Positions 1 to 53,234 of a stretch of 53,234 bases of DNA are shown piece after piece. Each line of letters opens with the position of its first letter. Positions within the stretch are counted from its first letter, which is position 1. The position numbers and the translations under genes were made by a program. Source of the DNA: a virus (lineage: Duplodnaviria; Caudoviricetes); the IMG/VR virus record IMGVR_UViG_3300002092_000058, positions 1 to 53,234 of that record; one strand, 5' to 3'. The notes beneath the pieces were generated by a model. It did not search any database. It worked only from the letters and a program-made list of their open reading frames with translations, and was not told where the DNA came from.

Positions 1-101
1 CAAAATTACTTGGTATAGCACTATAAGTCGCAAAAGATGGAATTGTATTTGACGTTATTATATTTATTCCATCCCCTACATACAAAGTTGTACCAACCCT
101 A
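1..101. repeat. copy of 111-bp (37-aa) tandem repeat unit
   Basis: 1..101 matches 53115..53215 with one mismatch (position 19). Confidence 0.95.
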
Positions 102-262
102 GCGGTGCCGACAAAACCAGTAGGGATTGCGGAGACAGAGTCGAACGTAGGAATAAAACCGGTTATTGTCCCATCGGGATTAGGTAAGCCTGTTTTCTTA
201 AATCCATTATTAGTATACAAATACTCGTTATTGGATATTTTTTTACCGATAAATTCAGTCAT
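1..262 (-). CDS. 5' part of spike/fibre gene, continuing across the circular junction into 53234..50425
   Basis: ATG at 262 (MTEFIGKKISNNEYLY...VGTARVGTTLYVGDGINIITSNTIPSFATYSAIPSNF) is open to base 1 and joins the 50425..53226 ORF in frame via the 9-nt end overlap CAAAATTAC. Confidence 0.85.
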   Translation of the reverse strand, partial: MTEFIGKKISNNEYLYTNNGFKKTGLPNPDGTITGFIPTFDSVSAIPTGFVGTARVGTTLYVGDGINIITSNTIPSFATYSAIPSNF

Positions 263-281
263 GTTATTTCTCTAGTTTATG

Positions 282-506
282 TTATTTAATATGGCTTTGA
301 ATCCAGTACCATGCGCCACCCAAAAGACCTACAACACTCCATTGGATAGCGGCGTCAGCTACTTTTGACATCATTTCTTTACGAGCTTTTTCGGCTTCAA
401 TGCGCTCTTGGATCCATTCATGGTGTGCTGCGTGAGCATCAATAACAGACTCATGATGCTCTTGTAGGGTTTCGAGTAATAATGCTTTTAATGTCTTGTC
501 ATCCAT
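282..506 (-). CDS. holin-like/lysis-region membrane protein with one C-terminal TM helix
   Basis: Charged helical N-terminus plus C-terminal hydrophobic segment AIQWSVVGLLGGAWYW; lies in a cluster of small membrane genes. Confidence 0.55.
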   Translation of the reverse strand: MDDKTLKALLLETLQEHHESVIDAHAAHHEWIQERIEAEKARKEMMSKVADAAIQWSVVGLLGGAWYWIQSHIK

Positions 507-515
507 GCTCAATGC

Positions 516-827
516 CTATAATTTATTTTCAATTTCGGTCGCAATTGGGCAGACCATTTCTCCCGCAATGGGATTGACACCATAAAGATACGCTACGCCT
601 AATTCTATTAATAAATTAATAACATTTTTAGCAATGGGTTCAACAAGATCATCAAAGATAATTTCAATATCTTTCAAAACTTTTTTGCGTTTATCTGCGC
701 CTGTTGCATTTGGTAATGCCTCGTTAGTACGCTCTATTTCTGCAACAATTCGGCTAAATATTGAGCCATGACCAATAAGATCGACAAAGGTTGAGATGGC
801 TGTTTTTTCGATGACATCTAATGACAT
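516..827 (-). CDS. hypothetical lysis-region protein (holin-like GxDKR motif)
   Basis: ORF with SD GGAG; TGADKRKKV motif resembles that of small phage holin-associated proteins. Confidence 0.5.
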   Translation of the reverse strand: MSLDVIEKTAISTFVDLIGHGSIFSRIVAEIERTNEALPNATGADKRKKVLKDIEIIFDDLVEPIAKNVINLLIELGVAYLYGVNPIAGEMVCPIATEIENKL

Positions 828-830
828 GAG

Positions 831-968
831 TTACTCCGTTTTACATGTTAAATTTAATTGTGCGCCATTGACGTTAAGATCATATAGCGCACCAGGTGTT
901 ATGTTACAGTTTGTTACACATCCTGATAATAGGATAAACAACAAACTATTTTTTAAAGCCTTTATCAC
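831..968 (-). CDS. small lipoprotein, possible o-spanin (45 aa; not in ORF track)
   Basis: GTG start; MIKALKNSLLFILLSG|CVTNCNITPGALYDLNVNGAQLNLTCKTE has an LSGC lipobox; overlaps the 3' end of the upstream membrane gene. Confidence 0.65.
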   Translation of the reverse strand: MIKALKNSLLFILLSGCVTNCNITPGALYDLNVNGAQLNLTCKTE

Positions 969-1224
969 TTGATGTAGTCACATTGAGATAAGCGACAATA
1001 GTTCCGCCAACCGAAGCTATGCCGCCCGCTAATTGCGCCAATTGGTCATCAGAAACAGGGATATCAATACCCACCGCTTTAGCAACAACTAAAGCAAATC
1101 CAAAGACAATAATAAGCGCATGAGACGCATTAGCGACATTCCCCCATGCTGAAGCATTAGCAAGAGTTTTGCCATTTTCTAAGGCAGGCGATAAATTTAA
1201 AAGCAATTCTAGTATTTTATTCAT
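946..1224 (-). CDS. putative holin (two TM helices)
   Basis: Two hydrophobic segments (ALIIVFGFALVVAKAVG; LAGGIASVGGTIVAYL) and a basic C-terminus. Confidence 0.6.
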   Translation of the reverse strand: MNKILELLLNLSPALENGKTLANASAWGNVANASHALIIVFGFALVVAKAVGIDIPVSDDQLAQLAGGIASVGGTIVAYLNVTTSSDKGFKK

Positions 1225-1282
1225 TATAGTCAACCCTGTAGTAAATTAAGTTTGTTATATCATAATTGGCATATACAATCAA

Positions 1283-4200
1283 TTACATGAAGCTTTCTTC
1301 ATCAGCCAATTCCTTTAGTTTTTTATTGATATTTATTCCGTTTATCGATGATTTTTGGTTAGACAGTCTCTTTTTTACAGACCGCAAAATAGACGCTTGA
1401 TTTATTTTGTCACTAGGATATTTAGTGTTAAATTCCTTAATACTTTCCATAGCGTCTTTTAAATCAGAAGCATTTTTTTCTATTTTAGCATTAGCCGCAT
1501 GATTTAATAGTCTTTGCCTAACATGCTGAACCGCTTGCTCCCTGTTCTTTATTGCTGCGTTTTGATTCATCTGTTCGTTCAGTCCTGATGGACGCATCCC
1601 AATAGCCTGTAATGCTTGTTCATAAGCATTAGTTTCGTAAATTGTTTCGCCTGTTAATGATTTTGCACCGCCCTCATTAATTAATCGGTAAGATTTAGCG
1701 GCCCCGCTAAATGCATTAGGTAGCATTTTTTCTATACCTCTTTCAGTGTTGCCATCACCTATTAGCTTCATTCCAACCAATACATTTTCAGCAACACCAG
1801 CAATTGGGCCAGCTATTGTTTTTAACAGGTAGTAAGCTTGGTCTTTGCCCTCTAGCTCTTTGTCAGGCTCTCTAACCCATAAATCACTTAACGATAATCT
1901 ACTATGAAAATCTGCGCCTGATTCACTTAGTGCGCCTACTGAAATAATTCTTCCTATATCTGGACCTAATGTGTTCGATAACGATTTTCTAATTTCATTT
2001 TCAACATCTTTTGGCTCATCATCGTCATCAAATAAACTTAATAATGCTTGAACAGCCATTAATATTCCACCGATAGGCAAACCAAGAACGCCAGCCGCCG
2101 CTATTTGCGTACCCGACAAGCAAAGCATAATGTTTCTAGCTTCTGCTTTGCGCTCTGGGTTTTTTGATTTAAAGGCGTCATAAAGCGTTTTGCCCCATAA
2201 CCATGTCATGCCCTGGCTAAACATTTTAAACTGAAGCATAACCCGCGCGGCATTGCCTTGGAATAAATCAGGTCTATTAGCACTTGAATAATCTAAGTGC
2301 GTTTCTTTTACAATCTCGTCCGCGTAAGCAATAGATTTTTGCACATCCCCTGTTTTTTCAAACTCCATTCGATAGGCGGTTAATGCGGTTATTTCCCTGT
2401 TAGCCATTTCAACATGATGAAACATATAAGATGAGGCTATCATAAAATCTCGATGCAAAGTACCGCGCTCCACACCTTGCTCAGACAATCCCATTAAATC
2501 ATGCGCTCTTGATCGGTCAAATGTGCCATTGCTTGATAAGGCCATGTAAAGCGCACGCTCACCATCATTTTTTAATCCGTTTAAAATGCTAAAGCCATCT
2601 TGGTCTTTATTGGCAAAAAATGTTTTGGTTGCGTCAGCTAATGCTTTACTTGATTTAACAAAGCCGTGCCGACCAGCGATAACAGGCAGCGCAACACCTG
2701 GGGTTTGCATAAAATTGATTAAGGCAGATGACGGACTAAACCCCAGTATGTAAGTAAATGCCGTTTGATTTGCAATGCTGGAAATCAAATGCACGCTATT
2801 ACCGTCTGCCATATTAGCGTAAGACTTTTGAAGTGCTTTTATAATATCTGCTATTGACTCTGAATCTTTCCCAGCATTAATATAAATGTCCGCATTTTTA
2901 AGAATATCTTTTTGTCGGTCTATGTATTTATTAATAGCAGACTTTAATTCATTTTGATTTGAATAACGGTTAAATTGATTAAGCAATCCCGCATTACCCT
3001 CTATTTCACTAAGCTGTTCGCCGTTATTTAATTGCGTTAATACATCTCTTAGCTTTTCAATGTTTGATTGAATGCGCTCATATTCTTTGGTGCTATCACC
3101 CGCTTTTACCGCCATAGTAATGTCTTTTAAAGCTTGCTTCATCTTTGGCATGTATTTCATTTTTGCAATTTGCTTACCATCATGAAATGCTTTTTTAGAA
3201 AACGATCTTAACGCATCAGTAGCAAAGCCCGGTGTCTTCTTTCTATGAATAAACCGTTTGCGCATAGAAGACTCAGGCAATGCGGTCAAATAAAGCTGAA
3301 AGATTGAATCCTTTAGCATGTCGCCTTGCTCGACATCCAGCTTATCAATCAAATCATTTATATCATTAACAAAACCGACATCAATCCCCTCTACTTTTTG
3401 AAAGTCGGTTAGCGTTTTACCAAAACCATTGATATCAATGCCATTGTCTTTAAGCTGTTTGATAAATCGCTCTTGTGCGCTCTTAGTTTCAAACATATTA
3501 AAGCCTTCAGCATGGTCTACCCAATACGGACCAAAACGCATTAACGGGGAGTACGGACCTTTAATTGCTTTAAACTTTTTATTAAGTTCTTTTACCATGC
3601 GCTTCTTATCTTCAATTGACGCATTAGAGTTATCAAGCTTTTCAATAATAGAGCTTAGCAAATCATTCAAGCGGTCTTTATGGAACTTTTCAGCGTCATC
3701 AAGCACTTTTTTAGAGTTAGGCAATAGCTTATTATAGTTAGACACTAGCTCGTCCCATACAGCAGTATCCGCGTCTTCTGGTTTTGTTTCTCTCGGGTCA
3801 AGCTCTAATACGGTCATACTGTTCATCATGTCGGCTAATCGGTGCATTTCTAATTTATTACGCGCCGCCCACACTTTATCCATTGGCTTATAATTAGGCA
3901 CAAGGCGTTGCCAACGATTAGCAATATCATCCCCTTGTTTGTGAATATTGGCTTCGGTTACATCGTAATTATTGCGCTCAACTGAAAAGTTTTTGAATAT
4001 AGGCAAAGTTTCCTCGCCCAGTTTAACCAATTGATTCTGGGTTAATGCGCTTAATCCCAGCGCTTTAATATTAATTCTACCTGTATCTTTAATATCCCGT
4101 AAGCGGTCTTTTAATTCTTCAGTAGTTGTTTTTGGTAATGCGGCTGTGTCGCTCCAAATATCCTCTAATGGTGCGAGGCTGAATCGAATGTCGTTGTTTA

Positions 4201-7200
4201 CGCTTGTCATTAAGCGGGACGGTTGCTGACTCGCCATTTTGGATCCATTATTCCAAACCACAATTGCATTACTATCTGCTATATCCTGCGTAACACTAGG
4301 CGATGTAAACTTCCTTTCTGTCTTGGTAAAATTTCGCCTTGCTTCAACATTTCTGGCTTCTATTTCTCCAGCATGTCTTTTATAGTCATAAAATAATTTA
4401 GCAAATTCCTCCTTACTTGGTGGCGTAGAGATATTACCAAACGGACTGTCGCTTCTTATTGATTCTATTTCTCTTTGCAAGGATGTCCATTTTCTTGATC
4501 CATCATTTTCAGAGTCTTCCAGTGCTTTTTCCTTTAATTCAATATATTTTTCATCTTCATATAATTCAAGATATTCTTCATCTTTATAGTTAAATGTTGA
4601 TCTTATTTGTTTTATTTTGTCAAAATAAATATCTCTAGCACGAATCATTTCTTTTTCGTACTTTTTTTGCTCCTCTAGCAATCTTTGCTTTTTTTCATAA
4701 TTCGTCTCTTTTTTGTTTTCATTAATTTTGTGTAGACTAGACCCCCATGCAAAATCTTCTATGTGCTGTATTCCATGTTGTATTTCATGCAGTAAAGCAG
4801 ATAAGGCATTGTCGCGCGTACCTGACTGAATGAGTATGCTTTTTTCTGACGGATCATAGTGCGACATAGCATTTGAATACGACGGACCTATGTTTAAATC
4901 AATAGGCAAATTATATAGCTCAGGATAAGCGTCAAATAAATGAGGGTGATTCAATACATCACCTAGAATCATATTTTTTGCATTTAGGGTTTTGTCTTTA
5001 TTAATAAGCCCTGCTTTAAATCTTGCGTTATTATCATTTATTTCAAATCGCCACTTTCCGTCAACAGCTTTAAACCACCCCGTATCCTCTCTAATTTTCT
5101 CTTTATCTTCACCAGCATCCATTCGTTGCTGTGCTGCGGCTAAGGAGTTATGGTTTGCTGTGTTGGCATTTTGACCAGCAAAGCCATATTTAATTGCTTC
5201 ATCTTCTCTACCAACATTATCAAACAACAAAGACTCTGGCGCAGACTTAAGTGCACTAGTAGCCATATCGCGTAATTCTTGTTCAGTAAGCTTATTAGCC
5301 CATTGCGAATACTTAAACTTGTCTTTACCAATAAGAGTATTTCCAATCGCCCTAACTAACCGCCTAAATGCTTCTATAATTCTTTGCGCTAAAGTTGAGG
5401 TAGGATTGTTTTCTAAAAAATACGCCAAAGCTTCTTCAGTAATATGCTCTTCTTTAGTATCAGCAGGTACGCGGTTAAAGGCTGCTTTTACTCTTGGGTT
5501 TCTTTCTTTTAACTGTTCAAATTGCGTCAATAAGGCTTTAAACTCAGCATTAGATTTACCTAATTGCAAAGCATGTACGCCGATCTCATGAAGCATTAGC
5601 CCCTTAATAGAATCAGATGACTGATCTTGACTAATATTGTCATGAACAAAATAGGTTGTGTCATTAGCAGGATTGTAAAAAGCAATAACATGACCGTCTT
5701 TACTGTACTTAATATCAAACTGCCCTGATACGACATTATCACCTGGTTCTCTTGGGAGGTCTTGAATTATTTCACCCGCTTCATCACGACTAATAACCTT
5801 AAACTTGCCAGTCGCCATTAATCTATCAGTCCAGCCGTCACCAAAAGTTTTATCCATGATGGATTTAATGGCAGAAGATAGGGATTGTTTTGTGTGGGTG
5901 TTAGATGGAGCAGTTGGAGTAGTCGTTTTACTAAATTTAATACCTTTGCTTTCTAAGAATTTTTTACCTTCTTCTTTTAAAATTGGTTGCATTGAACCAA
6001 TAATTGGGTAAATAACTCTCAACAAAGACCCTATTTCATCCATAGATACTCTGGCTTGCATTTCTTTACCACGAGTTATAAATGGACCAGTAATCTCTGT
6101 TACACGCTTGTTTCCAAAAAGAATAGAACCTTTAGCTTTTGATGACGGCGCATATAAAGTAGCGCCAGTAGACGTAACCATTAACCTAAAGTCGTTATTA
6201 GCTGACCGTATTGATCTATTTGTAGCATTAGAATTATTAATATAATCCATTGCTATATCAAGGTTTAAAAAGATAACAGGCTGTTTTTCTATTGCTTGTT
6301 TTAAATCAAATTTCTTAGGCATTAATACGCCTTGATTAATCTCACCTTTATCATTTGTGTAATTAATAATTTGACCAGTTGAATCAAATCCATAAGCCGC
6401 AAGCATATTTCCAGTTAAAATAACTCGATGTTCTCTTGATGTTGATTGTCCTTCATCTAAGGCGGTTTTAATAGAGTTTAAATTCCCTCTATTTACTGTC
6501 CAACTCATTCCGTTTGTAGCGCCCCAAGATAACTGGCTTAATGGTAACGTAACCTGTCTTGTTGCATCAGCAACATAAACGGTCATTTTCCATTGACCCT
6601 GAGCAAAGAAACTTTTTGCCTGTCCTTTTCTTTCAAATTTACCAACTATCCCTTCATACTTAAGACCATGAGGCGATGTTAATACAATAGGTTTAGATGG
6701 GTAAAAATTAGAAAACATTTGAACAAGTTGATTTCTTTGATGTTCCAGATTATCTTTCAATGCTTGTTTTCTTTTTACTTCTTTATCATCAATTTCTTCA
6801 ATTTTTTCTATTTCAGATAATGCTTTTTTGTATTCTTCATTTACCGTTTTAATAAATGATTCTTTAGCAGAATAAGAAGATTTGTCATCTTTAAAATCTG
6901 TTTTTTCTAACAATGAATTAATTTGATCTATTGTATAAGGCTTACCTAGTTTTTTAACATCTACTATTTCAGCTTCTACACCAGCCGCAAATGGTGATGT
7001 ACTTCCACCTAGTTCTTCGACAATATTCTCTGTATGAACAATTTTTGCATCTAAATCCATCGCATGAGCTTCTAACTGGTTTTGCCCAGTTTTTGTAAGA
7101 ATCTCTATATAATCGTTATATTCATCCTCTATCATTTGATAAAGCATTTCCTGGTCTTTTAGTTTAAGCACAGGAATAAGGCCTGTAACTTTAGCCATAG

Positions 7201-10200
7201 CATTTTCTTTATATAACCCGTTATTGCCTTGCGCTAATGGTTTACCAAGCATCTTGTGTAGCTCTGGATTATCAGTCATAACCGATGCAGCTATTTCATT
7301 TCCATAATCATTCATAAAATCTGGAACATCTTTAGCTTTTACGGCAGACTCTTTACCAGCAGTAGTATTAGCGTTAAGCATTGCCATTTTTTTAGCAAGA
7401 ATAGCAGAGGGTCTTTTTTCAGCAGGAATATTAGCTGTTAATTGAGAATAAGAAGGTAAATGAAGCTGACCTGTTCTATTGATACGCCCAAGCATTTGCA
7501 TGTGAGTATCAATATTTAATTCGGGCTGAGCAATGATCATGTGACGTTTTCTAGTATCACCACCTACTTTAGGACTAGAATGTAATGATAATCCTGTAGC
7601 ACCAGACTGATTAAGAATAATTACATCTAGTTTTCCATTATTAAAATCATTTACTGTTTTTCTTTTTCCTGCGGTACTTAATTCTTGTGCAGGTCTTATT
7701 TTATATATAGGAACATCACCGGAATAATCAATAATGTTCATACGTCCAGTAATTTCACCTGATTTATAACCTTCTTTTGCTAAAGCATTATGAATGGCAT
7801 CAATAGGCGACATTTTGTAACTACTAAAATCAAAGTTATTTATTTTACTTTGTATTTTTTTATAAAAACTTGAGGCGGCTTTTCCTAATTCATCATCATC
7901 CAATGGTCTTTTTATTTTATTACCCATTGCATCAGTTTCAGTAATGCGTCTTGATCTTTCTAGATACCTAGATAATAAATCACCGCAGTTTAGATTTATT
8001 ACATCACCAACATTTAACCCAACTTCATCAGCGTACTCTTTAATAACTGATCCCATTGTGCTTGATAAAGCTATTACAGGTTTTTCACCTCGCTTTAAAG
8101 CTTCTAGCGCTTCATCAATAGTTGGCTGTACTTTTAACATTAATAACATCTGCCCAATCATATTGTGCATGATGCTAGTAAAGTTTTGAGAATCAATACC
8201 AGTTTTACCTATTGCATTATCAGCGCTTACTTGGCTTGCCGATGCTTTTGCCTCATCTTTTAATGTACTTACCGCAATCGATTTTAAATCATCAAAAATC
8301 ATAATGTCGCGCATTACTTCCGCAACTTTTTCAGCAAAGTTTCTATCTACGTCAACAAAAGATGTTCCATAAACTATACCGTCAAACGATTTTTCTCTAC
8401 GAATATATTGACCTGATTCCGCAAGCATAGAAGCAACAGCCTGTTGTAAAGGGACGCCTCCGGCTACCATTGCTTGTTGTAATGATGCGGTATCTGCAAC
8501 TAATCCCATATCAGTTTTAGAATATAAATCTAATACGTCAGGTCGTTTAGCGTATGTAGCAGAAGAATAAAATACGCCTTTAGCTAATGACACAAGTTCT
8601 CTAGCAACAGCAGCTCTGCCTGTTTTTTCACCTTCTTCTGGTGCGCTTTTTCCTTGTTTAGGTCCAGCAGAAGTTCCGCCAGCATTATGACTTTCATCAA
8701 GAATCAACAAACAACCATCAGCTAATTTTTTTAAAAATTTAGTGCGTGTTGTAATTTCTCCTTTTACAGTTTGCATTTGATTGTAAGTAGTAAAAATAAC
8801 ATCACCTTCGGACAACTTGCCTGAATCAATCATGCTATTCATATTTTGTTCTTGTTTTTTACCAGAAGGCATACTAATAAATTTACCTCGTTTTTCTGGT
8901 ATCTTCTCTCCGCTCTCTTTAGCTTTTAATGATTCTTCATACCACGCATTAGCTTCATTATCTATAGGGATATTTTCGCCTGAATTTGTAGCAAAAGGTT
9001 TAACATCAGGCATGCCAATATCAGCTAAATCTCTAAGCATATCACCATAAAGATTAGGTTTTTCAGTTACAAATATTGGAGTCATTTTATTTAATATGGC
9101 ATAACGAATCATTGCCGCGTTTACACGACCTTTACCAACCCCTGTCTGATCACCAATAATAAAACCTTTACCGGATATAATATTATCTAAAGCAAGCGCA
9201 ATAGCATCTACTTGCTCTGCACTAAAATATTTACCAATTTCTTCTTTTTTGTAATTTAGTAAGTTAGCAATATAACTATCTATATCTCCATGTGCATCAA
9301 TAATTCTTTGTAATGCTTTTTCTATAGATGACTGCATGTTTACAGGTACAAGAGTACCTACAGGATTAACGGTACTTGCTGGAGTATAATCTGCTTGAAA
9401 TTTGTTTTCTACGGTATTAGGCTTGTTAGTAAGTCTAATGGGTCTGTTGCTTGTATTATCGTTTGACTCATCAACATTACTCTCGATGACTTGTCCGTTT
9501 GTTTCAACACTTCGCTCAGATCTAAACAAAACTCCGACACGTTTTCGGTTCTCACTTCTCCGTCTATTTGAGAATTGTCTAATGCCAAAATTGCTTCCTG
9601 CATCACCTGTTTCTGTAGAGTTGGATTGAGCTTCATCAATAGTGATTTCAACTTTTGACACGCTTGGTCTATTATCTGGTAGTTCATTTTTTAATTCCTT
9701 AATTGTATTAATAACTCTTGGCACATCAGCTGCAGGCAATCTTAATTTAGATTTGTCTTTACCATGTATAACAATTACATCAACAGGCCACTCAGCGCCT
9801 TGTTTAGCGTAAAGTTTTCCAGATACCGTAAAATGATCAACTACGTTATAGTCGTTATATAAATTATAGAAAAATGTACGCTTAGCTTTTCCATTGTATG
9901 CGTCTGAGCGTCCTTCTTGTGATAAATGACCCGCAGGCCCACCAATAATTAAAACAGCTTTGCCATCATCGTCCATGCCTTTTAATGTATTCATAACGAT
10001 GGCATGATCTACTTCATTAGTAGAATACATTGGCTTAATGCTATAAGTTATTGTGTTTCCATTATCATCCTTAACTGCGCCAAATGGAGGATTAATAATT
10101 ACAACATCCGACAAACCATTTTTTGTAAAACTATGTGTAACAGCGTTTTCTGTTGTGACATTAAACCCTTGCTCTTTTAACGACCTTGCTCTATCAGGAT

Positions 10201-13200
10201 TTAATTCATTTACAGTAGCTAACTCTGGATTAGCAGCTATTAATAACGCACCATTTCCAGCAGTAGATTCTGTGACGGTTGTTTTTTTAGTAATACCCGC
10301 TAATTCAGATGCAAGATACGCTAATGGCAATGGAGTTGAATATGCTTGCTGTTCAATGCTAGTGCTAGTTCTAACATTAAGGGATGGCATTTGGCCTGCT
10401 AATTTAACTAAAGCGTCAAATGTTTGAGATTCTGATAAACCTTTATCGACTATTTGTTTTCCGGCTAATACACCTGCAAGTTCTATAGCTTCATCAGCTT
10501 GTTTAGCTTCTATAGTACCAGCAACTATGTTTTGATCTGTTAATGCTTTTCTTGCCTGAACAATAGTGTCAAAAGATTGACCGGCTAATAATAAATCAGC
10601 AAATCTTTGTGAAGCATCAAATCCAAAGATTGATTTAACCTCTTTCTTGGATTCCTTTTCAATTTCTTCAATAGAATCATATTGCAAAGCCTCAGCTTTA
10701 TTGCCGCCAATTTCTTTTGCAATATTAATATAACCAGCTTGCAAGTTTTCTATAGATAATTTATCTGCAATTTCATCACCAGCTAGTTGACGTATTTGCG
10801 ACATTACATGTTGAGCCGCATCTTTAAATTTAATGTAACCCATTTTAGCCGCGATACGGAATATCTTTGACATAATAGGTATAAGCCGCGCTTCTTCTTC
10901 TTCTGTAAGATTTGTTTTTGCTCCAAGTAATGACGCTAATTCACCAATAGCTTGTCCCATTTGGTCTTTAAGGTCTGCCATTTCATCAGCAAGACTGTCA
11001 ATTCCTTTATCCGCTTCTGCTTTTTGCTTGGCTTTTAATTCGGTTTCTGATTCTTTTCTTGCTCGCTCGGCTTGTTCTCGCTCATGTTTTGCAAGTTCTG
11101 ATTCTGTGTATCCTTGGGGTATTTCTTCTTCAGGTACAGCAACGCTTTGTGTAGGTCTTTTTTCTTCATTAGTAATTCCCAGCCATTCTTCAAGTTCATT
11201 AAGTGTAATATCTGACCCTTTAACGTCAAAAGGAATCGAGTCGTCAAACTCAACTAAAACCCTGTTAATGTCGTCAATTGTTAGCTTACCATTTTCCATT
11301 TCCGCTTCAAGATGATTGACAATCATATCTTGAGCGTGAGTTAATTCAGTGTCGCTTTCGTAGCTGCCTCGCTCCTCATCTTCAGTGGCTAAATCATGTA
11401 GGCTTTCAAGTATAGCAACTTGTTTTGGCCTTAATTTTTTTCCAGCCTTATAATCACTTACTGCTAATTTTACCTCTCTAACCGATGGCGTCGAACTGTA
11501 AACATCACCATTTTCTTTATATATTAAAAACCTTCCATCCTTAAACCATTCAGGATTAACAGAAGGCGCTCTGCCTGTAATTGTGCCATGTTCATCATGA
11601 ATTAATGATACACCACCACCTTCTACTAAATCATTTGCATAAGATTCAATAGCGGGGTGGGATTCTTTTTTTTGCGCAGGCTTAAGCGCAGCTAAATTTG
11701 CTTGACTGTTGCTTGACTGGCTAACTGTTTCTGGCGCATTTTCTACGGATTCTGTGGCTTCCGTGCTTGATGGTTGCTTGATTGCTTCTTGTTGTTCTTG
11801 CGGTTCACCGTATCTTTTTACAAACGTATCAATGGATTTTATTAATAAAGTTTTTGATGGCTGAATAATAGTATGTTTTCCGCCGTTTTTATTAACTGCT
11901 TCAGCTTTCCACGTTTCATCATTGTTTTTTGTTATGGAATAACCTTTATAAGGTTTATTTGTCTTTGTTGATGATACTTGTTGTTGCTCACTAAACAAAT
12001 ATTCTTCTGCGGCATCTTTATCAGCTTGGCTAGGCTTTTCTATGTTAGCCTCAAATTGACGGGCATTAAATTCATCACCCCTATGCTTTGCTTCATCAAG
12101 CGCATTTTTCATAAGCCATTTATCAACGGCTTTTATGTGGACTGGTTTTATATTGCCTGTAGCTGTCTTAAATTTAGGGAACGTGCTTGTTTCTCTGCCT
12201 GATGATGTTAATACAGACTCTCCCGGCTCTAACTTTATGCCTACATACCCTTGTCTTTTAGTTGGGGTGGCAATCTCTTCTTTTGCGCTTTCTGTAACTA
12301 GATCGGGTTTTTTTTCAGTTGGTGGCAATTTAATAGCATCATCAGCTTGCCATTCATAACCACCTTTATCAATATAGACATTACCATCTAAATGCTGAAC
12401 TGGCGTACCATCGTTTAATTCATGAGTCGGCTCAAAGTTGTTATTATTCTCCTGCTCACTTGGTCTAGGTGTTGATTCCTGTTGTATTGGTACATCAGTG
12501 CCTGAGGATTGCTTCTCATTTGATACGCGCCCATTGGTTAATTCTCCTGTAGTTGGCTCGGCAACTGACTGATTGTTTTCGACTGCTCCTTGATTTTTTG
12601 CTCCATTGACCTGACTTGTTCCTGCATCAATAGGGTTGAGTTCTGTAGTGATTCCAGTATTTGCTTCTGTAGTAGTGGCTCTATCATTGTTTTGTTCTGC
12701 TAATCTCTCTTGTTTTTCGCGCTCTCTTTGCTCTTGCCATGCAATATTATTGGAATCAGTCTCAGGGATTCGAGAAGAACGTACATTTATTTCAGTTAAA
12801 TTGTTTCTATTTTTTACGGCTACTGGATTAAAATTTTCATCAACAAATTGGTTTCTATCAATTTCTCTAAGATATTGTCCATCAGGCGTAACATGGGTTG
12901 CTAAAAAATCTTGTTTAGCTAAAGGCAACGCAACACCAGCTAAAGCCCCTGTGTTCTCTGTCCGTCTTTCTGTGGGTTTGTTTGATGTTATGGTTGGCGG
13001 AATAATTGGAATATCGGCAGGTGAATTTAAATCTGCATTAGCTCCCGCAATGGCTTCATCAACATTCTTTGCTTTAGACAATAATCCGCCAGTTCCACCT
13101 ATCCCAAAACCAGCCATACCGCCTTGCATACCTGCGTTATTGGCTTGATTTAATGCTTCAGGTGTAAATGGATCTTTGCCTTCGCCTTTTAGTTCAGCTA

Positions 13201-14167
13201 ATGTTTGTAGATATTCCTCACCGTATTCTAGTGGTGCAGCTTCCAATGCACCAACACCACCCCTTGCAACACGTCCTGTTATACCCGTCATTTTACTTAA
13301 TACTTTGCCGACTGGTAAACCGCCTGTAATAGCTTTAATACCAAGCACTTCACCAAGCCCTTCAAGGCTACCTGCTACCGCACCCATGCCAAGAGCTAAG
13401 CCATGTTGCTTAGGCGTAATAACCTCGCCTGAATGTTCGCTAGTTACCTCGCCGCCAATTTCCCCCGACTCTTGACCTGTAGCTAATGCGCCAATAGCGG
13501 CAATTCCTGCGTATTTTTCAACCTTATTGGCGACAATATCACTCGCTAATCGAGCCGCCTCTTCTTCTGTTAATTTTTCTGTGCCTAATTTTGTAGCGTT
13601 TTCTGCTAATAACTTTTCAGTTTGCGCTACCGTTGCGCGCTCCATCATATTGGTAAATGCGGATTTTGCTACTGCTTTCCCCAATAACCCGCCTGCGCCA
13701 CCTGTAACAGAGGCAATGCCTAATTGACCAACGCCAGCACCTAGTGAGTGGGCTAAAAAATCGCCCATGTGTGACCAATCGCCCTCAATTCCTTTCTGTT
13801 TAGCATAATCCCAGTTATCAGACGGCCTAGCAGTTTCCTGTAATTCTTTTTGCTTTTCAATATATCCAGCTTCCCCCGCTTTACGAATCCCTGTAGCAAT
13901 ACCGCCCTGACCAAATGCCGTTTCTCCTAAAGCACCAATACCGCTAAGCGCACCATAGCCAGCTTGTTTAATAGCGGGGACTTGCTCTTTAAGTCCGCGT
14001 ATAAATTCGCCGTCAGCTTTGGGGTTTTTTACACCAAGATTGTCGTATATTTTTTGAATAGGTACATTAGGTGTGTATTCTTTGTGCAAGATAGGGATTA
14101 ATTCCTCGTTTGGAACATCCGCATATTCTGGAAATAACGCTCTTAATTTATTTAGTTGTTGCGACAT
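1283..14167 (-). CDS. giant polyvalent virion-ejected protein, DarB-like: N6-adenine methyltransferase + strawberry-notch-type SF2 helicase + two zincin-like HExxH motifs + LPD23-like + PLxRFG region
   Basis: 4294 aa; ESTAGNG and IINPPFG (MTase motifs I and IV); GDQTGVGKGR, LDESHN, SSATY, QMLGRINRTGQ (SF2); HEIGVH; TGWFKAVDGKWRFEIND plus HEIQH; YSPLMRFG; last gene of the ejection-protein cluster. Confidence 0.85.
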   Translation of the reverse strand: MSQQLNKLRALFPEYADVPNEELIPILHKEYTPNVPIQKIYDNLGVKNPKADGEFIRGLKEQVPAIKQAGYGALSGIGALGETAFGQGGIATGIRKAGEAGYIEKQKELQETARPSDNWDYAKQKGIEGDWSHMGDFLAHSLGAGVGQLGIASVTGGAGGLLGKAVAKSAFTNMMERATVAQTEKLLAENATKLGTEKLTEEEAARLASDIVANKVEKYAGIAAIGALATGQESGEIGGEVTSEHSGEVITPKQHGLALGMGAVAGSLEGLGEVLGIKAITGGLPVGKVLSKMTGITGRVARGGVGALEAAPLEYGEEYLQTLAELKGEGKDPFTPEALNQANNAGMQGGMAGFGIGGTGGLLSKAKNVDEAIAGANADLNSPADIPIIPPTITSNKPTERRTENTGALAGVALPLAKQDFLATHVTPDGQYLREIDRNQFVDENFNPVAVKNRNNLTEINVRSSRIPETDSNNIAWQEQREREKQERLAEQNNDRATTTEANTGITTELNPIDAGTSQVNGAKNQGAVENNQSVAEPTTGELTNGRVSNEKQSSGTDVPIQQESTPRPSEQENNNNFEPTHELNDGTPVQHLDGNVYIDKGGYEWQADDAIKLPPTEKKPDLVTESAKEEIATPTKRQGYVGIKLEPGESVLTSSGRETSTFPKFKTATGNIKPVHIKAVDKWLMKNALDEAKHRGDEFNARQFEANIEKPSQADKDAAEEYLFSEQQQVSSTKTNKPYKGYSITKNNDETWKAEAVNKNGGKHTIIQPSKTLLIKSIDTFVKRYGEPQEQQEAIKQPSSTEATESVENAPETVSQSSNSQANLAALKPAQKKESHPAIESYANDLVEGGGVSLIHDEHGTITGRAPSVNPEWFKDGRFLIYKENGDVYSSTPSVREVKLAVSDYKAGKKLRPKQVAILESLHDLATEDEERGSYESDTELTHAQDMIVNHLEAEMENGKLTIDDINRVLVEFDDSIPFDVKGSDITLNELEEWLGITNEEKRPTQSVAVPEEEIPQGYTESELAKHEREQAERARKESETELKAKQKAEADKGIDSLADEMADLKDQMGQAIGELASLLGAKTNLTEEEEARLIPIMSKIFRIAAKMGYIKFKDAAQHVMSQIRQLAGDEIADKLSIENLQAGYINIAKEIGGNKAEALQYDSIEEIEKESKKEVKSIFGFDASQRFADLLLAGQSFDTIVQARKALTDQNIVAGTIEAKQADEAIELAGVLAGKQIVDKGLSESQTFDALVKLAGQMPSLNVRTSTSIEQQAYSTPLPLAYLASELAGITKKTTVTESTAGNGALLIAANPELATVNELNPDRARSLKEQGFNVTTENAVTHSFTKNGLSDVVIINPPFGAVKDDNGNTITYSIKPMYSTNEVDHAIVMNTLKGMDDDGKAVLIIGGPAGHLSQEGRSDAYNGKAKRTFFYNLYNDYNVVDHFTVSGKLYAKQGAEWPVDVIVIHGKDKSKLRLPAADVPRVINTIKELKNELPDNRPSVSKVEITIDEAQSNSTETGDAGSNFGIRQFSNRRRSENRKRVGVLFRSERSVETNGQVIESNVDESNDNTSNRPIRLTNKPNTVENKFQADYTPASTVNPVGTLVPVNMQSSIEKALQRIIDAHGDIDSYIANLLNYKKEEIGKYFSAEQVDAIALALDNIISGKGFIIGDQTGVGKGRVNAAMIRYAILNKMTPIFVTEKPNLYGDMLRDLADIGMPDVKPFATNSGENIPIDNEANAWYEESLKAKESGEKIPEKRGKFISMPSGKKQEQNMNSMIDSGKLSEGDVIFTTYNQMQTVKGEITTRTKFLKKLADGCLLILDESHNAGGTSAGPKQGKSAPEEGEKTGRAAVARELVSLAKGVFYSSATYAKRPDVLDLYSKTDMGLVADTASLQQAMVAGGVPLQQAVASMLAESGQYIRREKSFDGIVYGTSFVDVDRNFAEKVAEVMRDIMIFDDLKSIAVSTLKDEAKASASQVSADNAIGKTGIDSQNFTSIMHNMIGQMLLMLKVQPTIDEALEALKRGEKPVIALSSTMGSVIKEYADEVGLNVGDVINLNCGDLLSRYLERSRRITETDAMGNKIKRPLDDDELGKAASSFYKKIQSKINNFDFSSYKMSPIDAIHNALAKEGYKSGEITGRMNIIDYSGDVPIYKIRPAQELSTAGKRKTVNDFNNGKLDVIILNQSGATGLSLHSSPKVGGDTRKRHMIIAQPELNIDTHMQMLGRINRTGQLHLPSYSQLTANIPAEKRPSAILAKKMAMLNANTTAGKESAVKAKDVPDFMNDYGNEIAASVMTDNPELHKMLGKPLAQGNNGLYKENAMAKVTGLIPVLKLKDQEMLYQMIEDEYNDYIEILTKTGQNQLEAHAMDLDAKIVHTENIVEELGGSTSPFAAGVEAEIVDVKKLGKPYTIDQINSLLEKTDFKDDKSSYSAKESFIKTVNEEYKKALSEIEKIEEIDDKEVKRKQALKDNLEHQRNQLVQMFSNFYPSKPIVLTSPHGLKYEGIVGKFERKGQAKSFFAQGQWKMTVYVADATRQVTLPLSQLSWGATNGMSWTVNRGNLNSIKTALDEGQSTSREHRVILTGNMLAAYGFDSTGQIINYTNDKGEINQGVLMPKKFDLKQAIEKQPVIFLNLDIAMDYINNSNATNRSIRSANNDFRLMVTSTGATLYAPSSKAKGSILFGNKRVTEITGPFITRGKEMQARVSMDEIGSLLRVIYPIIGSMQPILKEEGKKFLESKGIKFSKTTTPTAPSNTHTKQSLSSAIKSIMDKTFGDGWTDRLMATGKFKVISRDEAGEIIQDLPREPGDNVVSGQFDIKYSKDGHVIAFYNPANDTTYFVHDNISQDQSSDSIKGLMLHEIGVHALQLGKSNAEFKALLTQFEQLKERNPRVKAAFNRVPADTKEEHITEEALAYFLENNPTSTLAQRIIEAFRRLVRAIGNTLIGKDKFKYSQWANKLTEQELRDMATSALKSAPESLLFDNVGREDEAIKYGFAGQNANTANHNSLAAAQQRMDAGEDKEKIREDTGWFKAVDGKWRFEINDNNARFKAGLINKDKTLNAKNMILGDVLNHPHLFDAYPELYNLPIDLNIGPSYSNAMSHYDPSEKSILIQSGTRDNALSALLHEIQHGIQHIEDFAWGSSLHKINENKKETNYEKKQRLLEEQKKYEKEMIRARDIYFDKIKQIRSTFNYKDEEYLELYEDEKYIELKEKALEDSENDGSRKWTSLQREIESIRSDSPFGNISTPPSKEEFAKLFYDYKRHAGEIEARNVEARRNFTKTERKFTSPSVTQDIADSNAIVVWNNGSKMASQQPSRLMTSVNNDIRFSLAPLEDIWSDTAALPKTTTEELKDRLRDIKDTGRINIKALGLSALTQNQLVKLGEETLPIFKNFSVERNNYDVTEANIHKQGDDIANRWQRLVPNYKPMDKVWAARNKLEMHRLADMMNSMTVLELDPRETKPEDADTAVWDELVSNYNKLLPNSKKVLDDAEKFHKDRLNDLLSSIIEKLDNSNASIEDKKRMVKELNKKFKAIKGPYSPLMRFGPYWVDHAEGFNMFETKSAQERFIKQLKDNGIDINGFGKTLTDFQKVEGIDVGFVNDINDLIDKLDVEQGDMLKDSIFQLYLTALPESSMRKRFIHRKKTPGFATDALRSFSKKAFHDGKQIAKMKYMPKMKQALKDITMAVKAGDSTKEYERIQSNIEKLRDVLTQLNNGEQLSEIEGNAGLLNQFNRYSNQNELKSAINKYIDRQKDILKNADIYINAGKDSESIADIIKALQKSYANMADGNSVHLISSIANQTAFTYILGFSPSSALINFMQTPGVALPVIAGRHGFVKSSKALADATKTFFANKDQDGFSILNGLKNDGERALYMALSSNGTFDRSRAHDLMGLSEQGVERGTLHRDFMIASSYMFHHVEMANREITALTAYRMEFEKTGDVQKSIAYADEIVKETHLDYSSANRPDLFQGNAARVMLQFKMFSQGMTWLWGKTLYDAFKSKNPERKAEARNIMLCLSGTQIAAAGVLGLPIGGILMAVQALLSLFDDDDEPKDVENEIRKSLSNTLGPDIGRIISVGALSESGADFHSRLSLSDLWVREPDKELEGKDQAYYLLKTIAGPIAGVAENVLVGMKLIGDGNTERGIEKMLPNAFSGAAKSYRLINEGGAKSLTGETIYETNAYEQALQAIGMRPSGLNEQMNQNAAIKNREQAVQHVRQRLLNHAANAKIEKNASDLKDAMESIKEFNTKYPSDKINQASILRSVKKRLSNQKSSINGININKKLKELADEESFM
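9409..9687 (-). CDS. nested +1-frame gene (92 aa) inside the giant gene, between MTase and helicase
   Basis: SD TAAGGA 8 nt before ATG; product looks helical/amphipathic; the host frame is atypically Arg/Ser/Asn-rich over this span. Confidence 0.6.
   Translation of the reverse strand: MNYQIIDQACQKLKSLLMKLNPTLQKQVMQEAILALDNSQIDGEVRTENVSEFCLDLSEVLKQTDKSSRVMLMSQTIIQATDPLDLLTSLIP
11035..11169 (-). CDS. candidate nested +1-frame gene (44 aa, MKKKDLHKALLYLKKKYPKD...)
   Basis: GGGA 7-8 nt before ATG; lies in a linker of the giant protein. Confidence 0.35.
   Translation of the reverse strand: MKKKDLHKALLYLKKKYPKDTQNQNLQNMSENKPSEQEKNQKPN
12415..12534 (-). CDS. candidate nested +1-frame gene (39 aa, MGAYQMRSNPQALMYQY...)
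   Basis: Strong SD AGGAG before ATG; starts 3 nt after the stop of the 12538..12687 nested ORF. Confidence 0.4.
   Translation of the reverse strand: MGAYQMRSNPQALMYQYNRNQHLDQVSRRIITTLSRLMN
12538..12687 (-). CDS. candidate nested +1-frame gene (49 aa coiled-coil, MIEPLLQKQILESLQNSTLLMQEQVRSMEQKIKEQ...)
   Basis: Heptad-like sequence; in tandem with the next nested ORF; SD is weak. Confidence 0.35.
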   Translation of the reverse strand: MIEPLLQKQILESLQNSTLLMQEQVRSMEQKIKEQSKTISQLPSQLQEN

Positions 14168-14186
14168 GGTCTATCTCTTTAAAATT

Positions 14187-14217
14187 TTGTCCTGATTTTA
14201 TCATAAAATGCTACAAT
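14187..14217 (+). promoter_or_regulatory. extended -10 promoter with overlapping 15-bp palindrome
   Basis: TGcTACAAT at 14209-14217; ATTTTAT-C-ATAAAAT at 14195-14209. Confidence 0.5.
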
Positions 14218-14318
14218 ATCGCAGTAGCTAGGTTTGCAAGCCGAAATGTGACTCGTCATCAGCGCAGTTAGTAGAAGCGCAAAAAGAAATTGCAGAGGCT
14301 CGTAAACAAGATGAAATC

Positions 14319-14492
14319 ATGAACGCTATTATTCGAAAAGTACAAGAAATGCGCAATAAAACAGCAAAAACATGCTGCTCTGACATGTTTTTTAGTGATG
14401 GAACAATTGCTTACAATAAAGAGAAAGGGTTTGATCTTTTGCGCAGTTACGATGACTTGCTTTATGCCTTAGGGCATTGGATAAATAAATAG
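14319..14492 (+). CDS. hypothetical protein (57 aa), probably a 5'-truncated remnant
   Basis: The frame is open from ~14232 (AQLVEAQKEIAEARKQDEI) with no start codon until ATG 14319. Confidence 0.45.
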   Translation: MNAIIRKVQEMRNKTAKTCCSDMFFSDGTIAYNKEKGFDLLRSYDDLLYALGHWINK

Positions 14493-14505
14493 TGAGAAAA
14501 TAAAA

Positions 14506-14853
14506 ATGAACATAACAGAATTTACAAGAACAGAAGATAGTTTTCCCGTAGAAGGTGAGCTAACTATTGCTTTTTTACCTATGCTTGAATGTCCAGAAAC
14601 TAAACAAGTTACAGGCATGACGGCTGTAGCGGTTTATTATGGAGAGGGGTCGGCTTTTAATGTTGGCAAGATAAAGAATGAAATTTCACCAGGCTGGTAT
14701 TACGCTGACGCAGTGCCTTATCGTGGTGAAGATGGCGTTGCTAGATTATCAAATACATTAATTCCATTGCGCTTTGAGCCGTTGCTGTGGAAACAATTAA
14801 GTATTTACAAAGAAGCGCCAAAGCCAAAGCTGACAGTTATACAAAAGCATTAA
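14506..14853 (+). CDS. hypothetical moron protein (115 aa)
   Basis: ATG with A-rich leader; opposite strand to the structural operon; followed by hairpin CCGCT-TTTT-AGCGG. Confidence 0.7.
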   Translation: MNITEFTRTEDSFPVEGELTIAFLPMLECPETKQVTGMTAVAVYYGEGSAFNVGKIKNEISPGWYYADAVPYRGEDGVARLSNTLIPLRFEPLLWKQLSIYKEAPKPKLTVIQKH

Positions 14854-14884
14854 TAAATAATCCGCTTTTTAGCGGCTTTGTAAA

Positions 14885-15880
14885 TTAATAGTTCATATTT
14901 CTTCTTGTTTCAGCGCTCTTTGACAATCTATTTATTTCATTTTTAACGGCATAGTTTATATTTGCTCTCCTAGCTTCATTAATAAGAGCCTGCTTTTCTT
15001 TTGAGCTTATTTTATCCCATTGCTCTTGTGAAACATTAACATCCTTAGGAACAATATCTTTTTCTATAATTTTATCCCCACCAAGATTAATATTCTCAAG
15101 TGCGCCACTGGATGTATTTTTTACTTCGGTTATTTTTGGTGAAGAATCTTGATTAAGCATTATTCCTGTAGCTATAGGCGCTCTTTCATTTTCTGCTTTA
15201 GTCGCTTCATCTAATTCAGCAATGGCCTCTTTATCAAGATAAGGCTTAATAGTATTTAATCTTTGTTTGCTTAAATACTCAATTGTTTTGTTATTTTTTT
15301 CAATAATTGATGGATCGGCATTGACGTTTTCTTTGTGCAAATCTTTTATATCAGAAGTAAAGGCGTCATATTGCATCTTAACGGCTGGTGGTATTTTCGC
15401 TATTGATTTGGCCTGCTCTAAATTTAACGATGCCAATTCATTTTGCAGATTACGACCTGTATAATCTGTTCTGTCTGTAGCATTGTGCAGCCTAATAGAT
15501 TCGTCCGTCTGCAAACTAGCCTTAGCTTTTTCAAATGCCATTTTCTTGTCTATATTGTTGGGGTCAGCCTCAAAATCCAATTCAGCTTGCTTAGCTAATT
15601 TATTAGCATCAATTGTTTTTTGTAGGTTCTCTGGATTGGTTTCAAAATCAAGTTTGTTTTTAGCTATTGTTTGTGCGTTTTGAATGCCTCTATTTTCATC
15701 AGCTATTTTATAGTCTTGCTGTCTTCCCTCTGCTGCAATCCTTGATTCTTCAATGCGCTTTTCTTTCTCCATCTCCATGCGTGCATTCTCAGCGCGAATA
15801 TCATTCTCATGCCATCTATCCCCTACTTTTGCAAGCCCTTCACCAAGTCCTGCTATACCGCCTAATAATCCTAAGTTCAT
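14885..15880 (-). CDS. putative DNA-ejection (internal virion) protein
   Basis: N-terminal MNLGLLGGIAGLGEGLAKVG followed by coiled coil; position in the ejection cluster. Confidence 0.65.
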   Translation of the reverse strand: MNLGLLGGIAGLGEGLAKVGDRWHENDIRAENARMEMEKEKRIEESRIAAEGRQQDYKIADENRGIQNAQTIAKNKLDFETNPENLQKTIDANKLAKQAELDFEADPNNIDKKMAFEKAKASLQTDESIRLHNATDRTDYTGRNLQNELASLNLEQAKSIAKIPPAVKMQYDAFTSDIKDLHKENVNADPSIIEKNNKTIEYLSKQRLNTIKPYLDKEAIAELDEATKAENERAPIATGIMLNQDSSPKITEVKNTSSGALENINLGGDKIIEKDIVPKDVNVSQEQWDKISSKEKQALINEARRANINYAVKNEINRLSKSAETRRNMNY

Positions 15881-16425
15881 TGGCCGCCCCCAAAATTAAC
15901 GCCAGATAACATGCCTTGCGGTTGCGCTGGTTGTTCTGACTGTGCTTGTGTCTGATCTTGAGCAGTTGGTGTACCTTGATTATGTTGTTGTATCTCGGTT
16001 GCACCTTTCTCGACCGCATCATGTAATTGGTCTTGAGTAATACCTAGCTTTAAAAATATTTTGCTACAGGTTTGTTTCCATGTTTCGGATACCATTTCAT
16101 TGGTGATTTGAATCCCTAAAGACCGTTCAGCAAAATCCATTACTTCACACATAAATATAGCCCCTGCCATGATTAATGATTCTGGCTTGAGTGTTTTATT
16201 AGAGTGCAAATAAAGAAGCCACAGCAAGCCTGTTACGCCCGTAGAAATAGTGTCTACAGGGTTTTTTCTGGACTCTGGGTTTTTAACAAGCTCCATGTTT
16301 TTATGGAAGTTGGGGTCAAACAATATTTTCTTACCTGCCAATACAGTTCTATCAAATTCAGGCTTATATTCAGGCTGAACGTGCGAGGTAATATTGGTAA
16401 TAATTGTTTGCAATATAGGGTTCAT
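15877..16425 (-). CDS. hypothetical virion-module protein
   Basis: Start/stop overlaps couple it to both neighbours; ends QPQGMLSG like podophage internal proteins. Confidence 0.65.
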   Translation of the reverse strand: MNPILQTIITNITSHVQPEYKPEFDRTVLAGKKILFDPNFHKNMELVKNPESRKNPVDTISTGVTGLLWLLYLHSNKTLKPESLIMAGAIFMCEVMDFAERSLGIQITNEMVSETWKQTCSKIFLKLGITQDQLHDAVEKGATEIQQHNQGTPTAQDQTQAQSEQPAQPQGMLSGVNFGGGQ

Positions 16426-17465
16426 GCGGTCAATGCCTTAGCCACTGTATTGGCTTGCTGTGCGTTATTGATTCTAGCCGCTTGCAATTGCTCAGCCGTC
16501 AATGGCTGCGCCGCTTGATTCCAGCCTGCTGGATGGCTAAGGTTATTGATACCATAAAGCGTAGAATTTTGATTAAATTGGTTTTGTTGCTGTACTATTT
16601 TATTATAATTTTGATCCGCAAATCCCTTATATAACCCGCTCAATGCCGTACCAGCAGCCGTTAATGCGTCAGCTTTACTAAAGTAATTTCCTGCATCAAC
16701 CGCACCCTTTGCCGCACCATTCATAGTTGGTGTGATTGCGCTAGATACTTGGCTACCTATAGTATTTGTTGCTGATGGTGCTTGACCTAATAATCCAGAA
16801 CCACCGCCTAATGACGTTTCAGTTGATGCTAGTGACGGTGCTTTTGATATTAAATTAGTTGAACTACTATCAATTGCTTTTGATGCTAAATTGCTTGTAC
16901 CGTTATCTAGTGCCGCACTAGTCGCAGAAGCTAATGAATTACCCGCCGTGCTGACATTAGGAATAAGCGTAGAACCTACTGATTTCCCTGCCGTAAAAGC
17001 ATCACCAGCGTTAGTAATGCCGCCTAATGCGGAATCAGCCCCTGCTGAAGCCTGTGCCGACTTAGCCGCAGACGTTGCCGCACCAAATTCAGTAGATGCC
17101 GCCGATAACCCCGCCGACGCACCCCATGTCGCCAAACCAGCGACACCGCCCGCTAAGCCAACATACATACCAATTTTCATAAGGCTTTTATCACCCGTGG
17201 CCATCCCTATAACGGACATCGCTAAGCCAGCAACCGTAGCCACTGCGCCGATAGCTGTAACGGTTGTCAATGCCGCCGCACCTACCGTTGCCAGCGTAGC
17301 ACCCGCCGCCGCTACACCAATGGAGGTCGCCGCTGCGCCAATAGCAGGGCCAACAATGAATGGCATGTTTCTTTCACCATAAGCAGGTCCACCAAACGGA
17401 TCACCAATAGGGTATTCGATTGCTAATGCGCGACTAATAGATAATGATAGGTATTGTTTATTCAT
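16422..17465 (-). CDS. Ala/Gly-rich DNA-ejection/pilot protein with TM-like segments
   Basis: Long hydrophobic Ala/Gly helices after a PIGDPFGGPAYGE leader; low-complexity Ser/Ala/Thr body. Confidence 0.65.
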   Translation of the reverse strand: MNKQYLSLSISRALAIEYPIGDPFGGPAYGERNMPFIVGPAIGAAATSIGVAAAGATLATVGAAALTTVTAIGAVATVAGLAMSVIGMATGDKSLMKIGMYVGLAGGVAGLATWGASAGLSAASTEFGAATSAAKSAQASAGADSALGGITNAGDAFTAGKSVGSTLIPNVSTAGNSLASATSAALDNGTSNLASKAIDSSSTNLISKAPSLASTETSLGGGSGLLGQAPSATNTIGSQVSSAITPTMNGAAKGAVDAGNYFSKADALTAAGTALSGLYKGFADQNYNKIVQQQNQFNQNSTLYGINNLSHPAGWNQAAQPLTAEQLQAARINNAQQANTVAKALTA

Positions 17466-17772
17466 TGTTATTTCCATCTTTAATTTTTGGTTTTATTTTA
17501 AACCCAACATAAGCATCAAGTGGATCAATTCGATTAAGATTGCTGGACAAAAAAAATAGGTCGCCAAGTAAAATGCCTTCTTTATGTGCGGCTTTTATTA
17601 TTAATAAAAACGCATTACCAATATTTTCAGGGGTTCCTTCGCCTAAATTTGCTAAAATATTATTTTTGTTAATGACTGGAATGCCTTTATTTTGACTTGC
17701 CCAGCTTCCAAAATAACCACTCATATCTTCCCATTTATTATTTACAAATGCTTTAAAAGTAGCACTATTCAT
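17458..17772 (-). CDS. hypothetical protein
   Basis: Translationally coupled ORF in the operon. Confidence 0.55.
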   Translation of the reverse strand: MNSATFKAFVNNKWEDMSGYFGSWASQNKGIPVINKNNILANLGEGTPENIGNAFLLIIKAAHKEGILLGDLFFLSSNLNRIDPLDAYVGFKIKPKIKDGNNNE

Positions 17773-18682
17773 ACTTTAAAGTCCTTACAGCAAAAATTAA
17801 TGAAATTCTGTCTTCGTCTGAATCGTTAATAACAGAATGGTAATAGCTGTTATCAAATTCAAATACTTCACCAGCTTCCCCAAAATGTGATTCTGTTAAT
17901 GCAAATGATTCACCAACTTTAGAATAAAAATTAAAACTTTGATCTTGATTTGATTGCAGTAAAACTAGTATTTTCTTGTCGTAGTAATCAGAGTGCCAGT
18001 GACCAGCGTCCGAATGAATATAAACCTGTTTTCTTGCTGGCACTTTTGTTATTAATGCGCCACCAAGTTTTGCATTGTCTGGCAATTCAAGCATGGCAGA
18101 ATCAATTATCTTTCTGATAGCGGGTAGTTTATAGATAGCATCCCACCAGACAGAAACGTGCTTATCTGAAAACTTTTCTGGATGTTCAATATCAAATTCA
18201 GAATAGTCGCGATATCGCAAGATAATGTCGCTTACCTTTCTGTGCGGCGAATTTTCATAAGCTGATGTTCTAAAATTATATTGATTCCATAAATCAGGGT
18301 TAGCATTTATTTCCTCAACGGCTTTTTGCACATTTAAAACAAGCGGTAAGCGCTTCATGCGTTCAATTGGTTTAATCAATACATCATCAATATTGTTGAC
18401 ACCTGTCTCATTGGTTGCGTGAATACATTGCCATATAACAGGACCATAACCTTCTATTGGTGTAACCTTGTGCGTTGCGTTTGCCTTAATTTCAATAGTG
18501 TCTGGCGCTGTATGAATGCTAGTAACGCCGTCACATTCAACCGCCACAACACCTTGAGATAGAATACTTAAGTGGTCATAGTTATGCTTGTGTGTTTCAA
18601 CTTCGCTTCCCTCTTGAATAATCATGGTTTTACAATAAACACCGCCGTAAAAACTATGCTTAATAACCTCTATTGCTGACAT
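17765..18682 (-). CDS. cupin domain fused to Asp/Asn beta-hydroxylase-like 2OG-Fe(II) oxygenase
   Basis: N-terminal HSFYGGVY...THKHNYDHLS...H cupin; C-terminal IHSD...FDNSYYHSVINDSDEDRISL (HxD...H...RxS). Confidence 0.8.
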   Translation of the reverse strand: MSAIEVIKHSFYGGVYCKTMIIQEGSEVETHKHNYDHLSILSQGVVAVECDGVTSIHTAPDTIEIKANATHKVTPIEGYGPVIWQCIHATNETGVNNIDDVLIKPIERMKRLPLVLNVQKAVEEINANPDLWNQYNFRTSAYENSPHRKVSDIILRYRDYSEFDIEHPEKFSDKHVSVWWDAIYKLPAIRKIIDSAMLELPDNAKLGGALITKVPARKQVYIHSDAGHWHSDYYDKKILVLLQSNQDQSFNFYSKVGESFALTESHFGEAGEVFEFDNSYYHSVINDSDEDRISLIFAVRTLKYE

Positions 18683-19899
18683 AATGTTTTCTCTTTAGGT
18701 TTTAAAGCGCTCATTATACTGCAACACACATTACCTATTAGCATGATAGATTTACCTACCAGGCTACCTTTATTATTGCCACCCATTTGGTGCGCCATTT
18801 CTTTTGACCATTCATTTACAATAGGCCATAAAGCGAAGGTCAGTTTAGGATTATTTTTTAATATCTCTACCGCGCCAATAGCCCATGACAAATACCATTC
18901 GCTTAGTTCTGGTTTAGCTAATAAAACCATAGCACCGTATTTTTTATCTAATGCAAAAGTTTCATCACCCATAAAACCAATGAAGTGGTAGTAAGTGCAG
19001 ATCACCGACCCAGATCTTGGTTGCGCTGCTGGTTGTGGCCCAAACACAGCATTAGGGTCAGGTGCTTGAGCGTTTTCAGTACCTTGAATTGGCTTTAACA
19101 ATGTTGATACATCAGGCACTGTGCCGACCGCTGATAACATTGTTATTTGTGATTTGTAGGCGTCCTGAAGCTGTGCAATGGAATATTGTTTGGCTTGCTG
19201 GTTCATATTAGGATTTGTCTGAATGGTAGCAATATCATTATTCAATTGCTGATTCATCCCGCCTATTTGTGATTGTAAAGATTGTTGTTGTTGCGACTGC
19301 TGACTGGATTGCTGGTTAGCAGTCGCTATATTTTGATTGTAAGCATTTTGCTGTGCATTAAACGTATTAGCCGCATTAGTTGTTTTAAATGCGTTTTCTG
19401 CATTTTGATTTGCCGATGCTGCATTAGAATATGTCGCGGCATTTTGTTCAGCAATCGGCGTGGCATTTGCAATCATGGCATTTTGAGCCGCTCCCGCAGA
19501 AATGCTTGAATTTAACAAGCCTCGCTGATTTGCGCTTGATTCGCCCGTTGATTTAGCTAATTGCATCAATGGAGAGCCGCTTGCCAATATACCGCTTAAT
19601 TGACCCGATGCAGTTTGATCGGGTGTAACATTCCATTTGGATGCGTCACCCAACTGAACATTAGAATCAAGCAATCCCTTGTAGGTTGACGGCGTGGTTA
19701 CATTATTATTAACTGGGGCTGGATTTGCGCTGACCGTATTAGAAGCATTATTTCCTGTAACAACATTTGGTGCTAATGGTGCGGACGCGCCTGTTACCGG
19801 AACCGCGTTAACAGGATTTGGCGCCGAGCCACCTGATGTTAATAATCCGTTATTTTGGCCTGCTTGATACCAGTCTGTTAGTGTTTGTGGTGATGGCAT
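18670..19899 (-). CDS. putative internal virion protein with C-terminal VICT-motif domain
   Basis: Q/N/A-rich body with RGLLNSSI motif; C-terminal GSVICTYY...YG...YLSWA domain. Confidence 0.6.
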   Translation of the reverse strand: MPSPQTLTDWYQAGQNNGLLTSGGSAPNPVNAVPVTGASAPLAPNVVTGNNASNTVSANPAPVNNNVTTPSTYKGLLDSNVQLGDASKWNVTPDQTASGQLSGILASGSPLMQLAKSTGESSANQRGLLNSSISAGAAQNAMIANATPIAEQNAATYSNAASANQNAENAFKTTNAANTFNAQQNAYNQNIATANQQSSQQSQQQQSLQSQIGGMNQQLNNDIATIQTNPNMNQQAKQYSIAQLQDAYKSQITMLSAVGTVPDVSTLLKPIQGTENAQAPDPNAVFGPQPAAQPRSGSVICTYYHFIGFMGDETFALDKKYGAMVLLAKPELSEWYLSWAIGAVEILKNNPKLTFALWPIVNEWSKEMAHQMGGNNKGSLVGKSIMLIGNVCCSIMSALKPKEKTLCQQ

Positions 19900-19904
19900 G
19901 ATAG

Positions 19905-20825
19905 TTACCTTAATTCAACCCATTGTGAAAAAGTAGTAGCCCCACCGCCGCCACTTACTGTTGATAAATAAGAAGCCCCAGAAGGCACTAGTACACTGCC
20001 GAAAGTTATTTCTTGCCCGCCTGAATTAGCATCATTAGCAATAACAAAAGAAACTCCATTTATAGTGACATTTATTTGCACACCAGAACCAGTACCTGCG
20101 GATGTGCCAAGATATAGCATAATTGGTTTATTATCTGCACCGCTTATAGTGCCATCAACGGTATTATAGTACGTTACAGAATTTTTCCTGTAGGTAGACC
20201 ACGCGCCCGCTCCAATTGCATAGGAGACATAGTTTTGCCCTAACCCTAGCACAAACGCTTGGCCTTTATTATCTACAAAAGCCGTTGTTGCAATTTTTGT
20301 AGAAATATCACTAGTTGGTTGTGTAACTCCTACTACGCTTGAACCTATTGTTCCTGTTAAATTGGTAGCATTTGTCGCGTTAGTTGCCGTTGCCGCATTT
20401 CCACCGATAGATAAAGCTGCTGCTGTTCCTGTTAGACCAGTGCCGGCACCCGCAAACCGAGTTGAGGCATTTATTGTTGTGCCATAAACAGCGTTAGGAG
20501 TAACAAGACCTAATGCAGGTGGTGCATTAAATGCCGCAGATATTGCAGAACTAACACCGCTCGATGTTGCCGCGCCAATATTAGATAGTACATCAGAATT
20601 TGAAAACGCTTGTAGCCCCGTTCCAGACGCATTAACGCCTATTAATAATTTGTTATTGCCAGTTAATATTGGCATCTTTGAAAACGAACTGCCAATTAAT
20701 GAGTATTCAGACCTTAGTACGCTTGAAGACATCGAAGATCCTGGCGTAGGATTGCCGGACGGCTGATACCAGTCAGCAGCAAAAGCTGAAAATGATAGCA
20801 AAAATAGTAATATAATTTTTTTCAT
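19905..20825 (-). CDS. tail fibre protein
   Basis: GTGLTGTAAALSIGGNAATAT repeats; TQPTSDISTKIATTAFV motif; C-terminal VPSGASY...WVELR tip; N-terminus resembles a Sec signal peptide. Confidence 0.75.
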   Translation of the reverse strand: MKKIILLFLLSFSAFAADWYQPSGNPTPGSSMSSSVLRSEYSLIGSSFSKMPILTGNNKLLIGVNASGTGLQAFSNSDVLSNIGAATSSGVSSAISAAFNAPPALGLVTPNAVYGTTINASTRFAGAGTGLTGTAAALSIGGNAATATNATNATNLTGTIGSSVVGVTQPTSDISTKIATTAFVDNKGQAFVLGLGQNYVSYAIGAGAWSTYRKNSVTYYNTVDGTISGADNKPIMLYLGTSAGTGSGVQINVTINGVSFVIANDANSGGQEITFGSVLVPSGASYLSTVSGGGGATTFSQWVELR

Positions 20826-20922
20826 TTAATTTATTCCGTATGTAGGATAAGCAATTATAGTCATTAATGTTTCACTGGTTTAATTTATAACTGTTTGTGT
20901 TGTCACGCATTGCCTCGCCCTT

Positions 20923-21102
20923 TCATAAGTTATTTATTTCTATTTTTTCGGCTTCTAAGTTAGCTAAATTAGATTCTTCTTGATACTTAATTTGAGCATT
21001 AATATAATCAAACATCGGAGCGGCAATTTTAAATGGCAACTCTTGCAACGCTTGATTAATAACGATAAGTTGCTCCTGAGAGAAAGTAAATTTATATTGC
21101 AT
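20923..21102 (-). CDS. small tail-fibre chaperone-like protein (59 aa; not in ORF track)
   Basis: MQYKFTFSQEQLIVINQALQELPFKIAAPMFDYINAQI...; this motif is typical of small genes following fibres; SD AGGA. Confidence 0.7.
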   Translation of the reverse strand: MQYKFTFSQEQLIVINQALQELPFKIAAPMFDYINAQIKYQEESNLANLEAEKIEINNL

Positions 21103-21110
21103 AATTTATC

Positions 21111-22334
21111 CTAGTTGTAATAAGGGATTTTTATTTGTGTAGTACCGAAATACGCTATCAAATAGCCGAGGGGCGTAGCTGGTAAAGAAGAAGCACCTCC
21201 TGCCACCCCCACCGAAGTTGTTACAGTATTTCCTAGGGTTAATGTAGATGCAATGCCACTTGCGGCATTTGATGCTCTAATGTTTGCCCCCATAATGTTT
21301 CCACCAGATGTAACACTTGTCGCAGTTACTCCGCCAAGTGTGTCAAGTTTAAATAAATTACTGCTGTTTGTTGAATTTACGCATCGTAAAAAATAACTGG
21401 ATGCGGCTGGGGATGTATTTGCCTGTAAAAATAAAGTGTCCGTGCTAGCGGAATTTTGTTGGGCAGATAAAACAGAACTTGCGGCAACACTCCCGCTTCC
21501 GTATAGAATTCCCACATCCGAATTTCTAATAACTATTCCGTACCTCCAATTTGTGTTTGTTTCACTTGTAGGAGATCTAGATATATAGAGTGCTGAATCG
21601 GGCTGGGTAGTACCCACCCCTGTAATAACTATCCCTCTTACTACAGCGGATGTACTATAGCTATTAACATCCATTTCGATGCCTTGATATTCACCTCCAG
21701 CCGTTGGCTTTGCTGTAAGTAGAAAATTAGCCGCCCAAACATTTGAATTTACATTAGACCCAGATCCGCTCGCTCCCGCGTAAATACCAACAGACTGACC
21801 GACATAACCATTAGGTTGCTCCATTTCGACTGATAAGGCAGCTATGCCACCATAGTAATTACCTACAGAATCATATGGGCTAGCGGTAGAAGAACAACTA
21901 TAAATATAAGGGCCAACCGCTATTTGCCCTCCGTTTGTCCCCATGTTTGGGAAAAAATTAATACCATAACCTGTTCCTGCTCCCGTAAAAGTAGCACTAG
22001 GGGATATATCCCACACAATAGATTTAATCCCGTGATAATAAGACCCTAAGTTCGACGATAATACATAATTGCCATCAGGTACTTTTATCGATCCACCATT
22101 TGACGGACTCGCATTTATCGCGCTAATAAAGGCGCTTGTATCATCAGTAACACCGTCACCAACTGCACCAAAATCTTTAACAGATACCTCCTCGTTTAGT
22201 TTTAAAACTAATTGACGAGTCACTCCGTCGCTAAATCCATTGTTAAATGCTATTAGCGAAGATGGCAAATTATCACCAGCCTGCAATTCTTCTATTTGTG
22301 TACCTGATAGTACCAGTGGATATTTTGATGTCAT
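21111..22334 (-). CDS. tailspike/tail fibre with pectate-lyase-like N-terminal motif
   Basis: [20 protein letters not shown]...IKVPDGNY; C-terminal [14 protein letters not shown]...KIPYY. Confidence 0.8.
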
Positions 22335-22346
22335 ATTAATTATCTC

Positions 22347-24695
22347 TTATCGAAGCATACGTTGCGGCGAATACTCAAGTAGTGCGCCGCTAAATTTTAT
22401 TGATGCAAAAGAATTGCTAGATGATGATATCTTTAATGATATATTCATTCCGTCACCATCTATTGCCATTGTGGTATTTGTTACTGGCGCGCCGTCCCAT
22501 ATTGCGTTTGAGTCCCACCTGATACCGCTATCCCAATTAAATGACCCTATATTTACCTTGTTAATAGAATCAAGTTCTTGAGCATAGTCGGTTGATGCGT
22601 AATTTAAGTCGTAATTTGTATTGTATTCAGCGTAGCCATTACCAACCATTTCAAATGTAAGTCTACGGTAGCGTTTTAACATTCGGTATGATTGTGTATT
22701 ATTAAAGACTAGATCAATAAACGCAGTAATTGGCTGCCCATCAAAACTAGTGCCTTTTTCCATTTGCATAACATAGCCATTGTATGTCCCCATAAATACA
22801 ATATCAGGGCCGCCGCCATAAATTTCAGAAGAAACCGAGCATGTCATTATGTCGGTAAACTGCACAGGCATAAAAGAATTAACTTTCTCACTTAGTGTCA
22901 GGTAAATTCCAGAGCCGTCATTAAAAAACATTCTGTACTGCTGCTTATCTCTTAGTGCATGAGAGTCAACAAATGAGTTGCGCTTGTTTGCTAGTAGGGT
23001 TTTTACGCGCTGGCTAATTGTTGCTTCAGTAAAGTTACCATAATTTAATGTTGTGTTTAAGTTGGTTATGCCCCGATCATCGTAAACAAAAACACGCCCG
23101 TTTATATTTTGCGGCGAATACGCAATTGCGCCCGCAGAATCATTAAAGCTTATTAGTTGCCATGTGGAATTAGAATTGCCATACAGCATATAAGTGTGAT
23201 TTCGGCAATATATCGCTAATGACGGAGATGTTTCGTTGCCTGGCTGCCTAACTAAACTAGTAATTTCATCGCCAACACCCAGCTCAACCGCTTGATTAAT
23301 AGCTTGCCAATTATAAGGATCTCCAATTGCGCTAATTTGAAGCGAGCAAGAATAAGAGTACACCAAGTATTTTTGATGAATGGTTACATGCTGAGGCGTA
23401 TCGTATAATGACCCTGTATGAATTTGCACAAAAGTTGCCCCGTCAAATTCAAAGCCATAATTTTTGCCATCGACTCCATAAACTTTAGATGTAGTTGCGC
23501 CGCCAAAAAAGTTGTCAATATATAATTCATATCTGCCATTTTGGTTAGGTATTGATATATCTGATTGACCAGCACAAGTAGCCGTTATCCCTGCCGTAAA
23601 TGCGCCTGCTGTAAATGTATTATTTACAGACCAGAATATTAGTCGTCCTTGCGCTGTTCCTACGGAAAAAGTACCAGACTCGACCGTTATAGCTCTTAAT
23701 ATCCCATTTGCTGTGCCTTTTGCAATAGTGCCACCTATTGCTGGCTGTGCTCCACTTCCGCTTGAATAAGCTACTTCAATTCCTAAATTTACAGGCAGCC
23801 ACCCATTGTTTGATGATGCAAATAAACCGACACCGCCATCTAATAAATTACGAAAAGCATATACAATGCCTTTATAGTAAAAAACCCCAAGAACTGGCCC
23901 AGAACATACCGCAATTGGAATTAATACTGATCCAGAGCGTAATAATACTGATGATCCAGAGCGTAATAAAACAGATACTACAGAAGCATTTACAAATGAA
24001 CCATCAGCTAGCTTTACTGTTGTTGCATTACTGCTTACGACAATAGGCGTCATTGATCCAGAGCGTAATAATACTGATGATCCAGAGCGTAATAAAACAG
24101 ATACTACAGAAGCATTTACAAATGAACCATCAGCTAGCTTTACTGTTATTACATTACTGCTTACAACAATAGGCGTCATTAATCCAGATCTTGTGACAAT
24201 ACTAAGTCCACCACCAACTTCAGAAATTATTTGTCGATAATAATCTGAAGCAAGAGATTGATAGTAACTTGTTGAGCTGTCTATTGCCGAGCCAATAAAA
24301 GCGCCATCAGTTATATGGATATCAGTATTGATAATGTAATCATCTAACCAATCTCCAACAATGTCGGTCACAATTAATTGTGTTGGCGTTACATATAATA
24401 AATAAGCGTAACTAGGGTTTGTTGACGATATTGGATTGCCAGCAACAAGGCTTGATGCGTTTCCCGTGTAATTTAAATAGTAAAATGCCGATGATGACGG
24501 CGTTTTCTCTGAGCCATTAAACCTTTCGTACCCTGTGATTGTTGCATAACCACCCAGAACATCTTCTTCAAAATTCTGCGCTCTTCTGCAAAATCCTGTT
24601 GGAATTGTGATCTGTGGGGACGTAATATCTAGGCCGCCCGTAAAATTAATAAAATCCGACTTATGTGGATTAATCGGCAGTCTTTTTATTTTCAC
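22347..24695 (-). CDS. tail nozzle / tail tubular protein B-like
   Basis: 782 aa beta-rich; N-terminal NFTGGLD motif; follows the adaptor gene. Confidence 0.7.
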   Translation of the reverse strand: MKIKRLPINPHKSDFINFTGGLDITSPQITIPTGFCRRAQNFEEDVLGGYATITGYERFNGSEKTPSSSAFYYLNYTGNASSLVAGNPISSTNPSYAYLLYVTPTQLIVTDIVGDWLDDYIINTDIHITDGAFIGSAIDSSTSYYQSLASDYYRQIISEVGGGLSIVTRSGLMTPIVVSSNVITVKLADGSFVNASVVSVLLRSGSSVLLRSGSMTPIVVSSNATTVKLADGSFVNASVVSVLLRSGSSVLLRSGSVLIPIAVCSGPVLGVFYYKGIVYAFRNLLDGGVGLFASSNNGWLPVNLGIEVAYSSGSGAQPAIGGTIAKGTANGILRAITVESGTFSVGTAQGRLIFWSVNNTFTAGAFTAGITATCAGQSDISIPNQNGRYELYIDNFFGGATTSKVYGVDGKNYGFEFDGATFVQIHTGSLYDTPQHVTIHQKYLVYSYSCSLQISAIGDPYNWQAINQAVELGVGDEITSLVRQPGNETSPSLAIYCRNHTYMLYGNSNSTWQLISFNDSAGAIAYSPQNINGRVFVYDDRGITNLNTTLNYGNFTEATISQRVKTLLANKRNSFVDSHALRDKQQYRMFFNDGSGIYLTLSEKVNSFMPVQFTDIMTCSVSSEIYGGGPDIVFMGTYNGYVMQMEKGTSFDGQPITAFIDLVFNNTQSYRMLKRYRRLTFEMVGNGYAEYNTNYDLNYASTDYAQELDSINKVNIGSFNWDSGIRWDSNAIWDGAPVTNTTMAIDGDGMNISLKISSSSNSFASIKFSGALLEYSPQRMLR
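23928..24179. repeat. 126-bp tandem duplication containing a 24-bp internal duplication
   Basis: Copies start at 23928 and 24054; encodes MTPIVVSSN..TVKLADGSFVNASVVSVLLRSGSSVLLRSGS twice. Confidence 0.95.
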
Positions 24696-25384
24696 GCAAG
24701 CGCACCGCCATGAGTAATTTGTTCAGACCAATCAGCTTCAAGTTTGCCTATTAATCTACCGTATTGTTGCTGTCCAAATGCAAATAAAGCGGGTTCGCTT
24801 ACGTAGTCTGCATATCGCATAAGTGCGTTATACACAATGGCCATGTGATTTGTGTCAAAAATCGGTTCGTCTGTATCATTAACCATAACATGTGGCTTTT
24901 GATAGTATTCACCGCGCACATAATACTGAACTGAGTTATCAGGCGTAGGCCATACCTGAATCTCTTTTGACGGTGTTAAAGTAAATTCTATTGGCCTACC
25001 TGTTTGCAAACTGCTTGCGCCTCTTAATCGGTTATCTCTGAATAAATCCCAGTCGCGATTAGGCAGCCACAATTCATCACTAAATCTAACTGTGTCTGTA
25101 TAAATTCTTAAGCTGTTACGCCTAAAGTTTTTTACATCACCACCGTTTAAAATTAATGTACTAGCTGTTCTTGGGTAAACATTAATGCTATTGATTAATA
25201 TCAGCTGAAACCCAAACCGATGAAACCGCCATTCAAGATTTTTATTTTGAATATCTTCATAAGCTAATGCCGTCCATGAAACCAATCTACCTAGCTCACC
25301 AGATTGATTGATGACAGTATCCGGACCTGTTCCAGCTATGCCTGCTTCAAGGCGCAATTGCTGCACTAGCTGTAAAAAATTCAT
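24692..25384 (-). CDS. head-tail adaptor / tail tubular protein A-like
   Basis: MNFLQLVQQLR...GRPIEF...VWPTPD...Y motifs; gene position. Confidence 0.75.
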   Translation of the reverse strand: MNFLQLVQQLRLEAGIAGTGPDTVINQSGELGRLVSWTALAYEDIQNKNLEWRFHRFGFQLILINSINVYPRTASTLILNGGDVKNFRRNSLRIYTDTVRFSDELWLPNRDWDLFRDNRLRGASSLQTGRPIEFTLTPSKEIQVWPTPDNSVQYYVRGEYYQKPHVMVNDTDEPIFDTNHMAIVYNALMRYADYVSEPALFAFGQQQYGRLIGKLEADWSEQITHGGALA

Positions 25385-25390
25385 TGGTAA

Positions 25391-25870
25391 CTATGAAGCT
25401 TGCATTAAAATATTTTCAAGCCATCTAAACCCTTTATCACCCGCAGGGTCATGAAGCACATGAAACGCATCAGCAAGTGACCATGTTTTTACAATCTTTG
25501 TGGCTTTGTCGCCATTGGCATCAATGTATTCAGGTGTTTGAATAGTGTATGGCCTTGCTCTTGCAAGCGCCTCAACAAACATACGCTTAACTTTTTGTTT
25601 TGCCCCGCGCTGAAATAGCTGGGGAACGCCTTGTACATAAACTTGCACAAATTGGCTTTGCTTGCTATCTGAAATAGGAAGCTCTACTGTTAAAATATCT
25701 TTCATAAACTTTTCAGTTTCATGAAAATCTTTAAATTCAGCTTCTTGTACCACTTCAAACTTATCGTTGAACATTTCATCACCGCGATAAATTTCTTCAG
25801 TCATTGGTATTTCAATTTCTTGCGTGGTGTTGGTGTTAAATTCTTCGGTGCTAACTGCTTTTTGTCGCAT
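25391..25870 (-). CDS. conserved-type phage hypothetical protein
   Basis: RGAKQKVKRMFVEALARA...DPAGDKGFRWL; position after capsid genes. Confidence 0.65.
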   Translation of the reverse strand: MRQKAVSTEEFNTNTTQEIEIPMTEEIYRGDEMFNDKFEVVQEAEFKDFHETEKFMKDILTVELPISDSKQSQFVQVYVQGVPQLFQRGAKQKVKRMFVEALARARPYTIQTPEYIDANGDKATKIVKTWSLADAFHVLHDPAGDKGFRWLENILMQAS

Positions 25871-25880
25871 AGTATTACTC

Positions 25881-25903
25881 CAAAATAATCAACGGCTACA
25901 TGA
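25881..25903. terminator. hairpin downstream of capsid-associated genes
   Basis: AACGGCTA-CATGATA-TAGCCGTT inverted repeat (coordinates approximate, within 25871-25918). Confidence 0.4.
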
Positions 25904-25918
25904 TATAGCCGTTTAATA

Positions 25919-26578
25919 TTAAATTACTAAATTAGGGCGTGCTGGTAATCCAGCTAATGGGTAAACTGTAGTAGTGATACCTGAAGCATCCCATGCAGTT
26001 GTGCCAAAAGTAAACACTGAAGTTGCCGAACCCGCCGCGTTTTTAACCGTGAAATAAGCGACTGGGGTAACATTGTCAGGAATAGATGGAAACACCAATA
26101 CGCCATTCCCGCCGTTTTGACCAACCAAGTTTTCTGCGCCTAATAAATTACCATTAAGGTCAAGATAAGCAGGTGACCCCACAATCGCTACGATACCCAC
26201 CGTTCCTGTCGCATTGAACGGAACGGATGTATTAGCAACGCCATTAACTGTCGCCAAGTTAGCCATTGCAAGCACAACTACTGCCGCTTGACCATAGTTA
26301 ACTGATGAAGTTACGGCATTAATTACGGTTGTAAAACTACCCGAAGCTAATATAGGAGCTGGCGTTCCTGCGCTAACTAATGTTGCGCCGGCACTATTAA
26401 TATAAATAGGTGTTTTAGCGCCTGCTGTTATAGTTTTAACATAGCCATTGTTTGAAGCTGTTGGAACACTACCCGTTGCAATAGCTGTAAATGTTACAGT
26501 TGCAGCCCCTGATGTTGCCGTTACTGTGGTTGTTGGAAAGTTTAAATCTAAACCATAAATATCTGATGGTTGAGCCAT
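25919..26578 (-). CDS. capsid-associated/decoration protein
   Basis: T/A/G-rich beta protein ending FTFGTTAW...LPARP; lies just after the MCP. Confidence 0.6.
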   Translation of the reverse strand: MAQPSDIYGLDLNFPTTTVTATSGAATVTFTAIATGSVPTASNNGYVKTITAGAKTPIYINSAGATLVSAGTPAPILASGSFTTVINAVTSSVNYGQAAVVVLAMANLATVNGVANTSVPFNATGTVGIVAIVGSPAYLDLNGNLLGAENLVGQNGGNGVLVFPSIPDNVTPVAYFTVKNAAGSATSVFTFGTTAWDASGITTTVYPLAGLPARPNLVI

Positions 26579-26588
26579 GATAATCCCC

Positions 26589-27098
26589 CTAGTGTGTAAA
26601 TAGATTAGTACCTGTAATGGGTACTGCTGTTAATGTTGCGCCATTAGATACACTTGCCGCCGCGTTAGCAGTTTGAGCGCCTGACCATGTGACTGATGTA
26701 CTTGCGTTAGTAAATGTTGCAGAAACCGTATTACCGTTACTTAAGTACAAACTGTATGTACCTGTTGCCAATAGCCAGTTACTTGTTAATGTGCCTGATG
26801 TTGCCGCCGATAATGCCGCAGTAAAGTTAATGCCAAAGCTTAAAGGGCTATCTGAGCCATAAGTATTTCGATAGATTCCTGTAAACGCCGTGCCCGTAAT
26901 AGCTGACCCGCCCGCCGCAGTTGCTATTGCGTCAAGTTTTGCAAGTAAAGCATTATGGTTGGCTTCCATTGTCGATAAGTCTGTATATAAAGACCTAAAT
27001 AATAAAGCTAGCGCTTTACCATCATTTTTGTTTGATAACTTATTTAAAATGTTATTAAGCGATTGCTGTGGGGTTAATGGTGTTGCTAATGATGCCAT
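26589..27098 (-). CDS. virion-associated protein
   Basis: Helical NHNALLAKLD segment plus Thr/Ser-rich beta domain; strong SD AGGAG. Confidence 0.6.
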   Translation of the reverse strand: MASLATPLTPQQSLNNILNKLSNKNDGKALALLFRSLYTDLSTMEANHNALLAKLDAIATAAGGSAITGTAFTGIYRNTYGSDSPLSFGINFTAALSAATSGTLTSNWLLATGTYSLYLSNGNTVSATFTNASTSVTWSGAQTANAAASVSNGATLTAVPITGTNLFTH

Positions 27099-27139
27099 GT
27101 GTTATCTCCTAAATAATGCACTTCCTTGTGCAATAATGA

Positions 27140-28228
27140 TTAAAGGCCAGTTACACCAGCTTCTAACACAGCAATCCAGCCTTGATTTAACACGCCGCAA
27201 GTATGCCAAAACTTGGCCCCAATATAACCACGCTGACCGCCTGGATCGTTCTTATCTTTTTGGCCTGGGGGTAAATAGATAGGATCAATAGCCGCAGCAC
27301 CTCTTAATGATACTTGTGCAAATGCTTGTTTAGACAAGAAAATAAAAGGATAGATGTCTATGTTAGAGCCTCCAGCAGATTGCAAGCCAGTTGTTCCAAC
27401 TGCGCCACCGCCTGCATAAATAGGCTGTAATTCGGGGGAAACAATGAATCGAATACGCTGCCAAGTACCTAGCTCATAATCAGATATTGGTGTGCGCGTG
27501 CCGTAAGCAGCAACCTCTCTAAAGCCCGGCAATCTACGGATATCGTATTCAGCGTCAGTATGTACATAACATACATAAGCTGCTTCAACGGGTGTAGTGC
27601 CAAAGCTAGTAGAGGGCGATAATATTTTAGTGATTTGCTTAGCGTGATTGGCTAACAAAGATCGCGCAATTTTAGAAACCCATCTTTCTTGAATAGGTAA
27701 ATTTACGTTTGCACGAGTTGTTGCTATTGTTGCACCTGATAAACCAGCATAAAAACGGTTAGTACTGTTTTTCATTTGACCGTAAATAGCCATTTCACGC
27801 ACTAAGCCCATGCGTTCGCCCGTCTGCTCTTTCATGGCCTCGGGAATATTATCTTCGTAGATGTCGAAGTCTTTATCAGTTAGCGCATAAAGTGCCATGT
27901 ACTGATTTAATATCATCGTAACATCACGGGGAACAATAGTGTCAGCCGCAGGGGTCACGCCTTCTTGCGTAATATGAGATGATGCAAAGTTATCACCCGA
28001 CAATTGCACGCCTTGCGAGTTAGTGCCCGCAAAAAATGTATTAGGGTTTGAAACTGTACCGCCGTAAGGAACCCAAGAACGAAAAATGATAGTGTCACTT
28101 TTATTCTTAGGCATTTCTTTTTGATCAATGGCCGGTGTTAAAACTTCGGTCGCTTGAGCGTGCCCCATAATTTCACCAGCCATTTTACCAATACGAGAAG
28201 GACTCGTATCATAATATTGAATAGCCAT
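27140..28228 (-). CDS. major capsid protein (N4-gp56 family, HK97 fold)
   Basis: MPKNKSDTIIFR, ITQEGVTP, KNDPGGQRGYIGAKFW motifs. Confidence 0.9.
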   Translation of the reverse strand: MAIQYYDTSPSRIGKMAGEIMGHAQATEVLTPAIDQKEMPKNKSDTIIFRSWVPYGGTVSNPNTFFAGTNSQGVQLSGDNFASSHITQEGVTPAADTIVPRDVTMILNQYMALYALTDKDFDIYEDNIPEAMKEQTGERMGLVREMAIYGQMKNSTNRFYAGLSGATIATTRANVNLPIQERWVSKIARSLLANHAKQITKILSPSTSFGTTPVEAAYVCYVHTDAEYDIRRLPGFREVAAYGTRTPISDYELGTWQRIRFIVSPELQPIYAGGGAVGTTGLQSAGGSNIDIYPFIFLSKQAFAQVSLRGAAAIDPIYLPPGQKDKNDPGGQRGYIGAKFWHTCGVLNQGWIAVLEAGVTGL

Positions 28229-28323
28229 AATCTTTTATCCTTTTATACATATACCAAGACAGTCAGCGAACCAACTATCAAAATGTTACAAACTGGCTTT
28301 CAAATAGCCAGTCTGAGTGTTTA

Positions 28324-29178
28324 TTAAATTCTTCTTGCCTTTGTTACAGAGTTTAAGCCTGCGGTAAAAGCGTCTTCAACTTCAAGCGTAGATGTTCTTT
28401 GAGTCATCCCAGCATTCTTAGCTGGAACAGCCGCTAACAATCTTTCTTGTTTTTTTGTCTCAGCTTCTGCTTTCTTTGCTTCCCAAAGCTTAAATGCAGT
28501 AACAATTTTAGACATTTCTAATCCATCCCAAGTATTCTTCATTCTTTCAACCGAGGCTTTCCCTTTGTCATTTAATGAAGCGTACCATTCATTAGCAAAC
28601 TCTGGCTTATTTACCGAGTCGCGCCAATCAGGATGAGCTATTGTTAATAGCTTTTCTTCGGTGGCCTGCTGATGCTGAACAAACTGCTCTCTTAACGCAG
28701 TTAATTCAAACGCAGTTAATTCATTATTACCGTTTTGACCGCCTAGGTTTAGCCCTGCTAAATCTTGCGCTAGTTTTTCAGCAAAATCATCATCACCAAA
28801 ATATTCGGCTGTATTCTTAAATACATCTTTAGTAATTGGTGCCGATGCCGTTTGCTTTAACGCTTCAAGCTCTCGTAATTTTTGCTCTAGCGTCCCGATC
28901 TTTCCAAAAGCCGTGTCATGAGTTTTTGTTAGTCGCTTTTCTAAATCATCATACAAAGATGCTTTTTGTTTTATCTCTTCCCAGTCATTCTGGCTTATTC
29001 CAAAAGCTGATTCAACTTTGCTTTTTTCTTCGCTTGCAATATCTTCATTATTGCCAAGCGTTTCAGCAACGCCGCTTTCAAAATATTCTTTTTCTAGCTC
29101 TTCCTCGGACGGCTTTAAAAGCTCTTGATCTTCAACGTCATCGTTAAAATTGCTATTTGATTCATAAATGTCAGTCAT
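28324..29178 (-). CDS. capsid scaffolding protein
   Basis: Acidic N-terminus, coiled coil, HPDW motif; directly upstream of the MCP. Confidence 0.75.
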   Translation of the reverse strand: MTDIYESNSNFNDDVEDQELLKPSEEELEKEYFESGVAETLGNNEDIASEEKSKVESAFGISQNDWEEIKQKASLYDDLEKRLTKTHDTAFGKIGTLEQKLRELEALKQTASAPITKDVFKNTAEYFGDDDFAEKLAQDLAGLNLGGQNGNNELTAFELTALREQFVQHQQATEEKLLTIAHPDWRDSVNKPEFANEWYASLNDKGKASVERMKNTWDGLEMSKIVTAFKLWEAKKAEAETKKQERLLAAVPAKNAGMTQRTSTLEVEDAFTAGLNSVTKARRI

Positions 29179-29195
29179 TATTGATAGCCCTTTGG

Positions 29196-29399
29196 TTATC
29201 TAGTATTAGTCTCTTCAGAGGCCAAACTAAGAGAAATTAATTCTCTTAGCACTTTAATGCGCCCGCGTAAGCAAGCTGTTTTTTCTGCATCATTAGTCAT
29301 TTTTTCAAGACCTCTTCTGTCTCTTTCTAGCAAGTCATTTAAATGGCCGTCTAGTTTTTTCCACAAAAGTGAATCTTTTTCAATCTGAGTTAATAACAT
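29196..29399 (-). CDS. small portal-adjacent protein (Bbp19-like position)
   Basis: 67 aa; LWKKL...TACLRGRIKVLRELI. Confidence 0.65.
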   Translation of the reverse strand: MLLTQIEKDSLLWKKLDGHLNDLLERDRRGLEKMTNDAEKTACLRGRIKVLRELISLSLASEETNTR

Positions 29400-29457
29400 T
29401 ATTAAAAATAAAGGTTAATTTTTGTTGACAATATCATATTTATTATATTGTAGTCAA

Positions 29458-31743
29458 TTACTGCTCAAAAGCATGTCCATCTTCAGCTCTTCCTTGCGGT
29501 TCAACTGGTGGCGTCATTATCTGTTTATTTATTTCATGAGCATGATCTCGGCCTTGATGACTTGCCGCTGTTAAATCCGCCTGCATTGATAGTTCTTTTT
29601 GAGTTTTAAGTTTCATCGTTGTCTGCGCTAATTGTGACTTGATTGTGTCAAGACTAATGTTCTGCGCTTGACTTAGTTTCATCATTTCTAAGTTCAATTC
29701 CATTTGCTTCATTTCTTTTTCGTGTCGCATCTCTAATTCAGACAAGTGTATTTTTAGCGCAATTTGATCTTGTTCGTTTTTAGCTTTAATCTGCATTTCA
29801 GATTGATCTATTTGCAATTTAAGCTGTTCTTTTTGCATTCCACCTTGCTGCCTTAGCTTCTCAACTTCCATCATACCCTCTATTTTTGGGTCTTTTGGTG
29901 GATTTTGTTGTGCAACTTGTGTCATTTGAGTGATTTGATCGTCTGTGTATCTAACTAAATCAGGACTGATTCTATTCATTTTCAGCACTTCAATAATCAG
30001 CTTATCTGGGTCAAGATGAAACGTTTGATTTCCAGAGAATTGAAGCAGCGCCATAATTGCTTGATTTTCCGCGTCACGTTGCAAGAACGATGACGAGCCA
30101 ATGGATATAATACTAAAGTCGCCTTTACATGAATCATCTTCGCCGTAAATTAACAGCCACTCGTAATATCTCTGGATGTGCGGCTCAATTAAATCATCAT
30201 CACAAATCTTAGCAATGCGCTTTAAAACAGATGAGGCGTTGCGGTCAAGAATGGTCATTCCACCCACTGTTTCAGTCGAATTACCTTGATTTCCTTGAAT
30301 TAGTAGGGGCATATTGGTGGATTTTTCAGCCAACTCAAAGCCGTACTTAATTATGTTTTCGAGCTCAGCCTGCATCGTTGGGATAGTGATAGCTTGTATT
30401 GCGTGAGCTACATCCGTCACATCTGCGTCTTCGTCAACAGTCCATATTTTCATCGGCGTTACAGACCACTCGCCATCCGCAGGACGCACCGCACCTTTTC
30501 TGATGATAATTTGCGGTCCAGCAGCCACGCCAGCATTGTCTAACATAGATCGAGTTGCGGCATTTACAATGCGTTGAGCCGTCCTAATCTGCCTAGCAAC
30601 GCCCTGACCTGCCCAATGATCTGTTGATCGTTGCCAAACCATGACGTCAAACGGAAATGAGCCTGTGTCAAATACAGATAAGCTTGCCTTAATTACGCGG
30701 TCATTTATCATTGCAACAATAACAGGTAATTCATCGCCCTCTTGAGCATCCATTCCAGCTGCGCGCAAGTCTTCTGTTTCTGCTTCGCCGTAGTAGTACC
30801 AGATTTCAAATTTATCTTGGTCTTTTAGTTCGCCCTTGGTATCTACATATTTTCGCCCCGGACCTTCTTTCAATAATTCATCTATTTCGCTTTTTATGTA
30901 GCCAGGCAAGTCTTTAAGATCTCTAAGCTGACGTGAGCTAATTTCTTCTTTTTCAAAAATATAGGAGCCATTATGAATATTATTTCCACACGCCGGGTCT
31001 GGGTACAGATTTCTTACGTCAATCCATTTTGATTTAGGCTTAATCTCTTCAATAATTTCAACAACAATCGCCCCATCTTTGCGCGTGACCTTTCTTTTTT
31101 TGACAAGATCAGGAAACGGCCCTTTTACACACCCAGATCCAAGCCTCGCCGCCTGCTCTATAACTTTTCGCGCTTCAGTATGCCAATTTGATTTAACAAG
31201 CCAGTCCCATATTTGTGTCTCGGCTTTATCAGCCTTGTCCTGCATCTCTTTTACAAATGCGTTGGCTGCCTGCCCGACTGTTACTTTGCCATCAGGCATT
31301 AAATCTTGATCTTCAGTAGACGCGTCAATCTCTGGAATAGGCGTGGGCTTGATAGAAAACGGTTTGTCATCGGTTGGTAATAGCAAATCCGCCACTCGAC
31401 TAGATGCCATATCAACATACGGAGCAGTGATGTTTACAAATACGGTTGATCTAACTTGGTCATCAGTAACAGGTTTTAGATAGTACGGACTACCTGCAAC
31501 GCTAGGTGACTTGAGCATCATCTCCTTACGATTAGCATTATCAATGCCGTTGTAGTGATCATCATCTTCCGCCCACCTATCCTCAATGCCTGATTGCCTG
31601 CGACCATCCTGCGCTTCAATGCGTTTTTGCTTTAGTTTGCCTGCAAAAGATTTTAGTTTTGCAATGCGGTCATCCTCGCTGACCTTATTAAAATCGTTGG
31701 GCGGCTGAATATTTTCTTGCGGGTGTGGTTGATTTTCGTACAT
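29458..31743 (-). CDS. portal protein
   Basis: 761 aa; RSTVFVNIT, LLPTDDKPF, LGSGCVKGP, WAGQGVARQIR, TVGGMTIL; C-terminal coiled coil. Confidence 0.9.
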   Translation of the reverse strand: MYENQPHPQENIQPPNDFNKVSEDDRIAKLKSFAGKLKQKRIEAQDGRRQSGIEDRWAEDDDHYNGIDNANRKEMMLKSPSVAGSPYYLKPVTDDQVRSTVFVNITAPYVDMASSRVADLLLPTDDKPFSIKPTPIPEIDASTEDQDLMPDGKVTVGQAANAFVKEMQDKADKAETQIWDWLVKSNWHTEARKVIEQAARLGSGCVKGPFPDLVKKRKVTRKDGAIVVEIIEEIKPKSKWIDVRNLYPDPACGNNIHNGSYIFEKEEISSRQLRDLKDLPGYIKSEIDELLKEGPGRKYVDTKGELKDQDKFEIWYYYGEAETEDLRAAGMDAQEGDELPVIVAMINDRVIKASLSVFDTGSFPFDVMVWQRSTDHWAGQGVARQIRTAQRIVNAATRSMLDNAGVAAGPQIIIRKGAVRPADGEWSVTPMKIWTVDEDADVTDVAHAIQAITIPTMQAELENIIKYGFELAEKSTNMPLLIQGNQGNSTETVGGMTILDRNASSVLKRIAKICDDDLIEPHIQRYYEWLLIYGEDDSCKGDFSIISIGSSSFLQRDAENQAIMALLQFSGNQTFHLDPDKLIIEVLKMNRISPDLVRYTDDQITQMTQVAQQNPPKDPKIEGMMEVEKLRQQGGMQKEQLKLQIDQSEMQIKAKNEQDQIALKIHLSELEMRHEKEMKQMELNLEMMKLSQAQNISLDTIKSQLAQTTMKLKTQKELSMQADLTAASHQGRDHAHEINKQIMTPPVEPQGRAEDGHAFEQ

Positions 31744-31785
31744 TGCTAACCTTTATTTGTTGTTGCAATTAGTTTCAAATGCTAA

Positions 31786-33096
31786 TCACATGATTCCATT
31801 GTCGTATTGTTTGTATCGTGGTACAACTATTTCATCTCTGTTACGTAATTTTTCACGCTGAATTTGTTCATAGCAAACTGATATCATTCCGAAAGCGTCT
31901 GCACCGTGGCTTGACCAATCGTGTGCTGGGCCTAATCCAATATTTCTAGCGTCGTCCTTTTTTTCATGGTACCAGCCAATTGCCTCAATTCCAGCGTCAC
32001 ATTTCACAGCATCAAAATACATAGCCGGGAACATTCGTCTGCTTGCTTCAATCCTTTGCATTGCCGCACCTGCGCCCTGATTCTTAAGTATGCGGGTTTT
32101 GAATCCCGCTTTTTTTATAGAACCTTCGTAAGTTATTGATTCCGTTCTGCTGTGTTGTTCTCCGTCGTGCGGCAACCAGCACAATACAGATTCATAGCCG
32201 TTTGATCTAAGCCAATTTAGATGCGTGCTTAAATCTTGCCCGACCGATTCATAATAATCTACTAGTCTAATGTCCATGCCGATGAATTGCACAATCCAAA
32301 TTGCAACCGCGTCAGCTTTTGCGCCTGTGCCACCAATGTCCCAAAAAGCATACAGGGTCATTAGTGGGTCAATTGGCACTCTTGTCAATCTTTTTTGCGC
32401 TTTTGCTTGCGTTAGCTGTTTAGCATAGTACGCCCCAACCATCACACTTAGATATTCGCCCTCCCAGATATGCGGGTATTGGTCTGGGTTTATGCGCATA
32501 TCATCCAGCCTCTCCTGCTCTAAATCGGCAGGAAACCACGGGTTATTGTTGTAGTTAGCTTTAACAACAACTGCACTTGTCGGTATTTCAGGGCCGCGAA
32601 GCATAATATCAACTGGGTCAGTCTTTCGTCTCGCGTTCCAACTAAACCACAGTTCTGAGTCCTTTTCCCTGATTGTGGGTTTTAATAGTTGCAATGAGCT
32701 TGGGCTTAGATTTTGCGCTTCTTCAACCCACGCGCGCTTAATACCAAACAACGATTTTATAGACTCGCTAGTGTGGTCTTGCATACCCTGAAAAATTATT
32801 GCGCCATCGCCTGGCGTTTTGATCACTTCATTGTAAACCTTAAACCCTTTTGATTCGCCCAGTTTTAATGTTTTTAATTTATGTTCAATTAATGCTTTTG
32901 ACGACTTAGCAATTGACTTTTGCACTTCCCGGATGCAAACAGACGATTCCCCTCGATCCATGTAGTGCGCTTCAACCATGGCTTCCGCAAAAAAATGTGA
33001 TTTTCCTGAGCCGCGTCCTCCCCATGCGCCTTTGTATCTAGCCTGATACAATAGAGGCTCAAAAACTTCAGCCGTTGGAATGTTAAGTGACGGCAT
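31786..33096 (-). CDS. terL: terminase large subunit (PBSX-like)
   Basis: Walker A GGRGSGKS, CIREVQKS, Walker B WVEEAQ, nuclease FWDIG...D and HDWSSHGADAF. Confidence 0.95.
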   Translation of the reverse strand: MPSLNIPTAEVFEPLLYQARYKGAWGGRGSGKSHFFAEAMVEAHYMDRGESSVCIREVQKSIAKSSKALIEHKLKTLKLGESKGFKVYNEVIKTPGDGAIIFQGMQDHTSESIKSLFGIKRAWVEEAQNLSPSSLQLLKPTIREKDSELWFSWNARRKTDPVDIMLRGPEIPTSAVVVKANYNNNPWFPADLEQERLDDMRINPDQYPHIWEGEYLSVMVGAYYAKQLTQAKAQKRLTRVPIDPLMTLYAFWDIGGTGAKADAVAIWIVQFIGMDIRLVDYYESVGQDLSTHLNWLRSNGYESVLCWLPHDGEQHSRTESITYEGSIKKAGFKTRILKNQGAGAAMQRIEASRRMFPAMYFDAVKCDAGIEAIGWYHEKKDDARNIGLGPAHDWSSHGADAFGMISVCYEQIQREKLRNRDEIVVPRYKQYDNGIM

Positions 33097-33625
33097 TTTT
33101 TGCTGACACAATTATGCGCTCAATGCGAGTGTGTTGTTTTGCTACTGATTCTTCAGAATTTACTTTGTCGATAAAAGCTTTGTTAGCAGCCATTAAATTT
33201 TGCGCAGGCTTCATTGCATCATTAACTGTTTCGCCTAAAACCTTAATTAAAGCTATCGTATTTAAATCAGGTGACTCAACATCTAAATTTAAAATTTGAG
33301 TCGATTTTATGGCCGAAAGTTTACGAGCATTTAGCGCCTCCGCCTCGGCAACGTCTGCGGCCAAACAAGAAATATTGTTTAATTTGGCAGCTAAGTTTGA
33401 TGTTAGCTTTTGTCCGAAATCGTCCATCGAGTGATATTGTTGTGATATATCAACGATTTGATTAGCAAGTGTTTTTACTTGCTCAATTTGGCCCGTTTTT
33501 GTGCGAGAATGAATCGTACTAGACGGGACACCAAACCGTTTAGCCAGCTCGCGAATTGGAATATCATCAACTAATCTAAGCCTTATTATTTCTTTCCAAA
33601 CTTCTTCGGAAACTTTTTTAGCCAT
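33083..33625 (-). CDS. terS: terminase small subunit
   Basis: N-terminal HTH (IRELAKRFGVPSSTIHSR); overlaps the start of terL; C-terminal RIERII. Confidence 0.75.
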   Translation of the reverse strand: MAKKVSEEVWKEIIRLRLVDDIPIRELAKRFGVPSSTIHSRTKTGQIEQVKTLANQIVDISQQYHSMDDFGQKLTSNLAAKLNNISCLAADVAEAEALNARKLSAIKSTQILNLDVESPDLNTIALIKVLGETVNDAMKPAQNLMAANKAFIDKVNSEESVAKQHTRIERIIVSAKNAVT

Positions 33626-33691
33626 AAATTTTTATTAAAACTGTAGTGCCCGTGCGGGCTATTAAACCTAATGTCTGTGCGTTAGTAATCA

Positions 33692-33991
33692 TTACCACTC
33701 TCTCGCTGTAAAAGCCTGCCCAGTTGTTGCACCAATAATTGATATGGCTTTTATTGTTGCCCCGCCTATCTCGCTTGCGTAAGTCGCTCCTGATGGTATA
33801 CGTTCGCTTGGTGACGCTGCTACAGCCGTTGCGCCGAAATCATTAATCCACAAATCGCCATTTGATGCGTTAAATACTTTAAATCCGCGTCTTGATGGAT
33901 TTGCACCGACCAAAGCCTGTGCTGTGCCGCCCGTTGTTATTGCGCCGCTTAGATCAACTACGGACGCCCCCGCATACATTATAGTATCCAT
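33692..33991 (-). CDS. small beta-sandwich phage protein
   Basis: SGAITTGGTAQAL...NPSRRGF...GATTGQAFTAREW; SD GAGGAGG. Confidence 0.7.
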   Translation of the reverse strand: MDTIMYAGASVVDLSGAITTGGTAQALVGANPSRRGFKVFNASNGDLWINDFGATAVAASPSERIPSGATYASEIGGATIKAISIIGATTGQAFTAREW

Positions 33992-33993
33992 TA

Positions 33994-34266
33994 CTACCTC
34001 CTCACAGGCAGTGTTTTAGCTAAGCCCTGATCAAACATACTTTGCTGCTGCTGATCGTCTTGCACACTTAATAATTTTGCTGCAATTATTAACGCACTTT
34101 TTAAATCAGGTGCTTGTTGTGCGCCTGCTTGCTCTTGATTTTCTTCGCTTTGTTGTGATGCGCTCATGCTTTTCGGCATCGTCTCACCGTTTGACTCATC
34201 GTCCTGCTCTTTATATACGCTAAACGCACCCTGATCGTCTTTTTTAATGCAAACTGTAACAGCCAT
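33994..34266 (-). CDS. hypothetical protein, first gene of the late operon
   Basis: SD AGGA; 90-aa acidic/Gln-rich ORF. Confidence 0.7.
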   Translation of the reverse strand: MAVTVCIKKDDQGAFSVYKEQDDESNGETMPKSMSASQQSEENQEQAGAQQAPDLKSALIIAAKLLSVQDDQQQQSMFDQGLAKTLPVRR

Positions 34267-34314
34267 AAATAATCCTATATATTGATAATTTTTTATTTAT
34301 TGTACTACATGTAG

Positions 34315-34392
34315 TGTTTATGTAAATAAACTGAATTTTTTTGTATTTATTTGTAAAAGTATATTGACACATACAGTTTAAAATATTAAACT
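34315..34392 (+). promoter_or_regulatory. sigma70 promoter with palindromic operators
   Basis: TTGACA 34364-69, 17-nt spacer, TAAACT 34387-92; operators AGTTTA-N6-TAAACT at 34375-92 and TGTTTA-N6-TAAACT at 34315-32. Confidence 0.8.
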
Positions 34393-34438
34393 ATATTCAC
34401 GGTTTGGGATTGTCCTGAGCCATTTATGGAGAGATAAA

Positions 34439-34645
34439 ATGAAAAAAATAAGCGTACATGCACACGCACCACACATGATGTGCGGTGGTGTTTTAAAGTT
34501 ATTTCGCGGTGCTCGCACCGCGAAGGTGTGGATTAAGACCATACTCGCCCGACAGCCCGCAGGGCTGTCGGTATGTCAATTCAATGGGTGGCGGGGCGGA
34601 AAGCCCTTTAAACCCAAACAGTTCAGAGGCACGCCTCTGTTTTAG
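34439..34645 (+). CDS. possible small basic protein (68 aa) within the structured transcript
   Basis: Good SD GGAGAG plus ATG, but codon usage is atypical and no family is recognised. Confidence 0.4.
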   Translation: MKKISVHAHAPHMMCGGVLKLFRGARTAKVWIKTILARQPAGLSVCQFNGWRGGKPFKPKQFRGTPLF

Positions 34646-34879
34646 TCCCCGATAGGTGTAGTGTCGGGCGGGTTGACGCAGTGAAACGGAGTCAACCTGC
34701 AAGACATCACGAAACACCGTCAAGTCATTTGGAATCTATGTTTCAACCCCTTGTTGGGTTGAAACGAGATGACGAGGACGAATCGGGGCCGCCGCAGGCA
34801 TTAGCGGTCGCGTATTTTTTTGCTGATTTTTCGAGCAGGAGCCCGGAAAAATCTTTAGCAAAAATAGCGACTCCCCGCT

Positions 34880-34910
34880 AAAAAACCCAGCCTAAAAAAC
34901 TGGGTTTTTT
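34880..34910. terminator. bidirectional intrinsic terminator
   Basis: AAAAAACCCAG-N9-CTGGGTTTTTT between convergent units. Confidence 0.85.
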
Positions 34911-34953
34911 ATTGCCTAAAATTTACCACTAAGCTTACCCATAAGAGAATTAT

Positions 34954-35178
34954 TTACTGGGTAAATTTTCCCGTATTGCAAAAATTAACCAACCGCTCTA
35001 GTCGTTTCTCACGTTCAAGAGCGTTTTTTGCTATTTTTAAATGTTTTTTGTGCATACGAATAACCTTTAAGTATGCGATACACTCGTCATTGTAGTAAAT
35101 AAACCAGTCACTATTTAATCTAATCGCGCTTTCAATGTCATTTACGTCTCTTTTAATAACTTCAATATCACTCTTCAT
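34954..35178 (-). CDS. hypothetical protein
   Basis: SD AGGAG; coupled to the upstream ORF. Confidence 0.6.
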   Translation of the reverse strand: MKSDIEVIKRDVNDIESAIRLNSDWFIYYNDECIAYLKVIRMHKKHLKIAKNALEREKRLERLVNFCNTGKFTQ

Positions 35179-35470
35179 CTTTAACTCCTAAAATTAATTC
35201 GTTATAATCTTTTTCAAGCAAAACAAATTCTTTTTCAAACGTCCCTCTGCCATCTGTTAAAATTATCTCGCCCTTTTTAAATCTAAAAAAACTTGACTTA
35301 AATGTTTCGCTAGGAAGCTTAAGGCAAAATTTTTCTAAATTATGCGTATAAATAACAGTATCTCCTCGCGCTATGTTTTTCCAATCCGTTGATTTCATTT
35401 TTAACAACACTTTCATTTTTAATGCAAACAGTTCAGATTCTTTTGCAATTTTGTCATCAATATATTGCAT
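35168..35470 (-). CDS. hypothetical protein
   Basis: SD GAGGTG; coupled ORF. Confidence 0.6.
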   Translation of the reverse strand: MQYIDDKIAKESELFALKMKVLLKMKSTDWKNIARGDTVIYTHNLEKFCLKLPSETFKSSFFRFKKGEIILTDGRGTFEKEFVLLEKDYNELILGVKDEE

Positions 35471-35804
35471 TACTCACCTCTTTTACAGTTATCCCATGCA
35501 CAAACAGCATAAGTTTTCTTTTAATTATGTAATCTTTAGTTTTAAAGCCTTTTGTATCTTCAACAACTAAAGCACCTTTTTCTAAGTAAACAAAATCAGC
35601 TCTATATTTAACCGATCTCTCAATTTTTCCATCGCATTTAACTAGCTTAGGGATTAACTCATATTCAACCTGCAATTTTAAATCACTAATTTTCCCAGCA
35701 GCTTGCAAAAACTTAAGACATTGATACCGCTTAAATTCGAGCATCGAGTCAAACTTATAACCATCATATTCAGTTTTTTTGTTGCCGTACTTTTGCTCAG
35801 CCAC
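35457..35804 (-). CDS. DUF1064-family PD-(D/E)xK nuclease (putative resolvase)
   Basis: KYGNKKTEYDGYKFDSMLE...YRADFVY...VVEDTKGFKTKDYIIKRKLM. Confidence 0.85.
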   Translation of the reverse strand: MAEQKYGNKKTEYDGYKFDSMLEFKRYQCLKFLQAAGKISDLKLQVEYELIPKLVKCDGKIERSVKYRADFVYLEKGALVVEDTKGFKTKDYIIKRKLMLFVHGITVKEVSNAIY

Positions 35805-35937
35805 CTTGATACCTGATCAAAGGTGACCTGACAATATCATCGGTCGTAAATTCAACCAGCCCAATTTTTGGCACGCCAATCAATTGACGTAACCACGCAG
35901 CGGCTTTAGGATCAAATTCATTGTAATACGCTTTCAT
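35797..35937 (-). pseudogene. chimeric remnant: N-terminus of a phage C5-cytosine methyltransferase fused to a PhoH-like C-terminus
   Basis: MKAYYNEFDPKAAAWLRQLI + GVPKIGLVEFTTDDIVRSPLIRYQGG (46 aa). Confidence 0.65.
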
Positions 35938-36008
35938 TTGCCGCCCTCCACAATCGACAGCATCAACCACAAAATAAAAAGATAAGGTATTGTAATAATT
36001 ATTAACAT
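35934..36008 (-). CDS. 24-aa membrane peptide
   Basis: MLIIITIPYLFILWLMLSIVEGGK; stop overlaps the next ATG. Confidence 0.45.
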   Translation of the reverse strand: MLIIITIPYLFILWLMLSIVEGGK

Positions 36009-36154
36009 TTTCCAGATTTGCATATCTCCCCCTTAATGTAGTTAAAGCACTCTACCGCACCAGTTCTGATGCACACACCAAAAAATATGACTATCCCAAT
36101 CATGGACACAACAACAATGGCTAAAGCGTGGATGACTATTTTTATTTTGTCCAC
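36002..36154 (-). CDS. 50-aa membrane protein
   Basis: SD GGAGGTG plus GTG start; one TM helix. Confidence 0.55.
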   Translation of the reverse strand: MDKIKIVIHALAIVVVSMIGIVIFFGVCIRTGAVECFNYIKGEICKSGKC

Positions 36155-36222
36155 CTCGTCACCTCCATAACCACAACGATAAAAACATAGACAACCACCA
36201 GTAATGGTATGCATTCTATCAT
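36142..36222 (-). CDS. 26-aa membrane peptide
   Basis: SD AGAGGTG; MIECIPLLVVVYVFIVVVMEVTRWTK. Confidence 0.45.
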   Translation of the reverse strand: MIECIPLLVVVYVFIVVVMEVTRWTK

Positions 36223-36255
36223 TTATCACCTCTTACTATCATTTATCACCTCTTA
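36216..36255. repeat. 20-bp perfect tandem duplication of an SD+start module
   Basis: CTATCATTTATCACCTCTTA twice. Confidence 0.95.
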
Positions 36256-36271
36256 TTTTAATTTTCATTTT

Positions 36272-37965
36272 GGCTACCCACTTAAAGCGGGACAAAATAA
36301 GCGCTCGTTGGCAAAATCCTGTATTATGCGACAATGATTAAAAAAACAAAATAACCCAAGAAATACGCGCAACGAGCAGACTAATTTTCACTGAAATAGC
36401 CCATCATGGCAAACAGAGTTATCGAAAATTGGCTTCGTTGGTTAATCGCTCTAAAAGTAGTGTTCATCGGCACGAACAATCACGGGCAAAACGTAACCAA
36501 TACCCTGAATCAGCTTTTTGGGAAACTGAGGCAGGAGCCGCGTGGTTAAAACTGCTGGTGATTGCCGCCCTTTACACGTTCGGTATGGAGTGCCACGTCG
36601 GCGCTGATAAATTAGCTACGTTTTTTAAGTTGATTCGTATCAATACTCATGTGGGTACTTCCGCCTCAGCCCTCCGTCATCAACTGCATCAGATGGAAGC
36701 GTTATTACCTTTGTTTCAGCAAAGTTGTGAGAGTGATGCGAGTTCGTCATCATCGTCTCGTAAAGCCGTTGTTGCAGCCGATGAAACATTTTTTGGCGAT
36801 TTTCTGATTTTAGTGTTGATGGACTTGCCTTCAGGCTATCTGATTTTAGAAGAAATCAGTGAAGATCGTTGCTTTGATACCTGGCTTGAAAAATCGGTTC
36901 CACGTCTGAAAGCGTTGGGACTAGAGGTGAATCACACCATCAGTGATCGCGCTAAGGCCTTGATAAAACTAGCCGTCACGGGCTTTGAAGGCACCTCTGG
37001 AGCAGACACTTTTCATGCACAGTATGACATCAGTAAATGGTTGGGAGCAAAGTTAGGACGCCTTAAGGCTCTAGCCGAGAAACAGCGTGCAGCGACCTTG
37101 CAAAAGGGGGTAAAAAATCCAGAGATGGAGGGTACATTACTTGAAAAAGTGCTTCAGGAAGAGAATTCGTGCGCTGAAATTCAAGAAACACTCATGGATT
37201 ATCAGGAAAATCTGCTAGGAGTTTCTGATGACGTTCACCCCTTTTCAATAGTTGATAATACGTGTACAGACGTTGAAAAAGTCATTTCTGGTTTGGAAAT
37301 ACGAGCACAAGCCTTTGAAAAAATAGCACACGCACAAAAGATAGCCGATTCAAAGCAGATCATGAATAAGTTTCGCAATCAATTCAAAGGACTGGCAACC
37401 AATATCGAATTTTGGTGGTTGTGGGTCACCGAGATTTTAACTGATCTCGCTATTGATGATGTGACACAACACTGGCTTACTCACACATTATTGCCGGTAG
37501 TCTATTGGCATCACCAATTACATAAAACCAAGAATCCCAAGCAACGGGTAAAATACCAACAGGCTTGGCGGCGAGCAGTCAATACGTTACAGTCGGATAC
37601 CTTGACGGCTACATTACCTGCAAGTGAATTAGAGCGCTGGTTAACTTGGGCCGAATGGATGACGCGACAATTTCATCGTAGCTCTTCAGCGGTAGAAGGG
37701 CGAAATGGTTTTCTATCGCAAATGCATCACAATGGTCGCGGCCTGACGGAAAAACGTCTTCGCGCTTTAACGGTCATTCATAACTACGGGATTAAGCGTC
37801 TGGATGGAACCACAGCGGCCATGCGTTTTTTTGATAGGGAGTTTCCTGACTTGCTCTCATGGTTAGTTAATGAGATGGGGGAACTCCCTCTTCCTAGAAA
37901 GGCTAAAGATCGTGTTATTCATAACCCTCTGTTTTTAATAACTGTCCCGCTTTAAGTGGGTAGCC
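36272..37965 (+). mobile_element. insertion sequence, 1694 bp
   Basis: Perfect 23-bp TIRs (GGCTACCCACTTAAAGCGGGACA at 36272-36294 and its complement at 37943-37965); 8-bp TSD TTCATTTT at 36264-71 and 37966-73. Confidence 0.95.
36429..37955 (+). CDS. DDE-type transposase (DUF6399-like)
   Basis: AADETFF, ISDRAKAL, DTFHAQ, RSSSAVEGRNG; stop lies within the right TIR; N-terminal HTH extends upstream of the listed TTG. Confidence 0.85.
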   Translation: MASLVNRSKSSVHRHEQSRAKRNQYPESAFWETEAGAAWLKLLVIAALYTFGMECHVGADKLATFFKLIRINTHVGTSASALRHQLHQMEALLPLFQQSCESDASSSSSSRKAVVAADETFFGDFLILVLMDLPSGYLILEEISEDRCFDTWLEKSVPRLKALGLEVNHTISDRAKALIKLAVTGFEGTSGADTFHAQYDISKWLGAKLGRLKALAEKQRAATLQKGVKNPEMEGTLLEKVLQEENSCAEIQETLMDYQENLLGVSDDVHPFSIVDNTCTDVEKVISGLEIRAQAFEKIAHAQKIADSKQIMNKFRNQFKGLATNIEFWWLWVTEILTDLAIDDVTQHWLTHTLLPVVYWHHQLHKTKNPKQRVKYQQAWRRAVNTLQSDTLTATLPASELERWLTWAEWMTRQFHRSSSAVEGRNGFLSQMHHNGRGLTEKRLRALTVIHNYGIKRLDGTTAAMRFFDREFPDLLSWLVNEMGELPLPRKAKDRVIHNPLFLITVPL

Positions 37966-37975
37966 TTCATTTTTA

Positions 37976-38506
37976 TTAATCTTTTAGTGGCATAACAACA
38001 TAAACAATGTTGTTATCAGGTGAAAAGTACCCAAAATTTTGGGTGGCTCTAAAAACACGATAGTTATAACTATCGTGTTCAATAATCGCTTTGCTTGCGA
38101 TTGCTAAGTATTGCCAATTATAATTATGAAATACACTTGGCTCTTCATGCGCCTCAATTTCATCAATTACCTTCTTAAAATCCGGGTATTTTGAATCTAT
38201 CGATTCAAACATTTCTGAGTTTGAACCAGATTTTAATAGATAAAAATTATCAAATTGTTCAATATTGATAGTTAAATCAGCATCTTTTTTGTTAAATTTA
38301 TTAAGAAATGATTTTATTGTGCTTGCTGGAATTATGATTTTTTCAATTCCATCTGGAATTGAGTTATTCATATTTTTTATTAAGCACAAGCAAGCCCCAT
38401 TTGAAGCAACTATTTTATCTCTAGTCACTAATGCGCTATTTAGATAAAAACGTATATCTTTTGTTGCAGCTGCTGTAACAGCAAGTCTTAAATCTTTAAT
38501 TTTCAT
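37976..38506 (-). CDS. truncated DNA polymerase III beta-clamp-like protein
   Basis: AAATKDIRFYLNSALV...VASNGACL...IDSKYPDFKKVI resembles the middle domain of DnaN. Confidence 0.7.
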   Translation of the reverse strand: MKIKDLRLAVTAAATKDIRFYLNSALVTRDKIVASNGACLCLIKNMNNSIPDGIEKIIIPASTIKSFLNKFNKKDADLTINIEQFDNFYLLKSGSNSEMFESIDSKYPDFKKVIDEIEAHEEPSVFHNYNWQYLAIASKAIIEHDSYNYRVFRATQNFGYFSPDNNIVYVVMPLKD

Positions 38507-38660
38507 TTTTAGTCTCTGTAACAAAAAGCAATAAGCCAAGTCCGCCAGCGGCTATGCTTAGTTGATATAAATCATGTGAATAATAAATTGCCGCCATAAA
38601 CCCCGCCCATGCCGTTAAAAAAAATATAATTCTAACTATTATTTTTTGTAGATCAACCAT
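38496..38660 (-). CDS. 54-aa two-TM membrane protein (not in ORF track)
   Basis: MVDLQKIIVRIIFFLTAWAGFMAAIYY...GGLGLLLFV; overlaps both neighbours. Confidence 0.55.
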   Translation of the reverse strand: MVDLQKIIVRIIFFLTAWAGFMAAIYYSHDLYQLSIAAGGLGLLLFVTETKNEN

Positions 38661-38874
38661 TTAACATTAACTCCTGCTGCATTCTCATTATCTGCATCTG
38701 CATAATTTTACCGCACTCGGGACGCGCGTTTTTATGCGCTGCGGTTGTCCGATTGTTGCCACAAATCGGACATTTTGATCTAGAGAGGGTTATTTTATCC
38801 GCAGACCGTGATTTTTCTTTTTGTAACAAAAAAGCAGGGTCTGTGCGGTAATTTACTGTTAGTTTAGCCGCCAT
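38653..38874 (-). CDS. small Zn-finger-like protein
   Basis: CPIC...H...C. Confidence 0.55.
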   Translation of the reverse strand: MAAKLTVNYRTDPAFLLQKEKSRSADKITLSRSKCPICGNNRTTAAHKNARPECGKIMQMQIMRMQQELMLNG

Positions 38875-39295
38875 TGATATCACCTTTAAAAGTGTATCTT
38901 GTCATTTCTTCATTACTTAGTGGTATAGCATAATTCCATGATTCTCCGCTTATACATAAAAAATGCCAAGCTCCTTCTTTTTGATTTGCTTTAACAATAA
39001 TTAACGGTTGCGCCACCTCGTCACCATCATAAACCCAGCAAAAACAAGGCTCAAATGGTTTTTCGTACCATTCTTGTGGGTAATTTGGACGATAACTTTT
39101 ACTAAATACTTCCTGAAAATTATCATACTCAATTTTAAAATCTAAATTTGTTTCATTACAAACCATTAGCTTATTGTTAATAATTTTTATTATATATCCA
39201 AAGTTATTAATTATTTCTCCGCCATCTGCCAGCCAACGCAGGGCGTCCGCTAAGTCATTGAATGATTCTTTTCTTTTTTTTGTTTCTTTCATCAT
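38864..39295 (-). CDS. hypothetical phage protein
   Basis: WYEKPFEPCFCWVYD...WNYAIPLS motif; SD GAGGG. Confidence 0.65.
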   Translation of the reverse strand: MMKETKKRKESFNDLADALRWLADGGEIINNFGYIIKIINNKLMVCNETNLDFKIEYDNFQEVFSKSYRPNYPQEWYEKPFEPCFCWVYDGDEVAQPLIIVKANQKEGAWHFLCISGESWNYAIPLSNEEMTRYTFKGDINGG

Positions 39296-39373
39296 ACCCT
39301 CTATTTTTTTATAAATTTTATCGCTTTCGTCTTGAACAGCATCAACTAAGCAAAGACTGGCTTCTTTACCATT

Positions 39374-40039
39374 TTAAGTAAGTTTATAATGTTCTAAACA
39401 GTAAAAATTACCGCCCCCCGTTGTTGATCTTGCCAGCGCTCCAAGTTTTCTACATCCCGAATACTCACAATTATGTTCTTCATTAAATTTTGGCCTCCTG
39501 ATTAAGTGAGATTTTAAAATTAAAATCGCGTAATGATTTTGTATCATTGCGTCACGATCTGCCTGACCCAAATTTGCACTTTTATTCTTTGCGTCAGCAA
39601 ACATTTGCGTAATTTGCTCAGGCTCAATGGTCACTGTCGGTGGCGGCAATGCCGATATTCTTTCAGTCTCTTTTGCGCTCTCCTCCTCTCGCCTTAGTTT
39701 TTCGTTAAAATCTTTGATATAAGCCACGATTTTATGCTGACCTATGTCTATGTATTCCTTTTTCGAATTCTCCTCACAGAACGCACGATAACCGCCATAA
39801 ATCGCATTTATACGCACTCCATCAAGTTCAGAATACATCTTTTGCTTGTACATTTGCACGTCATCAGCATTTTTAAATTGCTTCATGAATCGCTCGGAAA
39901 AATCAAATTTTAAGGCGTACATTAACCCCACAATCTGCATCTTTATTGGGCTTTCAAGCTCTTCTGGCGACAATCTTTCGATTGCCTTGTCAGAAATCAA
40001 GGCTAGAAAATTCGTCGTTTGTTGGTGTGTATCTTCCAT
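39374..40039 (-). CDS. replication protein in the lambda-P/helicase-loader position, with C-terminal Zn motif
   Basis: Overlaps the end of the initiator gene; CEYSGC...YCLEH; likely start at MEDTHQQ. Confidence 0.55.
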   Translation of the reverse strand: MEDTHQQTTNFLALISDKAIERLSPEELESPIKMQIVGLMYALKFDFSERFMKQFKNADDVQMYKQKMYSELDGVRINAIYGGYRAFCEENSKKEYIDIGQHKIVAYIKDFNEKLRREEESAKETERISALPPPTVTIEPEQITQMFADAKNKSANLGQADRDAMIQNHYAILILKSHLIRRPKFNEEHNCEYSGCRKLGALARSTTGGGNFYCLEHYKLT

Positions 40040-40712
40040 CCCCCCCCCTATTTGTCTGCCAGTCCCATGAAGCATTGAACCCTTGCCATCCGCGCTGGAT
40101 ACAGATTTCAACCGCTTCGGTTATTGAAATGCCTGCCAGCTGTGATTGCTTAAGCAGTCCGTTGAGCGCAGTTTTTGACACTGTCGCCCGCTTTGCTTTT
40201 CTTAGCTCTAAAAAATCATCAGCCACTTGACCGACAATTCCGTATTCTTCAAGCAGTTTCAATTTTTCTTTTAGAGATACGTTAGTATCTCTTTTCTTTA
40301 TTTGTTTTATTGTTTTATTGTTTAGTCGTGTTGCCTCGGTTGTTGCCTCGGTTGTTGCCTCGGTTGTTGCCTCGGTTGTTGCCATGTCCTGATATTTGTA
40401 ATAATTACAAATGGTTATAGTCGTATTTAGGTGCGTGGTTTTTACCTCAATCATGCCGTCTTTTTCGAGCATAATCAGGAACCTTTTTACCCTGTCTCTA
40501 TGCCACTTCCAGCGCTTTGATAAAGACAATTGAGATAGCCCAATCTGACCCCTTTTGCACTCTACAACCTGCCCACTTAATAAAAATTTTTTATCTTCGT
40601 GGTTTGCCATTAACAACAAATCAATCCACGCCAAGCACCTCGCTGGATCATCAAAATTAAACAGCCAGTGGGACTGAATATCCCGATGCAGACATATCCA
40701 GCCAGCGCCCAT
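39990..40712 (-). CDS. phage replication initiator (replisome organiser)
   Basis: GWICLHRDI..HW...AWIDLLLMANH...RGQ...SLSKRWKW...ITICNYYKYQ; C-terminal RKAKRA...WQGF; internal iterons. Confidence 0.85.
   Translation of the reverse strand: MGAGWICLHRDIQSHWLFNFDDPARCLAWIDLLLMANHEDKKFLLSGQVVECKRGQIGLSQLSLSKRWKWHRDRVKRFLIMLEKDGMIEVKTTHLNTTITICNYYKYQDMATTEATTEATTEATTEATRLNNKTIKQIKKRDTNVSLKEKLKLLEEYGIVGQVADDFLELRKAKRATVSKTALNGLLKQSQLAGISITEAVEICIQRGWQGFNASWDWQTNRGGDGRYTPTNDEFSSLDF
40329..40383. repeat. 12-bp iterons, putative replication origin
   Basis: TGTTGCCTCGGT x4.6, next to an AT-rich tract (~40290-40323) and the palindrome AGATAC-GTTA-GTATCT. Confidence 0.8.
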
Positions 40713-40849
40713 TATTTACTAAGTCCTTCAATATATTTACGAAGAATGTAGGCAATTTGCCCACTCAATGAGCGCCCTTCTTGTTGGGCTATTTCCTTCA
40801 ACTTATTTTTCAGTTGAAGGTCGATATGAAACCCGCAAAATTCATTCAT
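40712..40849 (-). CDS. Arc/ribbon-helix-helix DNA-binding protein (45 aa; not in ORF track)
   Basis: MNEFCGFHIDLQLKNKLKEIAQQEGRSLSGQIAYILRKYIEGLSK; TAATG coupling to the initiator gene. Confidence 0.8.
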   Translation of the reverse strand: MNEFCGFHIDLQLKNKLKEIAQQEGRSLSGQIAYILRKYIEGLSK

Positions 40850-40851
40850 AT

Positions 40852-41151
40852 CTACATTACTAAGTCATAAATATGTAACGACTTGGCAACAAACGGAAGT
40901 TGGTTGCCGCTCTCTTCTGATCGTGCTCCGTTTTCAAAAACCCCAACCTCAAAATAAGGCGCAAGACGTAATGCCGCCGCAGGATGCACAACAATAACGC
41001 CCTCAAACGCGCCGTTGCTGTCTACAAAAGATGGCGACACTGTAAAGGCGTTGGCGTCTCCGTGATGCTCAAGAGCAATGCCTTGAGCGTTTGCTAGAGC
41101 GTGCTGCTCTACAGTCGGTGTGTGTCTACTAATAAACAAAAATTTTTTCAT
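40852..41151 (-). CDS. hypothetical protein
   Basis: SD GAGG; FISRH...VVHP motif. Confidence 0.7.
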   Translation of the reverse strand: MKKFLFISRHTPTVEQHALANAQGIALEHHGDANAFTVSPSFVDSNGAFEGVIVVHPAAALRLAPYFEVGVFENGARSEESGNQLPFVAKSLHIYDLVM

Positions 41152-41239
41152 TTTTAATCCTCTATTTTTACAATCGGGCAGGCAATTGTTTTTGTTATCA
41201 CTGACAGCCGTCAGCTTAGTCTGTATAGACTTGGCTTTG

Positions 41240-41587
41240 CTAGATCCAACTAGCTACATGAAAACCACCTTGTTTTTGCGCTAACTCCGCATAAAAAAGT
41301 TTAGAGGGTTGTATTTTTAATCTATCAGTGCAAACTCTAAATCTCGATGTTGGAAATTGACCAAATTTTTTAACAATTTCTGGCACACTACCAGCGCAAA
41401 CCGTCTCTATTTGTACCCCGTAAAGATCACGAATTTTTTCGACGTGTTGATAAGTTAATGGGTGTTCAAATTTAGTGTCACAAAACAAGCCCATAACCTC
41501 AGATTTATCATATTCCTGCAGCGCAAGTTTTAAACATGCTTGACTATCTTTGCCTCCCGATATTGGTACTACTATTTTTATTGTCAT
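41240..41587 (-). pseudogene. 3'-truncated PAPS-reductase-family protein
   Basis: VVPISGGKDS, FCDTKFEHP, RVCTDRLKIQP, then a stop where the G-x-R motif and C-terminal half would be expected. Confidence 0.75.
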
Positions 41588-41802
41588 ATGCCTTTATCTT
41601 TACCTTTACCATTCCAAAACTCCAAATGCTTTAAATCAATTTTTAACCCTTTTCTAGCAGCAGCTCCGATCACCATATTCTTCTGGTTTTCGGTCAACTC
41701 CTCTGGCCACTGGCTTAAGCACGATACGCTTTTACCGCCAAGCACATCCCCAAGGTCTTTAAGCCGCCCGCCAAATATGTTTTTTGCTTCGTCTTTTGTC
41801 AT
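41584..41802 (-). CDS. cro: Cro-like HTH repressor
   Basis: MTKDEAKNIFGG..KDLGDVLG..SVSCLSQWPE pattern; first gene of the divergent operon. Confidence 0.75.
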   Translation of the reverse strand: MTKDEAKNIFGGRLKDLGDVLGGKSVSCLSQWPEELTENQKNMVIGAAARKGLKIDLKHLEFWNGKGKDKGI

Positions 41803-41816
41803 AATTACTCTTTATA

Positions 41817-41902
41817 TGTTTAAAAATTGAAATTATTATAGCGTAAAATAAATTTAAATAATTAAAATAAATGTTGACAGTCTAAGTTTAGATAATTAAA
41901 CT
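41817..41902 (+). promoter_or_regulatory. early promoter with three operator-like sites at 34-bp spacing
   Basis: TTGACA 41874-79, N17, TAAACT 41897-902; AGTTTA-N6-TAAACT at 41885; degenerate copies at 41851 and 41817; minus-strand TATAAT at 41835-40. Confidence 0.75.
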
Positions 41903-42001
41903 ATACCCAACAGCTTAAAAAACTGACCGGATTTTACAGCAACGCATTAAGTGCGTCGAAACTTAGCAGGGCGATCTAATAATCACAGACCTTGCAGCAC
42001 A

Positions 42002-42037
42002 GCTCTTTATCATCTTCCCGACATCAGGAGGATGATA
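42002..42037 (+). promoter_or_regulatory. nut-like site (boxA plus hairpin)
   Basis: GCTCTTTA followed by TATCATCTTCC-N8-GGAGGATGATA. Confidence 0.45.
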
Positions 42038-42139
42038 CAAATTTGCGTAATTAATTTAGATGTAAAACCACTGGCTTCCAACCAGTTGTCACGAGTTCTA
42101 TTCCATTCTCGTATTAATTGCTCCTGAAGGCAACCATTA

Positions 42140-42162
42140 GCCCTAGAAATAGGGCGTTTTTT
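42140..42162 (+). terminator. intrinsic terminator in the early leader
   Basis: GCCCTA-GAAA-TAGGGC-GTTTTTT. Confidence 0.7.
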
Positions 42163-42447
42163 AATAGGCTGCTCTTGAATGGCCTGTGCGATACTAGTTA
42201 GCAAGCTAGACGAGTGAGCAACTATACCTGTGAGCAGACCAAAGTGGGCAGGGTGAGCGACAATGCGGAGGGTAATGGGGCTATTGGTACGCACTATAGA
42301 GTAAGCAAAAAGCAGTCTATTAAAAAATTAAATGACTATGAGAGACGTGGGCTTTCGCCCTATGGCAACGTAAATCTTTTGGGAGGCTCTGGATGCTCCA
42401 TAGTTAACGGAGTAATTGTTATTTAAAATTCAACAAGGATAAAAGCG

Positions 42448-42690
42448 ATGTCAAGACACGCCGCGCAGCAAGTATTTGAAACTTCTGCTCTCAAAGCAAA
42501 GGATTTAAACTTATCTTTTTTCTGTTTTGGTAGTTTTAATCAGGCGCGGTTTTTTCAAAATCTTGAAGAAACCTCCTGGCATTTTTCACGCAGCAAAAGC
42601 GGAAAACAACCGCACAAGACAAGTCATAAGCACATGGCTTATGTGCGTGCAATGCGTAATAAGCGGCTTAAGAAGCGGCTTAATTTGTAA
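42448..42690 (+). CDS. small basic protein, first early gene (possible N-like antiterminator)
   Basis: SD AAGGA; Arg/Lys-rich C-terminus VRAMRNKRLKKR. Confidence 0.55.
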   Translation: MSRHAAQQVFETSALKAKDLNLSFFCFGSFNQARFFQNLEETSWHFSRSKSGKQPHKTSHKHMAYVRAMRNKRLKKRLNL

Positions 42691-42848
42691 CCCTATCCGC
42701 TCTTGGGGATGTAAAGACGGAGAGTACAGGATGGCGTCCTTTCCAATTGATTTATAGCCATAGCTGTATTTACGACCATATCGAGAACCAACTCGACATG
42801 GTGCTGGATAACGTAACCAGTAATTTCATTAACTTTAAGAGGATTTTT

Positions 42849-43097
42849 ATGAATGAACAAGAATTAGAGCAAGAAATTGAATACGTCACGCATGTGACAA
42901 AAGGTGAAATCTTAATATGGGCGGTAATCGCAACAGCAAGCGGTTATGATGTTGTTGGAAAGTATGCTGTTGTTGGAAAGCCGCCTAGTGCGGTATTCGA
43001 AGAAAATTATGATAAAGATCTCGGTGAGAAAACAGCTTTAAATCAATCGCGTGACGAGCTATTAAAGAAAAGATTTTTAACCAGACTTAAAAGCTAA
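42849..43097 (+). CDS. N4 gp49/Sf6 gp66-like protein
   Basis: MNEQELEQEI...SGYDVVG...ENYDKDLGEKTALNQSRDEL; SD GAGG. Confidence 0.6.
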   Translation: MNEQELEQEIEYVTHVTKGEILIWAVIATASGYDVVGKYAVVGKPPSAVFEENYDKDLGEKTALNQSRDELLKKRFLTRLKS

Positions 43098-43292
43098 CCC
43101 GATCCTGCTAAGAGATCGGGATTTATAAAAAATAAAGGTCTCTTGAAAGCCTAGTGCATACAAATAGGAGGTAACACCTGTGAGTAAAGACGCATTTATT
43201 TTTATAAGTATACTTATCTAGTGGAGCCACCACTATAAAAAAGCGTTTAATTCCCGCGCTAGCCAGTGTTAGCGCATTTTTTGGAGTAGATT

Positions 43293-43418
43293 ATGAAAGA
43301 CGAACACGATACTTTTTATGAGCATCAAGAAGAAAGTTTTTTACAAAGCTTTATTGGTGCGGTATCAGTTATTTTAATACCAATTTTAATTGCATTTATT
43401 GCAAGCATTCTAATGTAA
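43293..43418 (+). CDS. 41-aa membrane peptide
   Basis: SD GGAG; C-terminal hydrophobic helix. Confidence 0.55.
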   Translation: MKDEHDTFYEHQEESFLQSFIGAVSVILIPILIAFIASILM

Positions 43419-43432
43419 ATGTAGGTGACGGA

Positions 43433-44713
43433 ATGGAAAAGTTAGAACAAAGAAAACAATTAACAGTTACAGTTGTAGAAAAATTTTCCCCGCAGGAATT
43501 TTATACAAAAACTCCTGAGGTTGTTGAGGAAATAAAAAAACGTATTGAAGCTGTTGGTTCGGTTGTTTTTGAAATATCAGAAGATGGCAAAAAACAACTT
43601 AAGAATTTTCAAGCGTCAGAAAATAAAGTTATCAAAATAGCTGATGATATTCGTAAAACAGAATATTCAAGGCTTACAGCAGACATTAAAATTAACCATG
43701 ATCTTATTTTTACTGAGATCAAAAACTGGGCAGCGTCATTAAAAAAACAATCTTCTTACTTTGAGGAATTTGAAAAAAAACAATTGAATGAAATTAAAAT
43801 AAAAACACAAGATGAGTTGTGCAATATACAGGAATCTACTCCTAGTTTAAGGGAAGAATTTAAATCTAAGTATGACATTGAGTCACTTGTCAAAATGTCG
43901 GCTTTAACAGCTACAGGCTCATTAACAAAATCGGTTAAGGATGAAATTAAAAAGTTAATTGATGCTGATATTGCAAAGCAAAATTTGCATGATCAGCGTG
44001 TTGATAAAATCAAAATTAAATGTTACGAAAGTGATATTACTACGCCATTCAGCAAAGAATATGTTGGCGCTGAATTTTACGCTGAAGAACCCGTTTTTTT
44101 AGCAAAACTTAATTGCTTAATTGCTTTTGAAGTTGAGAGAGTCGCGCAGTCAGAAGCTAAAATTAAAAAACAGCTTGAAGAAAAACATCAAGCTGAGATT
44201 GACAAGAAAGTCGCCGATCAAATTAAAGCCGATAAAAAACTTGAAGAATTGCACGCGCAAAATGCAAGGGATTTAAACGCGCAAGTTATGCCTGAGTCTG
44301 AAAAGCTTGTTGTTTCAGAGCCGCCACCAGTTACACCAGAATATTTGATGGAGAAAGCTAACAGAATTAGTAATATGGCTGAACACACAGATAATCGCGG
44401 TGAATACAGTAAGCTATCTGCCGAAGCTAATGCGTTAGTAAGACAAGCTCAAGAGCTTAAAAAACGACATGAAGAACAAAAGCCTGCTCATACCGATAAA
44501 CGAGCGGTTTTAATAATTTGTTATTTTGAATCTTCTGACGTAAAAAACAAGTTAGATCAAAAACTAATCAAGGGCTGTTTTTATGCAGAGATAGTGGTTA
44601 AATTTAGATTTAATTTTTCATTTTACGTAACTCACGCGCAGATAGTTGAAAAAATTAAGCCTATGCTGCCGCGTGATTTAACGCTTATAAACATCGAGGC
44701 TAAAGATGCTTGA
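43433..44713 (+). CDS. coiled-coil protein in the recombination module (DUF1351/Gam-like position)
   Basis: 426 aa helical; directly upstream of the exonuclease. Confidence 0.6.
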   Translation: MEKLEQRKQLTVTVVEKFSPQEFYTKTPEVVEEIKKRIEAVGSVVFEISEDGKKQLKNFQASENKVIKIADDIRKTEYSRLTADIKINHDLIFTEIKNWAASLKKQSSYFEEFEKKQLNEIKIKTQDELCNIQESTPSLREEFKSKYDIESLVKMSALTATGSLTKSVKDEIKKLIDADIAKQNLHDQRVDKIKIKCYESDITTPFSKEYVGAEFYAEEPVFLAKLNCLIAFEVERVAQSEAKIKKQLEEKHQAEIDKKVADQIKADKKLEELHAQNARDLNAQVMPESEKLVVSEPPPVTPEYLMEKANRISNMAEHTDNRGEYSKLSAEANALVRQAQELKKRHEEQKPAHTDKRAVLIICYFESSDVKNKLDQKLIKGCFYAEIVVKFRFNFSFYVTHAQIVEKIKPMLPRDLTLINIEAKDA

Positions 44714-45557
44714 TTTTGATTTTGAGCCTACTGTTTATGAGCTAACAATAACTGAATGTTTAGCTGCCGGGGCAGAAGGGGTGATGATTAGTAATGAGCA
44801 TTATCACGCGCTTGAAGGGATAAGCGGTTCTCATTTGCCGTTATTAGCTGAGTCTAACAAGCATTTAGATAATAAACGCCTATTTAGCCCTGATTCACCA
44901 GCCTTGAAGTTTGGCACGCTTTTTCATACGTTTGCGCTTGAGCCTGATAAGATAGCTAGTAGATATGTCGTCATGCCAGAAAAGTTTGAGCCGAAAGCAG
45001 TTACAGGCGTCAGTATTGAGCAGTCTAAAAAAGACTTTATTAAAGCGAACAATCACAAAGAAGCGGTAACTTATGAAGATTACAAAAAAGCCCAAAAAAT
45101 GGCGAGAAATGTTAACGCAATTTGCGGAAATATTATTAACGAAGGCATTAGAGAACGAAGTCTTTTTGTTAAAATTAACAATATTATACTTAAGTGTCGT
45201 CTAGATATTGATCTATCTAACGGTGATGACTACGACTTAAAAAGCATATCACTTGGGACAAAAGAGTTTAGTAATTATGTTTTAGAGCAGCATATTAAAA
45301 AATTCCATTATTGCTGGTCAGCAGCGTTTAGAAACATAATTCGGCGCAAGCTTGGATTGCCCGTTAGACACAGTTATTTAATCTTTTGTAACACGGCGGC
45401 AGGTAATATGGTGCGTGTAATCAAGATTGCGCCAGAGTGGATAGTTGAGGCCGAAGATGTTGTTTTAGAGCTATTAAGTTCAAGAAGTTACTACTTAAAA
45501 CATGATATTGATAATGATGTTGTAGAAATTGACGACAGCAAACGAATTTACAGATAA
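44706..45557 (+). CDS. RecE/exonuclease VIII-like PD-(D/E)xK nuclease (DUF3799-like)
   Basis: ISNEHYHA..GISGS, ALKFGTLFHTFALEP, ERSLF, KCRLD...DLKS. Confidence 0.85.
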   Translation: MLDFDFEPTVYELTITECLAAGAEGVMISNEHYHALEGISGSHLPLLAESNKHLDNKRLFSPDSPALKFGTLFHTFALEPDKIASRYVVMPEKFEPKAVTGVSIEQSKKDFIKANNHKEAVTYEDYKKAQKMARNVNAICGNIINEGIRERSLFVKINNIILKCRLDIDLSNGDDYDLKSISLGTKEFSNYVLEQHIKKFHYCWSAAFRNIIRRKLGLPVRHSYLIFCNTAAGNMVRVIKIAPEWIVEAEDVVLELLSSRSYYLKHDIDNDVVEIDDSKRIYR

Positions 45558-45559
45558 TA

Positions 45560-45715
45560 AACAAATAGGAATTTACTTATTAACGCAAGATCATGTATAT
45601 GATACTTATGATGCTGTAATTGTTGTTGCAAACAATGCGAATGAGGCTAAAAAATTTTCAATTGAGCATTTGGGAGAAAGTTCAATTTGTATTGGCATCT
45701 TTTAACGCTGGATAA
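45560..45715 (+). pseudogene. degenerate remnant of a small phage protein ending in LASFNAG
   Basis: IYLLTQDHVYDTYDAVIVVANNANEAK in one frame, VLASFNAG* in another; no start codon. Confidence 0.5.
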
Positions 45716-45736
45716 TAAATTAATCGAGGAATAATA

Positions 45737-46729
45737 ATGAACAACCAATTAAACCCATTTTTACAACTTTTACAACAAAATCAATCAAGCAATGATGCGC
45801 AAATAAACGCGCCTGCTAACAGCGACCAAAACCGCGCAATAGCGGAGGTGCAGGCGTCCATGATGATTGCACGAATGAATCCGCGCAATCAGATTAAAGC
45901 CATGGATAATATTTTAAATGCTTGTACACGCCCCGCATTAGCAGAAGGAGCAGTTTATCAATATGCACGTGGTGGACAGGATATATCAGGACCATCAATC
46001 CGACTTGCTGAAACAATTGCGCAGAGCTGGGGTAACATTCAATTTGGCACGCGGGAGCTAGATCAAAGCAATGGCGTTAGCACGGTTCTGGCTTATGCCT
46101 GGGATGTTGAGACAAATGTTAGAAAGGAAGTGGTTTTTCAAGTGCCTCATGAGCGACATACGCGAGCAGGTAAAAAGCAGTTAACAGACCCTCGCGACAT
46201 TTACGAAGCGGTTGCTAATAATGGATCAAGACGAACAAGGAATTGTATTTTAGCAATCATCCCCGGCGATGTAATCGACGCCGCTGTTACTCAATGCGAC
46301 ATTACGCTAAAGTCACAGGCTGATACATCACCAGAAACCATACAAAAAATGGTAGATGCTTTTAGTGTGTTTGGCGTGACCAAGGCGCAAATTGAAAAAA
46401 GAATACAGCGCCGACTTGATGCAATACAAGCCGCTCAAGTTGTTTCATTAAAAAAGATATACGCTAGTTTGCGTGATGGCATGAGTAATGCGACCGATTG
46501 GTTTGACGGTGAAGTTAAAGAAAAAACAGCTAAAAATATTTTAATTGACGCGCTAGACTTAATAAGTAACTGCGCATCATATGAAGAGGTGCAAGCAATT
46601 GATTTATATCAGCTTGGGATTGTTGAAAAGGACATGAAGATTGTGGTTAAGGCGTGGGAAGAAAAAGCGGGAAGTTTTGCAAATAGCATCGTAGATGATG
46701 CTGGTGTTGATTTTGATGCGGCGATTTAG
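45737..46729 (+). CDS. putative single-strand annealing recombinase
   Basis: RAIAEVQA...PR...YARGG..ISGPSIRLAE..AQSWGNI; lies between the exonuclease and SSB. Confidence 0.7.
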   Translation: MNNQLNPFLQLLQQNQSSNDAQINAPANSDQNRAIAEVQASMMIARMNPRNQIKAMDNILNACTRPALAEGAVYQYARGGQDISGPSIRLAETIAQSWGNIQFGTRELDQSNGVSTVLAYAWDVETNVRKEVVFQVPHERHTRAGKKQLTDPRDIYEAVANNGSRRTRNCILAIIPGDVIDAAVTQCDITLKSQADTSPETIQKMVDAFSVFGVTKAQIEKRIQRRLDAIQAAQVVSLKKIYASLRDGMSNATDWFDGEVKEKTAKNILIDALDLISNCASYEEVQAIDLYQLGIVEKDMKIVVKAWEEKAGSFANSIVDDAGVDFDAAI

Positions 46730-46740
46730 GAGGGCGAGTA

Positions 46741-47151
46741 ATGAGTAATGTATTCAGCTTTACAGGCACAGTAGGTAGAGATGCCGAGGTCAAGCATTTA
46801 CCGTCTGGCATAGCCGTATTAAATGTAAGTGTAGCAAATAATATTGGCTATGGTGATAAACAACAAACATTGTGGATACGGGTAGTTTTATTTGGCAAGC
46901 GAGCCGAAGGTCAATTACAAAACTACCTTAAAAAAGGTCAGCAAGTTTTTGTATCTGGAGAACTTACCCAAAGTGAGTACAAAGGTAATGACGGCACAAC
47001 TAAAACTAGTTTAGAACTTAATGCAAATATTATTGATTTGGTCGGTAAGCGTGATAGTGGTGAGCAATCAAAGCCAGTGCAATCAAGTAATAGTCAAGCG
47101 GACGCAAAAGCACCTCCGTATGATGATTTTGACGATTCTATCCCTTTTTAA
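46741..47151 (+). CDS. ssb: single-stranded DNA-binding protein
   Basis: OB fold (GTVGRDAE...YLKKGQQVFVSGEL) and acidic tail DDFDDSIPF. Confidence 0.95.
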   Translation: MSNVFSFTGTVGRDAEVKHLPSGIAVLNVSVANNIGYGDKQQTLWIRVVLFGKRAEGQLQNYLKKGQQVFVSGELTQSEYKGNDGTTKTSLELNANIIDLVGKRDSGEQSKPVQSSNSQADAKAPPYDDFDDSIPF

Positions 47152-47165
47152 GTAAATGGTTATTT

Positions 47166-47543
47166 ATGGTATTGGTAACACTAAAGCAGATAGCGGAGAA
47201 AATAGGCTTAACCGATGGATGCTTAAAACAGCGCAAAAATGTAAATTACCGAGATCTTTGGCCTGAGCCTAAAAAAAGACACGGTATGATTTGTTATTAC
47301 GACGAGGCTGAAGTAATACAAATATTGAAAGATAATCCATTTGAAAGAGGTAGGTTAAAGCCGAGCAAAAGCGATAGATATAAAGCACCCGAAAATCCGT
47401 GTTTTGAATATAACAATGTATTTTTTGATTGGCTTTTTGGGAAATTATTGCCTGATTACGAAGAAAAACGCACCCAGTTTGCAGGCAGAACGGGTAGTAT
47501 TATTAAGACAGTTAGATTAGATAATGGGTGGAATGATGAATAA
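47166..47543 (+). CDS. winged-HTH DNA-binding protein (Xis/AlpA-like N-terminus)
   Basis: LVTLKQIAEKIGLT...WPEP...YYDEAEV. Confidence 0.6.
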   Translation: MVLVTLKQIAEKIGLTDGCLKQRKNVNYRDLWPEPKKRHGMICYYDEAEVIQILKDNPFERGRLKPSKSDRYKAPENPCFEYNNVFFDWLFGKLLPDYEEKRTQFAGRTGSIIKTVRLDNGWNDE

Positions 47544-47931
47544 TTACAGAGATATGCTTAAGGCTTTACTTGATGGAGAATATCTTTTAGGTAGCCTAGA
47601 AAATAAAGTCATCTACATAGATGACTTTGGAATTGTGCGATATACAAACGGTCATGATATTGATATTTATCAATTAGACCCAAAGTGGTGGAGTATAAAA
47701 CCAAAAACACGCACACTAAACGGAAACGGAATCGAGTATCCAGAGCCTTTATTGTATAACCAATTAACATACGATGAAATATATCACATACCTCACTTAC
47801 TTTTTCCAGATAGCTCGTATTCATATCGTGGCTCAGATATAAGGCAAGAAGATTGTGACAAAGGACTTGTGCAGGCCACAAAAGACGGCGCAATTGCTCA
47901 GGCACATGCGATTTTAGCGGGTTTAAAATGA
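47533..47931 (+). CDS. hypothetical phage protein
   Basis: SIKPKTRTLNG.IEYPEP...GLVQATKDGAIAQAHA motif. Confidence 0.7.
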   Translation: MMNNYRDMLKALLDGEYLLGSLENKVIYIDDFGIVRYTNGHDIDIYQLDPKWWSIKPKTRTLNGNGIEYPEPLLYNQLTYDEIYHIPHLLFPDSSYSYRGSDIRQEDCDKGLVQATKDGAIAQAHAILAGLK

Positions 47932-48386
47932 ACATAGAAAGAGAGTTGTTGAAGGAAATTTTAGAAGATGACGGCAACGGTGATTATTTTATTAGCACTA
48001 AAATGGCTAGAAAAATACAATCTGTTTTAGATGACGACGAACAAGCCCCAGGCTCTCGCGCAACAGTCGAGCAATTTAAAGAGGAGCGGGGGTTAAAAAA
48101 ATCGGTTATTGGCGATCAAGAACCTGCAGATTGGCGAAAATGGACGGGGTACTCATGGTTATACTCAGATTCTGACGAGCCGCCCATGGATTATAGAGAC
48201 ATTGAAGTTTTTGGCGAGGCTCTTTATTTAGCCCCGCCAAAGTCTGAGCCGCTTAGTGTTTCAGAGTTAAATACAATCTATTATAACGCGACTAATCAAA
48301 CATTAAGAGAGCAAGATATGAGGTTAGCACTAAGTTTTGCTAGAGCAATTGAAAAAGCACATGGTATTGGAGTGGATAATGACTGA
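47928..48386 (+). CDS. hypothetical phage protein
   Basis: MNIERELL...EPLS...FARAIEKAHGIG motif. Confidence 0.7.
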   Translation: MNIERELLKEILEDDGNGDYFISTKMARKIQSVLDDDEQAPGSRATVEQFKEERGLKKSVIGDQEPADWRKWTGYSWLYSDSDEPPMDYRDIEVFGEALYLAPPKSEPLSVSELNTIYYNATNQTLREQDMRLALSFARAIEKAHGIGVDND

Positions 48387-48672
48387 TTACACAGTAGGAC
48401 AATTGCGCGAAATCTGTGATACGCAACTAGGGCATATAAAAAGACTTGAGCTTGATATTGATTGTTTAAAAACAAGTTTAAATGAGGCTAATAAATTTAT
48501 TGATGCTGAGGCAAATCAAAAAAACAAAGACGCTTATTGGCGTAATGTTTTTGCAGCCAGCGCTTTGCAAGGATTATTTAGTGCTGGAATAACTTGTGAT
48601 TATAACGCTAATGCTGTTAGCGTATTCCAACAATCCCAAGCAATGATTGAGGAGTCAAAAAAATATGATTAA
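48379..48672 (+). CDS. hypothetical phage protein
   Basis: RNVFAASALQGL...AMIEE motif. Confidence 0.65.
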   Translation: MTDYTVGQLREICDTQLGHIKRLELDIDCLKTSLNEANKFIDAEANQKNKDAYWRNVFAASALQGLFSAGITCDYNANAVSVFQQSQAMIEESKKYD

Positions 48673-49027
48673 AATGATAAAAAATAAAAAACAAACGTTA
48701 AAGATTAGTGAGTTAAAATTTAAAAAACACACGGGCGATACAATGCCAAAAGGCGTGTTAAGTGATGATTTGATTATTTACAAATGCTCAAAGTTAGGTG
48801 TTGACGGGGAGCCGATGCCGACCGAAACCATTACGCATTTGCCACACATTGCATCACATATTAACTGGGGAAAGAGCGCACATATAAATAATCCGCCAGT
48901 TTTGGGGCGCGTTGTCGAATACGCAATAATCAAAGGCTTTGAAGGTTACGCACGTGAAATTAAAGACCTTGCTAATTATTACAAAGAAATAAATAAAGGA
49001 AAAACTAGACTTAAAGAGGCTATATGA
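48665..49027 (+). CDS. hypothetical phage protein
   Basis: Coupled ORF; FKKHTGDTMP...INW...VVEY. Confidence 0.6.
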   Translation: MIKMIKNKKQTLKISELKFKKHTGDTMPKGVLSDDLIIYKCSKLGVDGEPMPTETITHLPHIASHINWGKSAHINNPPVLGRVVEYAIIKGFEGYAREIKDLANYYKEINKGKTRLKEAI

Positions 49028-49112
49028 GCAATTTGATTACAAAACTATCACTGTCAGCGCTGACAATTATTTTAATGAGCAGCATTATTGTGATGCTGCA
49101 TGATTTTATAAT

Positions 49113-49562
49113 TTAATCATACTTATCAAACCCATTATGCTGAATTATTGAAATAAGTAATTCGGCATAATTTGGATCAGTAGCGTACCCAGCTTTAGCT
49201 ATTGCACGAGCAAAATTACACCCAGTTGTACATTTAAATGCTTGTTTATAGCACTGGTTTTTCGACAAGAACAGCGCATGGTCAAGCACTGAAGCATTAG
49301 GTGACATATACGCACGAAACCAAGCTTTAACGGGTATTCTATGACCCTGATGGACTTCGTGCGTATCTACTAATACTTTCTTGCCTTTCCAACTCGTGTC
49401 AGCTTTAATCCCAAATAAATTATTACTAATTGCTGTCTTGCCCCACCCTGATTCTAATACAGCTTGTGCAAGCGTTACAGATGCAAAGACGCCATATCTC
49501 TTATGTGCCTCTTGTGCGCCAGCAAGGATTGAGTCTATAAATTTTTGATTTTCTGGCGTCAT
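49113..49562 (-). CDS. endolysin, GH73 glucosaminidase (FlgJ-like)
   Basis: LAQAVLESGWG, NNLFGIKA, FRAY, AGYATDPNYA. Confidence 0.9.
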   Translation of the reverse strand: MTPENQKFIDSILAGAQEAHKRYGVFASVTLAQAVLESGWGKTAISNNLFGIKADTSWKGKKVLVDTHEVHQGHRIPVKAWFRAYMSPNASVLDHALFLSKNQCYKQAFKCTTGCNFARAIAKAGYATDPNYAELLISIIQHNGFDKYD

Positions 49563-49595
49563 AACTTATAAAATACTTGAAGTAGTTAACTATAT

Positions 49596-49967
49596 TTAGT
49601 AAGACGGATACCATTTAGCAGTCAAAGCGTCATAAACCATTATCAATGGTTTTCCAACCACAGTAGTTGTTGCCAACGCGATATTATCTGTTGTAACAGT
49701 GGTAAAAATACCTGTTGGAATAAGGATAAGGAAGCCTCCAGTTTCCATAATACCTACTGGAGGAGTGATTGTTGATAAGCCTGTAGTTCCTGAAACAAAA
49801 GTTATTGTTGTTGTAGGAGCAATTGTAGCTGCTGAAGCAATAGTAGGAGCTGTTTGTAAAATCTTTACAGGCCCAAACAAAGGAGCGTCAGCATCTAAAA
49901 ATGCAAGTTTACCTAGCATACCATTAACAGATAACTGGTTATTATCTGTACCTATTACACCACTCAT
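49596..49967 (-). CDS. spike-associated structural protein
   Basis: Start overlaps the upstream stop; TIASAATIAP...YD...KWYPSY. Confidence 0.65.
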   Translation of the reverse strand: MSGVIGTDNNQLSVNGMLGKLAFLDADAPLFGPVKILQTAPTIASAATIAPTTTITFVSGTTGLSTITPPVGIMETGGFLILIPTGIFTTVTTDNIALATTTVVGKPLIMVYDALTAKWYPSY

Positions 49968-50428
49968 AGTACAACCTCCGGCCAACCAGCCCAATTATGT
50001 GGTAAATGTAATTCAGAACCTTCTGGTAAGTAGTTTAAAAACGTACTATCAAGAGGTAATGTTGTTTGAAGTTCATTAACTCCATTCCAAGACCAACTAG
50101 CAATGATTTCAAAAGGTAGTCCTAAAGAAGCAATAACTTCAGGTTTAAAATTATCGTGTACTACAGCATCTATAATACTTTTACCTATTAGTGTAGTAGG
50201 TTTGGCAGCTACTATAAATTTTTCTTGAACAATGTTACCTTCTTCATCATACCCTGCTGGAATGATATATTCAGGTATAACAGTATCGTAGGTATCATCG
50301 CCGTAAGATACTGTCCCTATCATTGGAATAACAAAACTGGCAAATACTGAAGATATCGCAGCTTGTTGCTCTTTTGTAAGTAGATCAAAGGTTAAATTTG
50401 TAGGTGCTTTTAATAGTAATCTTATCAT
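49964..50428 (-). CDS. hypothetical protein downstream of the spike gene
   Basis: ATGA coupling to the spike gene; C-terminal PHNWAGW. Confidence 0.65.
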   Translation of the reverse strand: MIRLLLKAPTNLTFDLLTKEQQAAISSVFASFVIPMIGTVSYGDDTYDTVIPEYIIPAGYDEEGNIVQEKFIVAAKPTTLIGKSIIDAVVHDNFKPEVIASLGLPFEIIASWSWNGVNELQTTLPLDSTFLNYLPEGSELHLPHNWAGWPEVVL

Positions 50429-53234
50429 AATGTTGTTAATCCTTGTAGTTCTTCCGAGGATAATGCTACTGGGTAATAGGAGAGTTTGCGGATGTGACCG
50501 CCTATTCTTCCACTACCATTAGTTTGACTACCTATATCCAATCTTGTCATTGTTGTTGCTGGTATAACATTAGATGCTGCTGTAGTTGATAACCCGTTAA
50601 GGCCTCCCCTATTAGCAACTCCACCGTAACTTATCATTGCTTTAAAGTCAACACCAGAAGCTATATTGCCCGATAATGCAGGAGAGTACGAAGCGCCATT
50701 ATTCTGCACTATGCAATACAGCCCGTTATTGTAATTACTAATGCCGAGGTAATTAGTGGCACTATTATCAGATGCGTATAAAAACCACCAATTACCACTA
50801 CCAAAATTATATTCATTCGCTTGCATATAAAATGCCCCCTGACCTTGATTATACCAACTACTAAAATTAGTTCCAGTCAGACTCGCTTGGTCAGCAGCTC
50901 TTGTTACAGCAGCAGTAGAGGTAGGAATGTAACTTGTTGTGAACGAACCAGCTTCTAACTGCGCACCCCAGAATAAAGTTGTTCCTGTACTAGCATTGCC
51001 TGAAATATTAGAATACAACGACAAAATAAATGTTGTTAATGAAGTATTGACAACACTATACGACAATCTAACCCAATTATTACCTATTGGAGTTACTAAC
51101 CACCCTGCCCCCGTGGCGTTTGTCGAGAAGTTGTATATAACTTGATTAAAACCAAAATTGGTACCAGAATTAAAACCAACTGTGGCTGAATAAATAATAT
51201 CTGTGCCACTTAAACTTTTAGCATAAAAACTACAAGTATATGTAAGCGTGTCAGATGGAGTTGTAATATTAGTCTGTACTCGTCCTGTAGCCCCAGAAGG
51301 TATCAACCAAGCTGTTTGTGTTCCGTCTGGTGCTATGCCTTGCGCTGGTAAAGGTGATGGCGTTGTTGTTACGTTATTTATCCAAGGCCCAGAAGATGTA
51401 CGTCCTCCATTTCCAATATACAAATTAGCCCTACTCTCCTCAAGCAACAACCCCTGACACTTACCACTAATAGGATTATAATCAATCCTAGGAGAATTAA
51501 CAGGAGCAGTCATCAATTGTGGAATATAGTTAGTGATTGGATAAGAGGTGTTGGTTAGTTTATAAGAGTAGTAAGTGGCAGTAGAACCATATTCTAATTG
51601 ACTCCCCCAAATATAGATACCTGAAGTACCATCACCAACATATTGACCTGAAATTTCTTTTACTGAAATGTTATCGATATCAGCGAAATCACCAACTGTT
51701 ACAAGTGCTCCTACAATTTGGATGTTTAGTATGTTAGTTGTTGCTGTAAATACTACCGATCTACTATTATTAACAAGACTAAGGGTAGAAACGTATTGAG
51801 CTTGAGCAAGACCCGTAGCATTCCCTAAAAATAAACTCCAAGTTGTTCCTATAGGTGGCGATGTAACGCCGTTTATTTTGATTACGTAAGTTTTACCAAT
51901 CACTAGATTAGTAATAATTTGTTGCGCATAAGGATTGGAACCCGTTGCTGTAATACGCAACATACCATTTACAGAGCTTATCGATGATTGGTAAGGAGCA
52001 AGCCAACCTGTTGTATCAGTTGTGAATGTTCCATTAGTAACTAACTCAGTAGGTGCAGTATATGTTGGAGTATTTAAAGCTAGTACACCTCCATAAGGGG
52101 TTATTGCTATAGTAATAGCTATGCTAAGACTACATCTATACCATCCAGAACCAATAGAAGTAATTGTACCTACAGTTCCGTCCGTTGAAATTACAGCACC
52201 TGTAGATAAATTGAACCAAGCTTGGTTAAAGTTAGTTCCATCATATAAATAAACTGAAGCATATAGTCTTTCACCAGCTTTTAAATGTACACTATAGGTA
52301 TAAGTAGATCCTGCTGGCATTAAACCTGTGTCAAAAGAAACGCCATGTAAACCATTTGTACTGTTATCAACAATCTTTTGAGCAGTTGTTGTTCCTAGAG
52401 GGTCGGTATAAGTTAATGTACCAACCGTTGAGTTTGTTTTAGTCCAAGCAGTATTGGTATAGTCTTGAGAATAAGTTAATAGGTTTTGATTGCTTGTAGG
52501 AGTATAAGCAGTTGCAGATGAGCGTTGTTCTAGTTGAGCGCCCCATATATTAACTACATCCCCAGAAACAGCTAGACGAATACCAGCTGTTTTAGAGCCA
52601 GCAGAAGGTGTTGTAGTTATATTAAATCTTGTCCATGTACCAGTTGTTGTTTGAGTGGTATAGGTTGTTCCATCAACTGTAATATCTATATTACCCGTCC
52701 CAGTCACTCGCTGAATGTATATTGAAAAAGTGTATGCGTTAGCTGTAGCCGTAAATGTTTGTAATAAAGTTCCATTAATAGCAGAAGCTGTTAGTGGATA
52801 AGCTGTGGCAGTTCCATCAGGCGCAGTGGTTACAGAGCCAAGCGTTGTATTGGATGTTACCCAAGTAGTAGCAAAAGCCTGACTCTGTAACAACAAATTC
52901 TGCTCTGCCAAAGCAGTAGTCTTACCATCATAATAAGTAGCTGTACTATTTCTGGTAAAAGTTATTCTTGAATCAACTTGTTTACTATTAACAAAGTCTA
53001 AATTCAACGAAGGTCTAATGCTAGGCATAACAGGCATAGTAAAAGTACTACTAGATTTAACAATAGTCGTACCATCCCCTACATACAAATCAGTCCCAAC
53101 CCTACACGCACCCACAAAATTACTTGGTATAGTACTATAAGTCGCAAAAGATGGAATTGTATTTGACGTTATTATATTTATTCCATCCCCTACATACAAA
53201 GTTGTACCAACCCTACACGCACCCACAAAATTAC
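50425..53234 (-). CDS. large head-spike/fibre protein with repeated carbohydrate-binding-like beta-sandwich modules
   Basis: PSLNLDF...ITFTRNSTATY; repeated QNLL.YS...W...WGAQLE modules; GLLLEESRAN; GSFTTSYIPTSTAAVTRAAD; LamG-like C-terminus. Confidence 0.8.
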   Translation of the reverse strand, partial: NFVGACRVGTTLYVGDGINIITSNTIPSFATYSTIPSNFVGACRVGTDLYVGDGTTIVKSSSTFTMPVMPSIRPSLNLDFVNSKQVDSRITFTRNSTATYYDGKTTALAEQNLLLQSQAFATTWVTSNTTLGSVTTAPDGTATAYPLTASAINGTLLQTFTATANAYTFSIYIQRVTGTGNIDITVDGTTYTTQTTTGTWTRFNITTTPSAGSKTAGIRLAVSGDVVNIWGAQLEQRSSATAYTPTSNQNLLTYSQDYTNTAWTKTNSTVGTLTYTDPLGTTTAQKIVDNSTNGLHGVSFDTGLMPAGSTYTYSVHLKAGERLYASVYLYDGTNFNQAWFNLSTGAVISTDGTVGTITSIGSGWYRCSLSIAITIAITPYGGVLALNTPTYTAPTELVTNGTFTTDTTGWLAPYQSSISSVNGMLRITATGSNPYAQQIITNLVIGKTYVIKINGVTSPPIGTTWSLFLGNATGLAQAQYVSTLSLVNNSRSVVFTATTNILNIQIVGALVTVGDFADIDNISVKEISGQYVGDGTSGIYIWGSQLEYGSTATYYSYKLTNTSYPITNYIPQLMTAPVNSPRIDYNPISGKCQGLLLEESRANLYIGNGGRTSSGPWINNVTTTPSPLPAQGIAPDGTQTAWLIPSGATGRVQTNITTPSDTLTYTCSFYAKSLSGTDIIYSATVGFNSGTNFGFNQVIYNFSTNATGAGWLVTPIGNNWVRLSYSVVNTSLTTFILSLYSNISGNASTGTTLFWGAQLEAGSFTTSYIPTSTAAVTRAADQASLTGTNFSSWYNQGQGAFYMQANEYNFGSGNWWFLYASDNSATNYLGISNYNNGLYCIVQNNGASYSPALSGNIASGVDFKAMISYGGVANRGGLNGLSTTAASNVIPATTMTRLDIGSQTNGSGRIGGHIRKLSYYPVALSSEELQGLTTL
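53094..53234. repeat. 111-bp tandem repeat at the contig end
   Basis: CAAAATTAC at 53115 and 53226 (period 111); continues into bases 1-101. Confidence 0.95.

Follow-up and report, generated by a model that had tools for sequence, protein, structure and literature searches.

Comparison with known overlapping genes and polyvalent proteins

In phage lambda, the spanin gene Rz1 is wholly embedded in the +1 frame of the spanin gene Rz. We analysed a window of 53,234 nucleotides from a virus of the Caudoviricetes (the stretch of IMG/VR record IMGVR_UViG_3300002092_000058 from position 1 to 53,234), in which a similar arrangement is found. Here too, a larger gene contains, on its own strand and in its +1 frame, a whole small gene equipped with start signals, and one mRNA would give both products. 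The two cases differ in the larger reading. In Rz/Rz1, both readings are functional and interact, whereas the host reading of our locus is an unconstrained tether (dN/dS of approximately 1.3) within a protein of 4294 residues. In addition, Rz1 is a lipoprotein, whereas the nested protein is predicted to be a soluble, acidic helical bundle.

Small viruses have overprinted genes, such as B in A and E in D of phiX174, which are reviewed in PMC8227390. As in the phiX174-type cases, a single stretch of bases encodes two proteins in different frames, and most of the constraint falls on one of the two readings. However, genome size is tightly limited in the phiX174-type cases, whereas the phage with the present arrangement has at least 53 kb, and the plasmids that share it are large. 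Moreover, the nested protein family, unlike the phiX174-type cases, also exists as ordinary non-overlapping genes, so overprinting may have gone in either direction.

The larger gene encodes a polyvalent protein. The main text of Iyer et al. 2017 (PMC5512222) describes a methyltransferase-helicase dyad of such proteins, with DarB of phage P1 as the archetype and NPP(Y/F) as the methylase motif. The giant protein agrees with this description in having an NPPF methylase followed by a C-terminal SF2 helicase, LPD domains, a giant multi-domain size and a phage origin, whereas its helicase is of the rarer strawberry-notch type. The words "overlap" and "frameshift" have 0 occurrences in the main text of PMC5512222, which accordingly describes no nested gene. 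Our query with the dyad did not retrieve phage P1 itself.

The giant gene and the reading frame nested in it

The features of the locus, all of which are on the minus strand, are as follows.

1283–14167, minus strand: host gene, encoding the polyvalent protein P0002 (4294 codons; Pfam LPD23 and LPD39), at the end of the structural gene block
9689–10570, minus strand: adenine-methyltransferase module (residues ~1200–1493), with NPPF at residues 1359–1362 (window positions 10082–10093)
7271–9403, minus strand: strawberry-notch-type SF2 helicase module (residues ~1589–2299; Pfam AAA_34 and Helicase_C_4)
9404–9688, minus strand: main-frame linker of the giant protein (residues ~1494–1588), a low-complexity passenger reading
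9409–9687, minus strand: nested gene P0001, in frame +1 of the giant gene (92 codons and a stop)
9696–9701, minus strand: Shine-Dalgarno (SD)-like TAAGGA, separated from the nested ATG by 8 bases; read as Lys-Glu (AAG GAA) in the main frame
9691–9693, minus strand: TAA, a stop in frame +1, located two codons ahead of the nested ATG

The Pfam matches of P0002 are AAA_34 at residues 1666–1944 (3.6e-19) and Helicase_C_4 at residues 2136–2299 (8.3e-19). No Pfam methyltransferase family matched P0002 at E ≤ 0.01; homologues of P0002 carry PF02384/PF07669, and the residues N1359, P1360, P1361, F1362 and G1363 are invariant across 31 aligned homologues. The nested gene lies exactly in the spacer that separates the methyltransferase from the strawberry-notch helicase. 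No column is invariant between residues 1496 and 1588 of the giant protein, and the BLAST HSPs of its distant homologues break at the linker. The neighbours of the giant gene encode terminase, portal/adaptor, major head and tail proteins, and it is this position at the end of the structural block that makes the giant protein a candidate for a virion-packaged protein delivered with the DNA.

The nested ATG (9687–9685) follows TAAGGA (9701–9696) after 8 bases, and its first base is the second base of the Asn1494 codon in the giant gene, which places it in frame +1. Its product begins with MNYQIIDQ and ends with LLTSLIP. The sequence-only reading of this DNA had pointed to a TAAGGA-N8-ATG that opens a 92-residue +1 ORF, and the coordinates, product and start signals are all as it gave them; the main-frame stretch that it quoted, NFGIRQFSNRRRSENRKRVGVLFRSERS, is present in the giant protein. 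The +1 frame measures 93 codons from stop to stop, and the ATG-initiated ORF measures 92. Because a +1 TAA lies two codons upstream, the nested ATG is the first possible start, and entry from further upstream is ruled out. Other genes of the phage have SD sites of the AGGA, GGAG or GAGG type.

Within the giant gene, the nested ORF is the longest out-of-frame ORF on the sense strand (the runner-up has 54 codons). An ATG-initiated ORF of at least 92 codons in frame +1 or +2 appeared in 8.3% of 1000 codon permutations and in 7.4% of 1000 synonymous shuffles; within this genome alone, the length of the nested ORF is not significant. A 5-base SD core is found upstream of 4 of the 222 out-of-frame ATGs of the giant gene, including the nested one. 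The linker of this window contains one +1 stop, compared with 4.61 expected (P of one or fewer, 0.03), and the +1 codon-usage score is +0.15 at the nested ORF, whereas it never exceeds −0.22 in the other 44 segments of 92 codons in the gene. The evidence from this single genome is thus only suggestive, and it is the comparison with relatives that decides the case.

Conservation of position and start signals in related loci

We fetched 160 loci, of which 151 had both anchors (nine with one anchor missing were dropped), and collapsing identical linkers left 124 distinct ones. A +1 ATG within codons −2 to +7 of the same anchor is present in 116 of the 124 linkers, compared with 51.7 expected from synonymous shuffling, and a +1 ATG together with an SD core is present in 103, compared with 20.8 expected for the same amino acids. 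The ATG at the anchor opens an ORF of at least 85 codons in 111 of the 124 linkers (range 88–160, median 131), and 103 of these 111 ORFs end within −20 to +5 codons of the linker end. The nested ATG comes directly after a +1 stop in 53 of the 111 relatives, and such a stop lies within three codons in 67. Stops in this frame and the absence of an SD in homologues had been regarded beforehand as signs against the gene; instead, most homologues have the frame open and both start signals in place. The conserved L-K-E-(K)-L-N-E of the giant protein would then largely be the footprint of the SD (AAG GAG) and the ATG (AAT Gxx).

The family profile matched 152 of 163 loci, always on the strand of the gene, and 144 of these matches were verified as lying in frame +1 inside the linker; the other eight are loci without usable anchors or P0124, and 78 loci had also been used to build the profile. 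Among the plasmids, nested ORFs match the profile in pB of Chroococcidiopsis sp. CCNUC1 (4e-18) and pGMOR1 of Gloeobacter morelensis (1e-13). Across relatives whose dyad flanks are only 33–68% identical, the nested gene keeps to a single position within the dyad.

None of the 124 linkers contains a main-frame stop. Given the linker amino acids, 2.3 +1 stops are expected per locus and 1.6 were observed, with a median per-locus P of 0.52, and only 4.8% of the loci have P < 0.05 for openness of the +1 frame. Because a hydrophilic linker lowers the number of +1 stops by itself, openness alone proves little. Where the dyad lacks the nested gene, the +1 frame is closed: Acinetobacter phage MD-2021a has 12 stops in it and no run above 34, and each of two plasmids has three stops. 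As a separate observation, Bacteroides phage BS-TP4 has an unannotated +1 ORF of 119 codons, whose kinship is uncertain.

Frame-specific selection

Over the nested stretch, the median NG86 dN/dS values are 0.37 in frame +1, 1.32 in the main frame and 1.30 in frame +2. The +1 value is below the main-frame value in 129 of 129 pairs, the alignments of which were built on the +1 peptides, and also in 15 of 15 disjoint ungapped pairs, which mitigate this dependence; the pairs of loci share phylogenetic history, a large number of them belonging to a single clade. Such a frame-by-frame comparison had been proposed in the sequence-only reading, and conservation does not follow the main frame only. At +1 codon positions 1, 2 and 3, the differences per site are 0.038, 0.044 and 0.096 in pairs of at least 90% identity, and 0.227, 0.185 and 0.339 in pairs of 70–90% identity. 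The adjacent helicase has the normal main-frame pattern (0.189, 0.103 and 0.489), whereas the pattern is reversed in the nested stretch, where variation is lowest at third positions of the main frame. Main-frame stops were found 0 times in 123 loci, compared with 176.1 expected if only the +1 protein were kept.

Purifying selection thus acts on frame +1 to preserve a folded, acidic protein of five helices and 90–160 residues, and the frame of the giant protein over the nested gene is merely kept stop-free, giving a flexible tether. We consider it very probable that 9409–9687 on the minus strand is a real protein-coding gene, wholly inside the giant polyvalent gene and one base out of frame, and that both readings are maintained. 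The odd composition of the linker had been ascribed to a frame enslaved to the +1 gene, in agreement with its high dN/dS and its lack of any invariant column, predicted structure or stops. The gene had also been called overprinted. The overlap itself holds, but the direction implied by this term may be wrong, as the +1 frame is the folded and selected reading and the linker of the giant protein is the passenger.

Predicted structure and family of the nested protein

The +1 products align as a family. An AlphaFold2 (AF2) prediction based on alignment A2, which contains 79 of the 82 representatives (L024, L036 and L071, whose first ATG is displaced by 40, 41 and 50 codons, respectively, were left out), gave five helices with a pLDDT of 88.5 and a pTM of 0.79. 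In contrast, the main-frame linker over the same 79 stretches gave a pLDDT of 60.0 and a pTM of 0.17, without secondary structure. The earlier impression that the ORF reads like a folded helical protein is in line with these models. P0001 has a pI of 4.5, and the family has a median pI of 4.55 and a median net charge of −8, with 94% of 123 members below pI 6. The nearest relatives of P0001 are only ~40% identical to it. A profile built with the window left out recognises P0001 with 26.8 bits (E = 4e-10), whereas the main frame scores −1.1 bits, and blastp of P0001 against the +1 products of L081 and L001 gave 5e-10 and 2e-8, respectively.

P0001 matched 0 families in Pfam, PHROGs, NCBIfam and PADLOC, and no Pfam family matched more than three of the 79 family members. 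FliT, which Pfam reported for one of the 79 with an E value of 0.059, was rejected as noise. Foldseek gave 0 of 103 PDB matches at E ≤ 1e-3 (the best was 2.6), with DNA mimics absent among the matches listed, and nothing at E ≤ 1e-3 in BFVD; the best E value of a profile search against PDB sequences was 0.65. The protein therefore has the acidity of DNA mimics of the Ocr/ArdA type but no fold kinship to a solved DNA mimic in these searches. Features of toxin-antitoxin families were not found in P0001 with PADLOC, Pfam or NCBIfam. The DNA of the region had no match among GenBank phages, tblastn of P0001 against phages, which had been proposed for the 92-residue product, returned no match at E ≤ 10, and a word-index search for P0001 in 5.8 billion proteins returned none at E ≤ 1. 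In viral contigs, no related loci were retrieved with the window protein alone, whereas the alignment query did find them. A complex prediction of giant-protein residues 1200–2100 (31-row alignment) with the nested protein (79 rows) scored 0.00 in two runs whose controls did not fold, which counts neither for nor against binding.

In-frame relatives outside the giant genes

A profile search of 1.84 billion proteins gave 716 matches at E ≤ 1e-3 and 184 at E ≤ 1e-10. The domain occurs in ordinary bacterial genes, fused to or beside GIY-YIG nucleases in integrase-bearing islands, as seen in the two free-standing contexts that were examined; a gene of the P0277 type has a GIY-YIG gene as its neighbour. 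One island has the integrase and an MmeI-type restriction-modification gene, and the other has the integrase, a PD-T4-3-like GIY-YIG gene and an HKD+Snf2 gene. In WP_128000194.1, a T5orf172/GIY-YIG part, which matches the PADLOC candidate PDC-S57, is fused in frame to the nested-protein domain. Further in-frame architectures are ankyrin repeats with the domain, tandem copies and two recurrent two-domain forms, and the ankyrin part of P0165 matches the candidate PDC-M72A. In P0208 (192 residues), the methylase end is joined in frame to the domain, which may be a sequencing frameshift on a fragment.

Other searches for such relatives were negative. A longer-protein search with the alignment found no fused forms among 8000 candidates, which is weak evidence, and a viral-contig search for P0163 and P0136 gave no related loci. 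No match was obtained by tblastn of P0123 against phages and plasmids, and phmmer of the two-domain relatives P0163 and P0277 against the PDB gave nothing meaningful. The best score for P0123 in the ESM Atlas was 0.80 (B12-binding_2), under the lead level. In a phylum-wide genome sample, the centre genome was the only one with a match (1 of 401).

Possible roles and alternative explanations

To judge from the sequence, ribosomes would start independently at the internal SD-ATG on the mRNA of the giant gene, and transcription of the giant gene would thus always bring with it synthesis of the small protein in the producing cell. Nesting would also make the small gene inseparable from the giant gene by recombination. 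Two known types of helper are of interest in this respect. The anti-restriction accessory proteins Hdf, DarA, DdrA, DdrB and Ulx of the P1 Dar system govern the incorporation of DarB into capsids. They provide a precedent for a virion-borne methylase-helicase that depends on small proteins synthesised by the producing cell, but these helpers are encoded by separate genes, and no relation of sequence or fold to the nested protein was found in library searches. Chaperones of the flagellar FliS/FliT type are small acidic helical bundles for export or assembly. By analogy only, the nested protein is likewise small, acidic, all-helical and encoded beside a large cargo that must travel unfolded; it has no sequence or structural match to them in Pfam and Foldseek.

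From the linkage, the charge and the two genomic contexts, we infer, tentatively and at somewhat less than even odds, that the small protein works with the methyltransferase-helicase pair as an accessory subunit, a regulator or an assembly/packaging helper, the domain being a conflict module. The toxin-antidote reading put forward earlier, in which the product would act on the giant protein as an inhibitor, chaperone or packaging factor and stay out of the virion while a toxic giant protein is ejected, would be pure conjecture. The main competitor accepts the gene but gives its product an independent job, as a counter-defence factor acting by itself (mimicking DNA, or serving as a decoy or poison subunit against host defence proteins with the same domain) that hitch-hikes on the giant gene for timing and linkage. 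The strong acidity of the products is consistent with this, as are the relatives in integrase-bearing islands with restriction-modification or defence-like genes, the matches of WP_128000194.1 and P0165 to PADLOC candidates, and the status of polyvalent proteins as conflict weapons in the text of PMC5512222. However, one fixed place inside the dyad fits functional coupling, although nesting alone would freeze the position too, and there was no fold match to solved anti-restriction proteins among the 103 PDB matches at E ≤ 1e-3. We regard an independent job as rather unlikely.

Explanations that dispense with a functional nested gene product fare far worse. A hydrophilic linker with few codons having T at position 2 could leave frame +1 open by chance, with the SD and ATG as by-products of Lys-Glu and Asn-Glu. 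The frequency of comparably long ORFs in shuffled sequences (7.4–8.3%), the unremarkable number of +1 stops per locus and the location of the SD and ATG in main-frame K-E and N-E codons agree with this idea. Nevertheless, such a purely compositional origin was rejected, for composition accounts for the open frame, whereas it leaves the selection in one frame, the start signals and the fold unexplained. The lower +1 dN/dS in every pair, the least variable main-frame third position, the excess of ATG with SD (103 against 20.8), the confident fold in +1 only, the in-frame homologues in unrelated genes and the closed +1 frame in dyads lacking the nested gene make a chance ORF very improbable. It is even harder to believe that ribosomes move into frame +1 where the linker begins and back where it ends, so that the helical segment belongs to the giant protein. 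The +1 domain does lie exactly between two giant-protein domains, and P0208 joins the methylase end in frame to it, but that join may itself be an artefact of sequencing. Such a double frameshift needs two shifts, makes the stop-free main frame (0 stops against 176 expected) pointless if it is bypassed, and is at odds with the conserved SD and ATG that mark a start and with the +1 stops directly before, or within three codons of, the ATG. A comparably slight chance is given to the view that the act of translating the nested ORF matters rather than its product, for example by tuning how ribosomes move, or how the mRNA folds, midway along a 12.9-kb gene. The conserved start signals would suit this view, whereas amino-acid-level purifying selection along the whole ORF, the confidently predicted fold and the in-frame use of the domain elsewhere argue for a functional protein.

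As to the origin of the functional nested protein, the five-helix protein might have been born de novo by overprinting in the tether of the dyad and become the dedicated partner of the dyad, after which bacteria captured it and fused or coupled it to GIY-YIG nucleases and other effectors, as a bait domain that recognises the incoming polyvalent protein. De novo birth would explain the lack of a fold relative, and if the scenario were true, the same module would serve both sides of the arms race, but we consider it improbable.

Significance and annotation of the overlap

Few weapons of phages and plasmids are as large or as widespread as polyvalent proteins, whose commonest enzymatic core is the methyltransferase-helicase pair. 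In one large clade, what appears to be the linker of this dyad is really a second gene. It adds a new, conserved, predicted-folded and unannotated protein family without a fold or family match, and provides a clear natural case of dual coding, with one of the two readings left as no more than a tether free of stops. The family is also a pointer to a link between the polyvalent weapons of phages and nuclease-bearing bacterial islands. Because the small protein can be removed by changes that are silent in the giant frame, its function is testable.

The suggestion that a genuine overlapping gene had been missed by standard annotation is largely borne out by the database records. Annotation pipelines either miss the nested gene or split the giant gene to fit it. 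Only the giant CDS is listed in two annotated phage records and in three of the four plasmid records with the giant gene, and in one RefSeq plasmid the giant gene is split to accommodate the nested gene.

A nested reading frame between the methylase and helicase modules

The giant polyvalent protein P0002 is encoded among genes for terminase, portal/adaptor, major head and tail proteins, and it contains LPD23 and LPD39, two domains specific to polyvalent proteins (Pfam). Its relatives are very numerous (1457 of 1520 scored candidates at E ≤ 1e-3), and the NPPF motif of its adenine methylase module (residues 1359-1362) is invariant among 31 aligned homologues. In the homologue alignments, the flanks of the linker between the methylase and the strawberry-notch helicase (together, the dyad) are strongly conserved, whereas residues ~1496-1588 contain no invariant column. 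The BLAST alignments of remoter relatives are interrupted exactly at these residues. The sequence-only reading had placed here a 92-codon ORF in frame +1 relative to the giant gene's own (main) frame, preceded by TAAGGA-N8-ATG; its position, start and product are exactly as described.

Features of the giant gene and the nested ORF
1283..14167, minus strand: giant gene encoding P0002, 12,885 bases, 4294 codons
9409..9687, minus strand: nested ORF encoding P0001, 92 codons, ATG start, frame +1
9701-9696, minus strand: SD-like TAAGGA, followed by 8 bases and the nested ATG
P0002 residues 1666-1944: AAA_34, strawberry-notch helicase (Pfam)
P0002 residues 2136-2299: Helicase_C_4, strawberry-notch helicase (Pfam)

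The nested ATG begins at the second base of codon Asn1494 of the giant gene, and a +1 stop lies two codons upstream of it. The ORF is the longest out-of-frame sense-strand ORF in the giant gene (the runner-up has 54 codons), and an equally long one arises by chance in 8.3% of codon permutations and 7.4% of synonymous shuffles (1000 each). A five-base SD core precedes 4 of the 222 out-of-frame ATGs in the giant gene, the nested ATG among them, and SD sites of the same type are used by the other genes of the phage. The window linker has one +1 stop against 4.61 expected from its amino acids (P = 0.03 for one or fewer). When codon usage was scored after training on 30 further genes from the window, frame +1 reached +0.15 over the nested ORF but −0.22 at most in the giant gene's 44 other stretches of 92 codons; the main-frame value over the nested ORF, +0.37, lies near the low end of its range. 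Within this genome alone, the nested ORF thus exceeds chance expectation only mildly.

In the gap upstream of the giant gene (14168-14884), we observed a 115-codon plus-strand ORF (14506-14853) surrounded by minus-strand genes.

Start signals and stop codons in homologous loci

The alignment of this region was used to collect 80 viral and 80 metagenomic loci. Both anchors are in one frame in 151 of the 160, which gave 124 distinct linkers. None of them has a main-frame stop; stops per linker number 0-6 in frame +1, mostly 1-2 at the ends, and 2-27 in frame +2. A +1 stop requires T at position 2 of a main-frame codon (Leu, Ile, Val or Met). A hydrophilic linker is poor in such codons and therefore has few +1 stops, so that the open frame could be a by-product of composition. 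The counts per linker (1.6 seen, 2.3 expected given the amino acids) and the per-locus P values (median 0.52; 4.8% of loci below 0.05) are near this expectation, so an open frame is by itself weak evidence. Over all loci together, however, the linkers contain 200 +1 stops against 282 expected, a ratio of 0.71 compared with 0.98 in the flanks. The compositional explanation fails because it is contradicted by the start signals, the variability of codon positions, the dN/dS values, the protected main frame and the closed frames of the negative controls, all presented below. Frame +2 stops are in excess in the homologous linkers (L001-L160; 1455 observed, 1078.5 expected, ratio 1.35), which points to T-rich third positions in the main frame. 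Such positions as the source of the hydrophobic residues of the +1 protein would fit both the +2 excess and the +1 depletion.

A +1 ATG lies within codons −2 to +7 of the same anchor in 116 of the 124 loci, compared with 51.7 expected from synonymous shuffles; in 103 of them (20.8 expected) it is preceded by GGAG, GAGG or AGGA at a distance of 4-16 bases. The anchored ATG opens an ORF of at least 85 codons in 111 loci (range 88-160, median 131). Among these 111, the ORF ends within −20 to +5 codons of the linker end in 103, and the ATG immediately follows a +1 stop in 53. In the window, the SD and ATG are overlapped by a conserved I/L-K/E-E-L-K-N-E-L motif of the giant protein (9689-9712, minus strand; residues ~1486-1493), which is missing from three dyads lacking the nested gene. 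Part of the giant protein's conservation at this site is probably nucleotide-level conservation of the start signals; the conserved L-K-E-(K)-L-N-E, likewise absent from the three dyads, would be largely an imprint of AAG-GAG and AAT-G.

Selection in the two frames

Per-site differences at positions 1/2/3 of the +1 codons are 0.038/0.044/0.096 among pairs at ≥90% identity and 0.227/0.185/0.339 among pairs at 70-90%; thus, the main-frame third position varies least. The adjacent helicase shows the usual pattern at main-frame positions (0.189/0.103/0.489). Median dN/dS values (NG86, 129 pairs at 75-97% identity) are 0.37 for +1, 1.32 for the main frame and 1.30 for +2. The +1 value is below that of the main frame in 129 of 129 pairs, and in 15 of 15 ungapped, equal-length, disjoint pairs. 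The main frame over the linker is still protected from stops: 123 loci have none, against 176.1 expected under retention of the +1 protein and its codon usage alone. The same 279 bases keep two readings, one for a folded protein and the other for continuity only. These values bear out the proposal that the odd linker is constrained by an overlapping gene, since conservation does not follow the main frame; the SD and open +1 frame looked for in homologues are also present in most of them.

Properties of the nested product

The +1 products align as one family. Those listed comprise short forms of ~90-105 aa, the type of the window, and long forms of ~131 aa with an extra N-terminal segment. P0001 matches the +1 products of L081 (41% identity, 5e-10) and L001 (2e-8), two homologous loci. 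In the same comparison the main-frame linker matches only L081 (2.5e-6), and the frame +2 product matches none of the loci. Against a family profile built without the window, P0001 scores 26.8 bits (E 4e-10), compared with −1.1 bits for the main-frame reading. AlphaFold2 predicted five helices for the +1 family (79 members; pLDDT 88.5, pTM 0.79), whereas the main-frame reading of the same 79 stretches gave no secondary structure (pLDDT 60.0, pTM 0.17). The +1 products are acidic (median pI 4.55, median net charge −8, 94% of 123 below pI 6), including P0001 (pI 4.5). The nested product has no match in Pfam, PHROGs, NCBIfam or PADLOC, in fold searches of PDB and BFVD, or in a PDB sequence search.

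Dyads with and without the nested gene

The dyads without the nested gene, which serve as negative controls, have closed +1 frames: 12 stops with a longest run of 34 codons in Acinetobacter phage MD-2021a, and three stops each in a Serratia plasmid (longest run 55) and a Pseudomonas plasmid (24). The dyad was found on 451 plasmid records, of which five were inspected. The nested ORFs of Chroococcidiopsis pB (3.9e-18) and Gloeobacter morelensis pGMOR1 (L171:1028-1477, plus strand; 1.1e-13) match the family profile. The latter is the hypothetical protein WP_230844304.1 in RefSeq, followed directly by a strawberry-notch helicase CDS starting at 1474. Yet no stop interrupts the main frame between 13 and 2973; apparently, the annotation divided the giant gene to fit in the small one. 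A Thalassospira lucentensis plasmid carries a polyvalent gene of 6154 codons whose linker (135 codons) contains only one +1 stop and is filled by an open +1 frame of 139 codons (L173:1037-1453, plus strand). This frame does not match the family profile at E ≤ 10, so it may represent either a highly diverged family member or a separate case. The remaining two plasmids have no nested ORF.

The cultured Bacteroides phage BS-TP4 (PQ571277.1) has an unannotated 119-codon +1 ORF (L162:1243-1602, plus strand) in the same linker of a 5391-codon gene, the main-frame linker being likewise rich in Gly, Arg, Thr and Glu. It scores a non-significant 3.5 bits against the family profile.

Possible role and origin

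Very probably, 9409..9687 (minus strand) is a genuine overlapping gene that encodes a protein. The nested protein would be translated from the giant gene's mRNA by ribosomes starting independently at the internal SD-ATG, and would therefore be co-expressed with the dyad and inseparable from it. Tentatively, the protein may be a partner of the methylase-helicase pair, as an accessory subunit, a regulator or an assembly/packaging helper; an independent counter-defence factor is a less likely alternative. The sequence-only interpretation is thus supported in part: the reality of the gene and its constraint on the linker hold, whereas the inhibitor or antidote role is hypothetical. Overprinting may have gone either way, with the small gene arising on the linker or the tether arising on a small gene that already existed. 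The folded, selected reading of the shared bases is +1, but the dyad is far commoner than the small protein.

Nested +1 genes are known in phages, as in Rz1 within Rz and the phiX174 cases. The present nested gene is widely conserved and belongs to an undescribed family, and the reading frame that hosts it has been reduced to a tether without stops. The methyltransferase-helicase dyad of polyvalent proteins is described in PMC5512222, whose main text has no occurrence of 'overlap' or 'frameshift'; at the title and abstract level, the further literature searched yielded no report of a gene inside these proteins.

Relatives outside the nested copies

When 1.84 billion representative proteins were searched with the family profile, 716 matched at E ≤ 1e-3 and 184 at E ≤ 1e-10. 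We examined 155 proteins, consisting of the 150 best profile matches and five related entries. Of these, 120 have at most 160 aa, several of them from contigs of 1-4 kb; these are probably nested copies that gene calling picked up because such small contigs truncate the giant gene. Among the ordinary in-frame genes, the 425-aa WP_128000194.1 of Piscinibacter defluvii comprises a T5orf172/GIY-YIG domain, a zinc ribbon and then the family domain. Its island also carries a phage-type integrase and an MmeI-type restriction-modification gene. Other in-frame forms are one ankyrin-repeat fusion, one tandem duplication and two recurrent two-domain architectures, for which there are 3 and 4 distinct representatives.

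Four of 301 genomes of the order containing Piscinibacter have a family match, and in a phylum-wide sample the centre genome is the sole match (1 of 401). Nested copies account for two of the four matches, in open frames of 4572 and 4308 codons, whereas the Piscinibacter gene and P0277 are not nested. The free-standing P0277 (G051 contig 57, L168:5326-6381, plus strand) has an N-terminal domain, a poly-Asp/Glu run and then the family domain. Its neighbours are a PD-T4-3-like GIY-YIG gene (6e-16), an HKD+Snf2 gene (5e-131), an integrase and a Toprim/DUF3987 primase, a gene set typical of a P4-like satellite. The locus looks like a satellite-type island carrying defence cargo. The link between free-standing relatives and island-borne GIY-YIG nucleases, based on two contexts and two fusions, is a lead rather than a result.

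In P0208, a related protein of 192 aa, the first 81 residues match the methylase end (giant residues 1398-1481, 45% identity) and are followed in frame by the nested domain. The junction may be an artefact, caused by a sequencing frameshift on a fragment, or it may mark a natural variant with the nested domain fused to the methylase.

Follow-up and report, generated by a model that had tools for sequence, protein, structure and literature searches.

A structured island in a freshwater phage genome contains a truncated copy of a mobile repeat of Methylococcales chromosomes

The window analyzed here, a stretch of phage DNA of 53,234 nucleotides, contains a strongly folded island at positions 34395 to 34915. 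The 3′ half of this island (34640..34878, + strand) is a truncated copy of a non-autonomous mobile repeat of Methylococcales chromosomes, a structured unit of ~295 nt. An earlier note, made from the letters of the DNA, had proposed a novel phage noncoding RNA at this place; the fold is real and matches no known RNA family, however, the 3′ 239 nt are host repeat and are not specific to the phage. Since half of the island is a copy of a host repeat, it resembles a mobile element borrowed from the host more than an RNA of the phage's own invention. We consider it probable that the island as a whole is a composite of DNA foreign to the phage, with its 3′ half derived from a host-type repeat. Methylococcales are the likely host group of this phage. 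The repeat family appears undescribed so far, as literature searches gave no description of such a repeat in methanotrophs.

The island lies in a non-coding gap that separates early (DUF1064, RusA) from late (terS, terL) genes, and is upstream of terS by ~0.8 kb. As the earlier note had described, it is GC-rich in AT-rich surroundings (G+C of 0.52-0.57 across 34400-34800, compared with 0.25-0.39 on either side) and antisense to the flanking operons, with the island on the + strand and the flanking ORFs all on the − strand. The minimum free energy (MFE) of the + strand was −213.4 kcal/mol (z −9.2), whereas 100 dinucleotide shuffles gave −157.4 ± 6.1 kcal/mol and none of them was as low; the − strand had −200.0 kcal/mol (z −8.2). 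The + strand was better than the − strand by 8-13 kcal/mol in all comparisons. When the two halves were folded alone, approximate shuffles gave z −5.4 for 34395-34639 and z −5.8 for 34640-34878. The hairpins named in the earlier note all lie where it had placed them and all occur in the MFE fold, so the dense, strand-specific structure that it described is real. Its argument that G-U pairs favor RNA holds in part: they exclude a double-stranded cruciform but do not exclude a folded single strand of DNA, the form that the orientation of copies relative to replication suggests for the repeat family.

Upstream of the island, a sigma-70-like promoter (TTGACA-17-TAAACT; 34364..34392, + strand) is predicted with a score of 10/12. 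The sequence matches what the earlier note had called a consensus promoter, however, the region contains 7 promoter-like sites where shuffles lead one to expect 7.0 ± 2.5, and the promoter at 34364 is therefore a prediction only. An 11-nt inverted repeat (34371-34381 / 34386-34396) overlaps the promoter spacer and the −10 hexamer, and from its sequence could be an operator. At the downstream end is the bidirectional intrinsic terminator that had been noted before (A-run, ACCCAG / CTGGGT stem and T-run; 34885..34910, both strands), which is outside the repeat unit and coincides with weak Rfam matches to terminator-bearing families. A divergent promoter-like site (TTTACA-16-TACAAT; 34299..34326, − strand) faces the operon of small ORFs, terS and terL. 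We found no known RNA family, in agreement with the earlier note: a search of 33500-36000 with Rfam 15 returned 11 matches with E up to 10, none near its gathering score, the best scores inside the island were 19-20 bits against gathering scores of 35-95, and ARAGORN found 0 tRNA or tmRNA genes.

The assignment of 34640-34878 to the repeat family is based on core homology, the 3′ end ...GCAAAAAUAGCGACUCCCCG+N and a common fold. This segment aligns with full-length copies across the whole core and carries the exact 20-mer of the family's 3′ end, and the boundaries of homology in metagenome contigs fall at 34640 and 34878-80. Its MFE structure recurs in 46 other copies, with covariation. The parts are a multibranch domain with CCCCGAT/ATCGGGG closure, a hairpin whose CUUGUU loop is conserved, a long 3′ hairpin with GGUCGC/GCGACU as its closing stem, and a tail of UCCCCG followed by one extra base (C at 34878). 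The phage copy is incomplete. It begins at unit position ~42 and thus lacks the first ~41 nt, the 5′ module that starts with CGCUG directly after a C-N-N-N target, and the sequence upstream of it is unrelated to any 5′ module. Because this module is missing, the phage copy is probably immobile. When the window was compared with 80 host loci, this was the sole match to the repeat family.

Sequencing runs carry the repeat in other surroundings. Positions 34707-34878 (172 nt) are 100% identical to contigs of two freshwater runs. In such runs the contigs on ~34640-34880 have many different flanks. Run X6 has 43 contigs there with a summed depth of up to ~1000, and the 8 pieces listed derive from records of 127 to 19,904 nt. 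For the remainder of the 2-kb stretch there was no contig in X6 and there were three pieces of 38-40 nt with 6-7 differences each in X8, and the uncovered parts in runs X6, X8 and X20 are no evidence of absence. Among 24 listed runs, 5 contained at least half of the sampled words of a 651-nt query (the others 0.06-0.29), and in the 3 of these 5 whose contigs were examined, the contigs fell on ~34640-34880. Members of the family also occur in contigs of an RNA library, X20, where DNA carry-over is possible.

The repeat is abundant in the genomes of particular methanotrophs. The 3′ 20-mer was found in at least 120 stretches of genome contigs, and the 80 listed are nearly all titled Methylobacter, Methylomonas, Methylovulum, Methyloprofundus, Methyloglobulus or Bathymodiolus methanotroph symbionts, with Methylobacter tundripaludum SV96 and Methylomonas methanica NCIMB 11130 among the titles; a second pattern gave at least 120 stretches in metagenome contigs. 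Among sampled genomes of the class, 2 of 201 carried the 3′ 20-mer. Family matches in five genomes numbered 26, at least 41 (558 candidates), 17, 24 and at least 41. One genome of 3.45 Mb, designated G051, has 213 copies of ~295 nt, which amount to roughly 63 kb. The full-length unit, positions 1-294, was present in 58 of 147 matched segments from 80 loci, and Methylobacter has a 284-nt variant that is likewise without an ORF. Copies are nested in other repeats and in genes in either orientation; 14 lie inside long ORFs, 4 sense and 10 antisense. There were no end-to-end junctions of copies in 2.35 Mb of loci. Where contigs of one draft genome end inside copies, these ends are assembly breaks.

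The ends of the unit are sharp, and terminal inverted repeats are absent. On the 5′ side, a C is found at position −4 in 93 of 94 distinct flanks and in 210 of 214 ends across all sub-families, followed by three variable positions (−3 to −1) at which G is rare. An empty paralogous site was available for 27 of 79 unique copies, and in all 27 the insert equals the unit plus one base, with neither duplication nor loss of the target. The extra base follows the conserved end ...CUCCCCG and is variable (A in 21 comparisons, C in 4 and T in 2). No pair of flank positions stood out in mutual information (0.33 bits for the top pair, a value given without a shuffle control), and the flanks again showed no duplication. 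The limits of the unit are also evident from an insertion into ilvA, which aligns to an intact homologue without gaps only after removal of 295 nt. If C-N-N-N is excised as well, the ilvA alignment has a gap of one residue, which means that C-N-N-N is part of the target and not of the unit.

The fold is conserved over the entire unit on one strand and includes many invariant G-U (G-T) pairs. In an alignment of copies, 84.9% of cells were paired, compared with 42-50% when the partners were slid by 1-3 columns. Pairs were changed on both sides in 32 of 79 cases (11-18 when slid), and the covariation score was 0.172, a value that slid partners (0.026-0.055) and 500 shuffles (0 of 500) did not reach. 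The covariation by which the earlier note had proposed to judge its RNA is present in the repeat family. Changes in the repeat part of the island preserve base pairs, not codons. Rfam gave no match on full-length copies in three host loci. We rejected by eye a hammerhead-like arrangement (CUGAAAA...GAAAC...GUC), in which the core G is missing and the motif is variable, and rejected a pseudoknot between the CUUGUU loop and AACAAG, as the partner is missing in the window's copy.

The 5′ half of the island (34395..34639, + strand) is an orphan. It is a row of near-perfect GC-rich hairpins, found in the MFE fold at 34401-21, 34462-91, 34503-24, 34525-46, 34549-71, 34585-617 and 34624-39. We found no homologue in five host-type genomes (one 30-nt match, E 0.004), no relative among the collected loci (best E 0.003) and no match in 50,697 phage records or IMG/VR. 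This half contains the 68-aa ORF (34439..34645, + strand) that the earlier note had seen to open the transcript. The frame is open and a GGAGAG Shine-Dalgarno-like motif lies 7 nt before the ATG, but the product is not a conserved protein. The ORF crosses the hairpins, and its stop codon falls within the first bases of the repeat copy. A second ORF, of 66 aa, is located at 34681-34881.

With the composite origin of the island as our preferred explanation, three other readings of the phage locus were weighed. One is that the island encodes a small basic protein, the 68-aa ORF and perhaps the 66-aa ORF with it, and that the hairpins are incidental or regulate translation. A gene caller had predicted the 68-aa ORF, and an identical protein is recorded on 4 contigs. 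Among 5.77 billion proteins, however, the sole match was the ORF itself, it belongs to 0 Pfam families, and as a translated probe of IMG/VR it found no relative. Together with a stop codon inside a repeat whose homologous copies have other flanks, and with repeat changes that follow pairs instead of codons, this makes the protein reading very unlikely. We regard a DNA-level signal of the phage, for instance an origin of replication or a site of the pac or cos type, as extremely improbable. The palindrome-rich, non-coding position close upstream of terS would suit it, but half of the island is a host chromosomal repeat with hundreds of copies, nothing similar was found at 80 related terminase loci, and the G-T wobbles make the two strands unequal, which a double-stranded protein-binding site does not need.

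The third reading is that of a functional, stand-alone phage RNA of ~510 nt, expressed early from a repressible promoter and acting as a decoy, scaffold or anti-defense RNA, with the host-repeat part co-opted, for example to titrate a host factor that binds the repeat. The promoter-like site with its overlapping inverted repeat and the terminator bracket the island as this reading would have it, the fold is extreme and better on the + strand, that strand is opposite to all neighboring genes, and family members occur in contigs from an RNA library. The island is not conserved, however. The earlier note had proposed a search for homologues upstream of terS; neither the island nor the repeat was found by nhmmer or blastn at any of 80 loci around related terL genes, and terS has no relatives in IMG/VR. 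A blastn search of the island against 50,697 phage records gave no match, and its hairpin pattern was found 0 times in IMG/VR. The repeat, which is almost absent from phages, occurs in just 2 other IMG/VR records and in other contexts. In addition, the 172 identical nucleotides belong to copies that are abundant in runs with no contig on other parts of the stretch beyond a few short pieces of low identity, and promoter-like sites occur at chance frequency. We therefore consider a functional phage RNA unlikely. Every stem of the phage copy is intact, and it is flanked by a good promoter-like site and a terminator, as a used RNA gene would be. Given the identity over 172 nt, the intact stems may merely reflect recent capture. 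The phage copy and the orphan 5′ half may be transcribed together, with a start at the promoter-like site (34364) and an end at the terminator (34885-34910). Most simply, the phage copy is a passenger or relic between early and late genes.

Returning to the repeat in its hosts, copy orientation in G051 tracks the direction of replication and not that of genes. Of 37 sampled copies, 33 had the folded strand on the G-rich replication strand (p 1e-6). The nearest ORFs pointed the same way as the copies in just 37 of 74 cases, and the G-rich strand carried 187 of 319 long ORFs. In a second genome, where local skew is weak, 13 of 18 copies follow the skew, which is not significant (p 0.10). The replication-strand bias points to single-strand transposition like that of IS200/IS605 elements. 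The excerpted text of PMC5027513 describes these elements as strand-specific and inserting into the lagging-strand template. We propose that the repeat would move as single-stranded DNA in this manner, and that it may be served in trans by a transposase-like enzyme of the Y1 (HUH) type whose gene lies elsewhere in the host. Y1_Tnp genes are present in 5 of 5 host genomes, which is weak evidence because Y1 genes are common in bacteria; the host genome with 17 old copies has just two marginal Y1 matches.

No autonomous parent or cognate transposase was found among 129 5′ modules that could be read for at least 700 nt beyond the module. All 129 are solitary or belong to ~300-nt families without ORFs, no longer unit shares the 5′ module, and matches to the 3′ end alone have no common upstream ORF. 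Several candidate partners were rejected. One copy harbors an IS200-type element, but the hairpin ends of that element are its own and unrelated. A RAYT gene is accompanied by different REP sequences and is itself struck by a fragment of the repeat. Near ten larger Y1 genes there were two loci with pieces of the repeat, neither sharing the ends of the Y1 gene. All Y1 genes examined have either different ends or no ends. Abundant ORFs near copies encode unrelated DDE transposases, and the window's DUF6399 IS is an element apart, which in one host locus (L132) merely lies inside a copy. IS200/IS605 elements normally require a full target of 4-5 nt. Further observations run against movement as single-stranded DNA: just one target base is fixed in the repeat, the mechanism leaves the variable extra 3′ base unexplained, and covariation of the whole unit exceeds what end recognition by a transposase needs and fits an RNA function. 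The lack of end-to-end junctions and the non-significant bias in the second genome also speak against it.

Movement through an RNA intermediate, where the ~295-nt fold is active and either enters single-stranded DNA at replication forks or serves as template for a reverse transcriptase of the host, in the manner of retrotransposing group II introns, is possible, although we consider it on the unlikely side. In its favor, the DNA ends coincide with those of a compact fold with covariation throughout, G-U pairs are invariant on one strand, and the variable 3′ base, mostly A or C, would fit untemplated addition. Orientation follows replication, as it does in group II intron retrotransposition, and reverse transcriptase genes are present in 4 of 5 host genomes. 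On the other hand, Rfam gave no intron or ribozyme match, even for full-length copies, and the ends misfit the splice-site consensus of group I and group II introns. In 2 of 5 loci the reverse transcriptases are ordinary group II intron proteins with Rfam intron matches, the others look defense-type from a reading of their sequence, no ends are shared, and one copy-bearing host genome is without a reverse transcriptase match. The mostly antisense gene insertions (10 of 14) further indicate that splicing does not protect the host. We also entertain, as a quite unlikely proposal, a new kind of element in which the whole fold, as RNA or single-stranded DNA, would guide itself into the lagging-strand template behind C-N-N-N with an enzyme that is not in cis and has so far been linked to no repeat, and of which the phage would express a captured copy without its end from a strong promoter to bind or mislead the host machinery in the course of infection.

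Among known systems, the ORF-less derivatives of IS200/IS605 called PATEs (palindrome-associated transposable elements), which the Y1 HUH transposase TnpA serves in trans, resemble the repeat in several ways. Both lack terminal inverted repeats, do not duplicate the target, insert precisely on the 3′ side of a flanking motif, and have predicted hairpins near both ends on one strand only. Replication-tied orientation (for the mechanism, the excerpted text of PMC5027513) and Y1 genes in all five host genomes tested are further points of likeness. The repeat differs from PATEs in its one fixed target base (C at −4) in place of 4-5 nt, its variable extra 3′ base, the covariation of all 295 nt as one fold, and the lack of any parent IS with the same ends among those found. 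REPs are 20-40-nt palindromes with a GTAG foot that often occur as inverted pairs. The REP/REPIN systems (RAYT, TnpA-REP) resemble the repeat in very high copy number, non-autonomy and folding, however, the repeat is a multi-helix fold of ~295 nt with defined 5′ and 3′ ends, and the one RAYT gene examined has different REPs of its own. According to the excerpt of PMC6006769, the enzyme presumed to act on REPs is of the Y1 type, with a single-copy gene at another place in the chromosome.

IStrons and mobile group I or group II introns likewise have a structured body whose ends are those of the mobile unit, cause no target duplication, and are multicopy in some genomes according to the excerpted text of PMC4227781. 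The repeat is unlike them in having no Rfam intron match, no splice-site consensus, no transposase or maturase ORF, and gene-borne copies in both orientations. With the omega RNAs of TnpB and IscB and with HEARO, it shares a structured RNA of 200-300 nt, a sharp conserved end beside a variable flank and, in some cases, the lack of an ORF, but PF07282 (TnpB-type) and PF14239 (IscB-type) were each found in 1 of 5 host genomes, and there was no Rfam HEARO match. Classical MITEs (Correia, RUP, ERIC) are also short and multicopy, have no ORF, often lie between genes and fold strongly once transcribed. They are bounded by terminal inverted repeats and by target duplications from the action of DDE transposases, whereas the repeat has neither.

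Taken together, what appeared to be a new phage RNA can now be read as repeat DNA of the host in a viral genome, and the result names a likely host group, the Methylococcales methanotrophs, for an uncultured freshwater phage. The repeat family is the more interesting outcome, with hundreds of copies, disruption of genes, conservation as a single covarying fold, an unusual one-base target rule, replication-linked orientation and no transposase found. Cultured Methylobacter and Methylomonas would make it tractable to ask how ORF-less single-strand elements mobilize and why they are structured over their full length.

Twenty-four public sequencing runs from 14 studies carry part of the stretch, most of them matching just one quarter or so of its words, and when contigs from four runs were placed on a 2-kb stretch, the part common to them extended from 34640 to 34878-80. 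In run X6, the 34640-34880 part lies on 43 contigs with unrelated flanks (source records of 127 to 19,904 nt among the matches listed) at a summed depth near 1000, with zero contig cover over the remainder of the 2-kb stretch; run X8 has elsewhere on it only three short (38-40 nt) pieces of low identity. Positions 34707-34878 are identical in two runs, and contig-to-contig differences include paired changes in the stem 34740-49/34756-65. Judged by sequence, the 34640-34878 portion is a multicopy methanotroph repeat. Its invariant 3′ 20-mer was found in at least 120 stretches of a species-representative genome collection, nearly all of them, among the matches listed, titled Methylococcales or methanotrophic mussel symbionts, and a second pattern in at least 120 stretches of metagenome contigs. 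In whole-genome searches, two of five carriers gave at least 41 matches each (one with 558 candidates) and the other three gave 26, 17 and 24; the 3.45-Mb genome G051 holds 213 copies. Of 201 genomes sampled from the class, only 2 have the 20-mer.

A full-length copy is 294 nt, from CGCUG... to ...CUCCCCG; in 80 loci, 58 of the 147 segments that matched are of this kind. The sub-families diverge in their 5′ module, which takes up the initial 20-45 nt. The window copy starts at about unit position 42 and therefore is without this module; the rest of the window has no other match to the family. At least one other family, of ~330 nt, combines the same 5′ module with a different body. This second family (loci L100, L121 and L165, and other symbiont loci) is ORF-less, has its first ~65 nt in common with the 295-nt repeat and ends ...GGCGCGCCUG; a third, of ~300 nt and again with this module, has 11 members among the loci examined, and copies of these families are inserted into one another. 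Masked N runs on or beside copies in L088, L125 and L170 make a few copies unreadable. A long hairpin adjoining a copy in L111 (1796-1914, minus strand) has a weak Rfam match to a plant microRNA precursor (32 bits, gathering 184) and is probably another palindromic repeat.

The fold of the repeat is conserved. We trimmed 150 core sequences from 179 candidate 3′ ends and aligned 46 representatives (≤97.5% alike) with the window copy; on this alignment RNAalifold gave 32 pairs, of which 19 show compensatory changes. The minimum-energy structure of the window copy, mapped onto the same alignment, paired 84.9% of cells compared with 42-50% when partners were slid by 1-3 columns; 32 of 79 pairs changed on both sides (slid, 11-18), with a covariation score of 0.172 (slid, 0.026-0.055). 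None of 500 shuffles reached these values, which are somewhat favoured by taking the structure from one alignment member. Several pairs are G-U in nearly every sequence, so the plus (unit) strand is the folded strand.

Within the phage, the island at 34395-34915 has a G+C content of 0.52-0.57 against 0.25-0.39 on both flanks, and the genes bordering it are all on the minus strand (a 74-aa ORF, a 100-aa ORF and a DUF1064 gene upstream; two small ORFs, terS and terL downstream), so its description as GC-rich and antisense to its neighbors holds. The claim of dense structure is also borne out: the plus strand folds at -213.4 kcal/mol compared with -157.4 ± 6.1 for 100 dinucleotide shuffles (z -9.2), the minus strand at -200.0 (z -8.2), and each hairpin that had been named is present in the sequence and in the minimum-energy fold. 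The 5′ half, 34395-34639, folds independently (z -5.4); neither the five host genomes nor the loci examined yielded a relative. Rfam at a permissive threshold gave only chance-level scores inside the island and ARAGORN no tRNA or tmRNA within the window, in agreement with the view that this is no recognized RNA. The 68-aa ORF (34439-34645, plus strand) has no Pfam family, and its sole match among 5.77 billion proteins is itself. The 53,234-base record, estimated as 89% complete, also has one 4294-aa ORF (1283-14167, minus strand) that takes up a quarter of it.

The earlier note proposed a novel phage ncRNA at 34364-34910. The fold is real and belongs to no known family, but 34640-34878 is a copy of a methanotroph repeat, and the island has no relatives in 50,697 phage records, in IMG/VR via terS or the translated ORF, or at 80 loci surrounding terL genes that share 57-66% identity with the window's own; the repeat itself occurs in only two other IMG/VR records, one with 6 matches. 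The island may nevertheless be a used RNA, as its stems are intact, an A-run/stem/T-run terminator is present at 34885-34910 as claimed, and a promoter-like site at 34364-34392 has an operator-like 11-nt inverted repeat overlapping its -10 hexamer. The site is as the note gave it, however such sites occur at shuffle frequency (7 vs 7.0 ± 2.5). A used RNA is made less likely by two things: identity with copies that abound in chromosomes, and no sign of the island in other phages. On the simplest reading, foreign DNA of high G+C came to rest in the intergenic gap between early and late genes, and with it a repeat copy that now has no 5′ module. An insertion sequence sits 1.4 kb away, indicating that the region tolerates insertions. 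This element (36273-37965, plus strand), amid early genes, encodes a DUF6399 domain in an ORF of 508 aa and is higher in G+C than its surroundings. Its terminal inverted repeats, perfect over 23 bp, read GGCTACCCACTTAAAGCGGGACA, and the duplicated 8-bp target is TTCATTTT; at locus L132, the end of a related element abuts a repeat copy. A perfect 12-bp palindrome ACTACATGTAGT at 34304-34315 lies inside a minus-strand promoter-like site facing the late operon.

The repeat copies examined have neither terminal inverted repeats nor a target duplication. A C stands at -4 before the unit in 93 of 94 distinct flanks (210/214 with all sub-families and loci pooled), followed by three variable bases. 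With the flanks joined, removing one further base regained long ORFs in 13-15 of 73 copies, compared with 2-3 in other frames. Of the 79 unique full-length copies, 27 have an empty paralogous site, for the most part in a further copy of the IS element or repeat that took the insertion. Every one of these 27 comparisons gives an insert exactly one base longer than the unit (A in 21, C in 4, T in 2), with nothing duplicated and nothing lost. An interrupted ilvA gene is consistent with this. Over all copies the extra 3′ base is A 129, C 94, G 49 and T 20, and in the window copy it is the C at 34878. Copies within long ORFs are both sense (4) and antisense (10), which rules out introns.

For G051 we took twenty stretches of 20 kb, 400 kb in all out of 3.447 Mb; GC skew is above zero between ~0.65 and 2.25 Mb and below zero over the rest. 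The folded strand is the G-rich strand in 33 of 37 sampled copies (binomial p 1e-6). Of the 74 long ORFs nearest to them (two per copy), 37 have the same orientation as the copy, and 187 of 319 long ORFs are on the G-rich strand. Orientation thus follows replication, not transcription. Methylobacter tundripaludum has the same trend (13/18, not significant), with weak local skew. Replication-linked orientation is the signature described for IS200/IS605 elements (PMC5027513); in these the active top strand is cut out in circular form and then enters the lagging-strand template. Y1 transposases matched in 5/5 host genomes, reverse transcriptases in 4/5, Y2 (IS91) in 3/5, and TnpB-type and IscB-type genes in 1/5 each. 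No examined Y1 gene has ends in common with the repeat, and no longer unit bearing the 5′ module was found. At L383, a RAYT-type Y1 gene (3268-3850, minus strand) lies between REP sequences of its own, GTAGGAGGGGCTTTAGCCGCGAC, and has at its 5′ end a solitary 44-nt repeat 5′ module and a 52-nt duplication of the gene start; at L346, an IS200-type element (1400-1960; Y1 gene, hairpin ends CTATGCACT...AGTGCATAG) lies inside a repeat copy.

Rfam 15 has no family corresponding to the repeat, and the literature searched, sequence strings included and supplementary files aside, has no description of one. The closest known kinds are ORF-less IS200/IS605 derivatives and REP/REPIN-RAYT systems (PMC6006769), several of whose defining features the family lacks or shows only in part. 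The IS200/IS605 model does not account for covariation over the whole length, for a target rule of a single base or for the variable base at the 3′ end. An RNA-mediated route seems to us unlikely. On balance we rank first, tentatively, movement via single-strand DNA, in which a folded single strand would be mobilized in trans by a Y1-type enzyme encoded elsewhere.
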